Of a DNA stretch of 64,000 nt, positions 1 through 64,000 are shown one piece after another. The translations under genes and the position numbers were made by a program. Each line of letters starts with the position of its first letter. Positions within the stretch are counted from its first letter, which is position 1. The DNA is from Solirubrobacterales bacterium (GTDB lineage Bacteria; Actinomycetota; Thermoleophilia; Solirubrobacterales; 70-9). The stretch covers positions 19,522 through 83,521 of the forward strand of contig DASPWW010000028.1 in NCBI GenBank assembly GCA_035637595.1, written 5' to 3'. The notes beneath the pieces are model-generated. The model did not search any database. It saw only the letters and a list, made by a program, of their open reading frames with translations, and had not been told where the DNA came from.

Positions 1-1
1 C

Positions 2-163
2 ACGATCGCTGCCTTTCTCGCGCTGGTCGCAGCGTTCGAGATCCAGGTGCGCCTCGTCGAGGAGCCCCACCTGCTGCACACCCACCCCGATGCCTATCGC
101 GAGTACGCGGGCCGCGTCGGGCGCTTCGTGCCCGGCGTCGGGCTCCTGCGGACGCCCCGCTAG
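2..163 (+). CDS. C-terminal fragment of an ICMT/phospholipid-methyltransferase-family membrane protein (5' end outside window)
   Basis: Frame is open from the left edge to TAG 161-163. Translation ...AFEIQVRLVEEPHLLHTHPDAYREYAGRVGRFVPGVG resembles the conserved tail of this family. Confidence 0.45.
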   Translation, partial: TIAAFLALVAAFEIQVRLVEEPHLLHTHPDAYREYAGRVGRFVPGVGLLRTPR

Positions 164-1015
164 TTACCGCCTCTTCTTCTTCTTCTTGACCTTCCACTCG
201 TCTGTCGCGGGGGTGCTCTCGACGTTGTTGCCGGCGTCCTTGGCCCGAACCGAGAACGTGTGCCTGCCCTTCTTCACCTTTACCGTGTGCGGCGAGCTGC
301 AAGCCGCGAACGTGGCGCCGTCGAGCGAGCACTCGAACGTCGAACCGGCCTCGTTCGAGCTGAACTCGAATATCGCCGTCTTCTTCTTCGTCTTGTCTTT
401 CGGGCCACTGGTGATCGTCGTCTCCGGCGCCGGCGGGCAGGAGATGGTGTCAGCGTCCTGGCTCTCGTCGCCGAACCCGTCGTCGTCGCAGTCCGGCTCG
501 AGCGTCGCGGATACGCCGAGCTGCTGGCCGACCACCGGGGAGAACGCCGCGGTGGCGCCCAATGCCACGTCCTCGCCGAACGCGCTTTGGCCAAGGGTGT
601 AGCCCGTGGCGGGTCGTGAGCAGTAGAAGACGCTCGGAGGTGCCGTGAAGACGCCGATCACGTCGCCCGCCTGGATCGGAATCCGGACCAGATAGGTGTT
701 GAGCCCCACCAAGGGGTTTTCACCTGGGCTCTCGCCCACAATCGTGAAGTTGTCGCCGCCCGCACTGCGGGCCACCTTGAGCTTCGTCGGTCCCTCGCCG
801 GCGCTGCTCGAGCGCTCGAAACTCCACGAGGTGATGACGCCCGCGAAGGGCGCGGCGTACTGATCCCCGGGGGAGCTGATTTGAAGCCGGGTCCTCGGGC
901 TGCAGTTGTCGGTCGGCGTGAACGTCTGGCCGATCTGCGTCGCTGCCCCCGCGGGGGTCACGAAGGATGCGAGAAGGGCGGACGCCGTCGCAAGGACGGC
1001 GGCAGTTGCCCTCAT
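164..1015 (-). CDS. Secreted protein, paralog 1 of a tandem trio: signal peptide, beta-rich N-domain, acidic DxDxDG linker, lysine-rich Ig-like C-terminal module
   Basis: ORF 164..1180 trimmed to ATG 1015 (MRATAAVLATASALLASFVTPAGAATQ), which overlaps the upstream stop as ATGA. The C-terminal 90 aa (PKDKTKKK..FEFSS..FECSLDG..KVKKGRH..VRAKD..WKVKKKKKRR) are shared with 5 other genes here. Confidence 0.8.
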   Translation of the reverse strand: MRATAAVLATASALLASFVTPAGAATQIGQTFTPTDNCSPRTRLQISSPGDQYAAPFAGVITSWSFERSSSAGEGPTKLKVARSAGGDNFTIVGESPGENPLVGLNTYLVRIPIQAGDVIGVFTAPPSVFYCSRPATGYTLGQSAFGEDVALGATAAFSPVVGQQLGVSATLEPDCDDDGFGDESQDADTISCPPAPETTITSGPKDKTKKKTAIFEFSSNEAGSTFECSLDGATFAACSSPHTVKVKKGRHTFSVRAKDAGNNVESTPATDEWKVKKKKKRR

Positions 1016-1866
1016 AACCGCTTCCTCTTCTTCTTGACCTTCCAGTCGTCGATCGCGGGCGAGCCGTCGACGTTGCCGGCCGCGTCTGTCGCCCGAACCT
1101 GGAAGACGTGCTTGCCCTTGCCGACCTCCTCGATCCGGGGCGAGATGCAGGGCGCAAACCCGGCGCCGTCGAGGCTGCACTCGAAGCTCGAGCCCGGCTC
1201 CGACGACGTGAATTCGAACTCAGCCTGCTTCTTCTTCGTCTTGTCCTTCGGCTGTTTGGTGATCGTCGTATCGGGCGGCGCGGTGTCGCACAACCCGAGA
1301 TCGCCGTCCTGGGTCTCGTCGCCGAGGCCATCGCCGTCGCAATCGGGCTCGAGCGTCGCGGAGATGTCGATTTGCCACTCGATCGGCCCGAGGTAGTTGT
1401 TCGTCGAGCCGATCGGGGGATCGCCGGGATACAGATAGTGATCGAGATAGCCAGTCCCGGGCGCGGACCGTCCACAAGCCGTACCGCTTGTGTAGATCCC
1501 GAGAATGTCGCCGGCCGCAACGGCTATCTGGGCCGGAAACGTGAACAGCGAGCCAGCGGTGGCGGTATTTGGGCCGCTCTCGCCGACGATCCGGAAGGCG
1601 TTGCCGCCCGCAGGGCGTGCGACCTTGAGCTTGACCTGCGTCGTCCCCGCCCCCGCCTGGTAGCTCCACGATGTGATGACGCCCGGGAACCCGATCGTGT
1701 ACCGACCTCCCGGGGAAGACGACTGCAGATTCGTGGCGCCGGGGTCGCAAGCACTCGGCGGCGGAAACGTCTCCCCGAGCTGAGTCGCGGCGCTGGCGGA
1801 CCCCGGAGCGGCGAGCGCCAGAGCTCCCAGTCCCGTCAAGAACACCCTGCACGCGCGCCCCCTCAT
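1012..1866 (-). CDS. Secreted protein, paralog 2 of the tandem trio (same architecture)
   Basis: 284-aa ORF with signal peptide MRGRACRVFLTGLGALALAAPGSASAATQ. The N-domain aligns with paralogs 1 and 3 (GVITSWS, LKVARPAGG, FxIVGES, AGDxxG). It has LEPDCDGDGLGDETQD and a tail WKVKKKRKRL. Confidence 0.85.
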   Translation of the reverse strand: MRGRACRVFLTGLGALALAAPGSASAATQLGETFPPPSACDPGATNLQSSSPGGRYTIGFPGVITSWSYQAGAGTTQVKLKVARPAGGNAFRIVGESGPNTATAGSLFTFPAQIAVAAGDILGIYTSGTACGRSAPGTGYLDHYLYPGDPPIGSTNNYLGPIEWQIDISATLEPDCDGDGLGDETQDGDLGLCDTAPPDTTITKQPKDKTKKKQAEFEFTSSEPGSSFECSLDGAGFAPCISPRIEEVGKGKHVFQVRATDAAGNVDGSPAIDDWKVKKKRKRL

Positions 1867-1876
1867 CCGCCCCAGC

Positions 1877-2758
1877 CTACTTCTTCTTCTTATTCTTCTT
1901 CTTGACCTTCCAGTCGTCCGCCGCCGGCGAGCTGTCCACGTTGCCCGCCGGATCCTTGGCGCGAACCTGGAACGTGTGCCTGCCCTTCTTCACCTTGAGC
2001 GTGTCGGGCGAGCTGCAGGCCGCGAACGGGAGGCCGTCGAGCGAGCACTCGAACGTGGAGCCAGGCTCGGTCGAGGTGAACTCGAAAGTCGCGGTCTTCT
2101 TCTTGGTCTTGTCCTTAGGATGCGTCGTGATCGCCGTCTCGGGCGGGGCGCAGTCCTCGCTTCTGGACGGGTCGGTCGGGGCGCAGTCCTGGGTCTCGTC
2201 GCCGTACCCGTCGTTGTCGATGTCGGGCTCGAGGATCGCCGACACATCGAGCCGGACGCTACCTGCGCTGGCGTAGGAGGCGGTCGTGCCTGGCGGCACG
2301 TCCCCGATCGCCTGGACCAGCACATGGCCGGCGCTTCCAACGGAGCAGTTGGTGCTGTTGGGAGTCCTCAACCCGAGCACGTCCCCGGCCTTGACAGCGA
2401 TCCGGGTGGGGAAGGAGTTCAGGGTGCTCGGCACGAGAGGCTGGACCTCGCTCTCGCCCACGATTGTGAAGTTGCTGCCTCCCGCCGGTCGCCCCAGCTT
2501 GAGCCTCAGCATCCCGGTCGCCGAGCCGGATGCCTGGTGGCTCCACGACGTGATCACGCCGTCGGAGGGGGCCGCATACGACGACCCGGGCGAGACCGAC
2601 TGGAGGTAGGTGTTCAGCGCGCACCCTCCGGGGTTGAACGTGCCCCCCAACGAAGTCGCGGCGCCGGCGGCGGGCGGCGCAGCGAGTCCAATCAGCAGAG
2701 CGAGTGCCGCTACGGCCGTAGCCCGTGATGCCCTCGGGGCCTCCCTAGAACCCTGCAC
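1877..2758 (-). CDS. Secreted protein, paralog 3 of the tandem trio (same architecture)
   Basis: 293-aa ORF with a GTG start at 2758 and an Ala-rich signal peptide. It has LEPDIDNDGYGDETQD and a tail WKVKKKNKKKK. Its stop lies 10 nt upstream of the paralog 2 start. Confidence 0.85.
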   Translation of the reverse strand: MQGSREAPRASRATAVAALALLIGLAAPPAAGAATSLGGTFNPGGCALNTYLQSVSPGSSYAAPSDGVITSWSHQASGSATGMLRLKLGRPAGGSNFTIVGESEVQPLVPSTLNSFPTRIAVKAGDVLGLRTPNSTNCSVGSAGHVLVQAIGDVPPGTTASYASAGSVRLDVSAILEPDIDNDGYGDETQDCAPTDPSRSEDCAPPETAITTHPKDKTKKKTATFEFTSTEPGSTFECSLDGLPFAACSSPDTLKVKKGRHTFQVRAKDPAGNVDSSPAADDWKVKKKNKKKK

Positions 2759-2808
2759 GTTGCGGCCAGCGTAGCGCTGACGCGGCGCAGGCGCGCCGGG
2801 AACTAGCG

Positions 2809-3276
2809 CTAGCCGACCTCGGCCGGCTCTTCCTCGCGGCCGGCGAGGCGGGAACGCCCGCGCTGCACCGCGGCGAGGAACTTCTCGAGGTTGACCTCGA
2901 GGGTGGAGAGGATCTCGTCGGCGTAGTCCTCGGCGCCGAGGCGGATCTGGCGCTCGGTCTCCCGAGCATCCTCGATGATCTCCTCCGCCCCGCGCTCGGC
3001 CTGCTTGTAGACCTCCTCGTCGGAGATCAGGCGAGCCTGCTGGTCGCGCGCCTCCTTGATGACCCGCTCGGCCTCGCGCTTGGCCTCGGCGAGCATCTCC
3101 TGGCGCTCCTTGACGATCCAGCGTGCCTGCTTGATCTCCTCGGGGATCGTGGCGCGCATCTGGTCGAGGAGGTCGTAGATCTCCTCGCGATCGACGCGAA
3201 CCTGGTCCGTGAGCGGCACGGGTCGGGCGTTGTGGACGAGATCGTCCAGCTTGTCTATGAGAACCAATACGTCCAT
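2809..3276 (-). CDS. Conserved coiled-coil protein (charged, ATP-synthase-b/DivIVA-like heptads), function unknown
   Basis: 155-aa ORF rich in E/R/K/A heptads (IPEEIKQARWIVKERQEMLAEAKREAERVIKEARDQ). It is on the same strand, downstream of coaD. Confidence 0.6.
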   Translation of the reverse strand: MDVLVLIDKLDDLVHNARPVPLTDQVRVDREEIYDLLDQMRATIPEEIKQARWIVKERQEMLAEAKREAERVIKEARDQQARLISDEEVYKQAERGAEEIIEDARETERQIRLGAEDYADEILSTLEVNLEKFLAAVQRGRSRLAGREEEPAEVG

Positions 3277-3373
3277 TAGCGGTCGCTAAAGCTTAGGGAG
3301 TGTGCCCGGGGAGGATCGTGCAAGGCTCACTTCCACGAGCGCGTGCAAGCTCCTGCCCAGCGCCTGCTGGTGG

Positions 3374-3864
<491 letters not shown>

Positions 3865-3868
<4 letters not shown>

Positions 3869-4392
3869 CTCGCAGACTCCCGGTGGACGCGGATCAGCGT
3901 GTCGCCGTAGCGGCGCTCGACGACGAGCGGGAGGCCGATCTCGAGCGGCTGACGGACGGCGCTTTCTACGATCAAGCGGCCGCCCTCCGCGAGGCGGGGC
4001 GCAATGAGTGATTCGAGCTCGGTTGCAAGGCGGTCGGCGAGTTTATACGGGGGGTCGCAGAACACGAGGTCGAATTGCGACTCGGCGTGGCGCAGATATC
4101 GCATGGCATCCGAGCGAATTACTGCGCAGCGATCCTCGAGCCCCAGCTCCCGCACGTTGCGGAGCGCCGTCGACGTCCTCGTGTCCACCAGCTCGGCGGA
4201 CGCCGCGCCGCGCGAGATCGCCTCGATCCCAAGCGCCCCGGTGCCGCAGTAGAGGTCGAGGACCCGAGCGCCCGCGACCTCGCGGAGGATCGAGAAGACC
4301 GCCTCGCGGACGCGATCGGCCGTCGGCCGCACGGTCTGACCGCGCGGGGAGTGGATCGTCCGGCCCCGCAGCTCACCTGCGATCACTCGCAT
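3865..4392 (-). CDS. rsmD: 16S rRNA (guanine966-N2)-methyltransferase
   Basis: 175 aa with MRVIAGELRGR..RPTADRVREAVFSIL, the SAM motif LDLYCGTGALGIE, and DPPY. Confidence 0.9.
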
Positions 4393-4398
4393 CGACCC

Positions 4399-4404
4399 AG
4401 GGTA
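4399..4404 (-). promoter_or_regulatory. Candidate -10 hexamer TACCCT placed to give a leaderless rsmD mRNA
   Basis: The minus strand reads CCTACCCTGGGTCGATG. A TANNNT hexamer lies 6 nt before the ATG at 4392. There is no Shine-Dalgarno sequence. Confidence 0.2.
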
Positions 4405-4524
4405 GGCTCGCAGCCCCCGTCTTTCCGGACGGTGAGATGGGACCCGCCTGTGAGACGCCCCCGTTCACAGTGGGCATGGATCGGTTGAGCTTCCGGATTC
4501 CTTAGACACATCCAGGCCGCCGCG

Positions 4525-6756
4525 CTACGCCGCGATCGGCTCGGCGCGCTCGTCGCCGAATCGGAGCCGGGCGGCGTCGAGCAGCGGTCCGACCTCGGGC
4601 GCGTCGAGCGAGCCGTGCGCGCGCAGCAGCGCCAGGACCTCGTCGCGCGCCGCGAAGAGGAGCCCCGCGTCCTCGGGCAGGGCGGCGACGCGAAAGCGCG
4701 GAAGGCCGTGCTGGCGGGTCCCCAGGACCTCGCCCTCGCCGCGCAGCGCGAGGTCGACCTCGGCGAGCTCGAAGCCGTCGCGTTTCGTCGCGATCGCCTC
4801 GAGCCGCATCCGGGCGCGCTCGGACCGCGGGTCCGCGAACAGGATGCAAGCCGACTCGTGCGACCCCCTCCCCACCCTGCCGCGGAGCTGGTGGAGCTGC
4901 GAGAGCCCGTAGCGATCGGCCTCCTCGATGACCATCACCGCGGCGTTGGCGACGTCTATCCCGACCTCGATCACGCTCGTCGCGACCAGCACCTGCACCT
5001 CCCCGGAGACGAAGCGCTGCATAACGGCCTGCTTGTCACGCGCCGGCATCTGCCCGTGGAGCACATCGAGCGTGAAGTCGCGGAACTCGCCTCTCGCCAG
5101 ACGCTCGCCCTCCTTGGTCGCCGCGCGGGCCTGGAGCTTGTCCGACTCGCTGACCAGTGGGCAGACGACGTAGGCCTGGCGGCCCTCGCGCAGCCGCTCG
5201 CGGACGAACTCGTAGGCGCCGGCCCGCTTCTCCTCCCCCACCACCCAGGTTCGCACCGGCAGGCGCCCCGCCGGCAGCTCGCGCAGGGCGGTGGTGTCGA
5301 GGTCGCCATAGGCCGTCATCGAGAGCGTCCGCGGGATCGGCGTCGCCGTCAGGTGCAGGGTGTGCGGCGCGGCCTCGCCCGGGCCCTTGGCGTCGAGCGC
5401 GGCGCGCTGGCGAACTCCGAAACGGTGCTGCTCGTCGACTACGGCGACGGCGAGCCGCGCGAACTCGACCTGCTCCTCGATCAGCGCATGGGTGCCGACG
5501 ACGAGCTGGAGCTGGCCTGTCGCGAGGTGGCCGAGCAGCTCCCGCCGCCGCGTAGCCGCAGTCGAGCCGGTCAGCAATGAGGCGCTGATTCCCGACCCCG
5601 CGAGCAGCGCCTCAAGGGTGAGGAAGTGCTGCTCCGCAAGCGTTTCGGTCGGCGCCATCAGCGCCGCCTGATGGCCGCCCTCGACCGCCCGGAGCATCGC
5701 GTAGACGGCGACGACGGTCTTTCCGCTCCCTACTTCTCCCATCAGCAGCCGTTGCATCGGCAGATGAGACTCGAGGTCCGCGTCGAGCTCGGCGATCGCG
5801 CGCCGCTGATCCTCGGTGAGCTCGAAGGGGAGCGTGGCAAGCCAGGCGGCCACCGTCTCGCCCGCGGGATCGAGCGCCACCCCCGGACGGTGCGAACGGC
5901 GCTCGCCGCGACGCTGGGCGAGCGCTGTCTGATGGAGCAGAAGCTCTTCGAATGCGAGTCGCTCACGCGCCGCCTCGGCGTCGTGCAGCGAGTCGGGAAA
6001 GTGGGCGGCACGCAGGGCATCGGCGACCCCCGCGAGGCGGCGGCGCGCGCGAAGCCGCGCGGGGAGCGGCTCGATCGCATCGGTCGCCAGGCCCTGGACC
6101 TGCCAGGCCCACTCGCGGACGCGCTGCGGGCGCAGGCCCTCGGTCGCCGGGTGCACGGGGACGATGCCGGTGGTGTGAAGGCCGGTCGGGGCCGTGCTCG
6201 TCGCGGCGTCGGCATTGACGATCTCGTGGGCGCTGACGCGCAGCCCCTTGCCGTCCAGCTTTCCGCGGACCAGCAGGCGGGTCCCGGGAAGCAGCTTGTC
6301 GGCGAGCCAGGCCTGGTTGAACCACGTCGCCGTCACCGGCCCGCTGGCGTCCGCCACGGTCGCCTCCAGGATCGTCAGGTTGCGCTTGCGCGTCGGGCGC
6401 AGACGGGAGCTCTTTACCTCGACGAGGACCGTCGCCTCCTCGCCGATCTTCAGCTCGGCGACCTCGCTGATCTCGGTGCGATCCCGGTAGCTGTGCGGTA
6501 GATGCAGGAGCACGTCGCCCAGCGTCTCGAGGTCCGCCGCCGCCGCGGCCTGGGCGAGCCGCGGGCCTACGCCCCGCAACGAGCGAATCGGCGTCGCCAG
6601 CCGGCTGGGGCGCGCAAGCGTGCGCAGCGGCACGGCGCGCAGCCGTTCGCGGGTCTGCTGCTCGCCATCGGCGAACGCGCGCGGGGGGTCGGGCTCGCCG
6701 GCTCCTGCGACCCGGTCGGCGGGCTCGTCGGCGAGGGCAGCTCTCGACTTGCTCAT
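4525..6756 (-). CDS. recG: ATP-dependent DNA helicase RecG
   Basis: 743 aa with an OB/wedge N-terminus, helicase motifs GSGKT and DEQHRFGV, and a C-terminal RecG-type domain. Conserved position next to yloV and rpmB. Confidence 0.93.
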   Translation of the reverse strand: MSKSRAALADEPADRVAGAGEPDPPRAFADGEQQTRERLRAVPLRTLARPSRLATPIRSLRGVGPRLAQAAAAADLETLGDVLLHLPHSYRDRTEISEVAELKIGEEATVLVEVKSSRLRPTRKRNLTILEATVADASGPVTATWFNQAWLADKLLPGTRLLVRGKLDGKGLRVSAHEIVNADAATSTAPTGLHTTGIVPVHPATEGLRPQRVREWAWQVQGLATDAIEPLPARLRARRRLAGVADALRAAHFPDSLHDAEAARERLAFEELLLHQTALAQRRGERRSHRPGVALDPAGETVAAWLATLPFELTEDQRRAIAELDADLESHLPMQRLLMGEVGSGKTVVAVYAMLRAVEGGHQAALMAPTETLAEQHFLTLEALLAGSGISASLLTGSTAATRRRELLGHLATGQLQLVVGTHALIEEQVEFARLAVAVVDEQHRFGVRQRAALDAKGPGEAAPHTLHLTATPIPRTLSMTAYGDLDTTALRELPAGRLPVRTWVVGEEKRAGAYEFVRERLREGRQAYVVCPLVSESDKLQARAATKEGERLARGEFRDFTLDVLHGQMPARDKQAVMQRFVSGEVQVLVATSVIEVGIDVANAAVMVIEEADRYGLSQLHQLRGRVGRGSHESACILFADPRSERARMRLEAIATKRDGFELAEVDLALRGEGEVLGTRQHGLPRFRVAALPEDAGLLFAARDEVLALLRAHGSLDAPEVGPLLDAARLRFGDERAEPIAA

Positions 6757-6810
6757 CGCTCAAGGCTACGCGGGGGCGGCGGCGGAACCGCGCGACTATC
6801 GTGCGGCGCG

Positions 6811-7293
6811 ATGGGCCGGATCGAGGACAGGCTCGCGGAGCTCGGGCTCGAGCTGCCGCGCCCGTTCGCGGCGCCGCCGGGGGTCGAGTTCAAGTTCGAC
6901 CTCGTCCGCGTCAGCGGAGGGGTCGGCTACGTGTCGGGGCACGGACCGCTCGACGGCTCCGATGTGCTGGTGGAGGGGAAGGTCGGCGACGCCCTGACCG
7001 TCGAGCAGGGCTACGAGGCGGCGCGGCTCACGGGCCTGTCGATCCTCGCCTCGCTCAAGGCCGAGCTGGGAGAGCTCGACCGGGTGAGCGGTTGGCTCAA
7101 GGTGCTCGGGCTCGTCAACTGCGCCTCGGGATTCAACGCGATGCCGATGGTGATCAACGGGTTCAGCGACCTGATCCGCGAGCTCTGGGGCGAAGCAGGC
7201 GACCACGCGCGCTCGGCGATCGGAGCGGCCGAGCTTCCGTTCGACATCCCGGTCGAGGTCGAGGCCGTCGTCGCCGTCGACCCGTCTAGCTGA
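6811..7293 (+). CDS. RidA/YjgF-like (endoribonuclease L-PSP superfamily) protein
   Basis: ORF 6502..7293 trimmed to ATG 6811 (MGRIEDRLAELGLELP...). The body GHGPLDG..EGKVG..GYEAARL and tail IPVEVEAVVAV are typical of YjgF-fold proteins. Confidence 0.7.
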   Translation: MGRIEDRLAELGLELPRPFAAPPGVEFKFDLVRVSGGVGYVSGHGPLDGSDVLVEGKVGDALTVEQGYEAARLTGLSILASLKAELGELDRVSGWLKVLGLVNCASGFNAMPMVINGFSDLIRELWGEAGDHARSAIGAAELPFDIPVEVEAVVAVDPSS

Positions 7294-8035
7294 CCGAGAT
7301 CCGATCGATTTCAATTCCCACGAGCGTCGGCCCGCGGAGCGCCCGGTTTCGCGGCCCGCGCGGAACCACCCGCCGGCGGGTCGGGAACGTCAGCCCGTCG
7401 TACTCTCGGTGTCCGGCGCACAGCAGCGCCGCGTTCGCCCAGCCGCCGACCGGCTCCGCCGTGTAGTCGTGGCGGCGGATCAGCCCGCGATCGTCGACGT
7501 AGAAGGTCTGGCGCCGCGAGTGGGTGTCGAGGCCGTCGGGAAACGTGACCTCGAGGCGGCGCCACACCTCGCCGTCCGCCGCCCACGGCTCGCCCTCGCT
7601 GACCTCGACGCCCTCACGGGTCAGCAGGTACGGCGTCGTGACGTAGTTCCACATCGCGTAACCGGCGAAGTAGGTCGAGTCGAGCGCGTCCCAGCGCAGG
7701 TTGCGGCGCAGGCCCGAGAGCCCGAAGAAGGCGGGCCGCGGATCGGAGCGCGACGCGATCACCTCGCCGTCGCTTTCGATACGCACCGCGCCGCGATCGA
7801 AGACGCCGCGCCGGCCGTCCCCCGGGAAGGGATCGATGACCGTGTGGGGCTCTGCGACCTCGACGGTCAGCCTGTAATCGGCGAAGCGATTGCCTGGCAC
7901 GCGGGTGCGTGGCAGCAACCCGCCGGAGCGGACGTGCGCTTCGATCGTGGTTGCGGCGCGCCAGCGCTCGAGCCCTCCGTGGGCCTCGAGCACGCCGGCG
8001 AGAAGACCGTCTCCTATTGCGCCGCCAGCAGCCAC
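7286..8035 (-). CDS. Hypothetical conserved protein
   Basis: 249-aa ORF with balanced, non-Arg/Pro-biased composition (W/Y/F present). I do not recognise a family. Confidence 0.5.
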   Translation of the reverse strand: MAAGGAIGDGLLAGVLEAHGGLERWRAATTIEAHVRSGGLLPRTRVPGNRFADYRLTVEVAEPHTVIDPFPGDGRRGVFDRGAVRIESDGEVIASRSDPRPAFFGLSGLRRNLRWDALDSTYFAGYAMWNYVTTPYLLTREGVEVSEGEPWAADGEVWRRLEVTFPDGLDTHSRRQTFYVDDRGLIRRHDYTAEPVGGWANAALLCAGHREYDGLTFPTRRRVVPRGPRNRALRGPTLVGIEIDRISVS

Positions 8036-9645
8036 CAGTAATGGGGCTGGCCCCCATGCCGGAGCTCGAGCTCGGCACCCTCCGGGAGGCTGACCGGGAG
8101 CGCCTCGAGCGGGATCGGAGCGCTGTCGCCCTCGATCACCGTGACGATCTCGGCGCGCTCGGAAATCCGATCGACGGTTGTTGCCAGCGTCGAACCCGCC
8201 CCGCCCCAGGCCACGATCTCGTCATCGATGAACCCCAGCGCGTCGCCGCGCCTGAACCGACCCTGCGGATCGTCGCGTCCGGCGGGCGCCACGGCGCCGG
8301 TGCGAATCGCGGCCAAGGCCTCGCCGAGCCGCTCGGCGTTCCCGGCAGCGTCGAGCTCGGCGTCAAGCTCGACCAGTGCCATGAGGCCGGCCTGTTGGGA
8401 GGTCGACGGCACGACGTGCGCCACGTGGTCGCTCAGCTCCGCGGCCTGCTGAGCGGCCAGTACCACATTGGCGGAGTTCGGTAGCAGCAGCGTCTCGTCC
8501 GCCCCGAGATCGTCGATCCCGCGAAGCAGCTCGTGGGGCGATGGGTTGAGCGTCGGGCCGCCGTCGACCACATACGCGCCCAGTGCCTCGAACAGGCCCC
8601 GCATCCCCTCGCCTGCCGCCACAGCGACTACGCCGGTCCGTCCAGGCGCGGGGCGAAGCCGGCGATCACGAGCCTCGATCTGACGCCACATATCGGCGTC
8701 GTCGATCTGGGTGATCTCGCCGATTCCGTCGAACAACGCCTGCGCCGCCGAGCGATCGTTGGTGTGGACGTGTACGCGGAGGGTGTTTTCGTCACCCACC
8801 ACAAGGACCGAGTCGCCCAGCGCCTCGAGGCGAGGCCTGAACTCGGTCGCGTTGAGGCCCTGTCCCGAGACGACGAAGTTGCTGCACCACCGGAAGCGGC
8901 TGTCCTCGTGGTGGGAGGCCGCGACGCGCGCCGGTTGCCAGTGAGGGACCTGCTCGACCACCGCCTCATCGTCTCGCAGGCCCGCGACCACCCCGGCAAG
9001 GATCAGGAGGAGCCCGTACGCGCCCGCGTCGACGACGCCGTTCTCGGCCAGGACCCGCAGCTGCTCGGGGGTCCGCTCGACCGCGGTGATCCCCTCGTCG
9101 ATCGCGGTCTCGAGAATCGCGGCGAGCATCAGATCCTGCTGCTCGGGTGGGACGTCCACATCGAGTCGAGCCGCCGACGTGTGGGCGAGACGGTGTGAGA
9201 TCGCCGTCGCCATCTCCCTCAACACCGTGAGCATCGTCCCCTCGGTGGGGGTCTGAATCGACTCGTAGGCGGCGGCCACCGCTCTCGAGAGTGACGCGTT
9301 GATGAGCTGCGGATCGACCAGCTGACCCGGGCGGCTCGCAAGCTCCTCGGCGGCACCGCGGATTATCTGGCTGAGGATGACGCCGGAGTTGCCGCGCGCG
9401 CCAAGCAGCGCCGCATCGGCCACGGTACGGACGATGTCATCGCGCCCGACGGAGTCGATGGGTTGACCGTCGAGCGACTCGAGCGAGTCCATCACGGCCC
9501 GTATCGTGAGCGCCATGTTGTCTCCGGTATCGCCGTCGGCGACCGGGAACACGTTGTGGTCGTTGATGTCCTGGCGGCGGTCCTCGAGGGCCGCAGACGC
9601 CGAGGCGAGCACGCGATGGAATCGCTCGATCGTCGGATCGGCCAT
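8014..9645 (-). CDS. yloV: DAK2/DhaL-domain fusion protein (YloV family)
   Basis: ORF 8014..9732 trimmed to ATG 9645 (MADPTIERF). It has the DhaL signature FPVADGDTGDNM and a C-terminal DegV-like half. Conserved neighbour of rpmB and recG. Confidence 0.85.
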   Translation of the reverse strand: MADPTIERFHRVLASASAALEDRRQDINDHNVFPVADGDTGDNMALTIRAVMDSLESLDGQPIDSVGRDDIVRTVADAALLGARGNSGVILSQIIRGAAEELASRPGQLVDPQLINASLSRAVAAAYESIQTPTEGTMLTVLREMATAISHRLAHTSAARLDVDVPPEQQDLMLAAILETAIDEGITAVERTPEQLRVLAENGVVDAGAYGLLLILAGVVAGLRDDEAVVEQVPHWQPARVAASHHEDSRFRWCSNFVVSGQGLNATEFRPRLEALGDSVLVVGDENTLRVHVHTNDRSAAQALFDGIGEITQIDDADMWRQIEARDRRLRPAPGRTGVVAVAAGEGMRGLFEALGAYVVDGGPTLNPSPHELLRGIDDLGADETLLLPNSANVVLAAQQAAELSDHVAHVVPSTSQQAGLMALVELDAELDAAGNAERLGEALAAIRTGAVAPAGRDDPQGRFRRGDALGFIDDEIVAWGGAGSTLATTVDRISERAEIVTVIEGDSAPIPLEALPVSLPEGAELELRHGGQPHYWWLLAAQ

Positions 9646-9686
9646 GCGAGCGAGGATTATCGCGGCCTTGGCCGCCTTTGGCCTGC

Positions 9687-9878
9687 CTAGGCCGCCTTCG
9701 TGACCTTGTTGGCCTTCAGGCACCGTGCGCACACGTAGACGCGGCGTGGGGTGCCGGCGTCGTCGATGCGCACCTTCTGGAGGTTTGGGTTGAAGCGCCG
9801 GCGGGTCGCGACCATCGAGTGGCTGCGCGAGTTGCCGAACGCGGGCCCCTTTCCGCAGCTGAAGCAGACCTTGGCCAT
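9687..9878 (-). CDS. rpmB: 50S ribosomal protein L28
   Basis: Last 63 codons of ORF 9687..10190: MAKVCFSCGKGPAFGNSRSHSMVATRRRFNPNLQKVRI... ATG at 9878. Confidence 0.92.
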   Translation of the reverse strand: MAKVCFSCGKGPAFGNSRSHSMVATRRRFNPNLQKVRIDDAGTPRRVYVCARCLKANKVTKAA

Positions 9879-9907
9879 CGCGACGCGAGATGGTAGCGGG
9901 GGCGCGC

Positions 9908-10387
9908 CTATCCGCCGCCGACGAGCGAGCGCCGCAGCGCCGCCATCCGCATCACGGCGCGGGCGGCGTCGCCGCCCTGGTCGCGCTTCTCGCCGCCGGC
10001 GCGCGCCAGCGCCTGGTCCATCGACTCCGCGGTGATGACGCCGAATGCGCATGGGATTCCCGTCTCGAGCCCAACCTGCTGGATCCCCCGCGCCGCTTGC
10101 GCGCAGACGTGCTCGTAGTGGTCGGTCTCGCCGCGGATCACCGCGCCGAGGCAGGCAACGCCCGCGAACCGTCCCGACTCGGCGCACCACCTCGCCGCCA
10201 GCGCCAGCTCGAAGGCACCGGGAACGCGATGCTCGTGCACCGAGGCCGGGGTGACACCGGCAGCGGCGAACGCCTCGACCGCGCCGTTGACGAGCCGCTT
10301 GGCGAGCTCCGTATAAAAGTCGGCGACGCAGATCGCGAACTCGCTGCCGGCGAGAAGCTCGCGCTGCTCGCCGGTGAGCTCAGCCAC
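9908..10387 (-). CDS. ribH: 6,7-dimethyl-8-ribityllumazine synthase
   Basis: 159 aa with VPGAFELA, IRGETDHYEHV and FGVIT motifs. Last gene of the rib operon. Confidence 0.92.
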   Translation of the reverse strand: MAELTGEQRELLAGSEFAICVADFYTELAKRLVNGAVEAFAAAGVTPASVHEHRVPGAFELALAARWCAESGRFAGVACLGAVIRGETDHYEHVCAQAARGIQQVGLETGIPCAFGVITAESMDQALARAGGEKRDQGGDAARAVMRMAALRRSLVGGG

Positions 10388-11795
10388 CTGCGCCGTCGCC
10401 GCGCTCTTCGACGTCGTCGGTCCCCTGACCCGGTTCTTCGCCGGGGTCCCTCGCCGGCCGCTCCGCCGCCCCGAGCGCCTCGCGCTCGACGTCCTTCTGG
10501 TGCTCGTCGTGGATCAGCTCCTCGTCGAACGGGAGGCCCTGGTGGTGGAGGGTGTGGCCGAGCAGCTCACGCTTCTGGCGCAGGTACGCCTCGTTGTGGG
10601 GATTGGGCACCGACTGGATCGGCAGCTGCTCGGTGACGGTCAGCCCGTAGCCCTCCATGCCGATGATCTTCTTCGGGTTGTTGGTCAGGATCCTGATGCT
10701 CGTCAGTCCGAGGTCGCCGAGAATCTGGGCCCCGATCCCGTAATCACGCAGGTCGGCGGGGAGTCCCAGCTTGAGGTTCGCCGCCACGGTGTCGAGCCCG
10801 TCCTCCTGGAGCTTGTAGGCGCGCAGCTTGTTGAGCAGCCCGATCCCCCGTCCCTCCTGGGAGAGATAGAGCAGGACGCCCCGGCCCTCGCGCTCGATCA
10901 TCGCCAGCGCCGCGGCGAGCTGCTCGCCACAGTCGCAGCGCAGGCTGTGGAAGACGTCACCGGTCAGGCACTCGCTGTGGACCCGGACAAGGACGTCCTC
11001 GGCGCCGGCGACCTCTCCCTTGACCATCGCGACGTGGTGCTTGTCGTCGACGAGCGAGCGGTAGCCGACGGCCGTGAACTCTCCGAAAGCGGTCGGCAGG
11101 CGGGTCGAGACGATGCGCTCGATCAGCTTCTCGGTCCGCCGCCGGTAGGCGATCAGCTCGGCGACGGTGATCATCTTCAGCCCGTGCCGCTCGCAGTACG
11201 GGACGAGGTCGGGGACGCGGGCCATCGTGCCGTCCTCGTTCATGATCTCGCAGATCACGCCGGCCGGGATCAGGCCGGCGAGCCGCGCCAGGTCGACGCT
11301 CGCCTCGGTGTGGCCGGTGCGCTCGAGCACCCCGCCCGACTTCGCCTTCAGCGGGAAGACGTGGCCGGGCTGGCGCAGGTCCTCGGGGCCGGAGTGGTGA
11401 TCGATCGCGACCTGGACCGTGCGAGCGCGGTCGTGGGCCGAGATCCCGGTGCTGACGCCCTCGGCCGCCTCGACCGACACGGTGAAAGCGGTCTGGAGCG
11501 GCTCCTCGTTCTTGGCCGCCATGAGATCGAGCCCGAGCTCGTCGCAGCGCTCCGCGGTCAGCGCGAGGCAGATCAGGCCGCGGGCCTCCTTGGCCATGAA
11601 GTTGACCGCCTCCGGTGTCGCGAACTGCGCCGCGAGCACCAGGTCGCCCTCGTTCTCGCGGTCCTCGCCGTCGCAGACGACCACCATCCTGCCGCGGCGG
11701 ATCTCCTCGAGGGCCTCCTCGACGGGCGCGAACGGGGCGCCGGCCGCGGCGGGGGGCGCGCCGGTCGCCTGCTGATTTGCCTGGGTGTCGCTCAT
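10380..11795 (-). CDS. ribBA: Bifunctional 3,4-dihydroxy-2-butanone-4-phosphate synthase / GTP cyclohydrolase II
   Basis: 471 aa. The DHBP synthase half has DRENEGDL and the GCH-II half has [21 protein letters not shown]. 8-nt overlap with ribH. Confidence 0.93.
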
Positions 11796-12400
11796 TGCAG
11801 TGCTCCTCTGTTAGCAAACTCTGACAGGAGGCTCTCGACGTAACGGGCGAGCACGTCCACCTCGAGGTTGACGAGCTGTCCCGGGGCCGCCTCGCCGAGC
11901 GTCGTTCGCTCCAGGGTCTCGGGGACGAGCGAGACCTCGAAACCCGCATCGCCGAGCGCCGCAACGGTGAGGCTGACCCCGTCCACCGTCACGGATCCGC
12001 GCTCGACGACGTAGCGGCGCAGCTCCTGGGGCGCCTCGACCGTGAGCCGGCGAGCGAACCCGTCCTCGGCCATCTCCACCACGGTGCCGGTCCCGTCGAC
12101 ATGGCCCTGGACCAGGTGGCCACCGATCCGGTCGCTGGGACGCAGCGCGAGCTCGAGGTTTACCGGGGCGCCGGTTTCGAGCGGCCCGAGCGAGGTGCGC
12201 TCGAGCGTCTGGTTCATCACATCGGCCTCGAACGCCCCGTCGTCGACCGCTGCGGCGGTGAGGCAGGCGCCGTTGACGGCGATCGAGTCTCCCGCCTCGA
12301 GCTCGCCCGCGAGCTTCGTCTTGACGCGCAGCCGCGCGCCCTCCGAGGCGGCGTCGATCCGCTCGACCGTCCCGACGTCCGCGATCAGGCCCGTGAACAC
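11792..12400 (-). CDS. ribE: Riboflavin synthase alpha chain
   Basis: ORF 11792..12508 trimmed to GTG 12400 (VFTGLIADVGTVE, the canonical N-terminus). This is 2 nt after the ribD stop. ATGA overlap with ribBA. Confidence 0.88.
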   Translation of the reverse strand: MFTGLIADVGTVERIDAASEGARLRVKTKLAGELEAGDSIAVNGACLTAAAVDDGAFEADVMNQTLERTSLGPLETGAPVNLELALRPSDRIGGHLVQGHVDGTGTVVEMAEDGFARRLTVEAPQELRRYVVERGSVTVDGVSLTVAALGDAGFEVSLVPETLERTTLGEAAPGQLVNLEVDVLARYVESLLSEFANRGALQ

Positions 12401-12404
12401 TGTC

Positions 12405-13547
12405 TCACCACTCCTTGAGCCGAGCCGCGACGAGCATGTCGTCGCCGACGCGCTCCCAGTCCGTGGTGAGGGCGTGATGCACGTCGTCGATCCGTGCCGC
12501 ACCGCCACCGCCGATCACGGGCCGCGCGCCGGCGCCGCCGATCACCAGCGGCGCGATGAAGAGCCGCAGCTGGTCGACCTCGCCGGCATCGAGGAATGAT
12601 CCGGCGAGCGTCGGCCCGCCCTCGAGCAGCACACTGGCGATCTCCCGGCGACCCAGCTCGCTCAGCGCGGTCGCGACCTGCGTCGGGCCCTCGCCGCCGG
12701 CCACGATGAGCTCGGCGCCGCCGCGTTCGAGGGCCGAGGTTCGCTCCTCCGGCGCGCCTGGACCCACGACGACGATCACCCGCGACTCGTCCGTCGAGTG
12801 CAGGAGCGCCGAGTCGAGCGGGAGGCGCGCCAGCGAGTCGAATACGACACGCGCCGGCTGGCGCACGTCCGCCACGTCGTCGACGTCGCGCGCCGTGAGC
12901 AACGGGTCGTCCGCCAGCACCGTTCCGATCCCAACCGCGACGGCGTCGGCCTCGGCACGCCAGCGATGGGCGAGGGCGCGGCTATCGGACCCCGAGATCC
13001 ACTTCGACTCCCCCGCGGCGGTGGCGACTCGCCCGTCGAGACTGAGCGCCGACTTGAGGGTGACCAGCGGCCGTCCCGTTCGTGCGTGCTTGCGAAACGC
13101 CTGGTTTAGAAGCCGAGCGGCGGCGGCCTCCGCTCCCTCCGCCAGCTCGACCTCGATTCCCTCGTCGCGCAGCATCCCAGGGCCGCGGCCGCTCGCCTTC
13201 TCGGACGGGTCATCGGAGGCGATCACCACACGCGCTATCCCGGCGGCGACGATCGCGTCGGTGCAGGGCGGCTGGCGACCGTGATGGGCGCACGGCTCGA
13301 GCGTCACGTACATCGTCGCGGCGGCGGGGTCGGCGCCACGGGCGCGGCAGTCCTCCAGCGCCGCGACCTCGGCGTGGACCCCACCGAGCTCCGCGTGGAA
13401 GCCCTCCCCGATCACAGCGTTGTCGCGGACGACAACTGCGCCGACCATCGGGTTGGGGCTGACCCTGCCCCGGCCCCGCTCAGCAAGCTCCAGGGCCCGC
13501 CGCAGGTGGATGCGGTCCTGGTCTGTGATCGGCTGGGCTTGGGGCAC
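12405..13547 (-). CDS. ribD: Bifunctional riboflavin biosynthesis protein RibD (deaminase/reductase)
   Basis: 380 aa with deaminase zinc motifs HAEVAA and PCAHHGRQPPC, followed by the reductase half. GTG start is preceded by AGGAGGG. Confidence 0.92.
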   Translation of the reverse strand: MPQAQPITDQDRIHLRRALELAERGRGRVSPNPMVGAVVVRDNAVIGEGFHAELGGVHAEVAALEDCRARGADPAAATMYVTLEPCAHHGRQPPCTDAIVAAGIARVVIASDDPSEKASGRGPGMLRDEGIEVELAEGAEAAAARLLNQAFRKHARTGRPLVTLKSALSLDGRVATAAGESKWISGSDSRALAHRWRAEADAVAVGIGTVLADDPLLTARDVDDVADVRQPARVVFDSLARLPLDSALLHSTDESRVIVVVGPGAPEERTSALERGGAELIVAGGEGPTQVATALSELGRREIASVLLEGGPTLAGSFLDAGEVDQLRLFIAPLVIGGAGARPVIGGGGAARIDDVHHALTTDWERVGDDMLVAARLKEW

Positions 13548-13560
13548 TCGCCCTCCTGAT

Positions 13561-13574
13561 TGACTGGTCAGTCA
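13561..13574. promoter_or_regulatory. Perfect 6-2-6 palindrome TGACTG-GT-CAGTCA next to the ribD ribosome-binding site (candidate operator)
   Basis: Read directly. rc(TGACTG)=CAGTCA. It lies 14-27 nt upstream of the ribD GTG and adjacent to the AGGAGGG SD. Confidence 0.25.
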
Positions 13575-13717
13575 GCCAGATTGTACGCACCTCGCGAAGG
13601 GCTTAGAGCGCGTCGAGGTCGTCGCGTCACCGGTCAAGCGTAGGACGGTGCCCGGTTGCAGGCAGCCCTGGCCGCTGCTGGGCGCCTGCACGCGCGGCAC
13701 CACTCCAAAAACCAATC

Positions 13718-13763
13718 GAGTGAACAGTTGACCGCTCGCTATAGGGGGGTGAGGTGTTCACTC
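13718..13763. promoter_or_regulatory. 9-bp perfect inverted repeat GAGTGAACA ... TGTTCACTC (28-nt spacer) in the ribD / glycosyltransferase divergent intergenic region
   Basis: Arms at 13718-13726 and 13755-13763, read directly. Function unknown. Confidence 0.2.
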
Positions 13764-13773
13764 AACGGTTGCG

Positions 13774-14898
13774 GTGGCTAGACGGCGTCCGCAAGCGCGC
13801 TCGGCGGTCGGGCGCACGAGCGATGGCATTGCCACGACTGCCCGCTGCGAGCCCCTCGCCCCGGTCTACCATGGCCTCGCCGTGACGAAGCTGATCATCC
13901 AGATTCCCTGTCTGAACGAGGAGGAGTTCCTTCCGCGCACGCTCGCCGACCTGCCGCGCCGCGTCGATGGCATCGACGAGGTCGAGTGGCTCGTCATCGA
14001 CGACGGTTCGACGGACGGCACCGTCGAGGTCGCTCGCGCGGGCGGGGTCGATCACGTCGTCCGGCTGACCAACAACAAGGGCCTCGCGGCCGCGTTCGCT
14101 GCCGGCCTCGACGCATCGCTGAAGCTCGGCGCGGACGTGATCGTCAACCTCGACGCCGACAACCAGTACCGCGCCGCCGACATCCCGAGCCTGGTTGCGC
14201 CGATCCTCGCCGGCCAGGCCGACATGGTGGTCGGGACGCGCGAGGTGCGGCACATCGAGCACTTCTCGCCCGCCAAGAAGCTGCTACAGCGACTCGGAAG
14301 CTGGGTCGTGCGCAGGGCGTCCGGGACCACGGTCAGCGACACGACCTCGGGATTCCGCGCCTACAACCGCGAGGCCGCTCTACAGCTTCAGGTCGTCGGC
14401 GACTTCACCTACACGCTCGAAAGCCTCATCCAGGCCGGCAAGATGCTCGTCGCGATCGAGCAGGTCCCGATCGCGACCAACCCGCCGCTTCGCAGCTCGC
14501 GGCTGTTTCCGTCGACCTCGAGCTACGTGCGGCGCAACGCGCTGGCGGTCTTTCGCGCCTACGCGATGTACGAGCCACTGCGTGTGTTCACGATCGCGGC
14601 GCTCGTGCTCGGCGTCGCCGCGCTCGGGGCTTGGACGCCGTTCCTCGCCGACTGGACCCTTCACGGCGACTCGAGCGGCCACGTCCAGTCGCTGATCCTC
14701 GGTGCCGTGCTGGCGATCGCCGCTGTCCAGGTCTTCGCGCTCGGGGTGATCGGCGACGCGCTCGCCGGCCAGCGCGTGATGACCCAGCGCACGCTGGAGC
14801 GGATCCGCCGCGTCGAGCTCAACCTCGGAATCGAGCCTTCCCACTACGAGCGCGGCACGCCGGCCTCGATCGAGGAGATCGAGAGGATCGGGGCGTGA
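13774..14898 (+). CDS. Family-2 glycosyltransferase with C-terminal transmembrane segments (polyprenyl-phosphate sugar synthase / GtrB-DPM1-like)
   Basis: 374 aa with IPCLNEEE..LVIDDGSTDGT..NKGLAAA..DADNQY (GT-A/DxD) plus two hydrophobic C-terminal helices. Start is GTG 13774 or in-frame GTG 13882. Confidence 0.85.
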   Translation: MARRRPQARSAVGRTSDGIATTARCEPLAPVYHGLAVTKLIIQIPCLNEEEFLPRTLADLPRRVDGIDEVEWLVIDDGSTDGTVEVARAGGVDHVVRLTNNKGLAAAFAAGLDASLKLGADVIVNLDADNQYRAADIPSLVAPILAGQADMVVGTREVRHIEHFSPAKKLLQRLGSWVVRRASGTTVSDTTSGFRAYNREAALQLQVVGDFTYTLESLIQAGKMLVAIEQVPIATNPPLRSSRLFPSTSSYVRRNALAVFRAYAMYEPLRVFTIAALVLGVAALGAWTPFLADWTLHGDSSGHVQSLILGAVLAIAAVQVFALGVIGDALAGQRVMTQRTLERIRRVELNLGIEPSHYERGTPASIEEIERIGA

Positions 14899-14928
14899 CT
14901 CCCGCGGGCCGGCGTTCCTGAGGCGGAC

Positions 14929-16323
14929 GTGAGCGACGGAACCGCGCCGGACACTCCGGCCAGCTACGGCCGCGCGGCCTCGCTGCTCTCACTCGGCGTC
15001 GGGACCAGCGGGCTGATCACCTACGCCTACTTCTCGATCGCCTCACACGAGCTGGGCAAGGTCGAGTACGGCGAGATCGTCGTGGTCTGGTCGGCTGTGT
15101 TCATCATCGTCTCGACGCTCTACCGACCGATCGAGCAGCTGCTGTCGCGGACGCTCGCCGAGCGCCAGGCGCGGGGCCAATCCCTCGGCCAGCCGCTTCG
15201 CGTCGCGGCGCTGATCCAGGCGGCGCTCGCCGCCGCGTTCGCGACCCTCGCGCTGGCGCTTCGCGGACCGCTCGAGGACGGGCTGCTGGACGGCGACTCG
15301 ACGCTCTACTGGGTGCTCGTCGCCTCGGTGCTCGCCTTCGCTGCCGGCTACTTCGCGCGCGGCCTGTTTGCCGGTACGCGCCGCTTCGGCCTCTACTTCC
15401 TGCTGCTGCTCGGTGAGGCGAGCGCGCGGGTCACGTTCGCTGTCGCGGTCGCCGTCGGTGCCGCGAGCGGCCAGTCGGCGGTCGCTCTCGGGATCGTCGC
15501 GGGGCCGTGCGTCGGTCTCGTCGTCGTGCCCCTGGCGTTCACCCGGCTCGCCGCCCGCAGCCGCGCCCATGACGGGGCGGTCGCGTCCCCCCTGAGCGCT
15601 CCGGCGAGCCGCGGGGAGCCGGAGTTCACGCTCGCCCACGGAGGGGGGTTCGCGGCCGCCGTGCTGTTGATCATGTTCAGCGAGCAGACCTTCCTCAACG
15701 CCGGCCCGTTGCTGCTGCGCGCATCCGAGGGAGCCGCGGCGGCCGGCTTCATCTTCAACGTGCTGATGATCGCCCGCGCCCCGCTGGTGCTCTTCCAGGC
15801 GGTAGCGACCAGCCTGCTCCCTCACCTGACCCGGCTGCGTTCGCGCGCCGGCGCGGGCGACGAGGCGTTCCGGCTGTCGATCCGGGGCACCGTGGCGGTG
15901 ATACTCGGGCTGACGGTCGTGGTGGGACTGGCCTCGGTGGCCGCGGGGCCGGACCTCATGCAGCTCGCGTTCGGCGACAAGTTCAGCTACGACCGCGCGG
16001 GGCTGCTGATCGTCACGGTGGGAATGGGGTTCTACCTGACGGCGGCGACACTCAACCAGGCCGCGATCGCGCAGGGCCAGGTGCGCCGCGCGGCGGTGCG
16101 CTTCTTCGCCTGTGCGGCGGGCTTCGTCGTCTGGACCCTGCTTCCCGTCGTCGCCGACGAGTTCCGCCGCGTCGAGGTCGGTTTCAGCGCCGCGGCGATG
16201 ATCCTGTGCGGTCTGCTCTACGTGCTCTACAGGCGGCCTCACGCACGCGCCGAGGACGTGGTCCGGCCCGACTCTCCGCAGGAGCTAGAGGCCCGGCTCG
16301 CCTCGGCCGACGAGGCGGGCTAG
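14929..16323 (+). CDS. Polytopic membrane protein, polysaccharide/oligosaccharide flippase-like (MOP/Wzx superfamily)
   Basis: 464 aa with a GTG start and roughly 12-14 hydrophobic helices. It directly follows the GT2 gene. The family call is by architecture only. Confidence 0.6.
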   Translation: MSDGTAPDTPASYGRAASLLSLGVGTSGLITYAYFSIASHELGKVEYGEIVVVWSAVFIIVSTLYRPIEQLLSRTLAERQARGQSLGQPLRVAALIQAALAAAFATLALALRGPLEDGLLDGDSTLYWVLVASVLAFAAGYFARGLFAGTRRFGLYFLLLLGEASARVTFAVAVAVGAASGQSAVALGIVAGPCVGLVVVPLAFTRLAARSRAHDGAVASPLSAPASRGEPEFTLAHGGGFAAAVLLIMFSEQTFLNAGPLLLRASEGAAAAGFIFNVLMIARAPLVLFQAVATSLLPHLTRLRSRAGAGDEAFRLSIRGTVAVILGLTVVVGLASVAAGPDLMQLAFGDKFSYDRAGLLIVTVGMGFYLTAATLNQAAIAQGQVRRAAVRFFACAAGFVVWTLLPVVADEFRRVEVGFSAAAMILCGLLYVLYRRPHARAEDVVRPDSPQELEARLASADEAG

Positions 16324-16329
16324 GGTCGC

Positions 16330-17421
16330 CTAGAGGCTGGGGCTGCTTTCCTCGACATCCCTGCCGATGGGCGCGAACAGGCCCTCGAGGCGATCCATCG
16401 CGGCATCCGTTCCCATCGCCACGACCACGTCGCCGACCCGCAGGGTCGTCTCGGCGGCGGGCTGGGGCTCGACGTCGCCGTCCGAGCGCCGGACCGCCAC
16501 GATCACCGCCGACCCCCGGACCTGACCGACCGACTGCCCGACGCCGGGGCATTCCTCGCTCACCTCGATCTCCTCCATGCGGTACTCGGGCGCTACGTCG
16601 ACGACGCCCGTGACCTGCGGGTGGAGGGCCAGCCTGGCCATCTCGGTCCCGCTCGTCTTGTAGGGGGAGATCACGCGGTCCGCGCCCGCCCTCAGCAGCT
16701 TCTTCTCCGAATCGGAGACGCTCGCCCGCGCGACGATCGTGATGTCGGGCCGCAGCTCGCGCGCCGTCAGCGTGACGAAGATGTTCTCCGCGTCCGAGTC
16801 CACGCATGCAAGGACCGCGCGCGCGCGCTCGATCCCGGCCTCGAGCATCACCTCGTCGTCGGACGGCTGCCCCGTGATGAACGGGGCGCCGATCGCCTCG
16901 GCGAGCTCGCGGTTGTCGGGATTGAAGTCCACCACGACGAACTCGTGGCCGGCGGCCTTGAGGTCGCGAGCGACCTGGCGCCCCACGCGCCCGAAGCCGC
17001 AGATCACATGGTGGTCGGAAAGCGACTGGATCATTCGCCGGGTTCGCCGCTGGCTGAGCAGGCCGCCCAGGTGACCGGCAACGAAGAACTCCGTCACCGT
17101 GACCAGAGCGTAGAAGAGCGTACCCACGCCGAGCACGATCAGCACGACCTTGAGGACCTGGGCTCTGGTCTCGTCGGGGTCCGGGATCGAGCCGACCGTC
17201 GCGATCGTGTCGAGCGTCCACTGGAACCCGCGCCACGCCGAGACGTCCTCGGTGATGACGAACCCGACCGTGCCACCCACGACCAGGAGGGAGATCAGTC
17301 CACCGAGCAGGCCCAGCCGGCGCAGGAACGGCGCCACCGTGGCGTCGTGCGCAATTGGGAAGGCGAAGCGCCCGGGCGGCTCGGTATGAGGGCCCGCGCG
17401 GGTGGGCGGTGCCCCGGGCAT
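16330..17421 (-). CDS. Two-TM potassium-channel-like protein with cytoplasmic RCK (TrkA-N + TrkA-C) domains and an atypical selectivity filter
   Basis: 363 aa with TM1, pore helix TLDTIATVGSIPD and TM2, then the Rossmann motif HHVICGFGRVGRQVARDL and a TrkA-C-like tail (MthK-like layout). Confidence 0.85.
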   Translation of the reverse strand: MPGAPPTRAGPHTEPPGRFAFPIAHDATVAPFLRRLGLLGGLISLLVVGGTVGFVITEDVSAWRGFQWTLDTIATVGSIPDPDETRAQVLKVVLIVLGVGTLFYALVTVTEFFVAGHLGGLLSQRRTRRMIQSLSDHHVICGFGRVGRQVARDLKAAGHEFVVVDFNPDNRELAEAIGAPFITGQPSDDEVMLEAGIERARAVLACVDSDAENIFVTLTARELRPDITIVARASVSDSEKKLLRAGADRVISPYKTSGTEMARLALHPQVTGVVDVAPEYRMEEIEVSEECPGVGQSVGQVRGSAVIVAVRRSDGDVEPQPAAETTLRVGDVVVAMGTDAAMDRLEGLFAPIGRDVEESSPSL

Positions 17422-17436
17422 CGAGCCCCCCCGACC

Positions 17437-18180
17437 TCAGCCGGCCCCGGCGGCGTCGGCGATCCGCAGGTATGCCGCCCCCGGGTCGGGGTCGCCGAAC
17501 ACCGCTGAGCCGGCGACGAAGATGCTCGCCCCGGCCTCCGCGACGCTGCCGACCGTCTCCGCGTCGATCCCCCCGTCGACGGCGATTACGGACCGCGGCG
17601 CGAGCGCCCGCAACCGCGCGACCTTGTCTGGAGAGGAGGCGATGAAGGGCTGGCCGCCCCACCCCGGGTTGACGGTCATGCAGAGCACGAGGTCCGCGGT
17701 GTCGCCCAGCTCCGAGACGGCGTCGACGGCCGTTCCGGGGTTGAGCGCAAGTCCGGCCAGGCAGCCGTGCTCGCGGATTGCGCTCAGCGTCCGGTTGGCG
17801 TGCACCGTCGCCTCGGCGTGGATCGTGATGCAGTCCGCTCCCGCTCGCGCGAACTCCGCCACCTGACCCTCCGGGCGCTCGATCATCAGGTGCACGTCGA
17901 TCGCACCCCCAGCGTCGTGGACGCGCTCGGCGATCGAGTCCACGATGAGCGGCCCGATCGTGATCGGTGGGACGAAGTGCCCGTCCATCACGTCGACGTG
18001 GATCAGGCGCGCTCCCGCCCCCATCACCTCGTCGATCTGCTCCGCTAGCCGCGCGAAGTCGGCGGACAGGATCGACGGGGCGACCCGCGAGGTCATGAAC
18101 AGCTCGCGAGGACCGCCCGTCGCCCTGCCCTCCGCGCTGGCGGGACCTGCTGCCTCCGTGTTCGCTGCGGGTTCGCTCAT
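17437..18180 (-). CDS. rpe: Ribulose-phosphate 3-epimerase
   Basis: 247-aa ORF with APSILSADFARL, HVDVMDGHFVP and VNPGWGGQ motifs. The true start may be the internal MTSRVAPS. Confidence 0.92.
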   Translation of the reverse strand: MSEPAANTEAAGPASAEGRATGGPRELFMTSRVAPSILSADFARLAEQIDEVMGAGARLIHVDVMDGHFVPPITIGPLIVDSIAERVHDAGGAIDVHLMIERPEGQVAEFARAGADCITIHAEATVHANRTLSAIREHGCLAGLALNPGTAVDAVSELGDTADLVLCMTVNPGWGGQPFIASSPDKVARLRALAPRSVIAVDGGIDAETVGSVAEAGASIFVAGSAVFGDPDPGAAYLRIADAAGAG

Positions 18181-18190
18181 CGAGCAGGAA

Positions 18191-18430
18191 TCAGATGGGT
18201 CGCAGCATGGAGCTGCGGCAATGCTGGCAAGTCATGTCCTCTGTCGTCCGCATCCTGGCAATCGTCTGGTGCTCGCCGCAGTTCGGGCACTGCGAGACGA
18301 GCTCGAAGCGCCGCAGGCAGTACACGCACCGAAAGCGACCCGGAAGCTGGGTGGGCCGCAGCCACGGCTCGCCGCATCCGGGGCAGGGCGGGCGCGAGAG
18401 CTCGGCAGTCCCGAGCGGCTCCTCCGCCAT
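18191..18430 (-). CDS. Small double zinc-ribbon protein (four CxxC pairs), function unknown
   Basis: 79 aa with CPGC..CVYC..CPNC..CQHC. Its ATG overlaps the rsmB TGA (TGATG), and its stop is 10 nt before the rpe start. Confidence 0.6.
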   Translation of the reverse strand: MAEEPLGTAELSRPPCPGCGEPWLRPTQLPGRFRCVYCLRRFELVSQCPNCGEHQTIARMRTTEDMTCQHCRSSMLRPI

Positions 18431-19779
18431 CAGGCCCTGTCTCGCTCGGTCGCCCGGAGGCCGGCGATGAAGAAGCCGTTGGTCCGATCGCGGTCGGGCC
18501 TGGTCTGAAGGAAGCGGGGCTCGCGGCTCGAGACCAGAGCCGGGTGGGCGGCGCCGAGGTCGTCGACCGCGAGCGGCGCGGCGGACGCGACCGCTTCGTT
18601 CTCGCGGGCGGAGATCGTGCAGGTCGAGTAGACGAGCGTGCCGCCGGGACGCAGCGCGCGGGCCGCGCGCTCGAGAATCTCACCCTGAAGCTCGGCGAGC
18701 CGCGCGATCTGGTCGCCGGACTTCCTCCACCGCGCATCGGGACGCGATGCCAGCGTTCCCAGGTCGGAGCAGGGAGGATCCACCAGGACCCGATCGTAGC
18801 CGCCGCCCATGTCGTCGCGGGCGTCGGCCTCGATCACCCGCACGCTGCTGACCCCGAGCCGCGCGCACAGCTCGCGAATCTCGGCGCAGCGGCGTCCGTC
18901 GCGCTCGACCGACACCACCTCGCCCTCGTCGCGCATGCGCGCCGCGATCTGGGTCGTCTTGATTCCGGGGCCGGCGCACAGATCGAGCACCCGCTCGTCC
19001 GGCTTCGGGTCGAGCGCCGCCACCACCGCCATGGAGGCGCGCGATTGAGGCGTCAGCAGCCCGGCCTCGATCGCGTCGCGAACCCGCTCGGCCAGGGGGC
19101 CGGCGATGACCAGCGACTCGGGCGCGGCGGGGCCGGGACCGTCGCGCGGCCCGATCGCGACGCCGGACGCGACCAGCTCGGACGCGATGTGCTCTGGGTC
19201 CACGCGCAGGGTGTTCACACGCAGGGCGTTCTCAGGTGGCTCGTTATCGGCCGCCATCAGCGCCCGGGCGACGCCCGGACCAAGCTCCTGCCACCACATC
19301 TGCGCGAGCCATTCGGGATGCGAGTGCGCGATCGCCGCCTCGGCGGGCGTCGAGTCGCCCAGTCCCGCGAGCAGCGTCTCGCGCTCGCGCGCCGCGCGGC
19401 GAAGCACGGCGTTGACGAGGCCCGCTCCGCGGCGCGCTTGCTCGCCGCGGGCAAGCTCGACAGCCTGGTCGACCGCCGCGTGGTCGGGGGTGGCAGCCGC
19501 GTAGAGCAACTCGTACAGACCGAGGCGAAGCGCCGCCAGCAGATGACCGTCGAGGCCGGCTGGCGAGCGCTCTGCGAGCAACCCGATCAGGTGATCGGAG
19601 GTCCCACGGCGCTGGACGGCTCCATAGGCGAGCCGCTGGGCCTGGGCGCGATCGCGCCCCTCGAGCGCGTGGCGTCGCACCGCCGCGGGGAACGCCCTGT
19701 CGGCCCAGGCTCCCTGCTCGAAGACCCGCCGGAGCACCTCGTACGCGGCGCGGCGGGCGGGGGTGGGGGCGGTGGCCAC
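18430..19779 (-). CDS. rsmB: 16S rRNA (cytosine967-C5)-methyltransferase RsmB/Sun
   Basis: NusB-like N-terminus (AYEVLRRVFEQGAWADRA) and a methyltransferase core (DLCAGPGIKT, DPPCSDLG, TCT). I trimmed the Arg-rich 5' extension of ORF 18430..19989 to GTG 19779, just after the fmt stop. The start is uncertain. Confidence 0.85.
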   Translation of the reverse strand: MATAPTPARRAAYEVLRRVFEQGAWADRAFPAAVRRHALEGRDRAQAQRLAYGAVQRRGTSDHLIGLLAERSPAGLDGHLLAALRLGLYELLYAAATPDHAAVDQAVELARGEQARRGAGLVNAVLRRAARERETLLAGLGDSTPAEAAIAHSHPEWLAQMWWQELGPGVARALMAADNEPPENALRVNTLRVDPEHIASELVASGVAIGPRDGPGPAAPESLVIAGPLAERVRDAIEAGLLTPQSRASMAVVAALDPKPDERVLDLCAGPGIKTTQIAARMRDEGEVVSVERDGRRCAEIRELCARLGVSSVRVIEADARDDMGGGYDRVLVDPPCSDLGTLASRPDARWRKSGDQIARLAELQGEILERAARALRPGGTLVYSTCTISARENEAVASAAPLAVDDLGAAHPALVSSREPRFLQTRPDRDRTNGFFIAGLRATERDRA

Positions 19780-19793
19780 CGAGCGGGAGGCGC

Positions 19794-20717
19794 TCAACCC
19801 GCCCGGGCGGGCGGCGCGTGGCCGCGCAGGTACGCATCCGCCGGCATCGGCCGGCCGCCGGACGGCTGGACGATCTCGAGGCGGAGCATTCCGGCCGCAC
19901 ATCCCAGCCGCAGCGCCCGATCGTCGGCCACGAGGTCTCCCGCGGGAAGCTCGCCGTCCTCGGCGATCGCCCTGAGGACCCCGAGCCACTCGCCCCCGTC
20001 GAGCTCGAGGTAGGCGCCGATGTGCGGTGTAAGCGCCCGCACCGTCGCGGCGAGCTCGACGGCGGGCCGCCCGGGGTCGAGCCGTCGTTCCGCCGAGTCG
20101 ATCTTCTCGGCGTAGGTGGCCGTTGACTCGTCCTGCTCTGCGTAGCGCAGCTCTCCCGCCGCGTGGAGGTCGAGCGCGCGGACGATCAGCTCGCCCCCCA
20201 GCGCCGCCAGCCGCGGCGCAAGCGATCCCCAGTCCTCATCGGGGCCGATCGGAACCGGCTCCTGGAGCGCGACCGGACCCGAGTCCAGCCCGGCGGTCAC
20301 ACGCATCACACTGACGCCGGTCTCGCGGTCACGGGACATGATCGCGCGCTCGATCGGCGCCGCCCCACGCCACCGGGGCAGCAACGAGGGATGGACGTTG
20401 AGCATCGGCAGCTCGCTCAGCAGCGGCTCCTTGATCAGCTGCCCGAACGCACACACTGTGCCGAGCTGGGGCGTCGCCGAGCGGATCGTCTCGACCGCCT
20501 GGGAATCGTTGACGCTCGCGACCTGGAGCAGCTCGATCCCGAGCTCGCGTGCCGTGCTCGCTGCGGGGGGGGATGTCAGCTTGCGCCCCCGCCCCCTGGG
20601 GCGGTTGGGAGGAGTGACGCAGAGGGCCGGGCGGTGCGGCGATTCGGCGAGACGGCGCAGCACCGTCGCCGCGAACTCGGAGGTACCCAGGTAGACGTTG
20701 ACCACGCGCCGCGTCAC
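19794..20717 (-). CDS. fmt: Methionyl-tRNA formyltransferase
   Basis: ORF 19794..21014 trimmed to GTG 20717 (GTGA overlap with the def stop). It has LGTSEFA, NVHPSLLPRWRGAAPI and a C-terminal fmt domain. Confidence 0.9.
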   Translation of the reverse strand: MTRRVVNVYLGTSEFAATVLRRLAESPHRPALCVTPPNRPRGRGRKLTSPPAASTARELGIELLQVASVNDSQAVETIRSATPQLGTVCAFGQLIKEPLLSELPMLNVHPSLLPRWRGAAPIERAIMSRDRETGVSVMRVTAGLDSGPVALQEPVPIGPDEDWGSLAPRLAALGGELIVRALDLHAAGELRYAEQDESTATYAEKIDSAERRLDPGRPAVELAATVRALTPHIGAYLELDGGEWLGVLRAIAEDGELPAGDLVADDRALRLGCAAGMLRLEIVQPSGGRPMPADAYLRGHAPPARAG

Positions 20718-21346
20718 GCCTCGGCCGCGGCCGGTTCGGGCCGCTCCGGGGTGAACGCCTCGCCTGCGCGCAGTGCCCGCAGAGCGGCCTTGCGCTGCTC
20801 GCGCGTGGTTCGGTCGAGGGTCAGCACGCCGTCCAGATGGTCGATCTCGTGCTGGAGGACGCGCGCCTCGAGGCCTGACGCCTCGAGCAGGATCGGCTCG
20901 CCGCGGACGTCGCGACCGCGAACTCGCACGTGCAGCGGTCGCTCGACCTCGACGACGACGCGCGGCAGGCTGAGACAGCCCTCCTCGGCCACCGTCAACT
21001 CGCCCGAGGCCCACTCGATCTCGGGATTGGCGAGCGCGGTCGGCCGGGCGTCGAAACCCGCCTGGAAGACCACAAGGCGCCGCATCAATCCGAGCTGGGT
21101 CGCGGCGAGGCCGACCCCGAGGCCGTCGCGCATGATCCCGACCATTCGCTCGACATCCTGGGCGAGGCGCTCGTCGAAGGCGCCGACGGTAGTCGCCGGC
21201 GACTTCAGAACCGGGTCGCCGAAGACGCGAACCTGGGCGAGCGCTGCCCGCCGCCGCTCGCGTGCCTCCGGGCTGAGCTGCGCCTCGACCTCGTCGCCGG
21301 GGCCCTGGGGATTGATCGGCTCGTCGTGGGCAAGCTCCTCGTTCAC
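20714..21346 (-). CDS. def: Peptide deformylase
   Basis: 210 aa with a GTG start and all three PDF motifs (GLAATQ, EGCLS, QHEIDHLDG). Confidence 0.92.
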   Translation of the reverse strand: MNEELAHDEPINPQGPGDEVEAQLSPEARERRRAALAQVRVFGDPVLKSPATTVGAFDERLAQDVERMVGIMRDGLGVGLAATQLGLMRRLVVFQAGFDARPTALANPEIEWASGELTVAEEGCLSLPRVVVEVERPLHVRVRGRDVRGEPILLEASGLEARVLQHEIDHLDGVLTLDRTTREQRKAALRALRAGEAFTPERPEPAAAEA

Positions 21347-21353
21347 CTGATCG

Positions 21354-21359
21354 AGTCTA
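21354..21359 (-). promoter_or_regulatory. Candidate -10 hexamer TAGACT placed to give a leaderless def mRNA
   Basis: The minus strand reads CTTCTAGACTCGATCAGGTG. A TANNNT hexamer lies 7 nt before the GTG at 21346. There is no SD. Confidence 0.2.
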
Positions 21360-21466
21360 GAAGGACGACGGCTCGGCGGGACGGGCCTGGGTAGGGGCGG
21401 GCTGGCTCAGCTCGGAGCCTGGCCATCATCCTGGATAGGGATCGCATAGCGACACCAAAGCAGGAC

Positions 21467-21487
21467 GGCGACGCCCTCCCCGTCGCC
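21467..21487 (-). terminator. Candidate terminator hairpin downstream of priA
   Basis: GGCGACG-GGGAGGG-CGUCGCC (7-bp stem) lies 53-73 nt after the priA stop. It is followed by GUCCUGCUUUGG, a weak U tract. Confidence 0.3.
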
Positions 21488-21539
21488 CCACCCAGCCCAA
21501 TCCCGCCCCCGCGTCAGGCATTGGTAATCCAGGGCGAGG

Positions 21540-23762
21540 CTACTGGGGGTCGACATCGACGCTCAGCGCGCTCGCTCGCAGCGCGCGCGCGGTCGCCAGC
21601 CCCTCGATCGCCTCGCGAACCGCGGTCACGATCGCGCCGCGGTCGGCGGCCTTGACCAGAAGCTGGCGGCGGTGGCGTCCGCGGACGCGAAACCTCGGCG
21701 CCGGGCCGAGCAGCTCGGCCCCGGCGGACAGCGACGGCGCGAGCGCCGCATGGATGCGGCGGGCGTCGCCCTCGACCCCCGCCGGGTCGACCCCGGCGAC
21801 CTCGATCCGGACGAGGTGCGAGAAGGGTGGATAGCTCAGCCGGCGGCGGCGCTCGAGCTCGGCGGCGACGAAGCCGGCCGCGTCGTGGCTTGCCGCGGCG
21901 CGGATCGCGTCGGCGCCCGGGGCCAGGGTCTGGACCAGGACGCGCCCCCCCGCATCCCCCCTTCCGCTTCGGCCGGCGAGCTGGGAGACGAGCGCGAAGG
22001 TGCGCTCCTCGGCGCGGAAGTCGGGGAATCGAAGCGTCGCATCGGCATCGAGCACCACGCTCAGCGAGACGTCGGCGAAATCGTGGCCCTTGGCGACCAT
22101 CTGGGTCCCGACCAGAACCCCCGCCGGCGCCCGCTGGAAGGCGGCAAGGATGTCGAGGTGCGAGTCCGCCGGCGCCGCGCTGTCGGAGTCGAGCCGGAAG
22201 ACGGGTAGCGGGTGTATGAGGCGGGCGATCAGGTCCTCGACGCGCTCGGTCCCCGCCCCGGCGCGCGCCAGGGTCACCGATCCGCATTCGGGACAGGCGT
22301 CCGGAGCCTGCTCGGCGTGGCCGCAGTGATGGCAGACCAGGCGCCCGTCGCGTCTATGGATGACGAGCGAGACGTCACACGACGGGCAGCCCCATGAATG
22401 CCCGCACGAACGGCACGAGAGGTGGGGCGACCAGCCGCGGCGGTTGAGCAGCACGATCGCCTTGCCGCGCCCGCTGCGCAGCCCCTCGAGCGCTTCGGTC
22501 GTCCTGGCGTGAAGCGGGCCGCCGCGCCGATCGGCGCCGCGCATGTCGAGGACCTCGACCGCCGGCATGGCGCGCCCGTCGACCCGGTCCGGGAGCTCCA
22601 ACCGCTCGAGCTCGATCCAGCTCTCGGGCCGCGGCGTCGCCGTGCCGGCGACCACGACCGCGCCGCACTCGGCGGCGCGGCGGCGAGCGACGTGGCGTGC
22701 GTCGTAGCGCGGGTCGCCCTCCTGCTTGTAGCCGGAATCGTGCTCCTCGTCGATGACGAGCAGCCCGAGATCGCGCACCGGGGCGAAGACCGCGGACCGG
22801 GGTCCGACGCAGACCCGCGCCTCACCCGAGCGCAGCCGCCGCCACTCGTCATAGCGGGTGCCCGCCCCGAGCCGGGAGTGAAGCAGCGCCACCGTGTCTC
22901 CGAAGCGCTCCCGGAAGCGGGTCACCGTCTGGGGGGTGAGCGCGATCTCGGGCACGAGGACGATGACGCCGCGCCCGCGTGCGATCGCCGCCTCGGCGGC
23001 CGCCAGGTAGACCTCGGTCTTGCCGGAGCCGGTCACGCCATGGAGCAGGAAGCGACGGCTGCCGGCGTCCGGTTCGCCGAGCGCCGCCGCGATCGTCCGC
23101 GCGGCGCGAGCCTGGTCCGCTGTCAAGGTGACGTCGCGCGGGCGCTCCCCGATCGACCGCATGCTCGGGCGCCGGCGCGACTCGGACTCGACGAGCCGCA
23201 CCAGGCCCCGCTGCTTGAGCCGCCGCAGCGTTGCGCGGTCGGCGCCGCACGCCGCGGCGAGCTGCGCCGCAGCGAGGCCGCTCCCTTCGCCGCTTCTCGA
23301 CTCCCGGGCGGCGGCGAGCGCGTCGAGCACGGCGCGCTGTCGCGAGCCCAGCCGTGCGCCGTCGTCCAATGCCTCGCGCCCGTCCACTGTCAGCTCGGCG
23401 CGCAGCTCGACCCGGGGCCGGGTGCGCCGCCCGCTCGAACCGGTGCCCGTTCCGGGCGGCAGGACGAGCTCCAGCCCCCGCGCCGGGGTCGAGCAGTACT
23501 CGCGACCAACCCAGAGGCCGAGTCGCACGAGCTCCGCCGGCACACCCGCCTCCAACGCCTCGATCGGCTCGGCGAGGCGCCCGGGCGGAAGCTCGCTGCG
23601 ATCGGCGAGCTCGACCACCACGCCGAGCACGCGGCGACGCCCGAACGGCACCAGCAGCACGCTGCCGACTCCCACGCCCTCCATCTCGGCGGGGAGCCTG
23701 TAGTCGAACGGCCCGCGCAGCGCACGGGCGGTCGTCAGGGGCTCGACCTTCGCGATCGCCAT
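21540..23762 (-). CDS. priA: Primosomal protein N' (replication restart helicase PriA)
   Basis: ORF 21540..23930 trimmed to ATG 23762 (MAIAKVEPLTTARALRGPFDY). It has GVTGSGKTEVY, DEEHD and the Cys-rich zinc module CRSCGHSWGCPSCD..CHHCGH..CPECGS. Confidence 0.92.
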   Translation of the reverse strand: MAIAKVEPLTTARALRGPFDYRLPAEMEGVGVGSVLLVPFGRRRVLGVVVELADRSELPPGRLAEPIEALEAGVPAELVRLGLWVGREYCSTPARGLELVLPPGTGTGSSGRRTRPRVELRAELTVDGREALDDGARLGSRQRAVLDALAAARESRSGEGSGLAAAQLAAACGADRATLRRLKQRGLVRLVESESRRRPSMRSIGERPRDVTLTADQARAARTIAAALGEPDAGSRRFLLHGVTGSGKTEVYLAAAEAAIARGRGVIVLVPEIALTPQTVTRFRERFGDTVALLHSRLGAGTRYDEWRRLRSGEARVCVGPRSAVFAPVRDLGLLVIDEEHDSGYKQEGDPRYDARHVARRRAAECGAVVVAGTATPRPESWIELERLELPDRVDGRAMPAVEVLDMRGADRRGGPLHARTTEALEGLRSGRGKAIVLLNRRGWSPHLSCRSCGHSWGCPSCDVSLVIHRRDGRLVCHHCGHAEQAPDACPECGSVTLARAGAGTERVEDLIARLIHPLPVFRLDSDSAAPADSHLDILAAFQRAPAGVLVGTQMVAKGHDFADVSLSVVLDADATLRFPDFRAEERTFALVSQLAGRSGRGDAGGRVLVQTLAPGADAIRAAASHDAAGFVAAELERRRRLSYPPFSHLVRIEVAGVDPAGVEGDARRIHAALAPSLSAGAELLGPAPRFRVRGRHRRQLLVKAADRGAIVTAVREAIEGLATARALRASALSVDVDPQ

Positions 23763-23775
23763 CCCGCCAAGGTAG

Positions 23776-25530
23776 GTGCGGCGGCGGACGCCGGGTGGGC
23801 GTATGCTCACTTGCAGGGGGAACTTGATCCTCAGCCTCGGCCTCAGGCAACGACAGCGCTTTGCCCGCTCATCACTGCTGGCGATCGTCGCTGCGCTGAG
23901 TCTCCCCGCCGGCGCGTCAGCCGCTGACACCTACGTGGACCGCGCGATCGGCGACGACAGCAATCCTTGCACCAGCCCCGCCGCGCCCTGCCAGAACATC
24001 GGCGGCGCCACGGGAGGAATCGCCAAGGCCGGCGCGGGCGACACCGTCCACGTCGCAGACCCGGCGGGGCCGCAGACCTATGCCGAGACGCTCACCCTCG
24101 ACAACGGCAAGTCCCTGGTCGCCGAGAGCCCCGACCCAACCGAGACGATCATCGACAACGGAGCCACCGCCTCGCCGGCCGTGACGGTGACCGGCACCAC
24201 GGGCCTGCTGCGAGGATTCACCATCCGCTCCCAGCACCAGGCCGTCAGCCTCCAGTCCGGCGCGACGATCACCGGCAACGTCTTCGACAGCTCGACCCTG
24301 CCGGGCGGCCCCGACAACGCTGACGTCAACGTCACCTCCGGGGCGGGCTCTCCCACAATCACGGGCAACGCCTTCAGCGATTCGAGCTCCGACGACCAGA
24401 CAGCCCTGTCGTCAGTCGCGACAGGGTCTCTCGTAGTCACGCAGAACTCGTTCAGCGGATTCCTCCGCGCCGTGAGCGTCGCCTCTTCGTCCCCGACCAC
24501 GGCCACGATCTCCCAGAACGTGATCACGGCTACGCACGGCACCGCCTTCGCCGGCGTCGGGATCAGGGTCGGTCAGGGCATAACGGCGACGGTGACCGGA
24601 AACTCCCTGTTCGCCGCGGGAACCGGCTCGACCACAGGGATCGGGGTGTTCCAGGGTTCCCTGTCGCCCAACGCCGGGGCAAGCCTGAGACGCAACGTGA
24701 TCATCGGCCACACCTTCGGGGTCAACATCGGGAGCACCCTCGGCGCAGTGACACTGCAGGGCGACCTGGTCGCCAAGGCCACCGACAGCGGCATCACGGC
24801 GTTCGACGTCCTGGGGGCCGGTGGCGGCGACTTCACGGCGATCAACGTCACGTCGATCGACAGCGCCGTGTACGACATCAACCTCGGTAACGGGGCGGAC
24901 GCGACACTCGACTCGATCATCGTCGGCGCCGGGGGCCTCAACCCCGCCATCAACGATCCCGCCACCGGCACCTGCTCGATCAGCTTCTCGCGCGGCGACG
25001 GGAACGGCGACTGCGCCACCGGCTTCGTCACGACCGCCAACCCGATGTTCGTCGACCCCGCGGCCAACGATTACCACCTTCAAGCCGCCTCGCCGATGAT
25101 CGACGCCGGCGACCCCGCCGACCCCGGCGGGGCGTTGGACCTCGACGGCGGCGCCCGAGCGCTCGACGGCGACTGCGACGGGACTGCCCGCCGGGACATC
25201 GGCGCCGACGAATTCGTGCCGAACTGCCCTGAGCCTCCGTCCAACGGCGGCTCCGGCGACATCGACCCGCCCGAGACGACGATCACGAAGCGGCCCAAGG
25301 ACAAGACCAAGAAGAAGTCCGCGACGTTCGAGTTCAGCTCCGACGAGCCGGGCTCGAGCTTCCAGTGCAGCCTCGACGACGGTCCGTTTCAGCCCTGCAG
25401 CTCGCCCGACACGCTGAAGGTCAAGAAGGGCAAGCACTCCTTCGAGGTCCGGGCCACCGACGCGGCGGGCAACGCGGACCCGACTCCCGCCGCCGACGCC
25501 TGGAAGGTGAAGAAGAAAAAGAACAAGTAG
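23776..25530 (+). CDS. Secreted right-handed beta-helix (PbH1-repeat) protein with the lysine-rich Ig-like C-terminal module
   Basis: 584 aa with signal peptide ..SLLAIVAALSLPAGASAADT. Repeats ITGNVF / ITGNAF / VTQNSF / ISQNVI / VTGNSL are followed by the cap NPMFVDPAANDYHLQAASPMIDAGD..DIGADEF. Tail is PKDKTKKKSATFEFSS..WKVKKKKNK. Confidence 0.88.
   Translation: MRRRTPGGRMLTCRGNLILSLGLRQRQRFARSSLLAIVAALSLPAGASAADTYVDRAIGDDSNPCTSPAAPCQNIGGATGGIAKAGAGDTVHVADPAGPQTYAETLTLDNGKSLVAESPDPTETIIDNGATASPAVTVTGTTGLLRGFTIRSQHQAVSLQSGATITGNVFDSSTLPGGPDNADVNVTSGAGSPTITGNAFSDSSSDDQTALSSVATGSLVVTQNSFSGFLRAVSVASSSPTTATISQNVITATHGTAFAGVGIRVGQGITATVTGNSLFAAGTGSTTGIGVFQGSLSPNAGASLRRNVIIGHTFGVNIGSTLGAVTLQGDLVAKATDSGITAFDVLGAGGGDFTAINVTSIDSAVYDINLGNGADATLDSIIVGAGGLNPAINDPATGTCSISFSRGDGNGDCATGFVTTANPMFVDPAANDYHLQAASPMIDAGDPADPGGALDLDGGARALDGDCDGTARRDIGADEFVPNCPEPPSNGGSGDIDPPETTITKRPKDKTKKKSATFEFSSDEPGSSFQCSLDDGPFQPCSSPDTLKVKKGKHSFEVRATDAAGNADPTPAADAWKVKKKKNK
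25288..25410 (+). repeat. Copy A of a near-identical 123-nt DNA segment inside the lysine-rich C-terminal module
   Basis: Aligned by eye to 28042-28164. I count 6 mismatches in 123 nt, while the rest of the two genes is unrelated. Confidence 0.85.
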
Positions 25531-25548
25531 GGTCGCCCACCAGGGCAT

Positions 25549-26130
25549 ATGCTTCGCGCCGTGGCGCTGAAGCCGGGCCCCGGCGAGCAGACGATCTTCA
25601 AGGGCCACCCGTCGTGGCGCTCCATCCTCGGGTTCTACTTCAAGGGTCTGGTGATCACGGCGCTCGTCGCCGCGGTCATCGCGCTCGTGACGCGCCTGCT
25701 CGGCGACGAGGTCAACAAGGCGCTGGTCATCCTCGTCCTGCTGATCGGGATCGGGGTCACGATCCTCGCCGGGTTCATCAAGCGCGTCGCGACCACCTAC
25801 ACGATCACCAACCGCCGGCTGCACATAAAGCGCGGAATCGTCTCTCGCGAGATCCAGGAGACGCGGCTGGAGCGCGTTCAGAACGTCAACTACAGCCAGT
25901 CCGTCTACCAGCGCGTGATGCAGATCGGTGACGTCGACTTCGACACCGCGGCGGGCGACGACTACAACTTCGTCTTCTCCGGCGTCGGCGATCCCGAGGA
26001 CGTCGTCCACGAGGTCGGCCGCGCGACCCAGACCTCGGGCGCCGGGATCGGCGAGCCCGACGAGCAGCGCGCAACGCCGCCGGCGGGGAGCGGCGACGGA
26101 CAGACCAGGGCCGAGGAGCCTCGGGCCTAG
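25549..26130 (+). CDS. Membrane protein with bacterial PH domain (YdbS/YdbT-like, bPH_2)
   Basis: 193 aa with two N-terminal TM helices, then YTITNRRLHIKRGIVSREIQETRLERVQNV..GDVDF, typical of bPH_2. It starts 18 nt after the upstream stop. Confidence 0.75.
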   Translation: MLRAVALKPGPGEQTIFKGHPSWRSILGFYFKGLVITALVAAVIALVTRLLGDEVNKALVILVLLIGIGVTILAGFIKRVATTYTITNRRLHIKRGIVSREIQETRLERVQNVNYSQSVYQRVMQIGDVDFDTAAGDDYNFVFSGVGDPEDVVHEVGRATQTSGAGIGEPDEQRATPPAGSGDGQTRAEEPRA

Positions 26131-26235
26131 GCAGACGTATTGACTTGCCAGCCCCCACGGCCGCGTTCAGGTTCGTAGGGAGCGGGCCGAGCCGATCGTC
26201 GCAACCCCGCGCGAAGTAGGGGTATCTTCGACGCT

Positions 26236-28287
26236 GTGGGGAGTTGGGATAGACCACGGGTGTTGGGGCTTGTCGCGTTCCTGCTCGCGGTCCTGGGCGG
26301 CACGACGGACGCGGCAGCCGTGGTGCCAGACCCGACGTTCGGCACCGGCGGCATCGTCACGACGCCGATCGGTCCGACGGCAGGCGACGAGGACGCTGCC
26401 TACGCGATGGCGATCGAGCCGAGCAGCGGCAAGATCGTGCTCGCCGGTACGTCCGAGGGCGGCGATGAGTTCGCGGTCGCCCGCTACAACGCCAACGGCA
26501 GTCTCGACACGAGCTTCAGCACGGACGGCATCGTCACAACCGACATCTCGGGGCCGATCGCGATGACCTCCGGCGCCGACGAAGGGCGCGCCGTCGTCAT
26601 CCAGCCGGACGGCAAGATCGTCGTCGCGGGGTTCGCCGATGCGATTCCCAGCAGCGACGGGCTCGGGGCCGACTTCGCCCTGGTCCGCTACAACGCCGAC
26701 GGCAGCCTCGACACGAACGCCGATGCCGATCCCGGCACCGACTTCGGGGGCGACGGCAAGGTCACGACCACAGTCGGCGCCTTCGACTCCGCCGCCTACG
26801 CGCTCGCCCGCCAGGCTGACGGCAAGCTCGTCGCCGCGGGCCAGAGCTCGGCGGGGAGTCACTTCGACTTCGCGCTCGTCCGCTACAACGGCGACGGCAC
26901 CCTGGACACGAACGCCGACGCTGATCCCGGTACGCACTTCGACACCGACGGCGAGGCGACAACGGACTTCGCCGGGGTGTCCGCCAACGACGCAGCGAAC
27001 GCCGTCGCGATCCAGTCCGACGGCAAGATCGTGGCTGCCGGGTACTCGAACACCGGGGCGAGCGGCGTGAGCGATGACTTCGCGCTCGCGCGCTACAACG
27101 CGAACGGGAGCCTCGACACGAACACGGACGCCGATCCCACCGTCGATTTCGGCGGCGACGGCAAGGTGACCACGCCGATCAGTACCCAGACGACCTTCAA
27201 CCAGGATCGGGCCAACGCGCTCGCGATCCAGACCAACGGCAAGTTGATCGCAGCCGGTTCGTCCCAGGTGACGCCGACAGAAGAGTTCGCCCTGGCGCGC
27301 TACAACGCCGACGGCAGCCTTGACACGGACGCCGATGCCGATCCCGGCACCGATTTCAGCGGTGACGGGATCGTGACCACGAACGTCAGCCCGATCGGCA
27401 ACACCAGCGTCGCCTACGGCGTCGCGATCCAGGCCGACGGCAAGCTCGTCGCGGCCGGTCGGGCCACCAACAGCGATTGCTGCACCTTCCACCGGGACTT
27501 CGGGCTGGCCCGCTACAACCCGAACGGCAGCCTCGACCCGACGTTCAGCGACGACGGCATCGCGACCACCGCGGTCGCAGCCGATCCGTTCGTCGACCTC
27601 GCGCGCACCGTCGCGATCCAGGTGGACGGCAAGATCGTCGCCGGGGGCTACGCGGACGTGGGCACGAGCTTCGAGGACTTCGACTTCGCGCTCGTCCGCT
27701 ACATCGACGTGCCCCAGACGACGATCACCTCGGGTCCCACGGGCACTACCGGCAACACGACGCCGACGTTCGCCTTCGCCTCCGACGAGCCAGGGTCGAC
27801 CTTCCAGTGCGCTCTCGACGGCGCTCCGCTCGGCGCGTGCTCGGGCCCCGGCGACACGCACACCCCCTCGAGCCCGCTCGCCGACGGCCCGCATCTGTTC
27901 ACGGTGCGAGCAACCGATACCGACGGCAATGCCGACCCGACCCCCGCAACCCGGGCGTTCACCGTCGACACGCAGGGCCCCGTCATCCCCCCGCCGGGGA
28001 GCTCGACGAGCGACGCCGATCCGCCCGACACCACAATCACCAAGCGGCCCAAGGACAAGACCAGGAAGAAGTCCGCGACGTTCGAGTTCAGCTCCGACGA
28101 GCCGGGTTCGAGCTTCGAGTGCAGCCTCGACGGCGGTCCGTTTCAGCCCTGCGGCTCGCCGGACGTGGTGAAGGTCAAGAAAGGCAAGCATCACTTCGAG
28201 GTCCGCGCCACCGACGCGGCCGGCAACGTCGAGCCGACGCCGGCCACGGACAGCTGGACCGTGAAGAAAAAGAAGAAGAAGCGGTAG
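26236..28287 (+). CDS. Secreted seven-repeat beta-propeller (delta-60-type repeats) protein with two C-terminal Ig-like modules, the last one lysine-rich
   Basis: 683 aa with a signal peptide. About seven units of DGKIV(A/V)AG...F(A)L(A/V)RYN(A/P)(D/N)GSLD. An ordinary Ig-like module sits at 27712-27969 and the Lys-rich module at 28018-28287 (tail WTVKKKKKKR). Confidence 0.88.
   Translation: MGSWDRPRVLGLVAFLLAVLGGTTDAAAVVPDPTFGTGGIVTTPIGPTAGDEDAAYAMAIEPSSGKIVLAGTSEGGDEFAVARYNANGSLDTSFSTDGIVTTDISGPIAMTSGADEGRAVVIQPDGKIVVAGFADAIPSSDGLGADFALVRYNADGSLDTNADADPGTDFGGDGKVTTTVGAFDSAAYALARQADGKLVAAGQSSAGSHFDFALVRYNGDGTLDTNADADPGTHFDTDGEATTDFAGVSANDAANAVAIQSDGKIVAAGYSNTGASGVSDDFALARYNANGSLDTNTDADPTVDFGGDGKVTTPISTQTTFNQDRANALAIQTNGKLIAAGSSQVTPTEEFALARYNADGSLDTDADADPGTDFSGDGIVTTNVSPIGNTSVAYGVAIQADGKLVAAGRATNSDCCTFHRDFGLARYNPNGSLDPTFSDDGIATTAVAADPFVDLARTVAIQVDGKIVAGGYADVGTSFEDFDFALVRYIDVPQTTITSGPTGTTGNTTPTFAFASDEPGSTFQCALDGAPLGACSGPGDTHTPSSPLADGPHLFTVRATDTDGNADPTPATRAFTVDTQGPVIPPPGSSTSDADPPDTTITKRPKDKTRKKSATFEFSSDEPGSSFECSLDGGPFQPCGSPDVVKVKKGKHHFEVRATDAAGNVEPTPATDSWTVKKKKKKR
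28042..28164 (+). repeat. Copy B of the near-identical 123-nt DNA segment
   Basis: See 25288-25410. Confidence 0.85.
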
Positions 28288-28291
28288 CCGG

Positions 28292-29551
28292 CTAGGAGAC
28301 CTCGGCCGGCTGCTCGACCTCGAGCTTCGCGGCGCGGCGCAGCGCGGCGGCGCGATCGACGCGCTCCCACGTGAAGTCGTGATCGTCGCGGCCGAAATGG
28401 CCATATGCGGCCGTCTTCTGGTAGATCGGGCGGTGGAGGTCGAGGTCGCGCCGGATCGCCGCCGGTCGAAGGTCGAACTCGTCCTCGATGATCGCCGCGA
28501 TCTCGACATCGGGGATCTTGCCGGTCCCATAGGTCTGGACCATCAGCGAGATCGGATGGGCGACCCCGATCGCGTAGGCGACCTGGACCTCGCAGCGATC
28601 GGCGAGCCCCGCGGCGACGACGTTCTTGGCCACGTAGCGGGCCGCGTAGGCAGCCGAGCGGTCGACCTTCGAGGGATCCTTGCCGGAGAACGCGCCGCCG
28701 CCGTGGCGGGCGGCGCCGCCGTAGGTGTCGACGATGATCTTGCGGCCCGTGAGACCGGCGTCGCCGACCGGCCCGCCGATCACGAAGCGGCCCGTCGGGT
28801 TGACGAAGAAGTGATCCTTCGTGTTGAGCTTGCGCTCGTCGTAGAGCTCCGCCGGGAGGATGGGATGCACGACGTGCTCCCAGAGGTCGGGACGGATCAG
28901 GGTGTCGGCGTCCACCCCGTCCTTGTGCTGAGTCGAGATCAGGACCTTCTCGATCTCGATCGGCCGCCCGCTCTCGTAGCGGACCGTGACCTGCGTCTTG
29001 CCGTCGGGGCGAAGGTACGGCACGACATCGCCGCGTCTGACCTCGGCGAGCCGGTGGGCGAGCTTGTGCGCGAGCGAGATCGGCAGTGGCATCAGCTCCG
29101 GCGTCTCGCGCGTCGCGTAGCCGAACATCATCCCCTGGTCGCCGGCCCCCGCGAGGTCGAGCTCATCGTCGTCGGCGGGATCGGTTCGCGCCTCCAGCGC
29201 CTTGTCGACGCCCTGGGCGATGTCAGGTGACTGCTTGTCGATCGCGTTTATGACCGCACAGGAGTCGGCGGAGAAGCCGAGGTCCGCGTCCGTGTAGCCG
29301 ATCTTGCGGATCGTCCGGCGCGCCACGTCGGGGATGTCCACGTAGGTCTCGGTCGTGATCTCGCCCGACACGACCACGAGCCCGGTGTTGACCAGGGTCT
29401 CGCACGCCACCCGGCCGTTGGGGTCATCAGCCATCACCGCGTCGAGGACGCCGTCGGAGATCTGATCGCAGATCTTGTCGGGGTGGCCCTCCGTGACGGA
29501 TTCGGAGGTGAACAGGTGCTCGTTCTCGCCTAGCTTCTCGATCTCGCTCAT
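28292..29551 (-). CDS. metK: S-adenosylmethionine synthetase
   Basis: 419 aa with [30 protein letters not shown] and [19 protein letters not shown]. Confidence 0.95.
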
Positions 29552-29606
29552 AGGCTCGCGAATGCTAGCCGGGTGGCGCCCGGCGTGCCCGGGAACGCGG
29601 CGAGCG

Positions 29607-31466
29607 TCAGCCCTCGACCGTGAGCCGCGCCTCTGTCTCGATGCCCGACTCGTCGCGGGTCACCGCGAGCCCCAGGCCCTCGAGCTTGCGGATCTCCGAA
29701 GCGAAAAGGGCATAGGCGGGGTCGGCACCGAGGCCCTGGCGCTCGGCGAGCGCGATCAGGTCGCCGACGTTGAGGTAGAGAAGCGCGGAGGGCTTGCCGG
29801 GGAGGTCATCGGTGGCCCGTTCGAAGCCGTCGGAGTCGCCGAGGTTGTCGTCGCCCGACTTGACCTGCTTGACGCCCGCCGGATCGGTCGCGACCACCAG
29901 CTTGTCGTCGAAGAGCGCGTAGGTCAGGTTGACGGTCGGCGATATGCGAAGACTGCGAGCCTGAACTCCCTCGATCTCCTCACCCTCGAACACCGGCGCC
30001 TGACCGCCCTCCTCCGGCTCGAGCGCCTCGGAGATCGGGATCTGGAGATCGGCAAGCGCCTTGCGAGCGCGCTCCTCGTCGACCTCGTCGGCTACGAAGC
30101 CGAGGTAGGGGACGCCCGCGAACGACAGCTCACCCGGCTCGGCCGGAAGAGGAGCCGGACCGCCTGGCTCGATCCCCGGCGGAGGCTCGGGCTCGTCCTC
30201 GCCTCCGCCGCCCTGATCTCCCTGCGCGGGTGGCGGCTCGATGCCGATCGCGGCCTCGCCGCCGAGCAACGGGAGCACCTCGCGCTGAAGATTCACCTTG
30301 CCCTCGTCCTCGAGCTGCTTGGAGAAGTCCTCGAAGCCGGCAACGAGGCCGGGGGCCTCAGCGGTGGCCTGGGCGAGCAGGGCCTTGATGCTGTCCTTGG
30401 GGTCGCCGAGCCCGAGGTAGACGAGGGCGCCGGAGCTGAGCTCGTCGGCGAGATTCGGCTCGAATGGCGGGAAGGCTTCGAAGAACCCCGGTGAGTTGCG
30501 CAGCCGCTCGGGATCGAGCAGGCTGTGGGAGTCGACCTCGATGCCGTCGCCGGTGACGGCGAGCGCCGCACCCGCGCCCAGCGTCGCGTCGGAGTTGACG
30601 AACGCCTCGAACCCACCGAGCGGCGCCCCGGCGCGGAACAGGTCCTCGGCGCCCTGCTCGGAGACGTATGCCGTGACCAGGCTGTCGTCGGGCAGCTCGT
30701 CGTCGATCTCCTCGGCCGGGCCGGAGTCCTCGAGCGAGCGCGAGCCCAGCCCGGCGTCGATGACACGCTCGACGGCGAGCTCGGTGCCGACGACGAGAAA
30801 GCCCTGGACGACCGCCGTGGAGACACCGCCGCGGGTGGTCACCGCGACGTCGCGGTAATCCGCGCTCTTGGTCCCCTTGCCGGTGAGCTGGTCGGCGAAC
30901 CGCCGCGCGCCGGCCTCGTTTCCGACCTCGAGCAGCAGCGCCTGATCGATCTTCTTTCCCGTCGCGGGAACGAGCGCAACCGCCGCCTCGCCGCCGAGCC
31001 ACGGCCGGACATCACGCCCGTAGTCGATCCCCGCCCCCGCCGCCCCGGGCAGGCGAGCGACGAGCTGGCCCGTGAGCGACGGCAGCCGGGCGGCGAGCGC
31101 CGCGGCGCGCTCGTACTGCTCGGTGTCGGGGTCGGTGTTGACGTGCACGTACAGCAGCGCGTCGCCGGGCACGAGCGCCGCAGCGTCGTCGGCAGGTGGG
31201 CAGCGATCGCCGCCGGGAAGCTGGCAGGGCAGCGCGGGCACGGCGAGCAGCACGAAGGTCGCCACCACGACCACAACCCCCGCTCCGATCGCGACGCGCC
31301 GGCGAACCCGCAACGAGAGCTCGAACCAGAGATGTCGAACTCGTGACCCGATCCAGGTCGGGATGCGGCGGGCCGCGATCGCGAGGTCCTCGATCCGGTA
31401 CCACACCCGCCGCGCTCTTCGGCGTATTCCGAGCAGCATGTCTTTGGACGAAGGCGGGCCGGGCAC
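29607..31466 (-). CDS. Membrane-anchored extracytoplasmic protein, function unknown (possibly DUF3352-like)
   Basis: 619 aa with a GTG start (alternative ATG at 31439). It has an Arg-rich N-terminus, one TM helix ([16 protein letters not shown]) and a large acidic ectodomain. The family name is from memory only. Confidence 0.55.
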
Positions 31467-31591
31467 GAGCGGCGGTTTATAGCCGAACGCTCAGCGGTTC
31501 CAGCCGGTTCATCCGCCTCAGGTGGGCCTCGCAGGGAACGTTGTGCCGGAAACGGCGTGACCCAGGCGCCGTCAGGCAAGGACGCAGGGAG

Positions 31592-31616
31592 GGGGCAAGG
31601 GCAGCGCCCTGGCCCC
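31592..31616 (-). terminator. Candidate terminator hairpin downstream of der
   Basis: GGGGCCAGGGC-GCU-GCCCUUGCCCC (11-bp stem with one mismatch) about 55 nt after the der stop. There is no U tract. Confidence 0.3.
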
Positions 31617-31670
31617 GACCGAGGACGCAGCATGACGGCGATCTGGGGCCGCCGTTTCGGGTGGATCGTT

Positions 31671-33032
31671 TCAGCGAGGCCCACTAGCCCGCTGCGGGTC
31701 CCCGGCCCGGCGGCGCCCGCGGCGCCCGCGCTGCGAGTGGGGGACGTAGTCGATCACGAGCGGCACCCCCTCCAGTCCGTAGCGATCGCGCAGCCGGTTC
31801 TCGAGGTGAAAGGCCCAGTCGCGCGAGATCAGGCGGCGGTCATTGACCTGTATCGCAAAGCGTGGTGGGCGCCGCCCCACCTGGGCAGCGTAGTAGAGGC
31901 GCAGCCGCCGGCCGCGCCGCGACGGCGGCGGGGTCGTCGAGACGACGTCGGCGATGAAGCGGTTGAGCTCGGGCGTCGGAATTCGTTCGGCGCGGCGATC
32001 GGCGAGCGCCAGCGCCTCGCTTAGCAGCTGAGGGATGCCGCGGCCGGTCTTCGCCGACGCGGTGCGAAGCGGCGGTCGCAGCCGCACCCGCCGCTCGAGC
32101 CGCGCCCGTACGTCATCGAGGTCCAGGTCGGCCACGTCCCACTTGTTGAGGGCGATCAGCGTCGCGCAGCCGGAGCGCATCGCGAGCTGGGCGACCCGGA
32201 GGTCCTCGGAGGTCAGCCCCTCGGAGGCGTCGCATACGACCAGGGCCACGTCGGCGCGCTCCGCGGCGCGCTCGGCGCGAAGCTGCGCGTAGTAGGCGAC
32301 CGTCCCGGCAACCTTGCCGCGCCGGCGAAGGCCCGCGGTGTCGATCAGGACCACACGCCGCCCGTCGACCTCGAGCTCGGTGTCGATCGCATCGCGCGTC
32401 GTTCCCGCGCGCTCGGAGACGATCACCCGCTCGGTGCCGAGAAACGCGTTGAGCAGGGACGACTTGCCGACGTTCGGACGGCCGATGATCGCCAGTCGCA
32501 CCGCCTCGGAGCTCGGCGGCCCCCCCTGCGCCGATGTGGCGATCGCGGCGAGGCGATCGAGCAGGTCGCCGGTGCCGAGGCCGTGGGTCGCGGATACGGG
32601 GTGTGGCTCGCCGAGCCCGAGGCCGTGAAGCTCTGCCGCCATGTGCTCGTCCTCGCGCCGGTCGATCTTGTTGGCGACGACCAGCACCGCTGGCTCGGCG
32701 CCCCGCAGGGTCGCCGCGAGCTCGGCGTCTCCGGCGCGCACCCCGGCGCGGGCGTCGATCACCAGCAGGATCGCGTCGGCCTCCGAGATCGCCTCGCGTG
32801 CCTGGCGCTGAACGGCCGCCGAGAGCGAGTCGCCCGCCGCCAGGTCCACGCCGCCGGTGTCGACGAGCTGGAAGCGAACGCCGTTCCACTCGCAGTCCAG
32901 CGCCTTGCGGTCCCGGGTGACGCCGGGCTCGGGGTGCACGACCGCATCGCGGCCACCGGCGAGCCGGTTCGCGAGCGTGCTCTTGCCGACGTTGGGAAAG
33001 CCGACGATCGCGATCTGGGGCGGGCGGGTCAC
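31671..33032 (-). CDS. der: Ribosome-associated GTPase Der (EngA)
   Basis: ORF 31671..33764 trimmed to GTG 33032 (GTGA overlap with the cmk stop). It has two G domains ([22 protein letters not shown]) plus a KH-like C-terminus. Confidence 0.92.
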
Positions 33033-33667
33033 GCCAGTCCCCTCGCCCTCGCGAGCTCGACGACCCGCGCGACGACCTCCGCCACCGAGAGCCCGCTCGT
33101 GTCGACCTCGACGGCGTCTTCGGCTGCTCGCAGCGCTCCGTGGCGGCGTTCGGTGTCGCGTTCGTCGCGACGCCGCTGCTCGGCGAGCACCCGCTCGACG
33201 GGCTCGCCGGTCTCGGCCGCGCGGCGCCGCGCCCGCTCCTCGTCGGACGCGGTCAGGAATACCTTCAGCGGAGCGTCGGGGCTGACCACGGTCCCGATGT
33301 CGCGTCCCTCGGCCACGTAGCGGCCGGCCGCGATCAGCGCCCTCTGGCGTTCGACCATCGCCGCGCGGACCTCGGGGTGGATTGAGACCCGCGAGGCGGC
33401 ATCGGTCACCTCGGGCGCGCGAATCTGATCGGTGACGTCCTCGCCGTCGAGCCGAACCGCGCCGGCATCGAGATCGATTTCGAGCCGGCGTGCCAGCCCG
33501 CCGAGCTGCTCGACGTCGCCGGGGTCGATCCCATCGCGCAGCGCGGCGAGGGCGACCGAGCGGTACATCGCACCCGAGTCGAGATAGGTCAGCCCGAGCG
33601 CTGCGGCGACGCCGCGGGCCACGGTGGACTTCCCGGCCCCCGCGGGGCCGTCGATCGCGATGACCAT
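33029..33667 (-). CDS. cmk: Cytidylate kinase
   Basis: 212 aa with [30 protein letters not shown]. Confidence 0.92.
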
Positions 33668-33705
33668 GGCACGAGGGTAGTCGTGGAGTTGGCGATCGCG
33701 GCGCT

Positions 33706-34056
33706 ATGGATAGAGTTCCGCGCCGAGCCATGCAGACCTGGGACCTGTCGCAAATCGAGGTCAAAGCTCACAACCCCGAGGTCCTCGCTTCGCAGGACGA
33801 GGGCCGCGTCATCGTCCTCATGCTGCCCGCGGGCGAGCGCCTCCAGGAGCACCAGGTGCACGAGCGCGGCTGGCTCGTCGTCGCGTCCGGGAGGATCGAG
33901 ATCGAGGACACCGGCGGCGAGACCGTCAGCGGCGGTCCGGGACTGCTCGCCGAGTTCGATCCCAACGAGCGTCGCGAGATCCGCGCTACCGAGGACGCCC
34001 GGCTGCTGCTGATCCTCGCACCGTGGCCCGGCGAGGGCCACCCCAGCCAGCGCTGA
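33706..34056 (+). CDS. Cupin-domain protein
   Basis: 116 aa (alternative start MQTWDL at 33730) with a small beta-barrel pattern: [27 protein letters not shown]. Confidence 0.6.
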
Positions 34057-34074
34057 CCGCGATCCGCGGCGCGG

Positions 34075-35313
34075 CTAGCCGACGAGCTGGAGGCGCTGCT
34101 CGCCGACGGTGATGCCGCCGGCCTCGGCGGTCTGCACCCGTGCCGTCGTCAGCAGGATCCGGTGGCTGCGCCGCAGCTCCCGCTTGCCGAACCGGGTGAG
34201 CTTCACCTTGACGACCGCGGTCTCGCCCGCGATCACGAGGAACCCGGTGGCCTTGCCGACCTCGCGTCCGTTCCCGAACAGCGCCAGCTCGCCGGCGCAG
34301 GAGTCCACCTCGAGCGCCGGGCACTCGACGCTGACCCTCGCCTTGCCATGACGCACGGACGCGCTCTCCACGGCCACCAGGGCGCCCCTTCGCTCGCAGT
34401 TGGGCTCGACGACGTCCAGCGGGTCGGCGAGGACCGTGTCCGTGCCCATGCCGCAGTCGAGCCGGTCGTGATAGCCGTCCGGTGAGGCGCCGCCGTTGAG
34501 GACGTCGTCGCCCTCCTCGCCCGATAGCTCATCGTTGCCCGCGAGGCCGACGAGCCGGTCGTCTCCGAGGTCGCCGAAGAACTCGTTGGCGCCGGCGTCG
34601 CCGGTCAGCGAGTCGTCGGACTCGGTGCCGAAGACGCGCTCGACCCGCATCAGGTTGTCGCCCTCGCCGGGAGTGCCATCGTTCGGCTGATCGTCGAAGC
34701 TGACCTCGACTCCGGTCAGGTAGCCGCCGTAGTCCACCTCGTCGATGCCCGAGCCCCCGTCGAGACGATCCGCTCCGGTCGCTGCGGGCCCGCTCGTGCC
34801 GTCGAGGAAGTCGTCGCCGGCCCCGCCGTCGTGATCGTCGTCGCCGAGGCTGTCGTCGATGAAGTCGTCGCCGGGCCCGGACCTCACGACGTCGTTGCCG
34901 TCTCCCGGCTCGACCTGGTTTTTGACCTCGAGGTTCTGATTGGTATAGCTGTCGTTTGCCTCCATCAGGTCCACGGCCACGATCCTCACCGGGGCGCCGC
35001 CGGGATCGAACGGGCAGGTGACCGTGGTCGCGTTCGGCGCCGAGCACTCGACTGCCGCGGTGGTAATCCCGCCCGGCCCCGTGTCGGTGATCGTGATCGT
35101 TCCGCCGGCAACCGAGACGTCGATCAGGTCGACGTCGCTCTCGCCGGTGATAACCACCACGCTTCCGAAGCCCGTTATGGAGACGTAGTCGACATCGGTC
35201 GCGGCCGAAGCCGGCGCGGCGCCCAACGCCACGACGAGCCCGGCGGCCGCGGCCAGCGCGAGCGCCAGCCGTCCCGGGCAACGGGCGCTCGCCGCTGTCA
35301 TCCTCGGCCGCAT
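34075..35313 (-). CDS. Secreted calcium-binding repeat (RTX/hemolysin-type GGxGxD) protein, paralog A
   Basis: 412 aa with signal peptide ..ALGAAPASAATD. It has DGGAGDDFLDG, GGSGIDEVD, GDAGANEFFGDLGDDRLVGLAGNDELSGEEGDDVLNGG and LDCGMGTDTV, then a C-terminal Ig-like domain. Confidence 0.8.
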   Translation of the reverse strand: MRPRMTAASARCPGRLALALAAAAGLVVALGAAPASAATDVDYVSITGFGSVVVITGESDVDLIDVSVAGGTITITDTGPGGITTAAVECSAPNATTVTCPFDPGGAPVRIVAVDLMEANDSYTNQNLEVKNQVEPGDGNDVVRSGPGDDFIDDSLGDDDHDGGAGDDFLDGTSGPAATGADRLDGGSGIDEVDYGGYLTGVEVSFDDQPNDGTPGEGDNLMRVERVFGTESDDSLTGDAGANEFFGDLGDDRLVGLAGNDELSGEEGDDVLNGGASPDGYHDRLDCGMGTDTVLADPLDVVEPNCERRGALVAVESASVRHGKARVSVECPALEVDSCAGELALFGNGREVGKATGFLVIAGETAVVKVKLTRFGKRELRRSHRILLTTARVQTAEAGGITVGEQRLQLVG

Positions 35314-35319
35314 CCCGCG

Positions 35320-36510
35320 CTAGCCGATGAGCAGGACGCGGGCCTCGGTGATGCTCGACCCGCCCGGCTCGACCGTCTCGGCCTGAGCGGTCACGAACAG
35401 CGATCCATGGCTGCGGTGAAGCGCCCTGCGTCCCGCGCGCGTGAGCTTGAGCTGTCCGTTGCGCGTCTCGCCGGCGCCGACCTCGAAGCTCCCGTTCTTG
35501 CTCAGGACCGTGCCGTTCGACAGCAGCGACAGCGTCCCGGCGCACGTGGCGCCCTCCTCGGGTGGGCACGACACGAGGACCTTGACCTTACCCCTGCGCC
35601 GCAGCTTGGCCGTCTCGCCGGTGACGCTAGCGCCGCGGCGCTCGCAGCCGACCTCGACGACGTCCTGAGCGTCCGACAGCGCGAGGTCTGCGCCGAGGCC
35701 GCAGTCGAGACGGTCGCGCGCTCCATCGGGCGAGTCGCCGCCGTTCAGCGTGTCGTCACCGTCCTCGCCATCGAGGTCGTCGGGGCCTCCCCGGCCGACG
35801 ATCAGGTCGTCACCGTTGTCTCCGAAGAGCCGGTTGGCGTTGGCGTCGCCGACGAGCACGTCGTCGAACAACGTCCCGTCCACCGACTCGACGCTGATCA
35901 AGTTGTCCGCCTCACCGGCGGGGCCGTCGTTCGGCTGGTCGTCGAGACTGGCGTTGACCGGCGCAAAGGAGTTCCCGAAGAACGCCTCGTCATCTCCCGC
36001 CCCACCGTTCATCTCGTCGTCGCCGGGGTCCCAGTAGAGCTGGTCGGCGCCGGGGCCCGTGTCGAGGACGTCGTTGCCCACGTCCCCCTGGGCGAAGTCG
36101 TCACCCGGACCCGTCTCGAGGACATCGTTGCCCGTGCCCCCAATGGCCTGGGTGATCACGTCGAGGTTCTGGTTGAGGAACCGGTCGTTGTCGCCCTGCA
36201 TAACCGCGGCCAGGAACACGACCGGCCCGGAGCCGGGTGGGTTGAGCGGGCAGGTGACCGTTTGGGGGTCGAGCGTCGCGCACGGTGGCGTGGTGGTCGT
36301 GATGCCGCCGGGCCCCTGGTCGGTGATCGTGATCGTGCCGCCGGCCTCCGAGACGCCGACGGCGTCGACGTCGTTCTCCCCGATGATGACCAGCTGGCTG
36401 AACTGCGGGGAGGTGCCCAGCTGGACCTGTGTCGCGGCGGAGGCGGAGCCGGCGCCCGCCGTGACGACGAGCGCGAAGCTCAATGCAAGTCCTCCCAGGC
36501 CCCGCTTCAT
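35320..36510 (-). CDS. Secreted calcium-binding repeat (RTX-type) protein, paralog B
   Basis: ORF 35320..36558 trimmed to ATG 36510 (MKRGLGGLALSFALVVTAGAGSASAATQ). Same layout as paralog A. Its stop is 6 nt before the paralog A start. Confidence 0.8.
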   Translation of the reverse strand: MKRGLGGLALSFALVVTAGAGSASAATQVQLGTSPQFSQLVIIGENDVDAVGVSEAGGTITITDQGPGGITTTTPPCATLDPQTVTCPLNPPGSGPVVFLAAVMQGDNDRFLNQNLDVITQAIGGTGNDVLETGPGDDFAQGDVGNDVLDTGPGADQLYWDPGDDEMNGGAGDDEAFFGNSFAPVNASLDDQPNDGPAGEADNLISVESVDGTLFDDVLVGDANANRLFGDNGDDLIVGRGGPDDLDGEDGDDTLNGGDSPDGARDRLDCGLGADLALSDAQDVVEVGCERRGASVTGETAKLRRRGKVKVLVSCPPEEGATCAGTLSLLSNGTVLSKNGSFEVGAGETRNGQLKLTRAGRRALHRSHGSLFVTAQAETVEPGGSSITEARVLLIG

Positions 36511-36554
36511 CGGCGGAGAGTATGCACACATGTCGGGGACGGCGCGCCGCTGGC

Positions 36555-37898
36555 TCAACCGGATGCGAGCTGCGCCAGCTCCGACTCGAAGCGCGGGTAG
36601 CTGACCGACACGGAGTCGAAGCCCCGCACCTCGACGCCCTCCCGCGAGGCCAGCCCGGCGACCGCGCCGAGCATCGCCATGCGGTGATCGCCGCGGGTGT
36701 CGAGCGCTCCGCCGCGCAAGCCGCCGGTACCGGTCACGGCGAATCCATCGGGCAGCGCCTCGATCTCGGCGCCGATCCCGCGCAGGCCGTCGACGACGGC
36801 CGCGATCCGGTCCGACTCCTTGTGGCGCAGCTCCTGCGCGCCGGTCACCACCGTGTCACCGTCGGCGAAGCAGCCGAGCAGGGCGACGAGCGGCAGCTCG
36901 TCGATCGCCAGCGGGACCTCGGCGGGCCCGACGCGAGTCGCCGTCAATCCCCCATGGCGGGCGCGAACCGTGCCGCGCGGCTCGTTGCCCGCCGCGGACT
37001 CGTCATCGACCTCCAGCAGCCCGCCCATCCTGTTGGCGATCCCGAGGAACCCGCTGCGCGTGGGGTTCAGGCCCACTTCGTCGATGCGCAGGTCGCTGCC
37101 GTGGACCAGCAGGGCCGCGGCGATGAGGAACGCCGCAGAGGACAGGTCGCCCGGGATCGCGATCGAGCCGAGCTCGATCGACCTTGTCCCACGCACCGTG
37201 ATCCGGCGCCGCTGTGGACTGCGAGCCGTGACGAGCGAGGACACGCTCTCGACCTCCAGCGACGCGCCCGCGGCGCGCAGCATGCGCTCCGTGTGATCGC
37301 GTGTCGGCGCCGGCTCCGTGACCCGCGTCTCGCCGTCGGCGAGCAGGCCGGCGAGCAGGACGCATGACTTGACCTGGGCGCTGGCGATCGGGAGCTCGTA
37401 GGAGATGCCGCTCAGGGCCGCGCCCTCGACGCGCAGCGGCGGCAGGCGCTCGTCGCGGCATTCCAGCCGGGCGCCCATCTCGCGCAACGGCTGCGCCACC
37501 CGGTCGACCGGGCGGCGGCGAATCGACTCGTCGCCGTCGAGGGTCCACGCGCCACGGCCCTGGCCGGCGAGCCACCCCGGCAGGACCCGCAGCAGCGTTC
37601 CGGCGTTGCCGACGTCGATCCCCGAAGCTCCGTCGAAGCGCGCGCCCCGAAGCCCCACCCCGCGAATCTTCAGGTCGAGGCGCCCGGGCCCGGCGACCGC
37701 CTCCTCGATGTCGGCCCCCAGGCCCCCGACCGCCACCAGGGTTGATCGCGTGTCGTGGGAGTCGAGGTAGCTCTCGACGCGGCACTCGCCCTCCCCCATC
37801 GCCGCGACGATCGCGGCGCGGTGCGAGATCGACTTGTCGGGCGGAGGTGTGAGCTCTCCCCGGAGCGGGCCCGAGGGCTCGAACCTGACGGCGCTCAT
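36555..37898 (-). CDS. aroA: 3-phosphoshikimate 1-carboxyvinyltransferase (EPSP synthase)
   Basis: ORF 36555..37985 trimmed to ATG 37898 (ATGA overlap with the tyrA stop). It has PPDKSISHRAAIVAA and other EPSPS blocks. Confidence 0.92.
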   Translation of the reverse strand: MSAVRFEPSGPLRGELTPPPDKSISHRAAIVAAMGEGECRVESYLDSHDTRSTLVAVGGLGADIEEAVAGPGRLDLKIRGVGLRGARFDGASGIDVGNAGTLLRVLPGWLAGQGRGAWTLDGDESIRRRPVDRVAQPLREMGARLECRDERLPPLRVEGAALSGISYELPIASAQVKSCVLLAGLLADGETRVTEPAPTRDHTERMLRAAGASLEVESVSSLVTARSPQRRRITVRGTRSIELGSIAIPGDLSSAAFLIAAALLVHGSDLRIDEVGLNPTRSGFLGIANRMGGLLEVDDESAAGNEPRGTVRARHGGLTATRVGPAEVPLAIDELPLVALLGCFADGDTVVTGAQELRHKESDRIAAVVDGLRGIGAEIEALPDGFAVTGTGGLRGGALDTRGDHRMAMLGAVAGLASREGVEVRGFDSVSVSYPRFESELAQLASG

Positions 37899-38989
37899 TC
37901 GCCGCGAGGTACGGCGGAGACCGAGTGACCGAGCCGGCCCACTATCTCTGAGGCGCGCTCCGCCTCCTCGGCCCCGGCGATCCACAGCGTGATCGCGCCC
38001 GAGTGCATGTCGGCCGCGGGGTCGAGCGCCATGTCCTCGATGTTGACGCCCGCCTCCCCGAGGGCGAGGGCGATCTCCGCGACGGTGCCGGGCCGGTTGT
38101 CGACGACGACCCGCAACTCGTGCAGCGGCCCCCCGACGCCCTCGCCCTCGAGCAGCGCCCGCCGGTCCTCGAGCGCCCGGTGGTGCCAGGCGGCGACCGC
38201 CTCCGTGTCGCCGCCGCGCATCAGCTCGGCGACGGCGCGCAGCCGGTCGACCACTGCGTCTATCTCCCGCGCCACGGCATCCCTGTTGGCCGCGAAGATG
38301 TCGCCCCAGATCGCGGGATTGGCGCCCGCGACCCGCGTCGAGTCACGGAAGCTGCGACCCACCTCCGGCATGCGCTCAGACTCGGCGGCGCTGGCCGCGG
38401 CGGCCTGGGAGGCCAGGACGTTGGCGAGAACGTGCGGCAGGTGGCTGACGGTGGCCATCAGCCGATCGTGCGTCTCGGCGTCGATCGCCTGGGGGCGCGC
38501 CCCGAGCTCGGAGATCGCGCGCTGAAGCCGGTCGTAGAGCAGCCCGCTCGACCGCTCGGTCGGGGTCAGGTACCAGCGCGCGCCCTCGAACAGGTCAGGA
38601 CGTGCGCCCTCCACCCCCGAGGTCTCCGCGCCGGCCAGCGGGTGCCCGCCGATGAAGCGTTCGCCGGCCGCTCCGGCGGCCAGCTCGGCGACGAGCTGGC
38701 GCTTCGTCGAGCCGACGTCGGTGACGACGGCGTCGGGGCCGCTCGCCTCGACGGCCTCGGCGACGAGCGCGGGCAACGCGCCGACCGGCGCGGCGCAGAA
38801 CACGAACTGGGCGCCGGCGACCGCATCGGCCACCGACCCGCACGCGACGTCGAGCGCCTCACGTTCTTGCGCGCGGTCGAGGATCGCCCTGTCGGGGTCG
38901 AACCCGGCGACCTCGGCGCCGAGCCGCCGCCTCGCCGCAAGCCCGATCGAGCCGCCGATCAGACCGACGCCGAGGACGGCGACCTTCAT
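37895..38989 (-). CDS. tyrA: Prephenate dehydrogenase with C-terminal ACT domain
   Basis: ORF 37895..39415 trimmed to ATG 38989 (MKVAVLGVGLIGGSIG Rossmann). It has the PDH core GGHPLAG and an ACT-like tail LRVVVDNRPGTVAEIALALGEAGVNIED. Confidence 0.9.
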   Translation of the reverse strand: MKVAVLGVGLIGGSIGLAARRRLGAEVAGFDPDRAILDRAQEREALDVACGSVADAVAGAQFVFCAAPVGALPALVAEAVEASGPDAVVTDVGSTKRQLVAELAAGAAGERFIGGHPLAGAETSGVEGARPDLFEGARWYLTPTERSSGLLYDRLQRAISELGARPQAIDAETHDRLMATVSHLPHVLANVLASQAAAASAAESERMPEVGRSFRDSTRVAGANPAIWGDIFAANRDAVAREIDAVVDRLRAVAELMRGGDTEAVAAWHHRALEDRRALLEGEGVGGPLHELRVVVDNRPGTVAEIALALGEAGVNIEDMALDPAADMHSGAITLWIAGAEEAERASEIVGRLGHSVSAVPRGE

Positions 38990-38994
38990 TGCGC

Positions 38995-40020
38995 CTAGAC
39001 GCGGCTCAGCTCTTTGCCCGCCAGCTCGGCGACCCGCTGGAGCTGCTCCGCGTACTCGGCAAAGCGCTCCGTCGCGATCGCCTGCGGACCGTCGCAGATC
39101 GCCTCGTCGGGCTCGTTGTGGACCTCGACGATGATCCCGTCGGCCCCCGCCGCGGCCGCGGCGAGCGACATCGGCTGCACCCAGTCGCGCCTCCCGGCGG
39201 CGTGGCTCGGGTCCACGATCACCGGCAGGTGGGTCAGCTCCCGCAGCACAGGGACCGCGAGCAGGTCGAGCGTGAACCTGTACGAGGTCTCGAACGTGCG
39301 TATGCCGCGCTCGCAGAGCATGACGTTCTCGTTGCCCTCCTTGAGCACGTACTCGGCCGCCATCAGCAGCTCCTCGAGCGTCGCCGCGAGCCCGCGCTTG
39401 AGCAGCACGGCGCATTCGGTGCGCCCGGCCTCGGCGAGCAGCGAGTAGTTCTGCATGTTCCGGGCGCCGATCTGGATCACGTCGGCGACCTCGACGACGT
39501 CCTCGACGTCGCGCACGTCCATCAGCTCGGTGACGACGGGCAGGCCGGTCTGCTCCTTGGCCTCCTGGAGCATCGCCAGCCCCTCGCTTCCCAGGCCCTG
39601 GAAGCTGTAGGGGGAGGTGCGCGGCTTGTACGCGCCGCCGCGCAGCATCGCCGCGCCGTTGTCCGCGACGCAGCGCGCGACCTCGAGCGTCTGCTCGCGG
39701 CTCTCGACCGTGCAGGGACCGGCGATCAGGGCGAAATTGTCGCCCCCCACGCGGCGCCCCTCTATCTCGAGCACGCTGCGCTCGCCCTTCTTGAACTGCG
39801 CCGAGGCGAGCTTGTAGGGCTTCAGGATCGGGACCAGGTGATCGACGCCGGCCGCTCCCTCGAGCCCCAGGCCCGCCACGCGGTCGCGGTCGCCGATCGC
39901 CCCGATCACGGTCAGGACGTCGCCCCGCGAGACGTGGGCCGAGCAGCCCACCGACTCGACCCGCTCGACGACCGCATCGATCTGCTCGCCGGTCGCCCCC
40001 TCTTTCATCACGATCATCAT
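38995..40020 (-). CDS. 3-deoxy-7-phosphoheptulonate (DAHP) synthase, type I-beta with N-terminal ferredoxin-like regulatory domain
   Basis: 341 aa. [22 protein letters not shown] (regulatory domain) is followed by [28 protein letters not shown] and IGARNMQN. Confidence 0.92.
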
Positions 40021-40101
40021 TGTGTTGCTGCCTTTCGAAGAACCTTCTCGGAGTCCTTGTTGGGTTTACCTGTACGGGTCTCGGCGTGGGGCCGAGGATC
40101 G

Positions 40102-40160
40102 AGGCGTCCGGCGGAAATCGTTCACGTTCGGCGGCTCAGGCAGCCGCGGGCCGGACGCCT
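40102..40160 (-). promoter_or_regulatory. Attenuator-like RNA element: an 11-nt perfect long-range pairing enclosing a 6-bp hairpin, immediately after the leader ORF
   Basis: RNA AGGCGUCCGGC (40160->40150, starting inside the leader stop codon) is complementary to GCCGGACGCCU (40112->40102). The inner hairpin is GCGGCU-GCCUG-AGCCGC (40147->40131). A further hairpin CUCGGC-CCCAC-GCCGAG lies at 40096->40080. Confidence 0.4.
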
Positions 40161-40227
40161 AGATAAATCGCCAATAACGGTAATAACGCAGGCGGGCAGG
40201 CGGAGCGGGGCCGCGATTGGCGGCCAT
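40159..40227 (-). CDS. Candidate leader peptide MAANRGPAPPARLRYYRYWRFI (22 aa) upstream of DAHP synthase-tyrA-aroA
   Basis: Not in the ORF track because it is too short. ATG at 40227, TAG at 40161-40159. Codons are TAT TAC CGT TAT TGG CGA TTT, so five of the last eight sense codons are aromatic. They use A/T-ending codons unusual for this genome. No clear SD. Confidence 0.45.
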   Translation of the reverse strand: MAANRGPAPPARLRYYRYWRFI

Positions 40228-40292
40228 GCCGGTGTGGTGCGTGCCGAGGCGCGTCACTGATCGAACGTTGTAGCAGGGATCGCTGCCCAGCG

Positions 40293-40309
40293 CAAACCGC
40301 AAATTGCGG
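40293..40309 (-). terminator. Weak terminator-like hairpin right after the 40315..41547 gene
   Basis: CCGCA-AUU-UGCGG followed by UUUG, beginning 6 nt after the TAG stop. Confidence 0.25.
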
Positions 40310-40314
40310 CGGCG

Positions 40315-41547
40315 CTACTTGTGCTTGCGCTTCACGCGCCAGGTCCGCGAGTCGGGCGTCGGATCGACGTTGCCGGAGGCGTCGATCGAAAAGACGCGGA
40401 AGACGTGCTTGCCGATCCCGACGCGGTATCCCTTGGGCGACTCGCACGGCTTGTACGGCACGTCGTCGACGCTGCACATCAGGATCGCCCCCGCGGGCTC
40501 GCTGGTGCCGAACTTGAACTTTGCCAGGTGGTGCTTGGAGCGCTTCTCGGGGCCCTTGAGGATCTTGGTCTCGGGCGGATTGACGTCGGGCGGCGGCGGG
40601 CCGACGACGTACTCGTCGGCGCCGATGTCCACGCCGTAGCCCTGGACGCGGGGCTCGCCGTCTACGTCCTCGCTGCCGACGCCGGACCAATACCCCCCGC
40701 GCTCGATCGTCGGCGACTCCGGACCCTCGTGGAAGTCCCCGGCGGCCGCGTTGACAAAGAGCGGCGGGTCGGTCTGGTTGTAGGCCGTTCCCGGTGCCGT
40801 TGCAAAGCTGTTCGCTCCGACGAGGCTGAGCGTCGCGAAGTTGCTGTGGTCGAGGTCGACGTTGGCGCCCGAGGCCGCGTTGCTGGTCGCCTCGACGTCG
40901 ACCCCCGCACCCTTCGCGATCACGTTGACGGCGCGCAGGTCCGCCAGCCCGCCGCCGGACGCCTCGGCCTCGATGCCCCGCGCCCCGGCGCCCTCGCCAA
41001 TGGCGGTGACGTTGCGCAGGACGGACTGCTCGAACGCTGAGCCGACCGTCATCCCGGCGGCGCTGCCGGCGGTTCCCGTCGACCAGCAGATGCTGTCGCG
41101 CAGCGTCGCGCCGCGCACCTGGCAGGCGAACTGCGAGCTCCCGGTCTGGGCTACCACCTGCTCCGCGATGCCGGCGTCCAGGAAGAGCGCGTCGCCGATT
41201 CCGACGTGGACTATGTGCAGGCGGCGGACAAGCGCACCCGCGCCGGTCACGCTGACGCCCGTCGGCGCCGACGACACGACGAGCGGCGACGGTGCCCCCG
41301 CCTGGCCGTGGACCAGGATCGAGGCGGACACGTCGAGCTGGTCGGTCTCGCCGTAGCTGCCCGGCAGCACCACGACCTCGTCCCCGCCGACGGCCGACTC
41401 GACCGCGACCTGGAGATCGCAGGGCGCGTTGGTTGAGCAGGCGACCCCGGACCCACCGGGCGACGCGTAGCGGACATCGGCGGACGCCGAGGCGGAGGCG
41501 GCGAGCGACACCGTCGCGATCGCCGCGAGGGCGGCCCCTGCCTTCAT
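40315..41547 (-). CDS. Secreted beta-helix-like protein with a divergent copy of the basic Ig-like C-terminal module
   Basis: 410 aa with signal peptide MKAGAALAAIATVSLAASASASA and cap motif PPLFVNAAAGDFHEGPESPTIERG..DIGADEYV. Tail is PPETKILKGPEKRSKHHLAKFKFGTSEP..CSVDD..GKHVFRV..DASGNVDPTP..WRVKRKHK. Confidence 0.85.
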   Translation of the reverse strand: MKAGAALAAIATVSLAASASASADVRYASPGGSGVACSTNAPCDLQVAVESAVGGDEVVVLPGSYGETDQLDVSASILVHGQAGAPSPLVVSSAPTGVSVTGAGALVRRLHIVHVGIGDALFLDAGIAEQVVAQTGSSQFACQVRGATLRDSICWSTGTAGSAAGMTVGSAFEQSVLRNVTAIGEGAGARGIEAEASGGGLADLRAVNVIAKGAGVDVEATSNAASGANVDLDHSNFATLSLVGANSFATAPGTAYNQTDPPLFVNAAAGDFHEGPESPTIERGGYWSGVGSEDVDGEPRVQGYGVDIGADEYVVGPPPPDVNPPETKILKGPEKRSKHHLAKFKFGTSEPAGAILMCSVDDVPYKPCESPKGYRVGIGKHVFRVFSIDASGNVDPTPDSRTWRVKRKHK

Positions 41548-41556
41548 CGGCTCACC

Positions 41557-42648
41557 CTACAGCGCCTCGCGCAGGGCCTCGACGAACCTCTCGTTCTCAT
41601 TCCTGGTGCCGTGGGTGACCCGGATGTGGCCCGGGCCCCCGAGGCCCTCGCCCGGGCGGACGATGACTCCGGACTTTCCAAGCGACTCCACCACCTCGCC
41701 CTCGTCGCGATCGCCGAGCGCGACCCAGGAGAAGTTCGCCTCGGTCTCGGCGGTCGTAAGACCGAGGCCGCCGAGCTCCTCCTCGACCCACAGTCGCTCG
41801 ACGACGGTGCGCTCGATGCGGCGCGTCATGTCGTCCTGGTGGAGGATCGCCTCGGCGGCGGCGGCCTGGGCAAGCGAGTTGACGCTGAACGGCTGGCGAA
41901 CGGCGTCGACCGCGGCGCGGAAGCGCGCCGAGGACAGCGCGTAGCCGACGCGCATCCCCGCGAGGCCGTAAGACTTGCTGAAGGTCCGCAGGCAGACGAG
42001 GTTGGGGTGAGCGCGCAGCAGGTCGAGACTCGCCTCGGGATCGTCGCTGACCTGGAACTCGATGTAGGCCTCGTCGAGGATCACGGTGACGTGATCCGGG
42101 ACGCGGTCGACGAACTCGCCGATCCGCTGAGCCGGCAGGTAGGTGCCGGTCGGGTTGTTGGGGTTGCAGATCAGGACGAGCTGGGTCGCCGCCGTTATCT
42201 CGGTGAGGATGGCATCCAGGTCGTGCACGTAGCCGTCGGCGAGCGGCACTCGGATCTCGCGCGCGCCCGAGAGGGCGGCGAGGTGCGGGTACATCGAGAA
42301 CGCCGGCCACGCGTAGACGAGCTCCGCGCCGGGCTCGCACAGCGCCTCCGCCGCGGCGAGCAGCAGCTCGCACGATCCGTTGCCGACCGCGATCCGGGCC
42401 GGGTCGGCGTCGTAGCGCTCGGCGATCCGGCGCCGCAGCGTGCGTGCATGCTGGTCCGGGTAGCGATTGGCCTCCGCGGCGGCGCGCGCTACCGCCTCGA
42501 CGACCGCCGGGTGCGGTGGCCAGGCCGACTCGTTCGAGGCGAGCTTGATCGCGTTCTTCGCGCCGTAGGCGTGCCTCGCATCGGCCGCCGGCATTCCGGC
42601 GTCGTAGTGCGGCATCCGCGCGAGCTTGTCCGCAAAGGTGACCGTCAT
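41557..42648 (-). CDS. hisC: Histidinol-phosphate / aromatic aminotransferase (class II PLP enzyme)
   Basis: ORF 41557..43035 trimmed to ATG 42648 (MTVTFADKLARMPHY). It has NPNNPTG and the PLP lysine block FSKSYGLAGMRVGY. It sits in an aromatic-pathway context. Confidence 0.88.
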   Translation of the reverse strand: MTVTFADKLARMPHYDAGMPAADARHAYGAKNAIKLASNESAWPPHPAVVEAVARAAAEANRYPDQHARTLRRRIAERYDADPARIAVGNGSCELLLAAAEALCEPGAELVYAWPAFSMYPHLAALSGAREIRVPLADGYVHDLDAILTEITAATQLVLICNPNNPTGTYLPAQRIGEFVDRVPDHVTVILDEAYIEFQVSDDPEASLDLLRAHPNLVCLRTFSKSYGLAGMRVGYALSSARFRAAVDAVRQPFSVNSLAQAAAAEAILHQDDMTRRIERTVVERLWVEEELGGLGLTTAETEANFSWVALGDRDEGEVVESLGKSGVIVRPGEGLGGPGHIRVTHGTRNENERFVEALREAL

Positions 42649-42677
42649 CGGCGCTCTATTGTGGCGGCCGTCTCCGA

Positions 42678-43052
42678 CTACTGCGCGGATTCCAGGTCCG
42701 AGCGCAGAGCCTGGGCCTCGCCGAGATAGGCGTGCGTCGGTTGGTGGGCGTTGTCCGCGTAGTAGTGGACCAGCACCCGGATGACCCGCTGCATCGCTCC
42801 CGGCACGTCGACCTCGGTGGCGCACAGAAGGGGGACCGCGCCGAGTCCCAGGCGCCGCGCCGCGACCGCGGGGAACTCCGCGTCGAGGTCGGGCGTGAGG
42901 GTGAAGATGCAGCTCACCATCGCTCGCCGCTCGAGCTGGTTGCGGCTCATCAGCTCGCCGACGAGCTGCTCCGTCGCCGCGAGGATCGCCGCGGCGTCGT
43001 TGCGATCCACCTGAACCGCTCCCCGAACCGCCCAAAGTCGCTCGTCAGTCAT
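42678..43052 (-). CDS. aroH: Chorismate mutase, AroH class
   Basis: ORF 42678..43415 trimmed to ATG 43052 (MTDERLWAVRGAVQV...). It has FTLTPDLDAEFPAVAAR and IRVLVHYY as in B. subtilis AroH. 8-nt overlap with rluB. Confidence 0.85.
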   Translation of the reverse strand: MTDERLWAVRGAVQVDRNDAAAILAATEQLVGELMSRNQLERRAMVSCIFTLTPDLDAEFPAVAARRLGLGAVPLLCATEVDVPGAMQRVIRVLVHYYADNAHQPTHAYLGEAQALRSDLESAQ

Positions 43053-43746
43053 GCGGGGCGGAATCTTCCCAGAGCCGCTCGACCTCCCTCGGATCGAGCC
43101 GCCGTGTCTCGCCGACCGCCAGCCGCCCGAGGCGCAGCGACCCGAACACGACGCGCTCGAGCGACTCGACCTCGTTGCCGATTGCTTCGGCCATGCGCCG
43201 CACCTGGCGGTTGCGCCCCTCGTGGATCGTGATCTCGATCTCGCGCCGGCCGCGGCGTCGCACCCGGGCCGGCGCGGTTGGACCGTCGTCGAGCTCGACG
43301 CCCTCGCGCAGCCGTCGCAGGTCGTGATCGGATGGCGCACGGCGCAGGCGAACGCGGTAGGTGCGCGGCACCTCGTGGCGCGGATGGGTGAGGCGGTTCG
43401 CGAGCTCGCCGTCATTGGTCACCAGGATGAGGCCGCTGGAGTCCGCATCGAGCCGTCCGACCGGATAGAGGCGCGCACGCGAGTCGACCAGCTCCACGAC
43501 CGCCCGCCGCCGCCCCGGCTCGCGCGCGGTCGAGGTGACGCCCGGCGGCTTGTTGACCGCCCAGACCTCGCGCGGCTCGGGCGTCACCGGCGAGCCGTCT
43601 ACGGTGACGCCGCTGGACTCGTCCACCTCGCGCGCCGGGTCGGTGACGGTTCGCCCGCCGACCGTCACCCTGCCGGCCGCGATCAGCTCCTCGGCCGCGC
43701 GCCGCGACGCGACGCCGCAGTGGGCCAGGTACTTGGCGAGCCTCAT
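43045..43746 (-). CDS. rluB: 23S rRNA pseudouridine synthase RluB
   Basis: 233 aa with an S4 domain (MRLAKYLAHCGVASRRAAEELI) and catalytic block VGRLDADSSGLILVTNDGELANRLTHP. Confidence 0.9.
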   Translation of the reverse strand: MRLAKYLAHCGVASRRAAEELIAAGRVTVGGRTVTDPAREVDESSGVTVDGSPVTPEPREVWAVNKPPGVTSTAREPGRRRAVVELVDSRARLYPVGRLDADSSGLILVTNDGELANRLTHPRHEVPRTYRVRLRRAPSDHDLRRLREGVELDDGPTAPARVRRRGRREIEITIHEGRNRQVRRMAEAIGNEVESLERVVFGSLRLGRLAVGETRRLDPREVERLWEDSAPHD

Positions 43747-43764
43747 CGCGGGCCAACCGACGGC

Positions 43765-44259
43765 TCAGTCGGGAACGAGGATGGAGGCTGCGGGGTTGCG
43801 CTTCACGAAGCGTTCGAGGCCGGCGTTGACCGCGTCGCTCGCCTGAAGGAGCTCGGCCGGGTCATCGGAGCCCGCCAGCGCCGCGCGGAGCGCGGCATCC
43901 AGCTGTTTGGCGAGGCGATCGAGCTTCTTGTCGTCCGGCTCGAGAGTCGCGACGCGCCGTGCGGCGGCGCGAAGCTCGGCCTCCTCCGCCCCGGGCCGTG
44001 GGTCCACCCCGCGGCGCGTCGCTATGGCGAACGAGCGCAGCAATCCCGAGCTGGTGGCGAGCTGGTAGTAGGCAATCCGATCGGACTCGGCGATCTGCGC
44101 CGCCGCCTCGGCGCGCTCCGCCTCCTCGCGCTGCTCCTCGCTCAGCGGCGCATCGGCTTGCTCGCCGGAGGGTGCGCCGCCGGAGTCCCCGCAGCCGATC
44201 GGCCCGGCAAGCGCTGCCACCGCGAGAGCGAGCGTCAGCCAGCCTGGACCTCGCGACAT
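43765..44259 (-). CDS. Putative lipoprotein, function unknown
   Basis: ORF 43765..44448 trimmed to ATG 44259 (MSRGPGWLTLALAVAALAGPIGCGD, lipobox-like), then a helical E/A/R-rich body. Confidence 0.6.
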   Translation of the reverse strand: MSRGPGWLTLALAVAALAGPIGCGDSGGAPSGEQADAPLSEEQREEAERAEAAAQIAESDRIAYYQLATSSGLLRSFAIATRRGVDPRPGAEEAELRAAARRVATLEPDDKKLDRLAKQLDAALRAALAGSDDPAELLQASDAVNAGLERFVKRNPAASILVPD

Positions 44260-44317
44260 GCGGCGACGATAGACCCACCGCAGTAAGATCGCCACGGAGA
44301 GGGGTTCGGCACCGGCC

Positions 44318-46273
44318 ATGGGGAAGCCAGTCAACGTCAGTCGCTCGGCGACGGCGCTCGGCTTCGCCCTTCTCGTCCTCGCGGTGGCGGCGCCGGCGGG
44401 CGCCCAGGATCCCGCGCCAGTCCCCCGCCCCACCCCGGTCGACGCCAACGGAATCGATCAGCCGCTCCAGGACGGCTGCCAGCGCAACCCGGTGGGGCTG
44501 CTGACCTTCACCTCGCCTGAGTGGGTGCTCGTCTACTCACACGAGGACTTCAACCCGGATCCGACGCGCGCCCGGGTGATGGAGGGCACGGCCGACGTCG
44601 CCGACGTCGCGGGCGGAGACCTGCCCGAGGGCCACGACTTCTACGACTTCAACATCGACGTGGCGCTCGATCCCGCCTACCAGTACCTCGCCGACACCCG
44701 ATCCAGCAAGCTGCACGTCGAGTGGGAGAGCGGCACGTTGCCCTTCTACGCGTGGGCAACCGCCGGCGACCGGCTCAAGAACTGGGGGACGTGGATCTGG
44801 GACTGCGGCCACTGGAGCAGGGGCGCGGACTTCGACTTCGGGTTCGACCCCGACCACCCAGAGATCCCTCAGGCGATCGGGCACGACACCGACTACTTCC
44901 TCCCGGGCACCCAGGAGACCGAGAAGGAGGCAACCGGCGGAGAGGCGACGGAGTTCCACCCGATGCAGGGCGTCGTGGTCACCCGCAACAACCCCTACGT
45001 CCCACAGGTCGGCGAGACCCAGGCCGACGCCTTCATGTCGAGCGCCGGGACCCCGGCGCGCGCCAACTCCACCTGCGCGCACGACACCCAACCACCGGTG
45101 CTGTCCGAGGACGTCCCTCCGGCGGGCTATCCGCCGTCGTGGACGGCGTGCGCCGAGAACCCGCTCAACGAGTGGCAACCGGTCAACGACCGCGACTACA
45201 CGTTCTTCATACCGGTGCCGCCGAAGCCGGCGCCCGGCGCGCACCTGCGCTTTCGCACGCAGGGCCAGAACGCGCCGGGCAGCAGCCCCGACGAGCAGTA
45301 CCGGGTACGACACGACGGTGTCGAGGTCACGGTGCCGTTCAAGGACTTCGGCTCGCAGGGCGATGCCCTCGCCTTCGCGAAGAGCTTCTTCGTCGGCTGG
45401 ACGGGCCTGACCCAGTACCGACCCGCCCACCTCCAGGTCGATCTGAACTCGGTGACGGTCCACAATTCCCTCGACAGCTTCCCGCAGCCCGGCACGTCGA
45501 TCGACTTCCCGCCAGGCGAGTACGGGATGTACCTCGACGTCAACGGTGATTGGAGCTATCTCAACGACTTCGCCCCGGGTCTCGGGGCCGTCAACAACGG
45601 GGACAGCTTCGACCTCGACCAGACGCTCGACATCTACGTCGGCGCGGACCAGCCGGTCGAGCTGCTGATGGACACACGCGAGTGCGACCTGCCGAAGATC
45701 GCGCCCTGCACGACGACCCCCGAGGTTGCCGAGGACAACGACTCTCCCGGCGGAGCGCTCGACAGCTTCGAATCGGCCGAGGCGGCGGTCGGGGACCACA
45801 CGATGGTCTCGGACAATGGCGCCTGGGAGATGAGCTACACGATCCGCCAGCTGACCGCCGCGACGCTCGGCCCGCCGGTTCCGGGTGAGCCCTGCTTCGA
45901 CACGCTGACCCCACGCTCGAAGATCCGCCGCAAAGGGCTGCATCCCCGCAAGCACAGCCTCAGCCTGCGAGGTCGCGCCAGCGACCGGCTGTGCTTCGGC
46001 CCGGGTGACGTCTCCGACGTCCAGGTCGCGGTCGCCAGGCGGGCCGGCAAGGGCCAGTGCCGCTTCCTCGAGCCGGGCGGCGAGTTCGGCGAGGCGCGGA
46101 GCTGCGAACTGCGCAGCTTCCTGCCCGCCGAGGGGACGAAGCGCTGGCGCTTCCAGACCGCCTGGGAGGGAAAGCCCGGCCGCTACATGCTGTTCTCCCA
46201 GGCCACCGACGAGGTCGGCAACCTCGAGACCGAGTCGAGCGGCCGCAACCGGGCCCGCTTCCGGATCCGCTGA
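44318..46273 (+). CDS. Large secreted protein of unknown function with a C-terminal Ig-like domain
   Basis: 651 aa with signal peptide ..ALGFALLVLAVAAPAGAQD and W/C-rich blocks (WGTWIWDCGHW). The C-terminus is ..VQVAVARRAGKGQCRF..GRYMLFSQATDEVGNLE. I do not recognise the N-terminal 500 aa. Confidence 0.75.
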   Translation: MGKPVNVSRSATALGFALLVLAVAAPAGAQDPAPVPRPTPVDANGIDQPLQDGCQRNPVGLLTFTSPEWVLVYSHEDFNPDPTRARVMEGTADVADVAGGDLPEGHDFYDFNIDVALDPAYQYLADTRSSKLHVEWESGTLPFYAWATAGDRLKNWGTWIWDCGHWSRGADFDFGFDPDHPEIPQAIGHDTDYFLPGTQETEKEATGGEATEFHPMQGVVVTRNNPYVPQVGETQADAFMSSAGTPARANSTCAHDTQPPVLSEDVPPAGYPPSWTACAENPLNEWQPVNDRDYTFFIPVPPKPAPGAHLRFRTQGQNAPGSSPDEQYRVRHDGVEVTVPFKDFGSQGDALAFAKSFFVGWTGLTQYRPAHLQVDLNSVTVHNSLDSFPQPGTSIDFPPGEYGMYLDVNGDWSYLNDFAPGLGAVNNGDSFDLDQTLDIYVGADQPVELLMDTRECDLPKIAPCTTTPEVAEDNDSPGGALDSFESAEAAVGDHTMVSDNGAWEMSYTIRQLTAATLGPPVPGEPCFDTLTPRSKIRRKGLHPRKHSLSLRGRASDRLCFGPGDVSDVQVAVARRAGKGQCRFLEPGGEFGEARSCELRSFLPAEGTKRWRFQTAWEGKPGRYMLFSQATDEVGNLETESSGRNRARFRIR

Positions 46274-46296
46274 ACGGTGCCGACTGGCCGGCGGTG

Positions 46297-46917
46297 CTAA
46301 CCCTCGGAGCGCTGCTCGCCGGCGCGCAGCAGCCGCTCGCGCAGCTCGGTCGCGTCCTCAGGGGTCGGGTCGAATCGCGATGGATCGGGCAGCGCATCGA
46401 GCGACTCGAGCCCGAACAGCCGCTCGAACAGCTCGGTGGTGCGGTAGATCACCGCGCCGAAGCGCGAGCGGCCCGACTCCTCGATCAGGCCGCGCTCGGT
46501 GAGGGTCGCCACCGCCGATTCCGACGAGACGCCGCGGATCCGCGCGATCTCGGGCCGCGACACGGGCTGGAGGTAGGCGACGATCGCGAGCGTCTCCGAC
46601 TGCGCCTGGGTCAGCGGCGGCGTGCGAGGGCGCGACAGCAGCCGCCGCGCGGCCTGCTCGGCGACCGGATCGGTCGCGAGCGCGTAGCCGCCCGCGACCT
46701 GCTTGAGCACGACGCCGCGACGCCCCGGAGCCAGGTCCTCGGCAAGCAGCTCGAGCGCGCCCTCGATCTGCGCCTCGCTCGCCTCGCACGCCTCGGCAAG
46801 CTCGGCCACGGGCACCGGCTCCGGCGAGAGGAACAGCAGCGCCTCGACGCTGCGAGCCAGCTCCAGGCCCGGCGTCGGCGAAGGCTTCGCGCTCGGTGCT
46901 CGCTGCTCGCTGCTCAT
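46297..46917 (-). CDS. scpB: Segregation and condensation protein B
   Basis: ORF 46297..47733 trimmed to ATG 46917 (ATGA overlap with scpA). It has EALLFLSPEPV, GGYALAT, TLAIVAYLQPVSRPEIARIRGV. Confidence 0.9.
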   Translation of the reverse strand: MSSEQRAPSAKPSPTPGLELARSVEALLFLSPEPVPVAELAEACEASEAQIEGALELLAEDLAPGRRGVVLKQVAGGYALATDPVAEQAARRLLSRPRTPPLTQAQSETLAIVAYLQPVSRPEIARIRGVSSESAVATLTERGLIEESGRSRFGAVIYRTTELFERLFGLESLDALPDPSRFDPTPEDATELRERLLRAGEQRSEG

Positions 46918-47633
46918 GCCTGACCCGTTATCTCGATCGGGCCGAAAAGCTCGCGCTGCGTCCACGTCGCCTCGCCCTTCTTGTACATCTCGAGCAGCGC
47001 GAACAGGGTCACCGCCTGGGTGAGGCGGTCCTCTGAGGCGAACGCCGCGTCGAAGTCGATCCGGCCGCTGCGCCCGAGCAGATCGCGAAGCACGCGCAGG
47101 CGGCGCTCGAGCGAGACGGTCGGCCGGATGTGGCTGACGTCGGGCGGGGGCGGCACCCGCAGCAGCCCGCCCAGGGCCTGCGCGAGGTCGAGCGGCTCGT
47201 ACGAGGGCCGCGCGGCGTCGAGCGACACTCGCCGCAGGTGAGCCGGCAGCGGCGCCGACCGATAGAGGTGCGGGCGCTCGGCGGCGAAGAGCTGGGCGAG
47301 ATGGGCGCCCGCGTCGCGGTAGCGCCGGTATTCCAGCATCCGGGCGAGCAGCTCCTCGGCGGCCTCCTCGGGCTCGAGGTCGAGATCCTCGGGGGCGCGC
47401 GGCAGCATGAGGCGCGACTTGAGCTCCAGGAGCGCCGCGATCAGGACGAGGAACTCGGTCGCCGACTCGAGGTCGAGCTCGCCCTCGCGCTCGAGGTGGT
47501 CGAGATAGGCGAGCACGACCTCGGCGAGGTCGACCTCGAGCAGGCTCACCTCCTCGCGGAGCACGAGCGCCATCAGCAGGTCGAAGGGTCCGGAGAAGGT
47601 CTCGAGGTCGAGCTCGAGCTCGGCGACGCGCAT
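46914..47633 (-). CDS. scpA: Segregation and condensation protein A
   Basis: 239 aa starting MRVAELELDLETFSGPFDLLMALV, the kleisin N-terminus. Confidence 0.9.
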   Translation of the reverse strand: MRVAELELDLETFSGPFDLLMALVLREEVSLLEVDLAEVVLAYLDHLEREGELDLESATEFLVLIAALLELKSRLMLPRAPEDLDLEPEEAAEELLARMLEYRRYRDAGAHLAQLFAAERPHLYRSAPLPAHLRRVSLDAARPSYEPLDLAQALGGLLRVPPPPDVSHIRPTVSLERRLRVLRDLLGRSGRIDFDAAFASEDRLTQAVTLFALLEMYKKGEATWTQRELFGPIEITGQA

Positions 47634-47748
47634 CGCCCTTAACGGTATCTGCAGCCTCCGACGAGGCGATCGGCACCTCCCCGAAACGCCGCGCCAACGG
47701 GTGCGGATCGCCGTAGGCTTGTGGGATCAGCAAGGGCCGAAGCGACCG

Positions 47749-48744
47749 ATGAGAGGGAAATCCCAGACGCGGGCCCAGCCTCGCCCTGGCGCGATCGTCG
47801 CGCTCCTGACCGCGCTCGTCTTCGCACTTGCCGTCGCGGGATGCGGCGACGGTGGCGCGGACAACGAGGGCGGCGGCGAGAGGCGCGCCAACCTGATCGA
47901 GGAGAACGCCGACAACAACGGCGTCGAGATCACGGTCGGCTCAAAGAACTTCACCGAGCAGTACATCCTCGGCGAGATCTACGCCCAGGCCCTCGACGCC
48001 GCCGGCTACGACGTCTCGACCCACCTCAACCTCGGCTCCGAGCAGGTCGCCCTGCGGGCGCTGGAGGAAGGTGAGATCGACGCGTATCCCGAGTACACCT
48101 CGACCGCGCTGACGTCATTCTTCGACTTCGGGCCCGACGAAGTGCCGGCCGATCCCCAGCAGGCGTTCGAGGAGTCCCAGGACGACTTCGAGAAGCTTGG
48201 CCTGGTCGCATATCCGCCGACGCCGTTCTCGAGCGCAAACGCGGTCGGGCTGCTGACCGAGACCGCGGACGAGCTCGGCGTGAGCACGATCTCCGACCTC
48301 GAGGGCAAGTCGCAGGACCTGACGCTGTACGGCGCTCCCGAGTGTCGCCAGCGGATCGACTGCCTCGTCGGGCTCGAACGTGATTACGGGCTCGAGTTCA
48401 AGCAGTTCGTCCCCGTCGACATCGCGCGGCGCTACGAGGTGCTCGATAGGGACGAAGCCGATCTCTCGATCCTGTTCACCACCGACGCGCAGCTGTTCGT
48501 CTCCGACAACTACGTGATCCTCGAGGACGACAAGGACGTGCTCCCGGCCGGGAACGTGCTCTTCGTCGCTCGTCGGCAGACGGCCGACGAGGCGGGCCCG
48601 GGCTTCGGGAACACGATCGCAAGCGTTCAGGAGAACCTCACGCTCGAGGTGATGCAGGAGCTCAACGCGCGCGTCGACGTCGACCACGAGAAGCCCGCGG
48701 AGGTCGCCAGGCGATACCTCGTGGAGTTCGGATACGTCCGGTAA
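47749..48744 (+). CDS. Glycine betaine/osmoprotectant ABC-transporter substrate-binding lipoprotein (OpuBC/ProX-type)
   Basis: ORF 47701..48744 trimmed to ATG 47749 (..LLTALVFALAVAGCGDGG lipobox). It has ITVGSKNFTEQYILGEIYAQAL..IDAYPEYT. Confidence 0.82.
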   Translation: MRGKSQTRAQPRPGAIVALLTALVFALAVAGCGDGGADNEGGGERRANLIEENADNNGVEITVGSKNFTEQYILGEIYAQALDAAGYDVSTHLNLGSEQVALRALEEGEIDAYPEYTSTALTSFFDFGPDEVPADPQQAFEESQDDFEKLGLVAYPPTPFSSANAVGLLTETADELGVSTISDLEGKSQDLTLYGAPECRQRIDCLVGLERDYGLEFKQFVPVDIARRYEVLDRDEADLSILFTTDAQLFVSDNYVILEDDKDVLPAGNVLFVARRQTADEAGPGFGNTIASVQENLTLEVMQELNARVDVDHEKPAEVARRYLVEFGYVR

Positions 48745-48790
48745 AGAGCTGGGCCGCGCTCGTACGACACTGACGGCGCGGTTCCAGGTC

Positions 48791-51058
48791 CTAGGGCTTC
48801 GTCGGCCTCACCTCCGCCTCGGGGCCGGGGCGCTCGCCGATCCCGATCCTGGGCAGCCAGTCGAGTGAGCGCGGCAGGTACCAGTTCCAGTCGCCGAGCA
48901 GTGTCATCGTCGCCGGCAGCAGGACGCCGCGGATGATCGTCGCGTCGATCAGCACCGCGAGCGCGAGGCCGACCCCGAACTGCTTGAACTCAACCGCCGA
49001 CAGGGTGGCGAAGATCGCGAACACGCCAACCATCACCGCCGCGGCCGCGGTCACGACCGAGGCGGTGCTCTTGATGCCCTGGCTCACGGCGTCGGCCGTG
49101 GGCATGCCGCTGTCGTAGGCCTCACGCACGCGGCTGAGGATGAACACGTGGTAGTCCATCGACAGCCCGAAGAGGAGCACGAACAGGAACAGCGGGAGCC
49201 AGGATGAGACCGCCCCAGGCGACTCGAACCCGAGCAACGACTCGAGGTTGCCCTCCTGGAAGATCCACACGACCACTCCATAGGCCGCACCGACCGAGAG
49301 CAGGTTGAGCAGGATCGCCTTGATCGGGATCACGATCGAGCGGAACGTGGCGAGTAGCAGCAAGAAGGCGAGTCCGAGCACGAACGCGAACACGACCGGA
49401 ACCCGCGATTCCATCAGCTCGTTGAAGTCGTTCGAGCCGGCGGTGAATCCGGTGACGTTGGCCTCGAGGCCCGGCTGCTGTCCGACGGTCGCGGGGATGA
49501 TCTCGTCGCGAATCTCGGCGAGCGCCGAGTACGAGGTGTCGTCGGTCCCATCGCCGGCGATCGGCAAGTCGACTGTCGCGACGCTGTGATCGGAGTTGAA
49601 CTGGACCGTGACCGGCGGCGTGATCAACGCGCTGTCCTCGGTCCGCTCGCGCAGATTGTGAACGCCGATCGTCAGCTCGACGTTGGAGGCGTCGCCGCGC
49701 TCGACCACGACTTCAGCCGGGATCTGGTTGCCGGGGAAGGCCGCCTGGATGCGGTTGTAGGTCTGAACCACGTTGAGGTCCTGCGGAAGCGTCTCGATAC
49801 CGAGCACGGCCATCTTCAGGTTCAGCGTCGGGCTCGCGAGCACCAGCAGCACCGCCGTCGCGAGGATCGCCGAGATCAGTGGATGGCGCAGCACTCGGTC
49901 GAGGATCGCCGACCAGATGCGCGACTCGCGCGCGACGCGCTCCTCGGGACGCGTCAGGAACGGGACCCGGGCTTTGTTCACCCGATCGCCGAGCTTCGAC
50001 AGCACCGCCGGGAGCACCGTCAGCGAGCCGACCACCGCGATAGCGACGACCGCGATCGCGCCCACGGCGAAGGAGGTGAAGACCGACGCTTCAGCGAGGA
50101 ACATGCCCGCCATCGCGATCGCGACCGTCACCCCGGAGACCAGCACGGCGCGACCCGAGGTCGCAGCCGCCGCTTCGAGCGCCCCCAGCTCGTCCTTCCC
50201 CCGGGCCCTCTCCTCGCGCTCGCGACGCAGGTAGAACATCGAGTAGTCGACCCCGACCGCGAGTCCGACCAGCAGGACCACAGAGGCCACCGCATCGTCC
50301 ACCGCCCACACCTGGCTCAGCGGGCCGAGCAGCCCGATCGCGGCGGCGACCGCGGTCGCCGCCAGCAGCAGCGGCACCAGCCCCGCGACCAGGGCGCCGA
50401 AGGCCAGCAGCAGGATGATCAGGGTGATCGGAAGCGAGGTTTCCTCCGCCCTGCGGAAGTCGTCCTCGAACGACTCGGAGAGCTCCTTGTCCGCGCTCGC
50501 GTCGCCGAATTCCTCGATCCGGAACTCCGGGTGCGCCTCGTCCAGCGCCCCCACGGTCGCGAGCGGGGCCTCGACCAGGTCCTCGGTGGTGACGTCGCTG
50601 TCCTCGCCGGGGTCAGGGATCTCGAAAGTGATCAGCGCCGAGCGCCCGTCCTGCGAGATCGCCCCCTCGCTGCCCGCGAAGTAGGGGCTCTCGACGTCGA
50701 CCACATTCTCGGTCGACTCGAGCTTGCCGACAGCGTCGTCGACGACCGCATGGAATGCTGGCTCATTGGCGGTGACGGCGACGTCCTCGCTCTGGACCAG
50801 GACGGTCTCGTCAGCGTTCTGCGGGAAGGCGTCGGCGACCGCGTGGTCGGCCTCGCGCGTCTCGCCCACCCCCTGGTCCTCGTCCTCGATCGATTCGGTG
50901 CCGACGGAGCCGCCGACCATCACGGCGAGGACGACGAAGGCCAGCCAACCGATGATCGCCGTCGCGCGGTGACGGGCGCTCCATCCTCCCGCCCGTGCCG
51001 CGAGGTTCCAGCGGTCTTGCAAGCGAAACCCTCCGGTTCTGGGATTCGGGCGGCTCAC
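48791..51058 (-). CDS. MMPL-family (RND superfamily) membrane transporter
   Basis: 755 aa with two 6-TM bundles (..DYSMFYL.., ..SMDYHVFILSRVRE..) separated by periplasmic-type domains. Confidence 0.88.
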   Translation of the reverse strand: MSRPNPRTGGFRLQDRWNLAARAGGWSARHRATAIIGWLAFVVLAVMVGGSVGTESIEDEDQGVGETREADHAVADAFPQNADETVLVQSEDVAVTANEPAFHAVVDDAVGKLESTENVVDVESPYFAGSEGAISQDGRSALITFEIPDPGEDSDVTTEDLVEAPLATVGALDEAHPEFRIEEFGDASADKELSESFEDDFRRAEETSLPITLIILLLAFGALVAGLVPLLLAATAVAAAIGLLGPLSQVWAVDDAVASVVLLVGLAVGVDYSMFYLRREREERARGKDELGALEAAAATSGRAVLVSGVTVAIAMAGMFLAEASVFTSFAVGAIAVVAIAVVGSLTVLPAVLSKLGDRVNKARVPFLTRPEERVARESRIWSAILDRVLRHPLISAILATAVLLVLASPTLNLKMAVLGIETLPQDLNVVQTYNRIQAAFPGNQIPAEVVVERGDASNVELTIGVHNLRERTEDSALITPPVTVQFNSDHSVATVDLPIAGDGTDDTSYSALAEIRDEIIPATVGQQPGLEANVTGFTAGSNDFNELMESRVPVVFAFVLGLAFLLLLATFRSIVIPIKAILLNLLSVGAAYGVVVWIFQEGNLESLLGFESPGAVSSWLPLFLFVLLFGLSMDYHVFILSRVREAYDSGMPTADAVSQGIKSTASVVTAAAAVMVGVFAIFATLSAVEFKQFGVGLALAVLIDATIIRGVLLPATMTLLGDWNWYLPRSLDWLPRIGIGERPGPEAEVRPTKP

Positions 51059-51198
51059 ATCATCGCGAACGAGCCACCCGATGACAAGGAGATCCCCTCA
51101 GTGCTGCGGCCCGACGCCCATCGCTAGTCTCGTTTCACACGGGGGCCCAAGGTGGCCGCGGGAAGAGGAGGCGCCATGATGGCGGGACAGGAGGAGCC

Positions 51199-51906
51199 AT
51201 GAATCGGATCGTCGGCAAGCGGCCATCCCCCGCGATGGTCATCGCGATACTTGCGCTGTTCGTAGCGCTCGCTGGGGTCGGCGTGGCGGCCGTGAAGCTC
51301 AAGAAGAACAGCGTCCTGTCCAAGCACATCAAGAACGGCGAGGTCAAGAGCGTCGACGTCGAGGACAACGGGATGACGGGGACGGACATCGACGAGTCCA
51401 CCCTGGGCCTCGTCCCCAATGCGCAGAGCGCGGAGACCGCGACCAGCGCCCAGACCGCCGCCAGCGCCCAGACAGCGAGCAGCGCGGCCAGCGCCGAGCA
51501 GGTGGATGGGGCCAGCTTCTGCAGTGGAGCGGTTCACATGAGCGTGAGCACGAGCCTCTCCCCCGTCTGCACGTCCGGTCCGTTCACCGTGAGGGCCTCC
51601 TGTGAAGACACCTCTGGAGACGTCTTGGCTACGGCCAGCCTGATCGCCACCGAGGAAGCGTTCGTGAGGTCATTTGCCGAGACGGGGTTCATCGCAAACG
51701 AGCCGCAGCTCAACGCAGGGAGCAGCACCACCCTCGGAGGCGCCCTCGACTTCGCGGACGACGGCGCCCCGATCGTGAGCCGGGTCGGCAGCTTCTACGC
51801 CGGTACGGCTGGGGGCGCGCACCTCGCCGGAACGTTTGGAGCTCGAGTGAACAAGCAGGCCGCCGGAACCGGCACCTGCGACGTCATCGTCTCGGCAGGC
51901 GGTTGA
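51199..51906 (+). CDS. Membrane-anchored hypothetical protein with an Ala/Ser/Thr/Gln low-complexity linker
   Basis: 235 aa with AGGAGG 6 nt upstream of the ATG. It has an N-terminal TM helix (MVIAILALFVALAGVGVAAV), KNSVLSKHIKNGEVKSVDVEDNGMTGTDI, the linker SAETATSAQTAASAQTASSAASAEQ, then a Cys-containing globular part. Confidence 0.65.
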   Translation: MNRIVGKRPSPAMVIAILALFVALAGVGVAAVKLKKNSVLSKHIKNGEVKSVDVEDNGMTGTDIDESTLGLVPNAQSAETATSAQTAASAQTASSAASAEQVDGASFCSGAVHMSVSTSLSPVCTSGPFTVRASCEDTSGDVLATASLIATEEAFVRSFAETGFIANEPQLNAGSSTTLGGALDFADDGAPIVSRVGSFYAGTAGGAHLAGTFGARVNKQAAGTGTCDVIVSAGG

Positions 51907-51921
51907 GCCGCGGGACGGGTG

Positions 51922-52941
51922 CTAGCGCCCGGGAGGGCCGACCCCCATCGCGTCGCGCACGCCGGCGAGCGTCTCTGACGCGATGTCGCGCGCGCGCTCG
52001 GCGCCGGCGGCGAGTGCGCGCTCGAGACCGGTCTCGTCGCCGCGCAAATCGGCGTAGCGCTCGCGGACCGGCGCCAGGTAGGCGACGACCTCGTCGGCAA
52101 CGGCGCCCTTGAAGTCACCGTAGCCCGAGCCGTCGAACTCTCGCTCGACGTCGGCGGGATCAACCCCCCTGACCACGGACAGGATCTCGATCAGGTTCGA
52201 GATCCCGGCCTTGTCGGGGCCGCGGCGGACCTCGGTGCCCGAGTCGGTGACCGCGCTGCGAACCTTCTTGACCACCACGTCGGGTTCGTCGAGCACGTAC
52301 ACGGTCCCCTGCTCGCTGCCCCCCGTGGTCGCCATCTTCGAGTCCGGGGACTGGAGGTCCATGATCCGGGCGCCGACCTCGGGGATGCGGTGCTCCGGTA
52401 CCACGAGCGTCTCGCCGAAGCGCTCGTTGAAGCGCCGCGCGATCTCACGCATCAGCTCGACGTGCTGACGCTGGTCGTCGCCCACCGGGACCTCGTTGGC
52501 GCGGTAGGCGAGCACGTCGGCGGCCATCAGCACGGGATAGAAGAACAGGCCCGCCGAGACGAATGCCCCGGAGCGGCTCTCGAGCAGCTCACGCTTCTCC
52601 TTCCACTGGTGCATGCGGTTGAGGTCTCCCCACGCCGTCTGCGAGGCGAGCAGCCAGCAGAGCTCGGCGTGCTCGTGGACGTCGGCCTGGCGAAACAGGA
52701 TGCAGCGCTCGGGGTCCAGCCCCGCAGCGAGCAGGATCGCGGTCGTGTCGTAGACGCGCTCGCGCAGCTCGCCCGGCTCGTAGGGAACGGTGATCGAGTG
52801 CAGGTCGACGATGCAATAGATCGCCTCGCTGCGATCCTGCCCATCGACGTACTGGCGAATCGCCCCGATGTAGTTGCCGAGGTGCTTGCGCCCGGTCGGC
52901 TGGATGCCGGAGAAGATGCGCACTGGGGTCTCGGGGTCCAT
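51922..52941 (-). CDS. trpS: Tryptophan--tRNA ligase
   Basis: 339 aa with SGIQPTGRKHLGNYIGA (HIGH region), a class Ic core and a KMSKS-like DSKMATT. Confidence 0.92.
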   Translation of the reverse strand: MDPETPVRIFSGIQPTGRKHLGNYIGAIRQYVDGQDRSEAIYCIVDLHSITVPYEPGELRERVYDTTAILLAAGLDPERCILFRQADVHEHAELCWLLASQTAWGDLNRMHQWKEKRELLESRSGAFVSAGLFFYPVLMAADVLAYRANEVPVGDDQRQHVELMREIARRFNERFGETLVVPEHRIPEVGARIMDLQSPDSKMATTGGSEQGTVYVLDEPDVVVKKVRSAVTDSGTEVRRGPDKAGISNLIEILSVVRGVDPADVEREFDGSGYGDFKGAVADEVVAYLAPVRERYADLRGDETGLERALAAGAERARDIASETLAGVRDAMGVGPPGR

Positions 52942-52974
52942 CGGGGCGAGGCTATCGGAGGCCCGGGCGAGCTC

Positions 52975-54612
52975 TCAGTAGGCCGGGTCGGGCGCGGTCG
53001 GTGCGGGCTCGGGGTCGAGCGTGCCCGGCACGGGGCCCGGCGCCCGCCACTCCTGGGCGCGGCCGCACTCTCCGGCCGGAGCCGCCAGCGGTGCGATCCG
53101 ATCCTCGCGACGGCGCGGGTTGCGAATCCCCACCCCGGCGATCGCGCCGCCGACGATCATCAACGCTCCGGCGAGGCCCATCCCGAGGTGAAAGCCCTGC
53201 TCCGAGCCGGAGGTCACCGCAGCGTCGACCGTCGCTGCTTCGCTCGCGGAAAGGCCGCCGGTCTTCGCTGCCCCGAGTGGCTTGTCCTTCGCCTCGGCGA
53301 CGGCGTTCTGCGCCTTGGGACTCAGCGTCGCGCCGCCGAGGCGATCGTCGATCGTCGACTCGAAGCTGCCCGCGATCACCGCTCCCAGGACCGCGATGGC
53401 GAGCAGCCCGGCGACCCGCGAGATACCGTTGTTGATCCCCGACGCTATACCGACGTGGCGCTCCTCGACCGAGTCGAGAGCCGTCGCCGTCAGCGGCGCG
53501 ACCGTCGCCGAGAGGCCGAGTCCGAAGACGATGATCCCCGGCAAAACGCCGGTCAGGTAATCCGACCCGGCGTCGACCTGGGTGAGAAGGAGCAGCCCGA
53601 CGCCGCCGACGATCGGTCCGACCGCCATCGGCAGGCGCGGCCCCGTGGAGGTGGCGAAGCGCCCGAATCGCGGCGAGAGCACGAACAGGAGGATCGAGAT
53701 CGGCGTGGTGGCGAGGCCCGCCTCGAGCGCCGTGTAGCCGATCGTCTGCTGGAGGAAGATCGTGACGAAGAAGAACGCGCCGATCAGGCCGGCGTAGACG
53801 ATCAGCGTCTCCAGGTTGGTGACCGCGAAATTGCGGATCCGGAAGAGCGAGAGGTCGAGCATCGAGTGCCGGTATCTCGCCTCCCAGGCGAGGAAGACGG
53901 CGAACAGCAGCACGCCGCCGATCAGCGGTGCGTAGACCATCGGGTCGCTCCAGCCGTGCTCGGGCTGCTGGATCAACGCGAACACCGGGCCGCCGAGCCC
54001 CGCGGCCGACAGCACGATGCCGGCCCAGTCGATCGTGCGATCCGCGCCGGGATCGGAGCTCTCGTCCACCGCGTGGAGGGCGAGCATTGCGGTGAAGACG
54101 ATCAGCGGGACGTTTACCCAGAAGATCGCCCGCCACGAGAGCGCCTCGATAAGCGCTCCCCCGCCGGCCGGGCCGATCACCGTGGCGATCCCGGTCCAGG
54201 CAGTCCACGTTCCCACCGCCTTTCCGCGCTCCGCGCCCTCGAAGGTAGCGGCCAGGATCGCCAGCGAGCCCGGAACGAGCAGGGCGCCCGCGAGGCCCTG
54301 CGCCGCGCGCGCGCCGATCAGCAGCTCGGAGCCAGGCGCGACGGCGCACAGCGCCGAGGTCACCGCGAAGCCGAGCAGTCCCAGCACGAACAGCCGCCGG
54401 CGCCCAAACTGATCCCCGAGCGAGCCCCCGACCAGGAGCAGTGAGACGAGCGCCAGCAGGTACGCCTCCACGACCCACTGCTGGTCGGCCAGCCCGGTGT
54501 CGAGATCGTCGCTGATCGCCGGAAGGGCGACGTTGACCACGGTCGCGTCGAGGAAGACGATTGTCGAGCCGAGAATCGTCGCGATGAGGGTAAGACGCCC
54601 GGCGCGGGTCAC
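52975..54612 (-). CDS. MFS transporter, 14-TMS drug:H+ antiporter (DHA2/EmrB-QacA-like)
   Basis: 545 aa with TIVFLDATVVNVALP near the N-terminus and GGSLGDQFGRRR (motif A). About 14 hydrophobic segments. Confidence 0.85.
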   Translation of the reverse strand: MTRAGRLTLIATILGSTIVFLDATVVNVALPAISDDLDTGLADQQWVVEAYLLALVSLLLVGGSLGDQFGRRRLFVLGLLGFAVTSALCAVAPGSELLIGARAAQGLAGALLVPGSLAILAATFEGAERGKAVGTWTAWTGIATVIGPAGGGALIEALSWRAIFWVNVPLIVFTAMLALHAVDESSDPGADRTIDWAGIVLSAAGLGGPVFALIQQPEHGWSDPMVYAPLIGGVLLFAVFLAWEARYRHSMLDLSLFRIRNFAVTNLETLIVYAGLIGAFFFVTIFLQQTIGYTALEAGLATTPISILLFVLSPRFGRFATSTGPRLPMAVGPIVGGVGLLLLTQVDAGSDYLTGVLPGIIVFGLGLSATVAPLTATALDSVEERHVGIASGINNGISRVAGLLAIAVLGAVIAGSFESTIDDRLGGATLSPKAQNAVAEAKDKPLGAAKTGGLSASEAATVDAAVTSGSEQGFHLGMGLAGALMIVGGAIAGVGIRNPRRREDRIAPLAAPAGECGRAQEWRAPGPVPGTLDPEPAPTAPDPAY

Positions 54613-54643
54613 GTTCCCGAGTATGCCGAAACGGCCCTAGGTG

Positions 54644-55420
54644 CTAGGGCTCGGGCGGCTCGCGCAGCTGGTGGGCGGGGGTGAAGAAGTTTCGGTAGGC
54701 GAGCGTCGTCGCGACCAGGGCGGCGATCGCGACGCTGCCGAGCAGCGTCCACAGAAGGATGAGCTGGAGGCGCACGGCGTCGGTGGGGTCGGCGCCGGCG
54801 AGCAGCATCCCGACCATCGTCCCCGGAAAGAAGATCAACCCTGTGGTCTTCGTCGAGTCGATGAGCGTGATCGTCCCCGAGCGCAGGCTGCGCCGAACGA
54901 TCGGCATCGCGGCCTCGCGCGAGGTCGCGCCGAGCGCGAGGGTGGCCTCGATGCGCCGCGCCGAGTCGTGCATGTCGTCGCCGAGCCGGTTGAGCGCGAC
55001 CGCCGCGGCCGTCATCGAGTTGCCGACCACCATTCCTCCGACCGGGACCAGAAAGCGTGGCTCGGGCTCGAAGACCCCCAGGCCGACGACGAGACCCAGC
55101 GTCGCCGTACCCGCGACGCCGAGCGCGATCAGCAGCGGCACGAACGCGCTCGGCACCGCGCGCGCGCGGTGACGGGCGGTCAGCGCCCCGAAGACCACCA
55201 TCACCGCGATCAGCGCCGCGACCAGCAGCAGGCTGTCCTGGTCGAAGATCAGCTGGATCACGAACCCGATCGCGGTGAGCTGGATGAAGGAGCGCACGAC
55301 CGCGATCCCGATGTCCTCCTCGAGCTCGGTGCGACGCCACAGCGAGACCCCGATCGCGATCACCACCAGGGCGAGCGACCCCGCGACCTCGGCGAGGCTG
55401 ACGTCGATGCTTGAGCTCAC
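54644..55420 (-). CDS. fetB: ABC-type iron-export permease FetB-like (UPF0014/YbbM family)
   Basis: ORF 54644..55987 trimmed to GTG 55420 (GTGA overlap with the ATPase stop). It is polytopic, with ..IDSTKTTGLIFFPGTMVGMLLAG... Confidence 0.75.
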   Translation of the reverse strand: MSSSIDVSLAEVAGSLALVVIAIGVSLWRRTELEEDIGIAVVRSFIQLTAIGFVIQLIFDQDSLLLVAALIAVMVVFGALTARHRARAVPSAFVPLLIALGVAGTATLGLVVGLGVFEPEPRFLVPVGGMVVGNSMTAAAVALNRLGDDMHDSARRIEATLALGATSREAAMPIVRRSLRSGTITLIDSTKTTGLIFFPGTMVGMLLAGADPTDAVRLQLILLWTLLGSVAIAALVATTLAYRNFFTPAHQLREPPEP

Positions 55421-56142
55421 CCCGCCAGCACCTCGCGTACCGGCCCCTGCGCCGCGACCGAGCCATGATCGAGGCGCACCACCCAATCGGACATGCGGCG
55501 CGCCTGATCGAGATCGTGCGTGACGAGGACGATCGAGATTCGGAGGCGCTCGCGCATGTCGCGCAGCGTCCCCTCGACGGCGTCCCTCGCCCCCTCGTCG
55601 AGCGCCGAGGTCGGCTCGTCGAGTAGCAGGACGCGCGGCTCGACGGCGAGAGCGCGCGCCAGCATCGCCCGCTGCTGCTCGCCGACCGAGAGCTTGGCGG
55701 CGTCGCGATCGGCGTAGGAGAGATCGAGCCCCGCGAGGTCGAGCAATCGCCCCGGCTCCGGCTCGGCGCCGTCGAGGCCGGCGGCGAAGCGCAGGTTGTC
55801 CGCCACGCTGCCATCGAGTAGCGCCGGCAGCTGGGGCACGAGGCCGACCTCGCGCCGCAGCTCGAGCGGGTCGTGGGCGCGAACGTCCTCCCCCTGGTAG
55901 CGGACCGTGCCCGAGACCGGATCGGCAAGCCGGTTGAGCAGGCGCAGCAGGCTCGACTTCCCGCAGCCCGACGGGCCGGCCACGCACACCGCTCCTTCGG
56001 GTAGGCGGCAGCTCACGTCCTCGAGCACGACCCTCGGGCCCCTGGCCAAAGTCACCCGCTCCAGCTCGAACAGCACGATCCGATTATCGTCCCCGCGGCC
56101 GATGACCGAGGCGACGGCGAGCGAAGCCCCCGGCAGGCGCAT
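55417..56142 (-). CDS. fetA: ABC transporter ATP-binding protein FetA-like
   Basis: Has Walker A GPSGCGKSSLL, signature LSVGEQQR and Walker B LLLDEPTSALD. Start is ATG 56142 or in-frame GTG 56076. The latter avoids overlapping the divergent gene. Confidence 0.85.
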   Translation of the reverse strand: MRLPGASLAVASVIGRGDDNRIVLFELERVTLARGPRVVLEDVSCRLPEGAVCVAGPSGCGKSSLLRLLNRLADPVSGTVRYQGEDVRAHDPLELRREVGLVPQLPALLDGSVADNLRFAAGLDGAEPEPGRLLDLAGLDLSYADRDAAKLSVGEQQRAMLARALAVEPRVLLLDEPTSALDEGARDAVEGTLRDMRERLRISIVLVTHDLDQARRMSDWVVRLDHGSVAAQGPVREVLAG

Positions 56143-57442
56143 TCTGCCGATCGTCGTGATCGTGATCGCGTCGGCGATCGGGTTCTTGTCGGTATTCGCG
56201 GTGTGGGTCAAGCGCCAGGCGCTCGAGACAGACACCTGGACGAAGACCAGCGCCGAGCTGCTGCGCAACGAGGACATCCAGGACGCACTCGCCGACTACC
56301 TGGTGGTGCAGCTGTACGCCAATGTGGACGTGGAGAAGAAGGTCGCGGGCGTCCTGCCGCCCGACCTGCAGGGCCTCGCCGGCCCGATCTCGGGTGGGAT
56401 TCGACAGCTCGCGGGCACCGCGGCACGCGAGGCGCTCGCCCAGCCGCGCGTGCAGGCCCGGTGGGAGGACGCGAACCGCGCCGCCCACGAGCAGCTGCTC
56501 AGGGTGATCGACGACAAGGGCTCCGCGGTGTCGACGGGTGGCGGGGTCGTGACGCTCAACCTCGACACGATCCTCGCCGCGGTCGCAAACCAGGTCGGAA
56601 TCGGCGCCGGCCTCACGTCGAAGCTGCCTCCCGACGCGGCGCACCTCGAGGTCTTGCGCTCGGGCGAGCTGGAGACGGTTCAGGACGGGGCCCACCTGCT
56701 GCGCACGCTCGCATGGGTGCTGACCGCAGTGACCCTCGGGCTATACGCGCTCGCGATCTACCTCGCCCGCGGCCGGCGCCGCGAGACGCTCCGCTCGGTT
56801 GGATTCGCCTTCGTCGTCGTTGGGATCCTGGTGCTGTTCGCGCACGTGCTGGCCGAACGTGCAGTGGTCAACTCGCTCGCCGACACGACCGCGGCCGAGC
56901 CCGCCGTCGAAGCGACGTGGACGATCGGCACCTCGCTGCTCGTCGCGACCGGCCAAGCGATAGTCGGCTACGGCATCGTGATCGTCCTCGCCGCGTGGCT
57001 TGCGGGGCCAAACTCGTGGGCGGTCTCGCTGCGCCGGGCGATCACCCCCTACTTCCGCCAGCCCCCGGTCGCCTACGCGGGGCTCGCGGTCCTGCTGCTG
57101 GTGATCTTCTGGTGGAACCCGACCGAGGCCACGCGGCGGCTCGGCCCCGCGCTAGCGCTGATCTTCTTCATCGCGCTGGGCTTCGAGGTCCTGCGCCGCC
57201 AGGTGATCCGCGAGTTCCCCGAGCTGGTCGCAGCGGGATCGCCCGGCGACATGGCGGGGCGGATGGCGGAGAGAATGCGCGACGCGCGCGAGCGCCGCAT
57301 CCCCTCGAGAGCAACCGCCGCCGCCTCCCCGGACGAGGAGCGTGTGGCCCGGCTCGAGCGTCTCGCCGCGCTGCACGGGTCCGGAGCCCTGACAGACGAG
57401 GAGTTCGCGGCCGAGAAGCAGCGCCTGCTCGGGGCCGGGTAG
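56102..57442 (+). CDS. Polytopic membrane protein with C-terminal SHOCT domain
   Basis: ORF 55907..57442 trimmed to ATG 56102 (MTEATASEAPGRRILPIVVIVIASAIGFL). It has several TM helices and the tail RLERLAALHGSGALTDEEFAAEKQRLLG, the SHOCT motif. Confidence 0.7.
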   Translation: MTEATASEAPGRRILPIVVIVIASAIGFLSVFAVWVKRQALETDTWTKTSAELLRNEDIQDALADYLVVQLYANVDVEKKVAGVLPPDLQGLAGPISGGIRQLAGTAAREALAQPRVQARWEDANRAAHEQLLRVIDDKGSAVSTGGGVVTLNLDTILAAVANQVGIGAGLTSKLPPDAAHLEVLRSGELETVQDGAHLLRTLAWVLTAVTLGLYALAIYLARGRRRETLRSVGFAFVVVGILVLFAHVLAERAVVNSLADTTAAEPAVEATWTIGTSLLVATGQAIVGYGIVIVLAAWLAGPNSWAVSLRRAITPYFRQPPVAYAGLAVLLLVIFWWNPTEATRRLGPALALIFFIALGFEVLRRQVIREFPELVAAGSPGDMAGRMAERMRDARERRIPSRATAAASPDEERVARLERLAALHGSGALTDEEFAAEKQRLLGAG

Positions 57443-57550
57443 GCGCAGCAGCTGCGAGCTGGAGGGACCGCCGCCGTACGCGGCCCGCAAGATCGCTGCC
57501 GTCATGGTTTGCCGGCAGGGAAGCGGCGGTAACCTCAAGAATTGCGAGCT

Positions 57551-58510
57551 ATGGCTAGAGCAATCTGGAGCGGATCGATCAGCTTCGGGCTTTTGAACGT
57601 GCCCGTGAAGCTCTACAGCGCGGTCTCCAAGCAGACCGTGCGCTTCAAGGAGCTTCGCGAGGGCGACGGCTCGCGGATCCGCCACAAGCGGGTCGCCGAG
57701 GAGGACGGCAAGGAGGTCCCCTACGAGAAGATCGTCAAGGGCTACGAGATCGGCCCCGACCAGTACGTGGTGCTGACGCGCGAGGAGCTCGAGGAGCTCG
57801 ACCCCAAGAAGACGCGGGCGATCGAGATTCAGGACTTCGTCGATCTCGACGAGATTGACCCGATCTACTTCGAGCAGCCCTACTACCTGGGGCCCGACGC
57901 CGGCGCCGAGAAGGCCTATTCCCTGCTCGTCCAGGCGATGAAGGACGAGCGCAAGGTCGCGGTGGCGCGCTTCGTGCTGCGCAACAAGGAGCACCTGGCG
58001 GCGATCCGGCCGATGGGAAACGTCCTGACGATGGCGACGATGCGGTTCGCCGACGAGGTCACACCCCCCGACCAGCTCGACGGCGTGCTGCCCGAAGACG
58101 ATGTCAAGCTCGACAAGCGCGAGGTCGAGATGGCCAAGAAGCTGATCGACTCGCTGGCCTCCGACTTCGAGGCTGAGCGCTACCGCGACGAGTACCGCGA
58201 GGAGCTGCTCGACCTGATCGAGCGCAAGGCCAAGGGCGAGTCCGTGGTCGTCCAGCCCAGCGAGGAGCCCAAGCCGACCAAGGCACCCGACCTGATGGCG
58301 GCGCTCGAGGAGAGCCTCGCCGCGGTGCGCGGCGAGGAGCTCGGCGAGGGCGCCACGAAGGCCGACGGCGGCAAGCGTTCGGGCGCCAAGCCGAAGCGCC
58401 GCACGGCAAAGCGCACGACCAAGTCGTCAACGAAGAGCAAGAGCTCGAAGACGAGCGGCTCGACCAAGAGCAAGAGCAGATCGCGCGCCAAGGCGGCCAG
58501 CAAGAAGTAG
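57551..58510 (+). CDS. ku: Non-homologous end-joining protein Ku with Lys/Ser-rich C-terminal tail
   Basis: MARAIWSGSISFGLLNVPVKLYSA is the canonical bacterial Ku N-terminus. Tail is ..KPKRRTAKRTTKSSTKSKSSKTSGSTKSKSRSRAKAASKK. Confidence 0.93.
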   Translation: MARAIWSGSISFGLLNVPVKLYSAVSKQTVRFKELREGDGSRIRHKRVAEEDGKEVPYEKIVKGYEIGPDQYVVLTREELEELDPKKTRAIEIQDFVDLDEIDPIYFEQPYYLGPDAGAEKAYSLLVQAMKDERKVAVARFVLRNKEHLAAIRPMGNVLTMATMRFADEVTPPDQLDGVLPEDDVKLDKREVEMAKKLIDSLASDFEAERYRDEYREELLDLIERKAKGESVVVQPSEEPKPTKAPDLMAALEESLAAVRGEELGEGATKADGGKRSGAKPKRRTAKRTTKSSTKSKSSKTSGSTKSKSRSRAKAASKK

Positions 58511-58554
58511 AGATCGACGGCCGGCGCGTCGGCCTCACCAACCTCGACAAGGTC

Positions 58555-59409
58555 ATGTACCCGTCGGGGTTCCGCAAGGGCGAGGTGATCGACTACTACG
58601 TGCGGATCGCCCCCGCGCTGCTCCCGCACCTCGCCGGCCGCCCGCTGACCCTGAAGCGCTACCCGAACGGCACCGAGGCGGGGCACTTCTACGAGAAGCG
58701 CTGTCCCGAGCATCGGCCCGACTGGGTCGCGACCGCGCCTGTGTGGAGCGACCGCGAGGACGGCGAAATCAACTTCTGCGTCTGCGACGACCTGCCGACC
58801 CTGGTCTGGGTGGCGCAGCTCGCCTCGCTCGAGCTTCATCCCTCGCTCTCGCTGGCCGAGCAGATGGACACCCCGACGGCGCTCGCGTTCGACCTCGACC
58901 CGGGTGATCCCGCGACGATCGTCGAGTGCTGCAGGGTCGGATTGCGGCTGCGCGAGCTGTTCGGAGACCTCGGCGTCGAGTGCTTTCCCAAGAGCTCGGG
59001 CTCGAAGGGGCTACAGGTCTACGTGCCGCTCAACAGCGATGTCACCTACGAGGTCACCAAGCCCTACGCGCAGGCCGTCGCGCAGCTCCTCGAGCGCCAG
59101 GCTCCCGAGGAGATCACTTCGAGGATGACCAAGAAGCTGCGCAAGGGAAAGGTCTTCGTCGACTGGAGCCAGAACACCGAGACGAAGACCACGGTGGCGG
59201 CGTACTCGCTGCGCGCCAAGCAGAGGCCGACAGTCTCGGCGCCGGTCGAGTGGTCTGAGGTCGAGCGCGCCGCCGAGAAGGAGGATCCCGAGCTGCTGAC
59301 GTTCGAGGCCGGCGAGGTGCTGGAGCGCGTCGCGGAGCGCGGCGACCTGTTCGCGCCGGTTCTCGAGCTCGAGCAGGAGCTGCCGGTTCTCGACAGCGTC
59401 GGCGGCTAG
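58555..59409 (+). CDS. ligD: Stand-alone LigD-type primase-polymerase (PolDom) protein; the true start is probably upstream of the listed ATG
   Basis: 284 aa with FYEKR, LVWVAQLASLELH, FDLDPGD, SSGSKGLQVYVPL and VDWSQN blocks. The in-frame upstream codons encode VEIDGRRVGLTNLDKV, the conserved PolDom N-terminus, but there is no ATG/GTG/TTG there. Confidence 0.88.
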   Translation: MYPSGFRKGEVIDYYVRIAPALLPHLAGRPLTLKRYPNGTEAGHFYEKRCPEHRPDWVATAPVWSDREDGEINFCVCDDLPTLVWVAQLASLELHPSLSLAEQMDTPTALAFDLDPGDPATIVECCRVGLRLRELFGDLGVECFPKSSGSKGLQVYVPLNSDVTYEVTKPYAQAVAQLLERQAPEEITSRMTKKLRKGKVFVDWSQNTETKTTVAAYSLRAKQRPTVSAPVEWSEVERAAEKEDPELLTFEAGEVLERVAERGDLFAPVLELEQELPVLDSVGG

Positions 59410-60965
59410 TCCCGCCCCGGCGGCTGGCGGACGATGGGATTGCGCCGCGCCGCGGCGGCCTCGTCGAGGCGCCGGACCGGCGTCGTGTAGGGCGCGTTGC
59501 GCGCGATCTCGGGGTCGCGCTCGGCCTCGGCGAGGATCTCCTCGATCGCATCGGCGAAGGCGTCGAGCGACTCGCGGGTCTCGGTCTCGGTGGGCTCGAC
59601 CATCAGTGCCTCGTCGACGAGCAGCGGGAAGTAGATCGTCGGCGGGTGGAACCCGAAGTCGAGCAGGCGCTTGGCCAAGTCGAGCGTCTTGACTCCGAGA
59701 TCGCGCTTGGCGCCGCGACCCGAGAGCACGAACTCGTGCATGCAGGTGCGGTCGAACGCGCGCGGCAGATACTTCGCCGCGCGGCCCTCACCGAGGCGGG
59801 CCAGCAGGTAGTTCGCGTTCAGCACCGCGGTCTCGGAGGCCTCAGCCAGGCCGTCGCCGCCGAGGCTGAGCATGTACGCATAGGAGCGCACGAAAACGCC
59901 GAAGTTCCCCTGGAATCCGCGCAGCCGCCCGATCGACTTGGGCCGGTCGTGCTCGAGGTCGTAGATCGGGCCCGCGGCGCCGCCGTTGTCTCCGGCCTCG
60001 CGACGCACCACCCGCGGCACGGGCAGGAACGGCTCGAGCCGGTCCGAGACGCAGATCGGGCCCGCCCCCGGGCCGCCCCCGCCGTGCGGCTGCGAGAACG
60101 ACTTGTGCAGGTTGACGTGGACGATGTCGAAGCCCATGTCCCCGGGGCGCGAGTGGCCCATGACCGCGTTGAGGTTGGCGCCGTCGTAGTACAGCGTCCC
60201 CCCCGCCTCGTGGACCACCGAGGCGATCTCGACGATGTTCTCGTCGAACAGGCCCAGCGTGTTCGGGTTGGTCAGCATCAGGCAGGCGATCTCGCCGCTG
60301 ACCTTGGCGCGCAGATCGTCGACGTCGACTCCCCCTCGCGCGTCGGTCGCCACCTTGACGACCTCGTAGCCGGCCATCGTCACGGTCGCCGGGTTGGTGC
60401 CGTGCGCGGTATCGGGGGTGAGCACCTTGGTGCGCTCGTCGCCGCGATCGGCGTGGTAGGCGCGGGTCAGCAGCAGGCCCGCCAGCTCCCCGTGCGAGCC
60501 CGCCGACGGCTGGAGGCTGACGTGCGGCAGGCCGCAGATCTCGGCGAGCGATTCCTCGAGGCGCGCCATCAGCTCCAGCGCGCCCTGGGCTCGCTTGGGG
60601 TCCTGGGCGGGGTGAAGCCGAGCGTGGCCCGGCAGCGCCGCGACCCGCTCGTTCAGCCGTGGGTTGTGCTTCATCGTGCACGAGCCGAGGGGATAGAGCC
60701 CGGTGTCGAGATCGAAGTTGCGGCGCGAGATGCGGTTGTAGTGGCGAACGATCTCGGGCTCGGAGACCTCGGGCAGCTCGGCCGGCCGCTCGCGCCGCAG
60801 GTGCGCCGGGATCAGCTCGTCGAGCGGGCGCTCGGGCACGTCCGGCTCGGGGAACGTCGCGGCGCGACGCCCCGCTCGGGAGCGCTCGAAGATGGTCACG
60901 GCCCGATCGCGCTGCATCGGCGTCTCGCCATTGAGGCCCGGGGCGGGGGTCCCCTGGTCCGTCAT
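59406..60965 (-). CDS. gcvPB: Glycine dehydrogenase (decarboxylating) subunit 2
   Basis: ORF 59406..61583 trimmed to ATG 60965 (ATGA overlap with gcvPA). It has LGSCTMKHNP and the PLP block NLHKSFSQPHGGGGPG. Confidence 0.92.
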   Translation of the reverse strand: MTDQGTPAPGLNGETPMQRDRAVTIFERSRAGRRAATFPEPDVPERPLDELIPAHLRRERPAELPEVSEPEIVRHYNRISRRNFDLDTGLYPLGSCTMKHNPRLNERVAALPGHARLHPAQDPKRAQGALELMARLEESLAEICGLPHVSLQPSAGSHGELAGLLLTRAYHADRGDERTKVLTPDTAHGTNPATVTMAGYEVVKVATDARGGVDVDDLRAKVSGEIACLMLTNPNTLGLFDENIVEIASVVHEAGGTLYYDGANLNAVMGHSRPGDMGFDIVHVNLHKSFSQPHGGGGPGAGPICVSDRLEPFLPVPRVVRREAGDNGGAAGPIYDLEHDRPKSIGRLRGFQGNFGVFVRSYAYMLSLGGDGLAEASETAVLNANYLLARLGEGRAAKYLPRAFDRTCMHEFVLSGRGAKRDLGVKTLDLAKRLLDFGFHPPTIYFPLLVDEALMVEPTETETRESLDAFADAIEEILAEAERDPEIARNAPYTTPVRRLDEAAAARRNPIVRQPPGRD

Positions 60966-62341
60966 CCCGCCACCTCCGCCAGGCGGCCGCGCGCGCGGGC
61001 GACCGCGCTGCCCAGGGTCTCGGCCAGGCGGTCGATGTCGGCCCGGGTGCGGCGCTCGGTGATCGCGACCAGCAGCCCATCCGGGTGCTCGGGGTACTCG
61101 CGGCCGAGCGGATAGCCGGCGGCGATCCCTTCGGCGGCGCACAGGTCGAGCACCTCGTCCACCGGTGCGTCGACCCGCAGCGCGAACTCTCGCACGACCG
61201 GCGCGTCGTGGAGCGCTTCGACGCCGTCGACCCCGGCGAGGCGCTCGCGCGCGTACGCCGTGCGCCGGACGAGCAGCTCGCCCAGCTCGACGAGCCCGCG
61301 CCTTCCGAGCCAGCTCAGGTAGACGATGCCGGCGAGCGCGTTGAGGGCCTGCGCCGTGCAGATGTTGTGGGTCGCCTTCTCGCGGCGGATGTGCTGCTCG
61401 CGGGTCTGGAGGGCGAGCACGAACCCGCGCCGGCCGTCGACGTCGGTCGTCTCGCCGGCGATCCTGCCCGGCATGCGGCGCATGTGCTCGTCGGTCGCGC
61501 AGAAGAATCCGAACGACGGGCCCCCGAAGTCGAGCCGCCCGCCGAGCGGCTGGCCCTCGCCCGCCGCGACATCGGCTCCGCACTCGCCGGGTGGCCGCAG
61601 CACACCGGCAGCGATCGGATCGGCGGCCACCACGACGAGGGCGCCGGCATCGTGCGCCGGCCCGGCGAGCGCGGCGACGTCCTCGACCGCGCCGAGGAAG
61701 TTGGGCTGCTGGAGGAACACGGCCGCCGTATCGGCGTCGATCGCGTCGGCCAGGGCGCCGGCATCGGTGCGGCCACCCTCGAGGCCGACCTCGACGACCT
61801 CGGCGCCGAACCCGGCGGAGTAGGCGGCGAGCGTCTCGCGGCTGTGCGGATGCACTCCACGCGACGCGACGAAGCGGCGGCGCCCGGTGGCGGCGATCGC
61901 CAGGTAGCCGGCCGACGCGACCGAGGACGGTCCCTCGTAGAGCCCCGCGTCGGCGACCGGAAGCGCCATCAGCTCCGAGATCGCGGTCTGAAACTCGAAC
62001 ATCGCCTGCAGCGTTCCCTGCGAGATCTCAGCCTGATACGGGGTGTACGGAGTCAGGAACTCCGAGCGCTCGGTGATCGCGTCGACGATCGCCGGCACGT
62101 AGTGGTCGTACATGCCGGCGCCGATGAAGCACAGCTCCGACTCCGCGTGGGCGTTGCGCTCGGCGAGCTCGCGCAGGACCTCGTAGACCTCCGTCTCGGA
62201 CATCCCCGGCGGGAGCGCCAGCTCGCGGCCGAGCCGCACGTCGGCGGGAATCTGCTCGAACAGCTCGTCGATCGAACCGGCGCCGATCGAGCCGAGCATC
62301 TCGGCGCGATCGGCATCGGTCGCGGACGTGTAGCGGCTCAA
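60962..62341 (-). CDS. gcvPA: Glycine dehydrogenase (decarboxylating) subunit 1
   Basis: ORF 60962..62788 trimmed to TTG 62341 (TTGA overlap with the gcvH stop). The N-terminus SRYTSATDADRAEMLGSIGAGSIDELFEQIP matches the family start. Confidence 0.88.
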   Translation of the reverse strand: MSRYTSATDADRAEMLGSIGAGSIDELFEQIPADVRLGRELALPPGMSETEVYEVLRELAERNAHAESELCFIGAGMYDHYVPAIVDAITERSEFLTPYTPYQAEISQGTLQAMFEFQTAISELMALPVADAGLYEGPSSVASAGYLAIAATGRRRFVASRGVHPHSRETLAAYSAGFGAEVVEVGLEGGRTDAGALADAIDADTAAVFLQQPNFLGAVEDVAALAGPAHDAGALVVVAADPIAAGVLRPPGECGADVAAGEGQPLGGRLDFGGPSFGFFCATDEHMRRMPGRIAGETTDVDGRRGFVLALQTREQHIRREKATHNICTAQALNALAGIVYLSWLGRRGLVELGELLVRRTAYARERLAGVDGVEALHDAPVVREFALRVDAPVDEVLDLCAAEGIAAGYPLGREYPEHPDGLLVAITERRTRADIDRLAETLGSAVARARGRLAEVAG

Positions 62342-62733
62342 TCGCTCTCCTCGAGAAGCTTGCGGTAGGCGGCGGCGTCGAGCAGGTCGTCGGCCTCCGA
62401 CGGGTCGGAGAGCTTCACCTTGACCAGCCATCCCACCCCGTAGGGATCGTCGTTGATCGTCTCGGGGCTCTCGGCCGCCTCCTCGTTGACCGCGGTTATC
62501 TCGCCCGACATCGGGGCGTAGACGTCGGACACCGCCTTGACGGACTCGACCTCGGTGTAGGGCTCGTCCTTGACGACCTCCGAGCCGACCTCGGGGGGCT
62601 CGAAGAACACCACCTCGCCGAGCGCGTCCTGGGCGTACCAGGTGATCCCGAAGGTCGCGCTGTCGCCGTCGGGCCGCACCCAGTCGTGCTCGGGGTGGTA
62701 GCGAAGCTCGTCGGGATAGCTCTCTTCCGCCAT
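62338..62733 (-). CDS. gcvH: Glycine cleavage system H protein
   Basis: ORF 62338..63072 trimmed to ATG 62733 (AGGAG 7 nt upstream). The lipoyl-lysine block is VESVKAVSDVYAPMSGEI. Confidence 0.92.
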   Translation of the reverse strand: MAEESYPDELRYHPEHDWVRPDGDSATFGITWYAQDALGEVVFFEPPEVGSEVVKDEPYTEVESVKAVSDVYAPMSGEITAVNEEAAESPETINDDPYGVGWLVKVKLSDPSEADDLLDAAAYRKLLEESD

Positions 62734-62753
62734 CGGGATCTCCTGACTGTGGT

Positions 62754-63836
62754 CTACTGCTTTCGATACAGCGGCTTGGACTCGACACGAGCCGGCCGCC
62801 GCTTGCCGCGCACGTCGATCTCGAGCTCGGTCCCGGGCTGCGCGAGGTCGGCGCGAACGTAGGCCAGTCCGATCCCCACCCCGAGCGAAGGGGATTGGGT
62901 TCCGCTCGTAACCTCGCCCACGGGCTCGGCGCCGAGCATCACCTCGTTGCCCTGGCGCGGGATGCCGCGCTCGGTGAGCACGAAGGGGACGAGGAGCTCC
63001 TCGGTTCCCTGCTCGCGAGCGCGCGCCACGGCTTCGGATCCGATGAAGCCCGTGTCCTCCTTGCAGCACCACCCCAGCCCCGCCTCGATCGGGTTGCGGT
63101 CGACCGTCATGTCGTTGCCGTAGAGGTGGAAGCAGACCTCGAGCCGCAGGGTGTCGCGCGCGCCGAGGCCCGCCGGCGTCGCGCCCCCCGCGAGCAGCGC
63201 GTCCCAGACGCGCGGGGCGGAGCCCGGGTCGATCAGCAGCTCGACTCCGTCCTCGCCCGTGTAGCCCGTGCCGCAGACGAGCGCCCAGTCCCCGGCGAGC
63301 TCGAGCTGAGCGACGCGCATCCGTGGCGGGAGCTCGCCGTCGGCCAGCTCGCCGACGAGGTCGCGGGCGCGCGGGCCCTGAACCGCGAGCATCGCGTAGT
63401 CGTCGCCGACGTCGCGCAGCTCCGCGTCATGGACGCCGGCGTGCTCCCCCAGCCACTCGAAGTCCCGATCCCGATTCGAGGCGTTGGTGACCGTCAGGTA
63501 GCGGTCCTCCTCGACGCGGTAGGTGAACAGGTCGTCCAGGATCCCGCCGTCGTCGCGACACAGGCACGAGTATTGGGCGCCGCCGACCGCGACTTGCTCG
63601 ACGTCGTTGGACAGCGTTCGCTGCAGCAGCGGCGCGGCGTCCGGCCCGCGCGTCTCCACCTCGCCCATGTGCGAGACGTCGAACACGCCGACGTCCTCGC
63701 GCACGGCGAGATGCTCCTCGCGCACGCCCGCGTAGGAGACGGGCATCTCGAAGCCGGCGAACGGGACCAGCTTCGCGCCCGCCGCCCGGTGGGCGTCATA
63801 AAGCGCTGTGCGTCTGAGATCGGCGGCGACCGTCAC
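62754..63836 (-). CDS. gcvT: Aminomethyltransferase (glycine cleavage system T protein)
   Basis: 360 aa with a GTG start preceded by GGGGAG. It has LYDAHRAAGAKLVPFAGFEMPVSY, VFDVSHMG and GYTGEDG. Confidence 0.92.
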   Translation of the reverse strand: MTVAADLRRTALYDAHRAAGAKLVPFAGFEMPVSYAGVREEHLAVREDVGVFDVSHMGEVETRGPDAAPLLQRTLSNDVEQVAVGGAQYSCLCRDDGGILDDLFTYRVEEDRYLTVTNASNRDRDFEWLGEHAGVHDAELRDVGDDYAMLAVQGPRARDLVGELADGELPPRMRVAQLELAGDWALVCGTGYTGEDGVELLIDPGSAPRVWDALLAGGATPAGLGARDTLRLEVCFHLYGNDMTVDRNPIEAGLGWCCKEDTGFIGSEAVARAREQGTEELLVPFVLTERGIPRQGNEVMLGAEPVGEVTSGTQSPSLGVGIGLAYVRADLAQPGTELEIDVRGKRRPARVESKPLYRKQ

Positions 63837-64000
63837 GTGTGCTCCCCGTCGTGACTCGCGTCGCGGTTGGGCGAGCGAGAATCAAGCATGGCTAGGACGC
63901 AGGGAGCCCGCATGGCAGCGCCATGTGGGCGACTGAGGACGACGCCAGGCGCCGATTCGCAGCCGCCCAAGCGTGGCGGGAGTTGCGGCGGTGAGCACAG

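Follow-up and report, generated by a model that had tools for sequence, protein, structure and literature searches.

Genes and modules of the locus

We analysed a stretch of 64,000 nucleotides (the window) from a Solirubrobacterales MAG, an uncultured soil actinobacterium with a GC content of 71%. Six genes of the window, A to F, encode proteins which begin with a signal-peptide-like N-terminus and end in a Lys-rich Ig-like module. These genes, their modules and other genes with basic C-termini are listed below; HMM values are E-values obtained with the profile built from the six modules.

164..436, minus strand: Lys-type module of gene A (15 Lys; HMM 9.4e-47)
164..1015, minus strand: gene A, with signal peptide, all-β cargo, EPDxDxDGxGDExQD linker and module; matches P0271 from a Solirubrobacterales MAG
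1012..1284, minus strand: Lys-type module of gene B (13 Lys; HMM 1.2e-48)
1012..1866, minus strand: gene B, paralogue of A and C, its stop overlapping the start of A (ATGA)
1877..2149, minus strand: Lys-type module of gene C (17 Lys; HMM 1.4e-47)
1877..2758, minus strand: gene C, paralogue of A and B
23776..25530 (start uncertain), plus strand: gene D, with signal peptide (heuristic score), β-helix-like cargo (weak family matches) and Lys-type module
25264..25530, plus strand: Lys-type module of gene D (16 Lys; HMM 4.3e-48)
26236..28287, plus strand: gene E, with signal peptide, seven delta-60 repeats (propeller), an ordinary Ig copy and a Lys-type Ig copy
27712..27969, plus strand: ordinary Ig copy of gene E, adjoining the Lys-type copy on its upstream side (HMM 6.5e-22)
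28018..28287, plus strand: Lys-type module of gene E, with the tail KKKKKKR and stop (HMM 1.7e-48; AF2 model)
34075..36558, minus strand: two secreted paralogues with RTX repeats, whose basic C-terminal β domain is of another kind (HemolysinCabind matches)
40315..40581, minus strand: divergent Lys/Arg-type module of gene F (12 Lys, 6 Arg; HMM 7.6e-44)
40315..41547, minus strand: gene F, with signal peptide, β-helix-like cargo (sub-threshold family matches) and module
44318..46273, plus strand: secreted protein whose basic C-terminal domain is rich in Arg (pI of body and C-terminus)

The RTX paralogues and the protein at 44318..46273 belong to a wider pattern of basic C-termini and lie outside the Lys-type module family. 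The most likely start of gene A is the ATG at 1015, within its overlap with gene B; the 5' end of gene D overlaps priA on the opposite strand. Long Leu-rich antisense ORFs (e.g. 26167–28530, minus strand) were rejected because the plus frame has strong delta-60 and Big_13 matches and shares the module end.

Gene E encodes, as an earlier reading of the DNA from the sequence alone had proposed, a seven-bladed propeller: it contains seven delta-60 repeats (TIGR02608, 310 bits), matches DUF5122 with 198 bits, and seven [AV]RY[NI] repeats can be counted in it. The jelly-roll-like paralogues of that reading (A, B and C) are 49% identical, and B is modelled as an all-β sandwich (AF2, pLDDT 90.2); the full-length model of B consists of the β sandwich, the linker and the Ig module. 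D and F had been described as right-handed β-helices, and both do match β-helix families, but only weakly and always below the cut-off. D has weak matches to NosD, DUF5123 and choice_anch_Q, and F has a weak DUF5123 match and a sub-threshold choice_anch_Q match (Pfam/NCBIfam); the scores for choice_anch_Q (NF041518, cut-off 25 bits) are 20.9 bits for D and 20.5 bits for F.

Copy number and composition of the modules

All six modules translate as first described, are 88–90 aa long and each end at a stop codon. They contain 12–17 Lys and 2–6 Arg each. The HMM built from the six modules was compared with the six-frame translation of the window, where it matched the modules at domain E-values of 1e-44 to 1e-48; no further copy was found in the window beyond these six and the ordinary copy of gene E, the next best match having E = 1.3. 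The window genes other than A–F (16,757 aa), which served as the background, contain 1.78% Lys and 9.75% Arg, so that Arg is about 5.5 times commoner. At this background, the binomial probability for 89 aa is 7e-8 for at least 12 Lys and 6e-11 for at least 15 Lys.

The ordinary copy of the same fold which had been noticed in gene E contains no Lys and is 51% identical to the Lys-type copy next to it. The modules of D and E are 87% identical in DNA and 84% in amino acids despite their unrelated cargo. The module of F is the divergent one, being 41–48% identical to the other five. Many tails have R, L, N or H as their last residue instead of K.

The (AAG)n tracts in the modules had been taken as a sign of selection. 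Selection for Lys stands, but the codon is not odd, since AAG is the normal Lys codon of the window (288 AAG vs 11 AAA outside the six genes); the tracts therefore reflect selection for the amino acid. An artefact at the level of codons or repeat tracts was ruled out on the same ground and because the Lys columns are conserved across 131 sequences.

Fold of the module and position of the lysines

The module belongs to the ordinary Ig-like repeats of bacteria (Big_13/PKD-type) and has a Lys-recoded surface. The AF2 model of the E module has a pLDDT of 90.7 and seven strands, and its Foldseek matches are PKD, Y_Y_Y and FN3 domains with TM scores of 0.6–0.75. The six-module HMM matches 31,350 representative proteins, many of them with 10–45 tandem copies. 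Since giant proteins with as many as 45 ordinary copies dominated this exhaustive search of the representatives, it is informative on the abundance of the fold only and was dropped as a guide to the Lys subtype.

Concerning the known domain models, gene E matches Pfam Big_13 (PF19077, gathering threshold 27 bits) with 36.8 bits in two stretches, the best of which (aa 503–579) covers the ordinary copy. The Lys-type copies of B and C score 13.9 and 14.8 bits, below the threshold, and A, D and F have no match to this Pfam model at E up to 1. The OmpL47-type domain of NCBIfam (NF047446, cut-off 40 bits) is matched by A–E with 17.0–37.5 bits and not matched by F. As to whether the Lys-rich subtype had already been named, neither Pfam nor NCBIfam contains a model for it. 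The Ig fold itself is very common.

When the basic columns are masked, the identity between Lys-type and ordinary copies is 53%, compared with 56–57% within each class; the scaffold has been kept and the surface recoded to Lys. The recoded segments are the A–B loop, the E–F hairpin and the end of strand G, beyond which a poly-Lys/Arg(/His) tail without secondary structure has been added (AF2 pLDDT 80–84). The strands of the AF2 model are located at residues 5–9, 19–26, 32–37, 43–45, 49–52, 56–65 and 76–82. Since their direction alternates, residues 10–18, 53–55 and 83–89 would share one pole of the domain, the one farthest from the cargo.

Conservation, position and distribution of the relatives

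A word-indexed search of proteins with the 89-aa profile yielded nothing longer than 158 aa, mostly fragments; the full-length context of the relatives was therefore obtained from loci in genomes and by searching with the cargo sequences. The three surface segments are Lys-recoded across 131 non-redundant relatives, as expected if the lysines noticed in the window are conserved. Columns 9, 12, 14, 16–19, 52, 54, 55, 57, 81 and 83–86 are 30–90% Lys in the 131 Lys-type copies (56–90% when columns 9 and 19 are left out). In 453 ordinary copies, the same columns up to 83 are 0–1% Lys, and the tail columns 84–86 are reached by few of these copies.

No domain ever follows a copy of the Lys-rich subtype: six or more Lys are found in 131 of 167 terminal copies and in none of 454 internal ones, and at the genome loci no more than 17 residues follow the basic copy (14/14). 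The cargo is as diverse as the window had suggested and includes a propeller, β-helices, a β sandwich, NHL repeats, an S8 protease and a P-domain combined with Calx-beta. Among the loci sampled, Lys-rich copies are found in Thermoleophilia/Solirubrobacterales, one member of the Rubrobacteraceae and one unclassified MAG. Signal peptides are present in 58 of 77 relatives, and most of the other 19 have miscalled or truncated N-termini. Two apparent stand-alone 90-aa modules without a signal peptide (P0026 and P0011), which would have spoken against the hypothesis, were rejected as products of frameshifts in long-read contigs, where SecA is broken up into three genes and pieces of cargo can be read in other frames upstream of the module. 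In Myxococcota, arrays of ordinary copies end in Cys-containing, MYXO-CTERM-like tails.

Arg or His takes the place of Lys in some tails (KRKRRGSR in L006, RRR in L012, a His-rich tail in L003), which points to charge as the common property. Even so, about 84% (an estimate) of the Lys and Arg in the basic columns is Lys, against about 15% in the window background, and the framework residue Arg63 stays Arg within the same domain. The preference for Lys over Arg is beyond what charge alone explains.

Export signals and known anchors

The six proteins had been credited with Sec-type signal peptides and with none of the classical anchors. By a crude heuristic scorer, a signal-peptide-like N-terminus is present in all six. 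The LP.[TSA]G motif is absent from all of them, the maximal 15-aa hydropathy within the last 40 aa is 0.82, which leaves no C-terminal hydrophobic helix, and a lipobox is found in none (0/6). Of the tripartite features of sortase substrates, the basic tail alone is present. Tat export was also considered for A–F and ruled out, the twin-arginine motif being absent from all six. The OpuAC protein of the window, by contrast, has a lipobox (VAGC).

Among the NCBIfam matches of A–F at E up to 1 there is no sorting-domain model (PEP-CTERM, MYXO-CTERM, GlyGly-CTERM etc.) and no T9SS CTD model (Por_Secre_tail, type B); LysM, SLH, GW/SH3, CWB1, CWB2, WxL and PG_binding are likewise missing from their Pfam matches at E up to 1. 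No gene for YkuD (L,D-transpeptidase), a transglutaminase or a sortase is located in the window or in L080. The 20 kb beyond the left end of the window contain housekeeping genes only, with no sortase or L,D-transpeptidase.

Interchangeable basic C-termini and charge distribution

The relatives of two cargo families carry other, unrelated, basic (mostly Lys-rich) C-terminal modules, which is new here. Of the relatives of the A/B/C cargo, 50 of 120 end in the Lys-type Ig module, while the majority of the remaining 70 have another Lys-rich module in its place; the alternatives are Lys-rich RTX repeats, two or three other β domains and a short helical KKCKKK tail. In the F cargo family, the Lys-type Ig module is found in 27/90 and most of the others carry other basic domains. 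Also, a 539-aa β-helix neighbour just outside the window, which matches choice-of-anchor Q with 35.9 bits (cut-off 25), ends in an alternative Lys-rich domain.

The same distribution of charge is seen across the window. In each of the nine window proteins whose signal peptide looks cleavable, the body has a pI of 4.1–4.7 and the last 90 aa have one of 9.1–9.9. For gene E, the body has a pI of 4.1 and a net charge of -53 and the last 90 aa a pI of 9.5; the RTX paralogues have bodies of pI 4.1 and last 90 aa of pI 9.3–9.9; the protein at 44318..46273 has a body pI of 4.5, and its last 90 aa (pI 9.7) contain 3 Lys and 13 Arg. Two exported window proteins lack the pattern of acidic body and basic end; both have another anchor, which is a lipobox in one and an N-terminal TM segment in the other. 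The cargo charge varies from -6 to -53 and that of the module from +4 to +9, so whole proteins are net negative and retention would have to rely on the local patch.

Since unrelated basic C-terminal modules are found on the same cargo, the conserved property is the polycation and not the Ig fold. The proposed unit of function is the polycationic C-terminus, for which the Ig fold would not be essential. Of the two suggestions made from the window alone, basic patches or a recognition tag, the first is favoured by the conservation of a basic C-terminus; a tag with a specific motif becomes less likely, as unrelated basic modules substitute for one another. The comparative predictions listed with the earlier reading were tested and all borne out; the reading as a whole is supported in part. 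Judged by sequence, a module that is terminal, preceded by a signal peptide, attached to unrelated cargo and interchangeable would belong to the C-terminal anchoring or retention class.

Proposed role of the module

We propose, giving the idea an even chance, that the module is a charge-based tag for the non-covalent, electrostatic retention of exoproteins on an anionic polymer of the wall or matrix. The acidic exoprotein would be exported by Sec and its signal peptide cleaved. The three Lys segments and the tail would then form a cationic tip, at the pole away from the cargo, which would bind a polyanion outside the membrane through multivalent electrostatic contacts without a covalent bond. 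Candidate ligands are an anionic wall polymer, an acidic exopolysaccharide, eDNA and the head groups of anionic lipids. In this way the acidic cargo would be tethered to the producer and point outwards, and the Lys-type Ig module would be one of several interchangeable polycationic C-terminal modules in Solirubrobacterales. Precedents are known: GW modules of InlB bind wall teichoic acid non-covalently (PMC7155027), CWB2 anchors non-covalently to the anionic polymer PSII (PMC4973711), and in HBHA, from a high-GC actinobacterium, a Lys-rich tail binds a polyanion (PMC3293801). Our literature search found no published account of the envelope chemistry of Solirubrobacterales (including teichoic or teichuronic acids), no localisation or binding results for any member of the module family, and no report in which the module, or poly-Lys tails of Thermoleophilia exoproteins, are described.

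The same polycationic tip could instead stick the exoenzymes, or the cell, to external anionic material on soil surfaces, such as clay or silica, humic matter, acidic plant or microbial polysaccharides and soil eDNA. External adhesion shares its physics and its comparative evidence with retention on the cell's own envelope, and many of the relatives stem from metagenome assemblies of JGI and ENA. We consider it unlikely, as the seemingly generic use of basic C-termini (in nearly all soluble exoproteins sampled, 9/9 in the window) fits a housekeeping localisation better than the targeting of substrates.

A broader reading, which strikes us as quite unlikely, is that polycationic modules are the default label of soluble Sec substrates in a general display system for exported proteins, read by dedicated chemistry or machinery and more than a passive patch. 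The label would either be linked covalently, in a Lys-dependent manner, to peptidoglycan or a surface lattice, or be sorted by machinery into an outer layer; the Lys-type Ig module would be the commonest of several folds and the counterpart of sortase/LPXTG or of the T9SS CTD. Such a system would span Solirubrobacterales and perhaps Thermoleophilia more widely.

Covalent attachment in its own right, with the Lys epsilon-amines as acceptor or donor for an envelope cross-linking enzyme which joins them to peptidoglycan or surface proteins, seems to us decidedly doubtful. The models would be an L,D-transpeptidase or a transglutaminase-like enzyme; in Escherichia coli, an L,D-transpeptidase attaches Braun's lipoprotein through its C-terminal Lys to meso-DAP. 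The high share of Lys in the recoded columns (about 84% by estimate, vs about 15% in the background) with the structural Arg63 kept, and the unstructured tail at the extreme C-terminus, speak for it. But a single reactive Lys would suffice where the module has 15, tails are dominated by Arg or His in some lineages, and many have a last residue other than K. The lack of YkuD, transglutaminase and sortase genes in the window and L080 weighs little here, as enzymes of this kind may be encoded away from their substrates.

Very unlikely, too, is a sorting or secretion signal, in which the terminal β-sandwich would be recognised by a translocon or processing enzyme, as in type IX secretion, would guide the protein into or across an S-layer, sheath, outer membrane or other outer layer, and might then be removed. 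The layout is T9SS-like (Sec signal peptide, diverse cargo, a C-terminal β-sandwich of about 90 aa, several types), and the module has been shuffled between unrelated genes, as D and E demonstrate with their 87% DNA identity. However, several unrelated folds take its place, as does a short helical Lys tail, which is hard to square with recognition of a specific domain; a conserved cleavage motif is not visible, no NCBIfam model of a sorting signal or T9SS CTD is matched at E up to 1, and candidate machinery is absent from the window and L080.

Finally, it is highly improbable that the basic C-terminus has no targeting role and aids the folding, solubility or export kinetics of acidic exoproteins, as an intramolecular counter-charge or chaperone or by delaying the exit of the C-terminus from the Sec channel: a very acidic body is consistently paired with it, but a module charge of +4 to +9 is too small to neutralise a cargo charge of -6 to -53, solubility requires neither the strictly terminal position nor the probable placement of the patches away from the cargo nor the conserved unstructured tail, and ordinary internal copies in the same proteins are free of Lys.

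Thermoleophilia are a little-studied class of Actinomycetota, for which our literature search found no published work on the organisation of the cell surface. If electrostatic retention is correct, surface-retained proteins would be predictable from the combination of signal peptide, acidic body and Lys-rich C-terminal module, and this simple rule would cover proteases, propellers and β-helix proteins alike. A charge-based, fold-independent anchor, built by recoding the tip of an Ig repeat, would then be added to the devices of bacterial surface display. The compact, well-folding module of 89 aa is also a candidate tag for surface display or polyanion binding, and the use of Lys over Arg in a genome of 71% GC is a concrete puzzle which could reveal a binding preference or a covalent chemistry.

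Comparison with known systems

The closest relatives of the module are the Big_13 (PF19077), OmpL47-type (NF047446), PKD- and FN3-like repeats, which have the same fold and clear sequence homology. The ordinary copies of the Big_13 type are internal or in tandem and essentially free of Lys, whereas the module is always last and has three Lys segments and a polybasic tail.

The T9SS CTD is a β-sandwich. T9SS substrates combine a Sec signal peptide and diverse cargo with a shared C-terminal domain of about 80–100 aa (PMC4560394, PMC8545088). The logic is common to both systems, but the T9SS CTDs are not polycationic and belong to another phylum, the Bacteroidota. LPXTG/sortase, PEP-CTERM, MYXO-CTERM, GlyGly-CTERM and PGF-CTERM signals occupy the same C-terminal place on ‘choice-of-anchor’ proteins and also have a basic end; these tripartite signals are peptides of 25–35 aa, whereas the module is a folded 89-aa domain without a signature motif or hydrophobic helix. 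Haft's preprint on sorting signals makes no mention of Thermoleophilia.

The GW (InlB/Ami), CWB2, SLH, LysM and WxL modules and the cationic anchoring domains of Lactobacillus S-layer proteins are, like the module, add-ons on Sec-exported proteins. Non-covalent wall-binding modules are typically C-terminal or modular and hold varied cargo on anionic wall polymers (PMC7155027, PMC4973711; reviewed in PMC5817068). They are unrelated to the module in sequence and Pfam assignment and have another fold; the module consists of one Ig domain plus a poly-Lys tail and not of a set of repeats, and it is found in Thermoleophilia, whereas the known wall-binding modules are found in Firmicutes. Nothing resembling it is present in the 2018 catalogue of wall-binding domains.

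Lys-rich ends also occur in the C-terminal domain of HBHA and the PAKKA-type tails of Ku and HupB, which bind heparan sulphate or DNA electrostatically (PMC3293801, PMC3553676). Like the module, these tails are Lys-rich in high-GC actinobacterial genomes which favour Arg. They are disordered low-complexity repeats on single proteins without a Sec signal, whereas the module is folded and shuffled among many secreted proteins. The Ku protein of the window itself has such a Lys-rich tail.

Lysine-rich modules of genes A–F

Six genes of the window (A to F) end in the same Ig-like module, at the positions below. The sequence-only reading had placed the modules here, and each is indeed the last 88–90 residues of an ORF with the translation it described.

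164–436, minus strand: module of gene A
1012–1284, minus strand: module of gene B
1877–2149, minus strand: module of gene C
25264–25530, plus strand: module of gene D
27712–27969, plus strand: ordinary (Lys-free) copy of the same fold in gene E (26236–28287)
28018–28287, plus strand: Lys-type module of gene E
40315–40581, minus strand: module of gene F

The alignment gives the common consensus PPETTITK.PKDKTKKK.ATFEF.S.EPGS.FECSLDG..F..C.SP...KVKKGKH.F.VRA.DAAGN.D..PA.D.WKVKKKKK-stop. When the six modules were made into an HMM and all six reading frames of the window were searched with it, only the same six came back (domain E 1e-44 to 1e-48), along with the ordinary copy of gene E at 6.5e-22; no further module copy was found by this search, the next best E value being 1.3. 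Each module contains 12–17 Lys versus only 2–6 Arg, while Lys makes up 1.78% and Arg 9.75% of the 16,757 aa that the other window genes encode (window GC 70.7%). The binomial probability in 89 residues is 7e-8 for at least 12 Lys and 6e-11 for at least 15. Since lysine is normally encoded by AAG across the whole window (288 AAG vs 11 AAA outside the six genes), the (AAG)n tracts reflect selection for lysine, as had been suspected; a peculiarity of codon usage is ruled out on the same ground.

A recoded subtype of a common repeat

The AF2 model of the Lys-type module (68 aligned sequences; pLDDT 90.7) is a seven-strand sandwich with strands at residues 5–9, 19–26, 32–37, 43–45, 49–52, 56–65 and 76–82; the poly-Lys tail, which makes up the last seven residues, is without secondary structure. 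Foldseek matches the model to PKD, Y_Y_Y and FN3-like domains (TM 0.6–0.75, E ~1e-3). The closest sequence models are Pfam Big_13 and the NCBIfam OmpL47-type model, with the Lys-type copies under both cut-offs; the complete gene E product reaches 36.8 bits for Big_13, its best stretch lying over the ordinary copy. The six-module profile matched 31,350 representative proteins at E ≤1e-3, the top ones with up to 45 tandem copies. The ordinary domain is extremely common, so the module is neither a new fold nor a new superfamily; by descent it is one of the Big_13/PKD-like Ig repeats, among which it forms a distinctive subtype.

We pooled 644 full-length domain copies, drawing on 79 genome loci and on 240 metagenome proteins. 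At least six Lys are found in 131 of the 167 terminal copies and in none of the 454 internal ones, 445 of which have 0–2 Lys; the module is thus always C-terminal, as proposed. Looking at the 131 non-redundant Lys-type copies, the recoded columns lie in the A–B loop (9, 12, 14, 16–19), the E–F hairpin (52, 54, 55, 57) and the end of strand G with the tail (81, 83–86); these are the three Lys segments that had been singled out in gene E, conserved across the 131 relatives. The columns hold Lys in 30–90% of sequences (56–90% in all except columns 9 and 19). Ordinary copies (n=453) have 0–1% Lys at the recoded columns up to 83; few of them reach the tail columns 84–86. The Lys:Arg ratio in the recoded columns is roughly 5:1 (an estimate from the column table), whereas Arg is favoured 5.5:1 in the window background; column 63, the structural Arg of the VRA motif, is Arg in both classes. 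With the basic columns masked, identity is 53% between Lys-type and ordinary copies and 56–57% within each class; the Lys-type copy is an unchanged scaffold with a recoded surface. Successive strands of an Ig-type sandwich run in alternating directions, so residues 10–18, 53–55 and 83–89 are predicted to share a single pole, the one that faces away from the N-terminus and lies at the greatest distance from the cargo.

Export signals and cargo

All six proteins have a signal-peptide-like N-terminus (crude scorer), and none contains an LPXTG motif, a C-terminal hydrophobic segment, a lipobox or a twin-arginine motif; only the last of these was not part of the initial description. Its account of the cargo, the part N-terminal to the module, broadly holds. 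Gene E contains seven delta-60 repeats (TIGR02608, 310 bits), D and F give only weak beta-helix-type matches, and A, B and C are paralogues, 49% identical. The AF2 model of gene B (pLDDT 90.2) shows an all-beta sandwich cargo, connected to the Ig module by the linker EPDxDxDGxGDExQD. This linker, found in A, B and C, resembles the thrombospondin type 3 calcium-binding motif. Concerning gene organisation, the following arrangements were found:

164–2758, minus strand: tandem paralogues C, B and A, head to tail, C and B lying 10 nt apart and the B stop overlapping the A start (ATGA) at 1012–1015
23776–23930: overlap (~155 nt) of the longest ORFs of gene D and, on the opposite strand, priA (21540–23930, minus)

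Genes C, B and A probably form an operon. The listed start of D, of priA or of both is probably too long; an ATG at 23803 is in frame with gene D, whose signal peptide starts ~30 codons into the longest ORF.

Interchangeable basic C-termini

The most informative result of the analysis comes from searches with the cargo only. The A/B/C sandwich (120 relatives) is followed by the Lys-type module in 50; most of the remaining 70 carry other Lys-rich modules ending in basic residues:

Lys-rich RTX-type repeats (GGKGKDKLKGGPGKDK...)
a domain ...QRKRPKQ...KKKVKKTFEFRAQV...EKVKVKKKK
domains ...VKLKIKPKGKKK...KVKVKAKVTYTPTGG...K.IRLV
a short tail TGQRAAAIKKCKKK...KKAKKLPV

Similarly, 27 of the 90 relatives of the F beta-helix have the Lys-type module and most others have varied basic beta domains or tails, some of them Arg-rich. 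In the window, nine proteins have a cleavable-looking signal peptide, and in every one the body is acidic (pI 4.1–4.7) and the last 90 residues are basic (pI 9.1–9.9), a clean pattern despite the small sample and the crude signal-peptide test. Six are A–F, with the Lys-type Ig module; the other three, and the only two exported proteins of the window that lack a basic C-terminus, are:

34075–35313 and 35320–36558, minus strand: two RTX paralogues with another basic C-terminal domain
44318–46273, plus strand: secreted protein with an Arg-rich C-terminal domain
47701–48744, plus strand: OpuAC-type binding lipoprotein (lipobox VAGC), no basic C-terminus
51199–51906, plus strand: exported protein with an N-terminal membrane anchor, no basic C-terminus

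The unrelated basic endings on the same cargo and the pattern in the window both argue that the conserved property is the polycationic C-terminus and not the Ig fold. The reach is therefore wider than first seen, the module being one of several interchangeable polycationic C-termini, which may be the default for soluble exoproteins of Solirubrobacterales.

Distribution and relatives

The counterpart of gene A is P0271, an NCBI hypothetical protein of Solirubrobacterales bacterium. In the adjoining 20 kb of the contig on the left side (locus L080), five more genes end in the module. This brings the count to 11 copies over about 80 kb, interspersed with housekeeping genes (among them recG, rib operon, rpe, rsmB, def, priA, metK, der, cmk, aroA, DAHP synthase, scpA, Ku, LigD and the glycine-cleavage system). 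A 539-aa beta-helix protein of L080 (choice-of-anchor Q, 35.9 bits vs threshold 25) ends in a different Lys-rich domain (...VKLTVTVTYTPSGGTSNSKATKVKLKRRH). In the same stretch (L080 4933–7176, just left of the window) an ICMT/PEMT-family membrane methyltransferase gene adjoins it and abuts gene A.

Among the best 80 matches of a scan with one genome per species, 12 of the 14 basic terminal copies are in Solirubrobacterales- or Thermoleophilia-labelled MAG loci, and the other two in a Rubrobacteraceae and an unclassified MAG. Loci of Gaiellaceae, Nocardioides, Micromonosporaceae, Acidimicrobiia, Chloroflexia, Rokuibacteriota and Myxococcota contain ordinary copies only; as the sample is these best 80 matches, this boundary is provisional. 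The cargo of the relatives includes subtilisin-type S8 protease, proprotein-convertase P-domain with Calx-beta, NHL repeats, beta-helices, delta-60 repeats and the A/B/C-type sandwich, and, as in gene E, one to four ordinary copies often separate it from the Lys-type copy at the end. Of 77 module-bearing relatives, 58 start with a signal-peptide-like N-terminus, and most of the 19 exceptions are gene-call faults (truncated, or called from a start inside the signal peptide). Apparent stand-alone 90-aa module proteins in public metagenome sets are artefacts of frameshifted long-read contigs; in L083 and L084 SecA is split into three genes and the NHL cargo is fragmented.

In genes D and E, which are neighbours, the modules are 87% identical in DNA despite unrelated cargo, which suggests that the module moves or is homogenised between genes, by recent exchange or gene conversion. 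In L003 (1750–3318), P0414, P0394 and P0405 the poly-Lys tail is extended by His-rich or Gly/His-rich runs (e.g. ...KRKKHHKRHHRRHHKHHHHKHH, ...KHKHKHRGHHHHPHHHHHHHH), a hint of possible pH-dependent charge or metal binding. In six loci of Nocardioides, Ornithinibacter and an unclassified Actinomycetota MAG (L010, L016, L030, L033, L042, L066) a different 88-aa Arg/Lys-rich terminal domain comes after the last ordinary copy, and in Archangium of the Myxococcota (L017, L019, L026, L052, L068) ordinary-copy arrays end in Cys-containing, MYXO-CTERM-like tails; thus the same repeat pairs with different C-terminal endings across phyla.

Proposed function

The structural and comparative claims of the sequence-only reading hold and the observation is real: anatomy, conservation, strictly terminal position, signal peptides, cargo diversity and interchangeability are established. 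Motif and model searches match the module to none of the LPXTG, tripartite sorting signal, T9SS C-terminal domain or lipoprotein classes, nor to the LysM, SLH, GW, CWB or WxL domains; a 2018 catalogue of surface-display domains of monoderm bacteria lists nothing comparable, and no description of it was found in the literature searched. In architecture it is like T9SS C-terminal domains (PMC4560394, PMC8545088). In proposed function it is like the non-covalent wall-binding modules of Firmicutes, for instance GW modules, for which wall teichoic acid is the retaining polymer (PMC7155027), and CWB2, which binds the anionic polymer PSII (PMC4973711). It is also like the Lys-rich polyanion-binding tails of high-GC actinobacteria, HBHA being one example (PMC3293801).

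The module is plausibly a charge-based, non-covalent C-terminal retention device on a known fold, and the retention function first proposed is strengthened to that extent. We infer binding, ligand and one-pole geometry as follows: the cationic tip and the flexible poly-Lys tail would make multivalent electrostatic contact with a polyanion outside the membrane, and strongly acidic exported proteins would thereby stay attached there. We give this best-supported reading an even chance. Against it count the net negative charge of the whole module proteins and the preference for Lys over Arg, which charge alone does not explain. That no published description of the envelope chemistry of Solirubrobacterales was found also counts against it.

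Adherence to external anionic material (clays, humics, eDNA) is the first of the alternatives, although an improbable one. The Lys side chains could also be used covalently, in linkage to peptidoglycan or in transglutaminase-type cross-links; Braun's lipoprotein is linked to peptidoglycan by its C-terminal Lys, and the preference for Lys fits, but some lineages have Arg- or His-rich tails and no linked enzyme is present in the window or L080, and this use is somewhat less probable than adherence. Slightly less probable still is that the module serves as a signal for sorting or secretion, recognised by dedicated machinery as T9SS C-terminal domains are, a reading weakened by the free substitution of unrelated folds. 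A role of the basic C-terminus in folding or solubility is the least probable.

A Lys-rich C-terminal tail is also seen in Ku (57542–58510, plus strand; Pfam Ku 186 bits; 10.9% Lys overall), whose last 90 aa contain 16 Lys (pI 10.5) and whose gene adjoins that of the LigD primase-polymerase (58555–59409, plus strand). It resembles the PAKKA tail of M. smegmatis Ku, which is Lys-rich and modulates DNA binding (PMC3553676).

Follow-up and report, generated by a model that had tools for sequence, protein, structure and literature searches.

The question raised by this locus is what the 294-nt spacer in front of the DAHP synthase gene does, and whether the short open reading frame (ORF) inside it, which ends in a run of aromatic codons, serves as a sensor. 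The window, that is, the whole stretch of DNA that was analyzed (64,000 nucleotides), comes from an uncultured organism known only from metagenome contigs. Our comparative analysis indicates that the spacer probably encodes a ribosome-mediated leader-peptide attenuator of the DAHP synthase-tyrA-aroA operon, which would sense aromatic tRNA charging, mainly that of tRNA-Tyr.

The spacer extends on the minus strand from the stop codon of the upstream gene (TAG 40317-40315) to the ATG of DAHP synthase at 40020. The following features of the downstream operon were located:

38995-40020, minus strand: type I-beta DAHP synthase with an FXD domain (Pfam; FXD aligned from residue 1)
37895-38989, minus strand: prephenate dehydrogenase (tyrA) with an ACT domain (Pfam)
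36555-37898, minus strand: EPSP synthase (aroA) (Pfam)
40018-40036, minus strand: ribosome-binding site (RBS) of DAHP synthase, GAAAGG (40036-40031), and its ATG (40020-40018)

The gene order DAHP synthase-tyrA-aroA, proposed in the earlier note, was confirmed by Pfam matches. The genes of the operon (36555..40020, minus strand) are separated by a 6-nt gap and then by a 4-nt overlap, according to gene calls on identical public contigs. The GAAAGG RBS was found in 40 of 56 loci.

The leader ORF and its tail occupy the following positions in the spacer:

40159-40227, minus strand: leader ORF as first described (ATG 40227 to TAG 40161-40159), encoding MAANRGPAPPARLRYYRYWRFI
40159-40257, minus strand: leader ORF in the preferred version (GTG 40257 to TAG 40161-40159), 32 codons, encoding VTRLGTHHTGMAANRGPAPPARLRYYRYWRFI
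40162-40185, minus strand: aromatic codon run TAT TAC CGT TAT TGG CGA TTT ATC (Y Y R Y W R F I)

The 294-nt gap and the ORF from ATG 40227 to TAG 40161-40159 with its Y-Y-R-Y-W-R-F-I tail lie exactly where the earlier note had placed them. Aromatic codons make up five of the last eight sense codons (TAT, TAC, TAT, TGG, and TTT) and are interleaved with CGT, CGT, and CGA; the earlier count of five out of eight holds, with TAC in place of TAT as the middle Tyr codon. The A/T-ending codons had been described as rare in the window, and codon counts over its 33 genes bear this out: CGA and CGT account for 5.7% and 5.0% of Arg codons, respectively, TTT for 6.1% of Phe codons, and TAT for 10.5% of Tyr codons. 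Positions 40160-40190 are indeed the most AT-rich part of the spacer, and 40258-40272 ranks second.

The same arrangement was detected in the DAHP synthase upstream regions of relatives, namely in 54 of the 80 closest genome loci and in about 65 metagenome loci; about 100 loci of the Thermoleophilia/Solirubrobacterales type, all on GC-rich contigs, carry it, a recurrence far beyond chance. Complete MAG chromosomes, such as OY970251.1, OY969898.1, and OY969097.1, are among the carriers. Comparison of the orthologues, suggested in the earlier note, showed that a short ORF with an aromatic tail and a helix at the stop codon are conserved, the latter with compensatory changes; far from lacking the ORF or its aromatic run, the relatives clearly retain both. 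Among true leaders with enough downstream sequence, the next gene encodes a type I-beta DAHP synthase in 76 cases, an AroG/F/H-like type I-alpha DAHP synthase in 23, and any other product in none. The predicted device tracks DAHP synthase, and the leader appears to have moved as a cassette between the two DAHP synthase classes, possibly together with first codons (MMIVM / MMIGM).

The aromatic codons of these leaders are confined to one frame. In the 12 codons before the invariant Trp codon, Tyr, Phe, and Trp amount to 26.2% in the ORF frame versus 4.2% and 1.3% in the other frames (n = 84); the aromatic codon frequency in the genes of the window is 5.7%. Family-wide, about 3% of the codons from −28 to −16 are aromatic, and the share climbs to 50% at codons −7 and −6. 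Leaders carry 3-7 aromatic codons plus the invariant W and F, with the abundance order Tyr > Phe > Trp, and the enrichment over the adjacent DAHP synthase gene is 8-fold for Tyr, 4-fold for Phe, and 11-fold for Trp. The positions and identities of Y, F, and W vary freely between loci, always in frame. The putative leader ORF is under frame-specific selection, and its clustered end-product codons are those expected of a ribosome-mediated attenuator, as is the presence of a short, apparently translated ORF in the 5' leader of an operon. The occurrence of tyrA in the operon and the dominance of Tyr codons in the leader were counted as a mutual fit. A function as a small protein was rejected because conservation is lacking in the N-terminal two-thirds of the peptide, and at the conserved C-terminus it is the nucleotide sequence that is fixed. 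Selection for rare codons among the variable aromatic codons was also considered and set aside: TAT makes up 42% of leader Tyr codons versus 2% in DAHP synthase, which approximates the neutral expectation from base composition and was therefore not counted as evidence.

The start of the ORF was assigned with the help of a conserved element:

40267-40275, minus strand: TGCTACAAC, promoter-like motif resembling an extended −10 element (TGnTAcAAn), shortly before the leader ORF

TGNTACAA occurs once in the 64-kb window. The TGnTACAAn motif is present in 65 of 84 non-redundant leaders, 64 of which have an in-frame ATG or GTG 7-12 nt 3' of it; within 30 nt after the motif, 76 ATG/GTG codons are in frame versus 4 and 6 out of frame. 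In the window, the reading frame is open upstream of ATG 40227 and contains an in-frame GTG at 40257, 9 nt 3' of TGCTACAAC. The ORF of the earlier note stands, with its start revised: GTG 40257, in frame and preceded by the conserved motif, is the more likely start, and ATG 40227 is more likely an internal Met codon. Leader ORFs of the family have 21-44 codons, with a median peptide of 30 aa. Shine-Dalgarno-like 4-mers precede 6 of 64 leader starts versus 60 of 65 DAHP synthase starts, and a scan of the window confirmed the previously noted absence of a Shine-Dalgarno sequence before the ORF and of a U tract after the hairpins. Leaderless or near-leaderless initiation at GTG 40257 would explain the absent Shine-Dalgarno sequence, and the leader ORF is probably translated in this way.

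We infer that TGCTACAAC acts as a promoter, with transcription starting near GTG 40257. No sigma-70 consensus promoter was found in a scan of the window spacer, and the diverged locus L052 has a canonical TACATT at the place of the motif. The motif never ends in T, the canonical last base of a −10 box, and is unusual in this respect. A further element, a TAnnnT hexamer, lies 25-35 nt before the DAHP synthase ATG in 55 of 87 loci, this locus not among them. This hexamer resembles a second promoter, located 3' of the leader, from which transcription would bypass the leader. As an RNA partner of the TGCTACAA motif the hexamer showed no covariation by eye, and a second promoter is the better reading.

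Downstream of the aromatic run, the leader RNA is predicted to fold into the following structures:

40150-40160, minus strand: 5' arm of helix P1, AGGCGUCCGGC, beginning inside the stop codon
40102-40112, minus strand: 3' arm of P1, GCCGGACGCCU, in perfect pairing with the 5' arm
40131-40147, minus strand: inner hairpin GCGGCU-GCCUG-AGCCGC, enclosed by P1
40080-40096, minus strand: second hairpin CUCGGC-CCCAC-GCCGAG, in the minimum-free-energy fold of the window

The 11-bp pairing from the stop codon (40160-40150 with 40112-40102) and the enclosed hairpin (40147-40131) fold as described earlier. The second hairpin (40096-40080) is also present in the fold of the window, but it is unconserved in even the closest relatives and so is not a conserved part of the device. 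The P1 domain folds with −33.7 kcal/mol (z = −4.1), and 1 of 200 shuffles was as stable. RNAalifold recovered P1 as a consensus structure from 69 loci in an unfitted MAFFT alignment. Its cells are paired in 98.9% versus about 40% in slid controls, 34 cells are changed on both sides, and none of 500 shuffles equalled this. Two pairs alternate between C-G, U-A, and U-G, with double changes from C-G to U-A preserving the pairing: a middle TCC in the 5' arm goes with GGA or GGG in the 3' arm in 35 of 39 loci, and a middle CTC with GAG or GGG in 28 of 29. The frequent U-G pairs point to an RNA on this strand rather than to a DNA repeat. Across the family, P1 comprises 9-11 bp, and its first base is the G of UAG in every locus. 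The interior is usually 30-50 nt long and variable in sequence and length, and in most rows of alignment A1 a GC-rich hairpin can be seen to follow the 5' arm directly. We conclude that the predicted P1 is a real RNA helix adjoining the stop codon. Variable spacing and the frequency of U-G pairs led to the rejection of a DNA operator; a riboswitch was rejected because the interior is not conserved, only the helix and the GC hairpin being recurrent. The region between the 3' arm and the ATG is unalignable even in relatives with 82-87% identical DAHP synthase, and in the minimal loci L122, L161, L004, and L003 it is only 44-49 nt long and has no hairpin. By the geometry of P1, a ribosome that has reached the stop codon unavoidably occupies the 5' arm, while a stall at least five codons upstream leaves it free. 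Given its start at UAG and its covariation, formation of P1 would depend on ribosome position, as in an attenuator.

The end of the ORF and the beginning of P1 coincide with the most conserved part of the leader:

40156-40173, minus strand: invariant block TGG CGA TTT nnn TAG GCG (nnn = ATC in the window)

An exact match to this block occurs in 54 of 80 genome loci, once each and always upstream of DAHP synthase; its chance expectation in the window is 0.03. CGA, TTT, and TAG have zero synonymous variants across loci, and no W-R-F-x-stop written in other codons was found in translated-frame searches. The 15 specified bases are without substitution across about 110 loci, while the flanks are saturated with change. 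The codons CGA and TTT, singled out earlier as rare, are indeed rare, but not merely so: together with TAG, they belong to a nucleotide-invariant block. Since the tail is invariant at the nucleotide level, the constraint acts on the RNA and not on the peptide alone. Judged from the aligned loci, the invariance of the last 15-18 nt, including the third positions of CGA and TTT, is beyond simple codon-stalling logic. This fully invariant RNA block of 15-18 nt constitutes a definite anomaly that lends itself to testing. TGGCGATTTnnnTAGGCG, the exact motif, is also of practical use, both as a search key for annotating leaders and as a marker of aromatic-controlled DAHP synthase operons in metagenomes.

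The block of most relatives is able to form a hairpin, H0 (CGCCUGGC/GCUAGGCG, loop GAUUUA), in competition with P1. H0 as a universal competitor of P1 was rejected: it is stable in 87% of loci, but covariation is absent, and the hairpin is negligible both in this window (−0.8 kcal/mol) and in L001.

It is possible, though doubtful, that CGAUUUAnCUAGGCG is a dedicated recognition element and that the leader joins tRNA charging with a second signal, without an intrinsic terminator, as a hybrid attenuator class specific to Thermoleophilia. That CGAUUUAnCUAGGCG and P1 are mainly a recognition site for a partner in trans (an RNA-binding protein, RF1 or a terminating ribosome, or target mRNAs of a released small RNA), with the aromatic codons only part of the signal, is extremely improbable. 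The unsubstituted bases between saturated flanks would suit such a site, and CGAUUUAnCUAGGCG is kept even where the Trp codon is replaced (L005, L008, L009, and L058). Moreover, an AU-rich loop beside a strong helix resembles the seed of a small RNA, and a released leader acting as a small RNA is known, rnTrpL of Sinorhizobium (PMC6614838). However, a search with the reverse complement of the block matched only the block itself in the window and in the flanks of all fetched loci, so neither a cis partner nor any other complementary sequence was found there. No regulator gene is conserved beside the leader, the upstream neighbour varying among loci, and an Rfam cmscan of 38000-42000 (E <= 10) gave no match overlapping 40020-40314 to any curated family, the Trp, Leu/Phe, His, and Thr leaders, the T-box, and riboswitches included. 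A tRNA-like or T-box element was rejected on the latter ground and because ARAGORN found no tRNA-like gene in the window.

As an attenuator sensing aromatic tRNA charging, the leader would work as follows. Transcription would begin at or a few nt before GTG 40257, directed by TGCTACAAC, and a ribosome would initiate without a Shine-Dalgarno sequence and read about 32 codons. When Tyr, Phe, or Trp is scarce, the ribosome would stall at aromatic codons −13 to −4 relative to the stop codon. Its leading edge would remain short of the stop, the 5' arm (40160-40150) would be free as the 3' arm (40112-40102) emerges, and P1 would form at once. When aromatic amino acids are plentiful, the ribosome would reach UAG and cover the 5' arm, leaving the C-rich 3' arm and the P1 interior unpaired while RNA polymerase crosses the remaining ~80 nt. 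In most relatives, and barely in the window, H0 would capture the first bases of the 5' arm after the ribosome leaves. The state with P1 formed would be that in which expression is allowed, and the state without P1 that in which it is not. A separate observation runs against this direction: the invariant Phe codon lies at −2, a position at which P1 would already be partly melted by a stalled ribosome.

Under the inverted direction, P1 would switch expression off, for instance as a terminator lacking a U tract or as a polymerase/processing signal, and a stall at the invariant UGG-CGA-UUU or at UAG would melt P1 and permit read-through. We regard it as very unlikely. It agrees with the invariant Trp, Phe, and rare Arg codons sitting where a ribosome would cover the 5' arm, and the minimal loci have no structure in common other than P1. 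Nevertheless, the variable aromatic codons peak at −7/−6, where a stalled ribosome leaves P1 intact, so that under inversion Tyr starvation would shut off an operon containing tyrA. In addition, no U tract is present 3' of P1 in alignment A1, and the nucleotide invariance exceeds what slow decoding needs.

Regarding the output, a scan of the window revealed no intrinsic terminator (hairpin plus U tract), and the leaders of 75 of 86 loci lack any 8-nt stretch with more than four T. A 3:4 terminator partner for the 3' arm of P1 was sought and rejected; none is conserved, and in the minimal loci P1 is followed by just 44-49 nt and no hairpin. A mutually exclusive terminator/antiterminator pair is not apparent in the predicted structures, H0 being the sole competing one. 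The attenuator interpretation of the earlier note is upheld in its ribosome-sensor half by the frame-specific enrichment and the P1 covariation, while no terminator or competing output structure was identified; the label "attenuator" rests on the sensor half.

The same sensor might act by translational attenuation, the mode of the ermC and cat leaders, in which the position of the ribosome on the short ORF would refold the leader and expose or hide the DAHP synthase RBS; this is rather unlikely. The RBS is somewhat less accessible in ribosome-free folds (0.39) than with the 3' part of the ORF masked (0.49-0.52), as such a mode would have it, but its accessibility is the same with a stalled ribosome and with one at the stop codon (mean difference of 0.02 when 91 loci were folded under constraints for three ribosome states). 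In L020, L083, and L087, there is a striking match between the ORF codons CUUCUCCUA and the RBS sequence UAGGAGAAG, which can pair; however, over 90 loci the duplexes of ORF tail and RBS (−15.7) are no better than those with shuffled tails (−15.2) or with the RBS of other loci (−15.3; p = 0.2-0.5), and duplexes of the P1 3' arm with the RBS equal shuffled controls (−9.9 both). With the P1 5' arm masked, GCUGCCU (40144-40138) of the window can pair with AGGCAGC (40033-40027), but this match is common to the window and L001 only. A leaderless-like ORF without an intrinsic terminator also recalls the mycobacterial case (bioRxiv 10.1101/834739). The RBS pairing that characterizes a leaderless translational attenuator of the mycobacterial Cys type was not found in these calculations.

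Ratios of C to G are 1.36 (ORF), 1.16 (P1), and 1.27 (3' of P1) versus 0.87 in coding sequence; this excess is weakly compatible with a Rho entry site and is not specific to one. As both a terminator and an RBS-sequestering helix are unconserved, factor-dependent termination is favoured as the output of the proposed attenuator. Our best guess is premature termination of the Rho type, or of another non-canonical kind, on C-rich RNA that is left exposed, with translational or RNA-stability control as the alternative outputs.

Attenuation by leader peptides is textbook knowledge, but most documented cases are from Proteobacteria and a few model Actinomycetota. In full-text literature searches, no description of a leader peptide in Thermoleophilia/Solirubrobacterales was found. 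The present family is large and sequence-defined (about 100 loci), stands before the entry enzyme of the shikimate pathway, and belongs to an abundant soil lineage that is experimentally almost unstudied. Intrinsic terminators are atypical in high-GC bacteria, and an apparently leaderless device without a canonical terminator could illuminate ribosome-sensed attenuation in these organisms.

Compared with known systems, the leader resembles enterobacterial trpL and pheL in its short ORF within the 5' leader, with cognate codons clustered near the C-terminus, and in a helix with its 5' arm at the stop codon or immediately past it, so that ribosome position would set the fate of the helix. The small competing hairpin at the end of the ORF in most relatives approximates the 1:2 versus 2:3 logic of these leaders, and the tail W-R-F-S-stop even recalls that of E. 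coli trpL, W-W-R-T-S-stop. Unlike trpL and pheL, the present leaders have no 3:4 terminator with a U tract and no Shine-Dalgarno sequence, the ORF being probably leaderless; moreover, DAHP synthase is the regulated gene, the last 15-18 nt are nucleotide-invariant, and there is no Rfam match at E <= 10, the enterobacterial leaders having the Trp_leader and Leu/Phe leader families.

In Salmonella mgtL-mgtA and mgtP and in E. coli tnaC-tnaA, the position of the ribosome on a short leader ORF determines whether Rho has access to C-rich RNA beside the end of that ORF, and no intrinsic terminator is involved. The present leader is similarly rich in C over G (C/G of 1.16-1.36), and P1 would sequester a C-rich 3' arm; a role of Rho here is conjectural. 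TnaC detects free Trp by means of a stop-codon arrest that its peptide specifies, whereas the constraint at the end of the ORF here is on nucleotides.

The aroR-aroF locus of Corynebacterium glutamicum has a Phe-Tyr-Phe leader peptide that controls the DAHP synthase operon via ribosome stalling (PMC4046766; PMC11802643, citing Neshat et al. 2014). PMC11802643 gives just three regulatory codons for aroR and a response to Phe, not Tyr. On these descriptions, both systems belong to one phylum and place an aromatic leader peptide before DAHP synthase. They differ in that our locus is from another class of Actinomycetota, its leaders are Tyr-dominated with more aromatic codons, and no terminator is seen, while aroR is described there as transcription attenuation.

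The mycobacterial leaderless polycysteine short-ORF attenuators also lack terminators; there, the stalled ribosome keeps the downstream RBS from being sequestered in a duplex (Canestrari et al., bioRxiv 10.1101/834739). Unlike them, the leaders studied here show no ORF:RBS or P1:RBS complementarity above shuffles, and their conserved helix is local to the stop codon. They nevertheless share with the mycobacterial Cys attenuators their origin from Actinomycetota, an unannotated and here putatively leaderless short ORF as the first cistron, the lack of an intrinsic terminator and, as proposed here, amino-acid sensing by ribosome pausing.

The leader was examined together with the operon that follows it on the minus strand. 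Pfam agreed with the identities proposed in the earlier note for the neighbouring genes.

Features of the leader region and operon in the window
40317-40315 (stop TAG of the upstream gene) to 40020 (ATG of DAHP synthase), minus strand: 294-nt spacer, read from the sequence of 39900-40500
40275-40267, minus strand: upstream motif TGCTACAAC, the sole TGNTACAA in 64 kb
Operon gene, minus strand: type I-beta DAHP synthase with an N-terminal FXD domain (Pfam)
Operon gene, minus strand: prephenate dehydrogenase with an ACT domain (Pfam)
Operon gene, minus strand: EPSP synthase (Pfam)

According to the gene calls on identical public metagenome contigs, the three operon genes are separated by 6 nt and then overlap by 4 nt; the 294-nt spacer carries no annotation on these contigs. 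No Rfam family matched the spacer at E <= 10, and neither a sigma-70 consensus nor a hairpin followed by a U tract was found in it. Directly 5' of the leader lies a 410-aa ORF (40315-41547, minus strand) without a Pfam match. In most relatives, the upstream neighbour is a class I/II aminotransferase, the stop codon of which precedes the TGCTACAA motif by only 5-25 nt; in the window, this aminotransferase is encoded by the next gene beyond that ORF (41557-43035). At the other end of the operon, aroA is directly followed by two 412-aa ORFs in tandem (34075-36558, minus strand), which carry RTX calcium-binding nonapeptide repeats (HemolysinCabind).

A search with the DAHP synthase protein, limited to one genome per species, yielded 80 loci (designated below by L numbers), almost all from Thermoleophilia/Solirubrobacterales MAGs, with DAHP synthases 53-87% identical to the query. 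The sequence TGGCGATTTnnnTAGGCG, comprising the last four sense codons and the stop of a short ORF, was found exactly once in the upstream region of 54 of the 80 loci, confirming that the device proposed in the earlier note is conserved upstream of orthologous DAHP synthases. Four further loci (L005, L008, L009, and L058) retained CGATTTAGCTAGGCG, with TGG replaced. The device was absent where DAHP synthase identity fell below about 65%. Metagenomes searched for these 15 specified bases yielded 120 matches, roughly half of them by chance in unrelated, AT-richer sequence and the remainder true leaders. Among candidates with enough downstream sequence, the next gene encoded type I-beta DAHP synthase (76) or AroG/F/H-like type I-alpha DAHP synthase (23), and no true leader preceded any other gene. 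Thus, the element tracks a function, the entry to the shikimate pathway, rather than one gene lineage. The type I-alpha enzymes (L095, L114 (oriented 857-1100), L178, L186, L187, L096, L088, and others) have a short N-terminal extension, MMIGM, MIIGM, or MFIGM, the coding start of which (ATGATGATCGG...) nearly matches, nucleotide for nucleotide, the ATGATGATCGTG that encodes MMIVMK at the start of type I-beta enzymes. Leader, ribosome-binding site (RBS), and first codons may have moved as one cassette between the two DAHP synthase classes.

Translation of the leader ORF was judged from three tests based on sequence comparison, all of which agreed. In 84 non-redundant leaders, Tyr, Phe, and Trp made up 26.2% of the 12 codons before the invariant Trp in the ORF frame, compared with 4.2% and 1.3% in the other frames and 5.7% in the genes of the window. 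The aromatic residues varied among loci in identity (Y, F, W), codon (TAC/TAT, TTC/TTT), and position, always remaining in frame, and their frequency, about 3% over codons -28 to -16, reached 50% at codons -7 and -6. Tyr was the most abundant (15.9%, against 1.9% in the adjacent gene), ahead of Phe and Trp; this dominance fits an operon containing tyrA.

The 22-codon frame described in the earlier note, MAANRGPAPPARLRYYRYWRFI, does open at ATG 40227 and close at TAG 40161-40159 (minus strand); its ATG, however, is probably not the start. A motif TGnTA(C)AA(A/C/G) was present upstream in 65 of 84 non-redundant leaders, and in 64 of these 65 an ATG or GTG lay 7-12 nt past it, sharing the frame of the distant TAG without any stop in between. 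Within 30 nt after the motif, 76 such codons were in frame vs. 4 and 6 out of frame. Peptides from these starts are 21-44 aa long (median 30). Since the in-frame GTG 40257 is located 9 nt downstream of the motif in the window, the product is likely a 32-residue peptide, with ATG 40227 internal. A Shine-Dalgarno-like 4-mer preceded only 6 of 64 leader starts vs. 60 of 65 DAHP synthase starts; we infer that the lack of a Shine-Dalgarno sequence, a caveat of the earlier note, most plausibly reflects leaderless or near-leaderless initiation, a common mode in Actinomycetota (PMC4633059; bioRxiv 10.1101/834739).

The promoter-like motif TGnTAcAAn never ended in T in the 65 loci (hexamer counts A 36, C 20, G 9), which is odd for a -10 box. 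Its conservation far exceeded that of a generic -10 box, and it occurred once in the 64-kb window; it may act beyond, or otherwise than through, sigma-A recognition. The diverged copy in L052 (2933-3232) carries TACATT, a canonical -10-like hexamer, where others carry the motif, 10 nt 5' of the ATG. Its ORF (...Y L R W R F, with TGGCGATTT) has lost TAG and extends 10 codons to TGA, crossing a P1-like GUGCUCGGG...CUCGAGCGCC.

Codon usage in 33 window genes bore out the rarity of the A/T-ending codons of the ORF tail (CGA 5.7% and CGT 5.0% of Arg, TTT 6.1% of Phe, TAT 10.5% of Tyr), and the AT-rich island at the codon run was likewise recovered, 40160-40190 being the AT-richest stretch of the spacer. 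CGA, TTT, and the stop TAG are not merely rare codons but belong to an invariant block: the tail TGG CGA TTT nnn TAG GCG is fixed as nucleotides, not as a W-R-F-x-stop peptide. CGA, TTT, and TAG showed zero synonymous substitutions in about 110 loci, with adjoining codons varying freely, and translated-frame searches found no W-R-F-x-stop in other codons. Of all the results, this nucleotide-level invariance was the most surprising. In most relatives, the block is predicted to form a small hairpin, H0 (CGCCUGGC/GCUAGGCG, loop GAUUUA, median -10 kcal/mol), the 3' arm of which overlaps the first bases of the 5' arm of helix P1, recalling the 1:2 versus 2:3 competition in classical attenuators. 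As the 3' side of H0 is invariant, the hairpin shows no covariation. It leaves the invariant loop unaccounted for and is practically absent in the window and L001 (-0.8 kcal/mol). No complementary partner of the block was found in the window or any fetched locus.

The perfect pairing that begins in the stop codon, P1, was located as described, AGGCGUCCGGC (40160-40150) pairing with GCCGGACGCCU (40112-40102) and enclosing the hairpin 40147-40131. The domain folds at -33.7 kcal/mol in the window (z = -4.1 vs. 200 dinucleotide shuffles). For 69 leaders of both DAHP synthase classes in a plain MAFFT alignment, RNAalifold gave a 9-bp helix from the G of UAG as the sole consensus structure. P1 cells were paired in 98.9% of cases vs. 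36-45% with the partner slid by 1-3 columns; two pairs switched among C-G, U-A, and U-G, and double-change cells numbered 34 vs. 8.7 expected, a value reached by 0 of 500 shuffles. An independent contingency count agreed: of 39 loci with TCC in the middle of the 5' arm, 35 had GGA or GGG in the opposite arm, and of 29 with CTC, 28 had GAG or GGG. Frequent U-G pairs and an interior of variable length (mostly 30-50 nt) argue for an RNA structure on this strand and against a DNA repeat. A GC-rich hairpin resembling 40147-40131 nearly always stands at the start of the interior; the sequence of the interior is not conserved, so a ligand-binding core is unlikely.

The second hairpin of the earlier note (40096-40080) was part of the minimum-free-energy structure predicted for the entire spacer but lies outside the conserved device: the stretch from the P1 3' arm to the start codon was unalignable even among relatives 82-87% identical and was only 44-49 nt long, without any hairpin, in L122, L161, L004, and L003. 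A subfamily with the 5' arm GGCGCUUCGG (L026, L012, L016, L025, L034, L039, L042, L044, L051, L057, L059, and others) has a loop CGUGAGC about 20 nt past the stop that is complementary to CUCACG about 95-103 nt past the stop. In L026, the match extends to 13 perfect bp, and the three loci with GCGAG in the loop carry CUCGC in the partner. These complementarities suggest a subfamily-specific pseudoknot or alternative long-range helix; no equivalent was found in the clade of the window.

Regarding the output, canonical terminators were not found: 75 of 86 loci lacked any 8-nt leader window with more than 4 T. Folding of 91 leaders with a ribosome footprint set either on codon -6 (stalled) or on the stop codon (terminating) did not change RBS accessibility (mean difference 0.02). 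Pairing of the short ORF with the RBS, as in mycobacteria, was not supported, as duplexes of ORF tails with the RBS (mean -15.7 kcal/mol) resembled those of shuffled tails (-15.2 kcal/mol, p = 0.2); duplexes between the P1 3' arm and the RBS also equalled shuffled controls. The ORF segment CUUCUCCUA of L020, L083, and L087, which holds Tyr-Phe-Ser-Tyr codons at about -9 to -6, could pair without a mismatch with UAGGAGAAG at the Shine-Dalgarno sequence of DAHP synthase, a mycobacterial-type arrangement not general in the leader family. In the window (minus strand), GCUGCCU of the inner P1 hairpin (40138-40144) is complementary to AGGCAGC (40027-40033) overlapping the DAHP synthase RBS; the two segments pair in the fold computed without the P1 5' arm. 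Among the other loci, only L001 has this match, which may be due to chance.

A ribosome stalled at the variable aromatic codons, at least 5 codons before the stop, would leave the 5' arm free, and P1 would form once its 3' arm is transcribed; a ribosome at UAG would cover the 5' arm. P1 is taken as the permissive, antiterminator-like conformer because physiology requires the starved state to be ON. The leader has a C/G ratio of 1.16-1.36 vs. 0.87 in coding sequence, and its C-rich arm is sequestered by P1. The preferred, putative output is exposure of C-rich RNA to Rho when P1 is unformed, by analogy with mgtL/mgtA and tnaC, where exposure of RNA to Rho is the leader output. The invariant Phe codon at -2 does not fit this model: a ribosome stalled there would already unwind some of the helix.

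A TAnnnT hexamer (TAGAGT, TAGGAT, TACGAT, and others), often followed by TTCCAGG, has its 3' end 25-35 nt upstream of the DAHP synthase ATG in 55 of 87 loci (e.g., L046, L022, L007), a local enrichment of about 50-fold. L041 has the hexamer and wholly lacks the leader. The hexamer is probably a second, DAHP synthase-proximal promoter for leader-independent expression. It was found neither in the window (40021-40100) nor in its closest relatives L001, L003, L004, L122, and L161; the window operon presumably depends on the leader promoter.

The observation of the earlier note is confirmed, and the sensing half of the attenuator reading is supported by the ORF, aromatic codon, and P1 comparisons; for the output half, neither a terminator nor a general RBS pairing was found. 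Three points of the earlier account are corrected: which codon starts the ORF, what characterizes the "rare codon" tail, and the second hairpin, which is not conserved. We consider a ribosome-sensed aromatic leader controlling the operon to be fairly likely and hold much lower confidence in any one particular output mechanism. A full-text literature search for papers naming Thermoleophilia together with "leader peptide" returned none.

Classical leader-peptide attenuators (trpL, pheL) are the closest kind, sharing a short ORF, clustered cognate codons, and a helix dependent on ribosome position; unlike them, the window leader has neither the defining terminator nor an Rfam model match. The closest architectural precedent is provided by the mycobacterial leaderless polycysteine short ORFs (bioRxiv 10.1101/834739), although their RBS-duplex mechanism fails its test in these leaders. 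The closest functional precedent is aroR-aroF of Corynebacterium glutamicum, where an F-Y-F leader peptide is described as controlling the DAHP synthase operon (PMC4046766; PMC11802643, citing Neshat et al. 2014), in agreement with the aromatic leader mentioned in the earlier note; this precedent comes from a different class of Actinomycetota.
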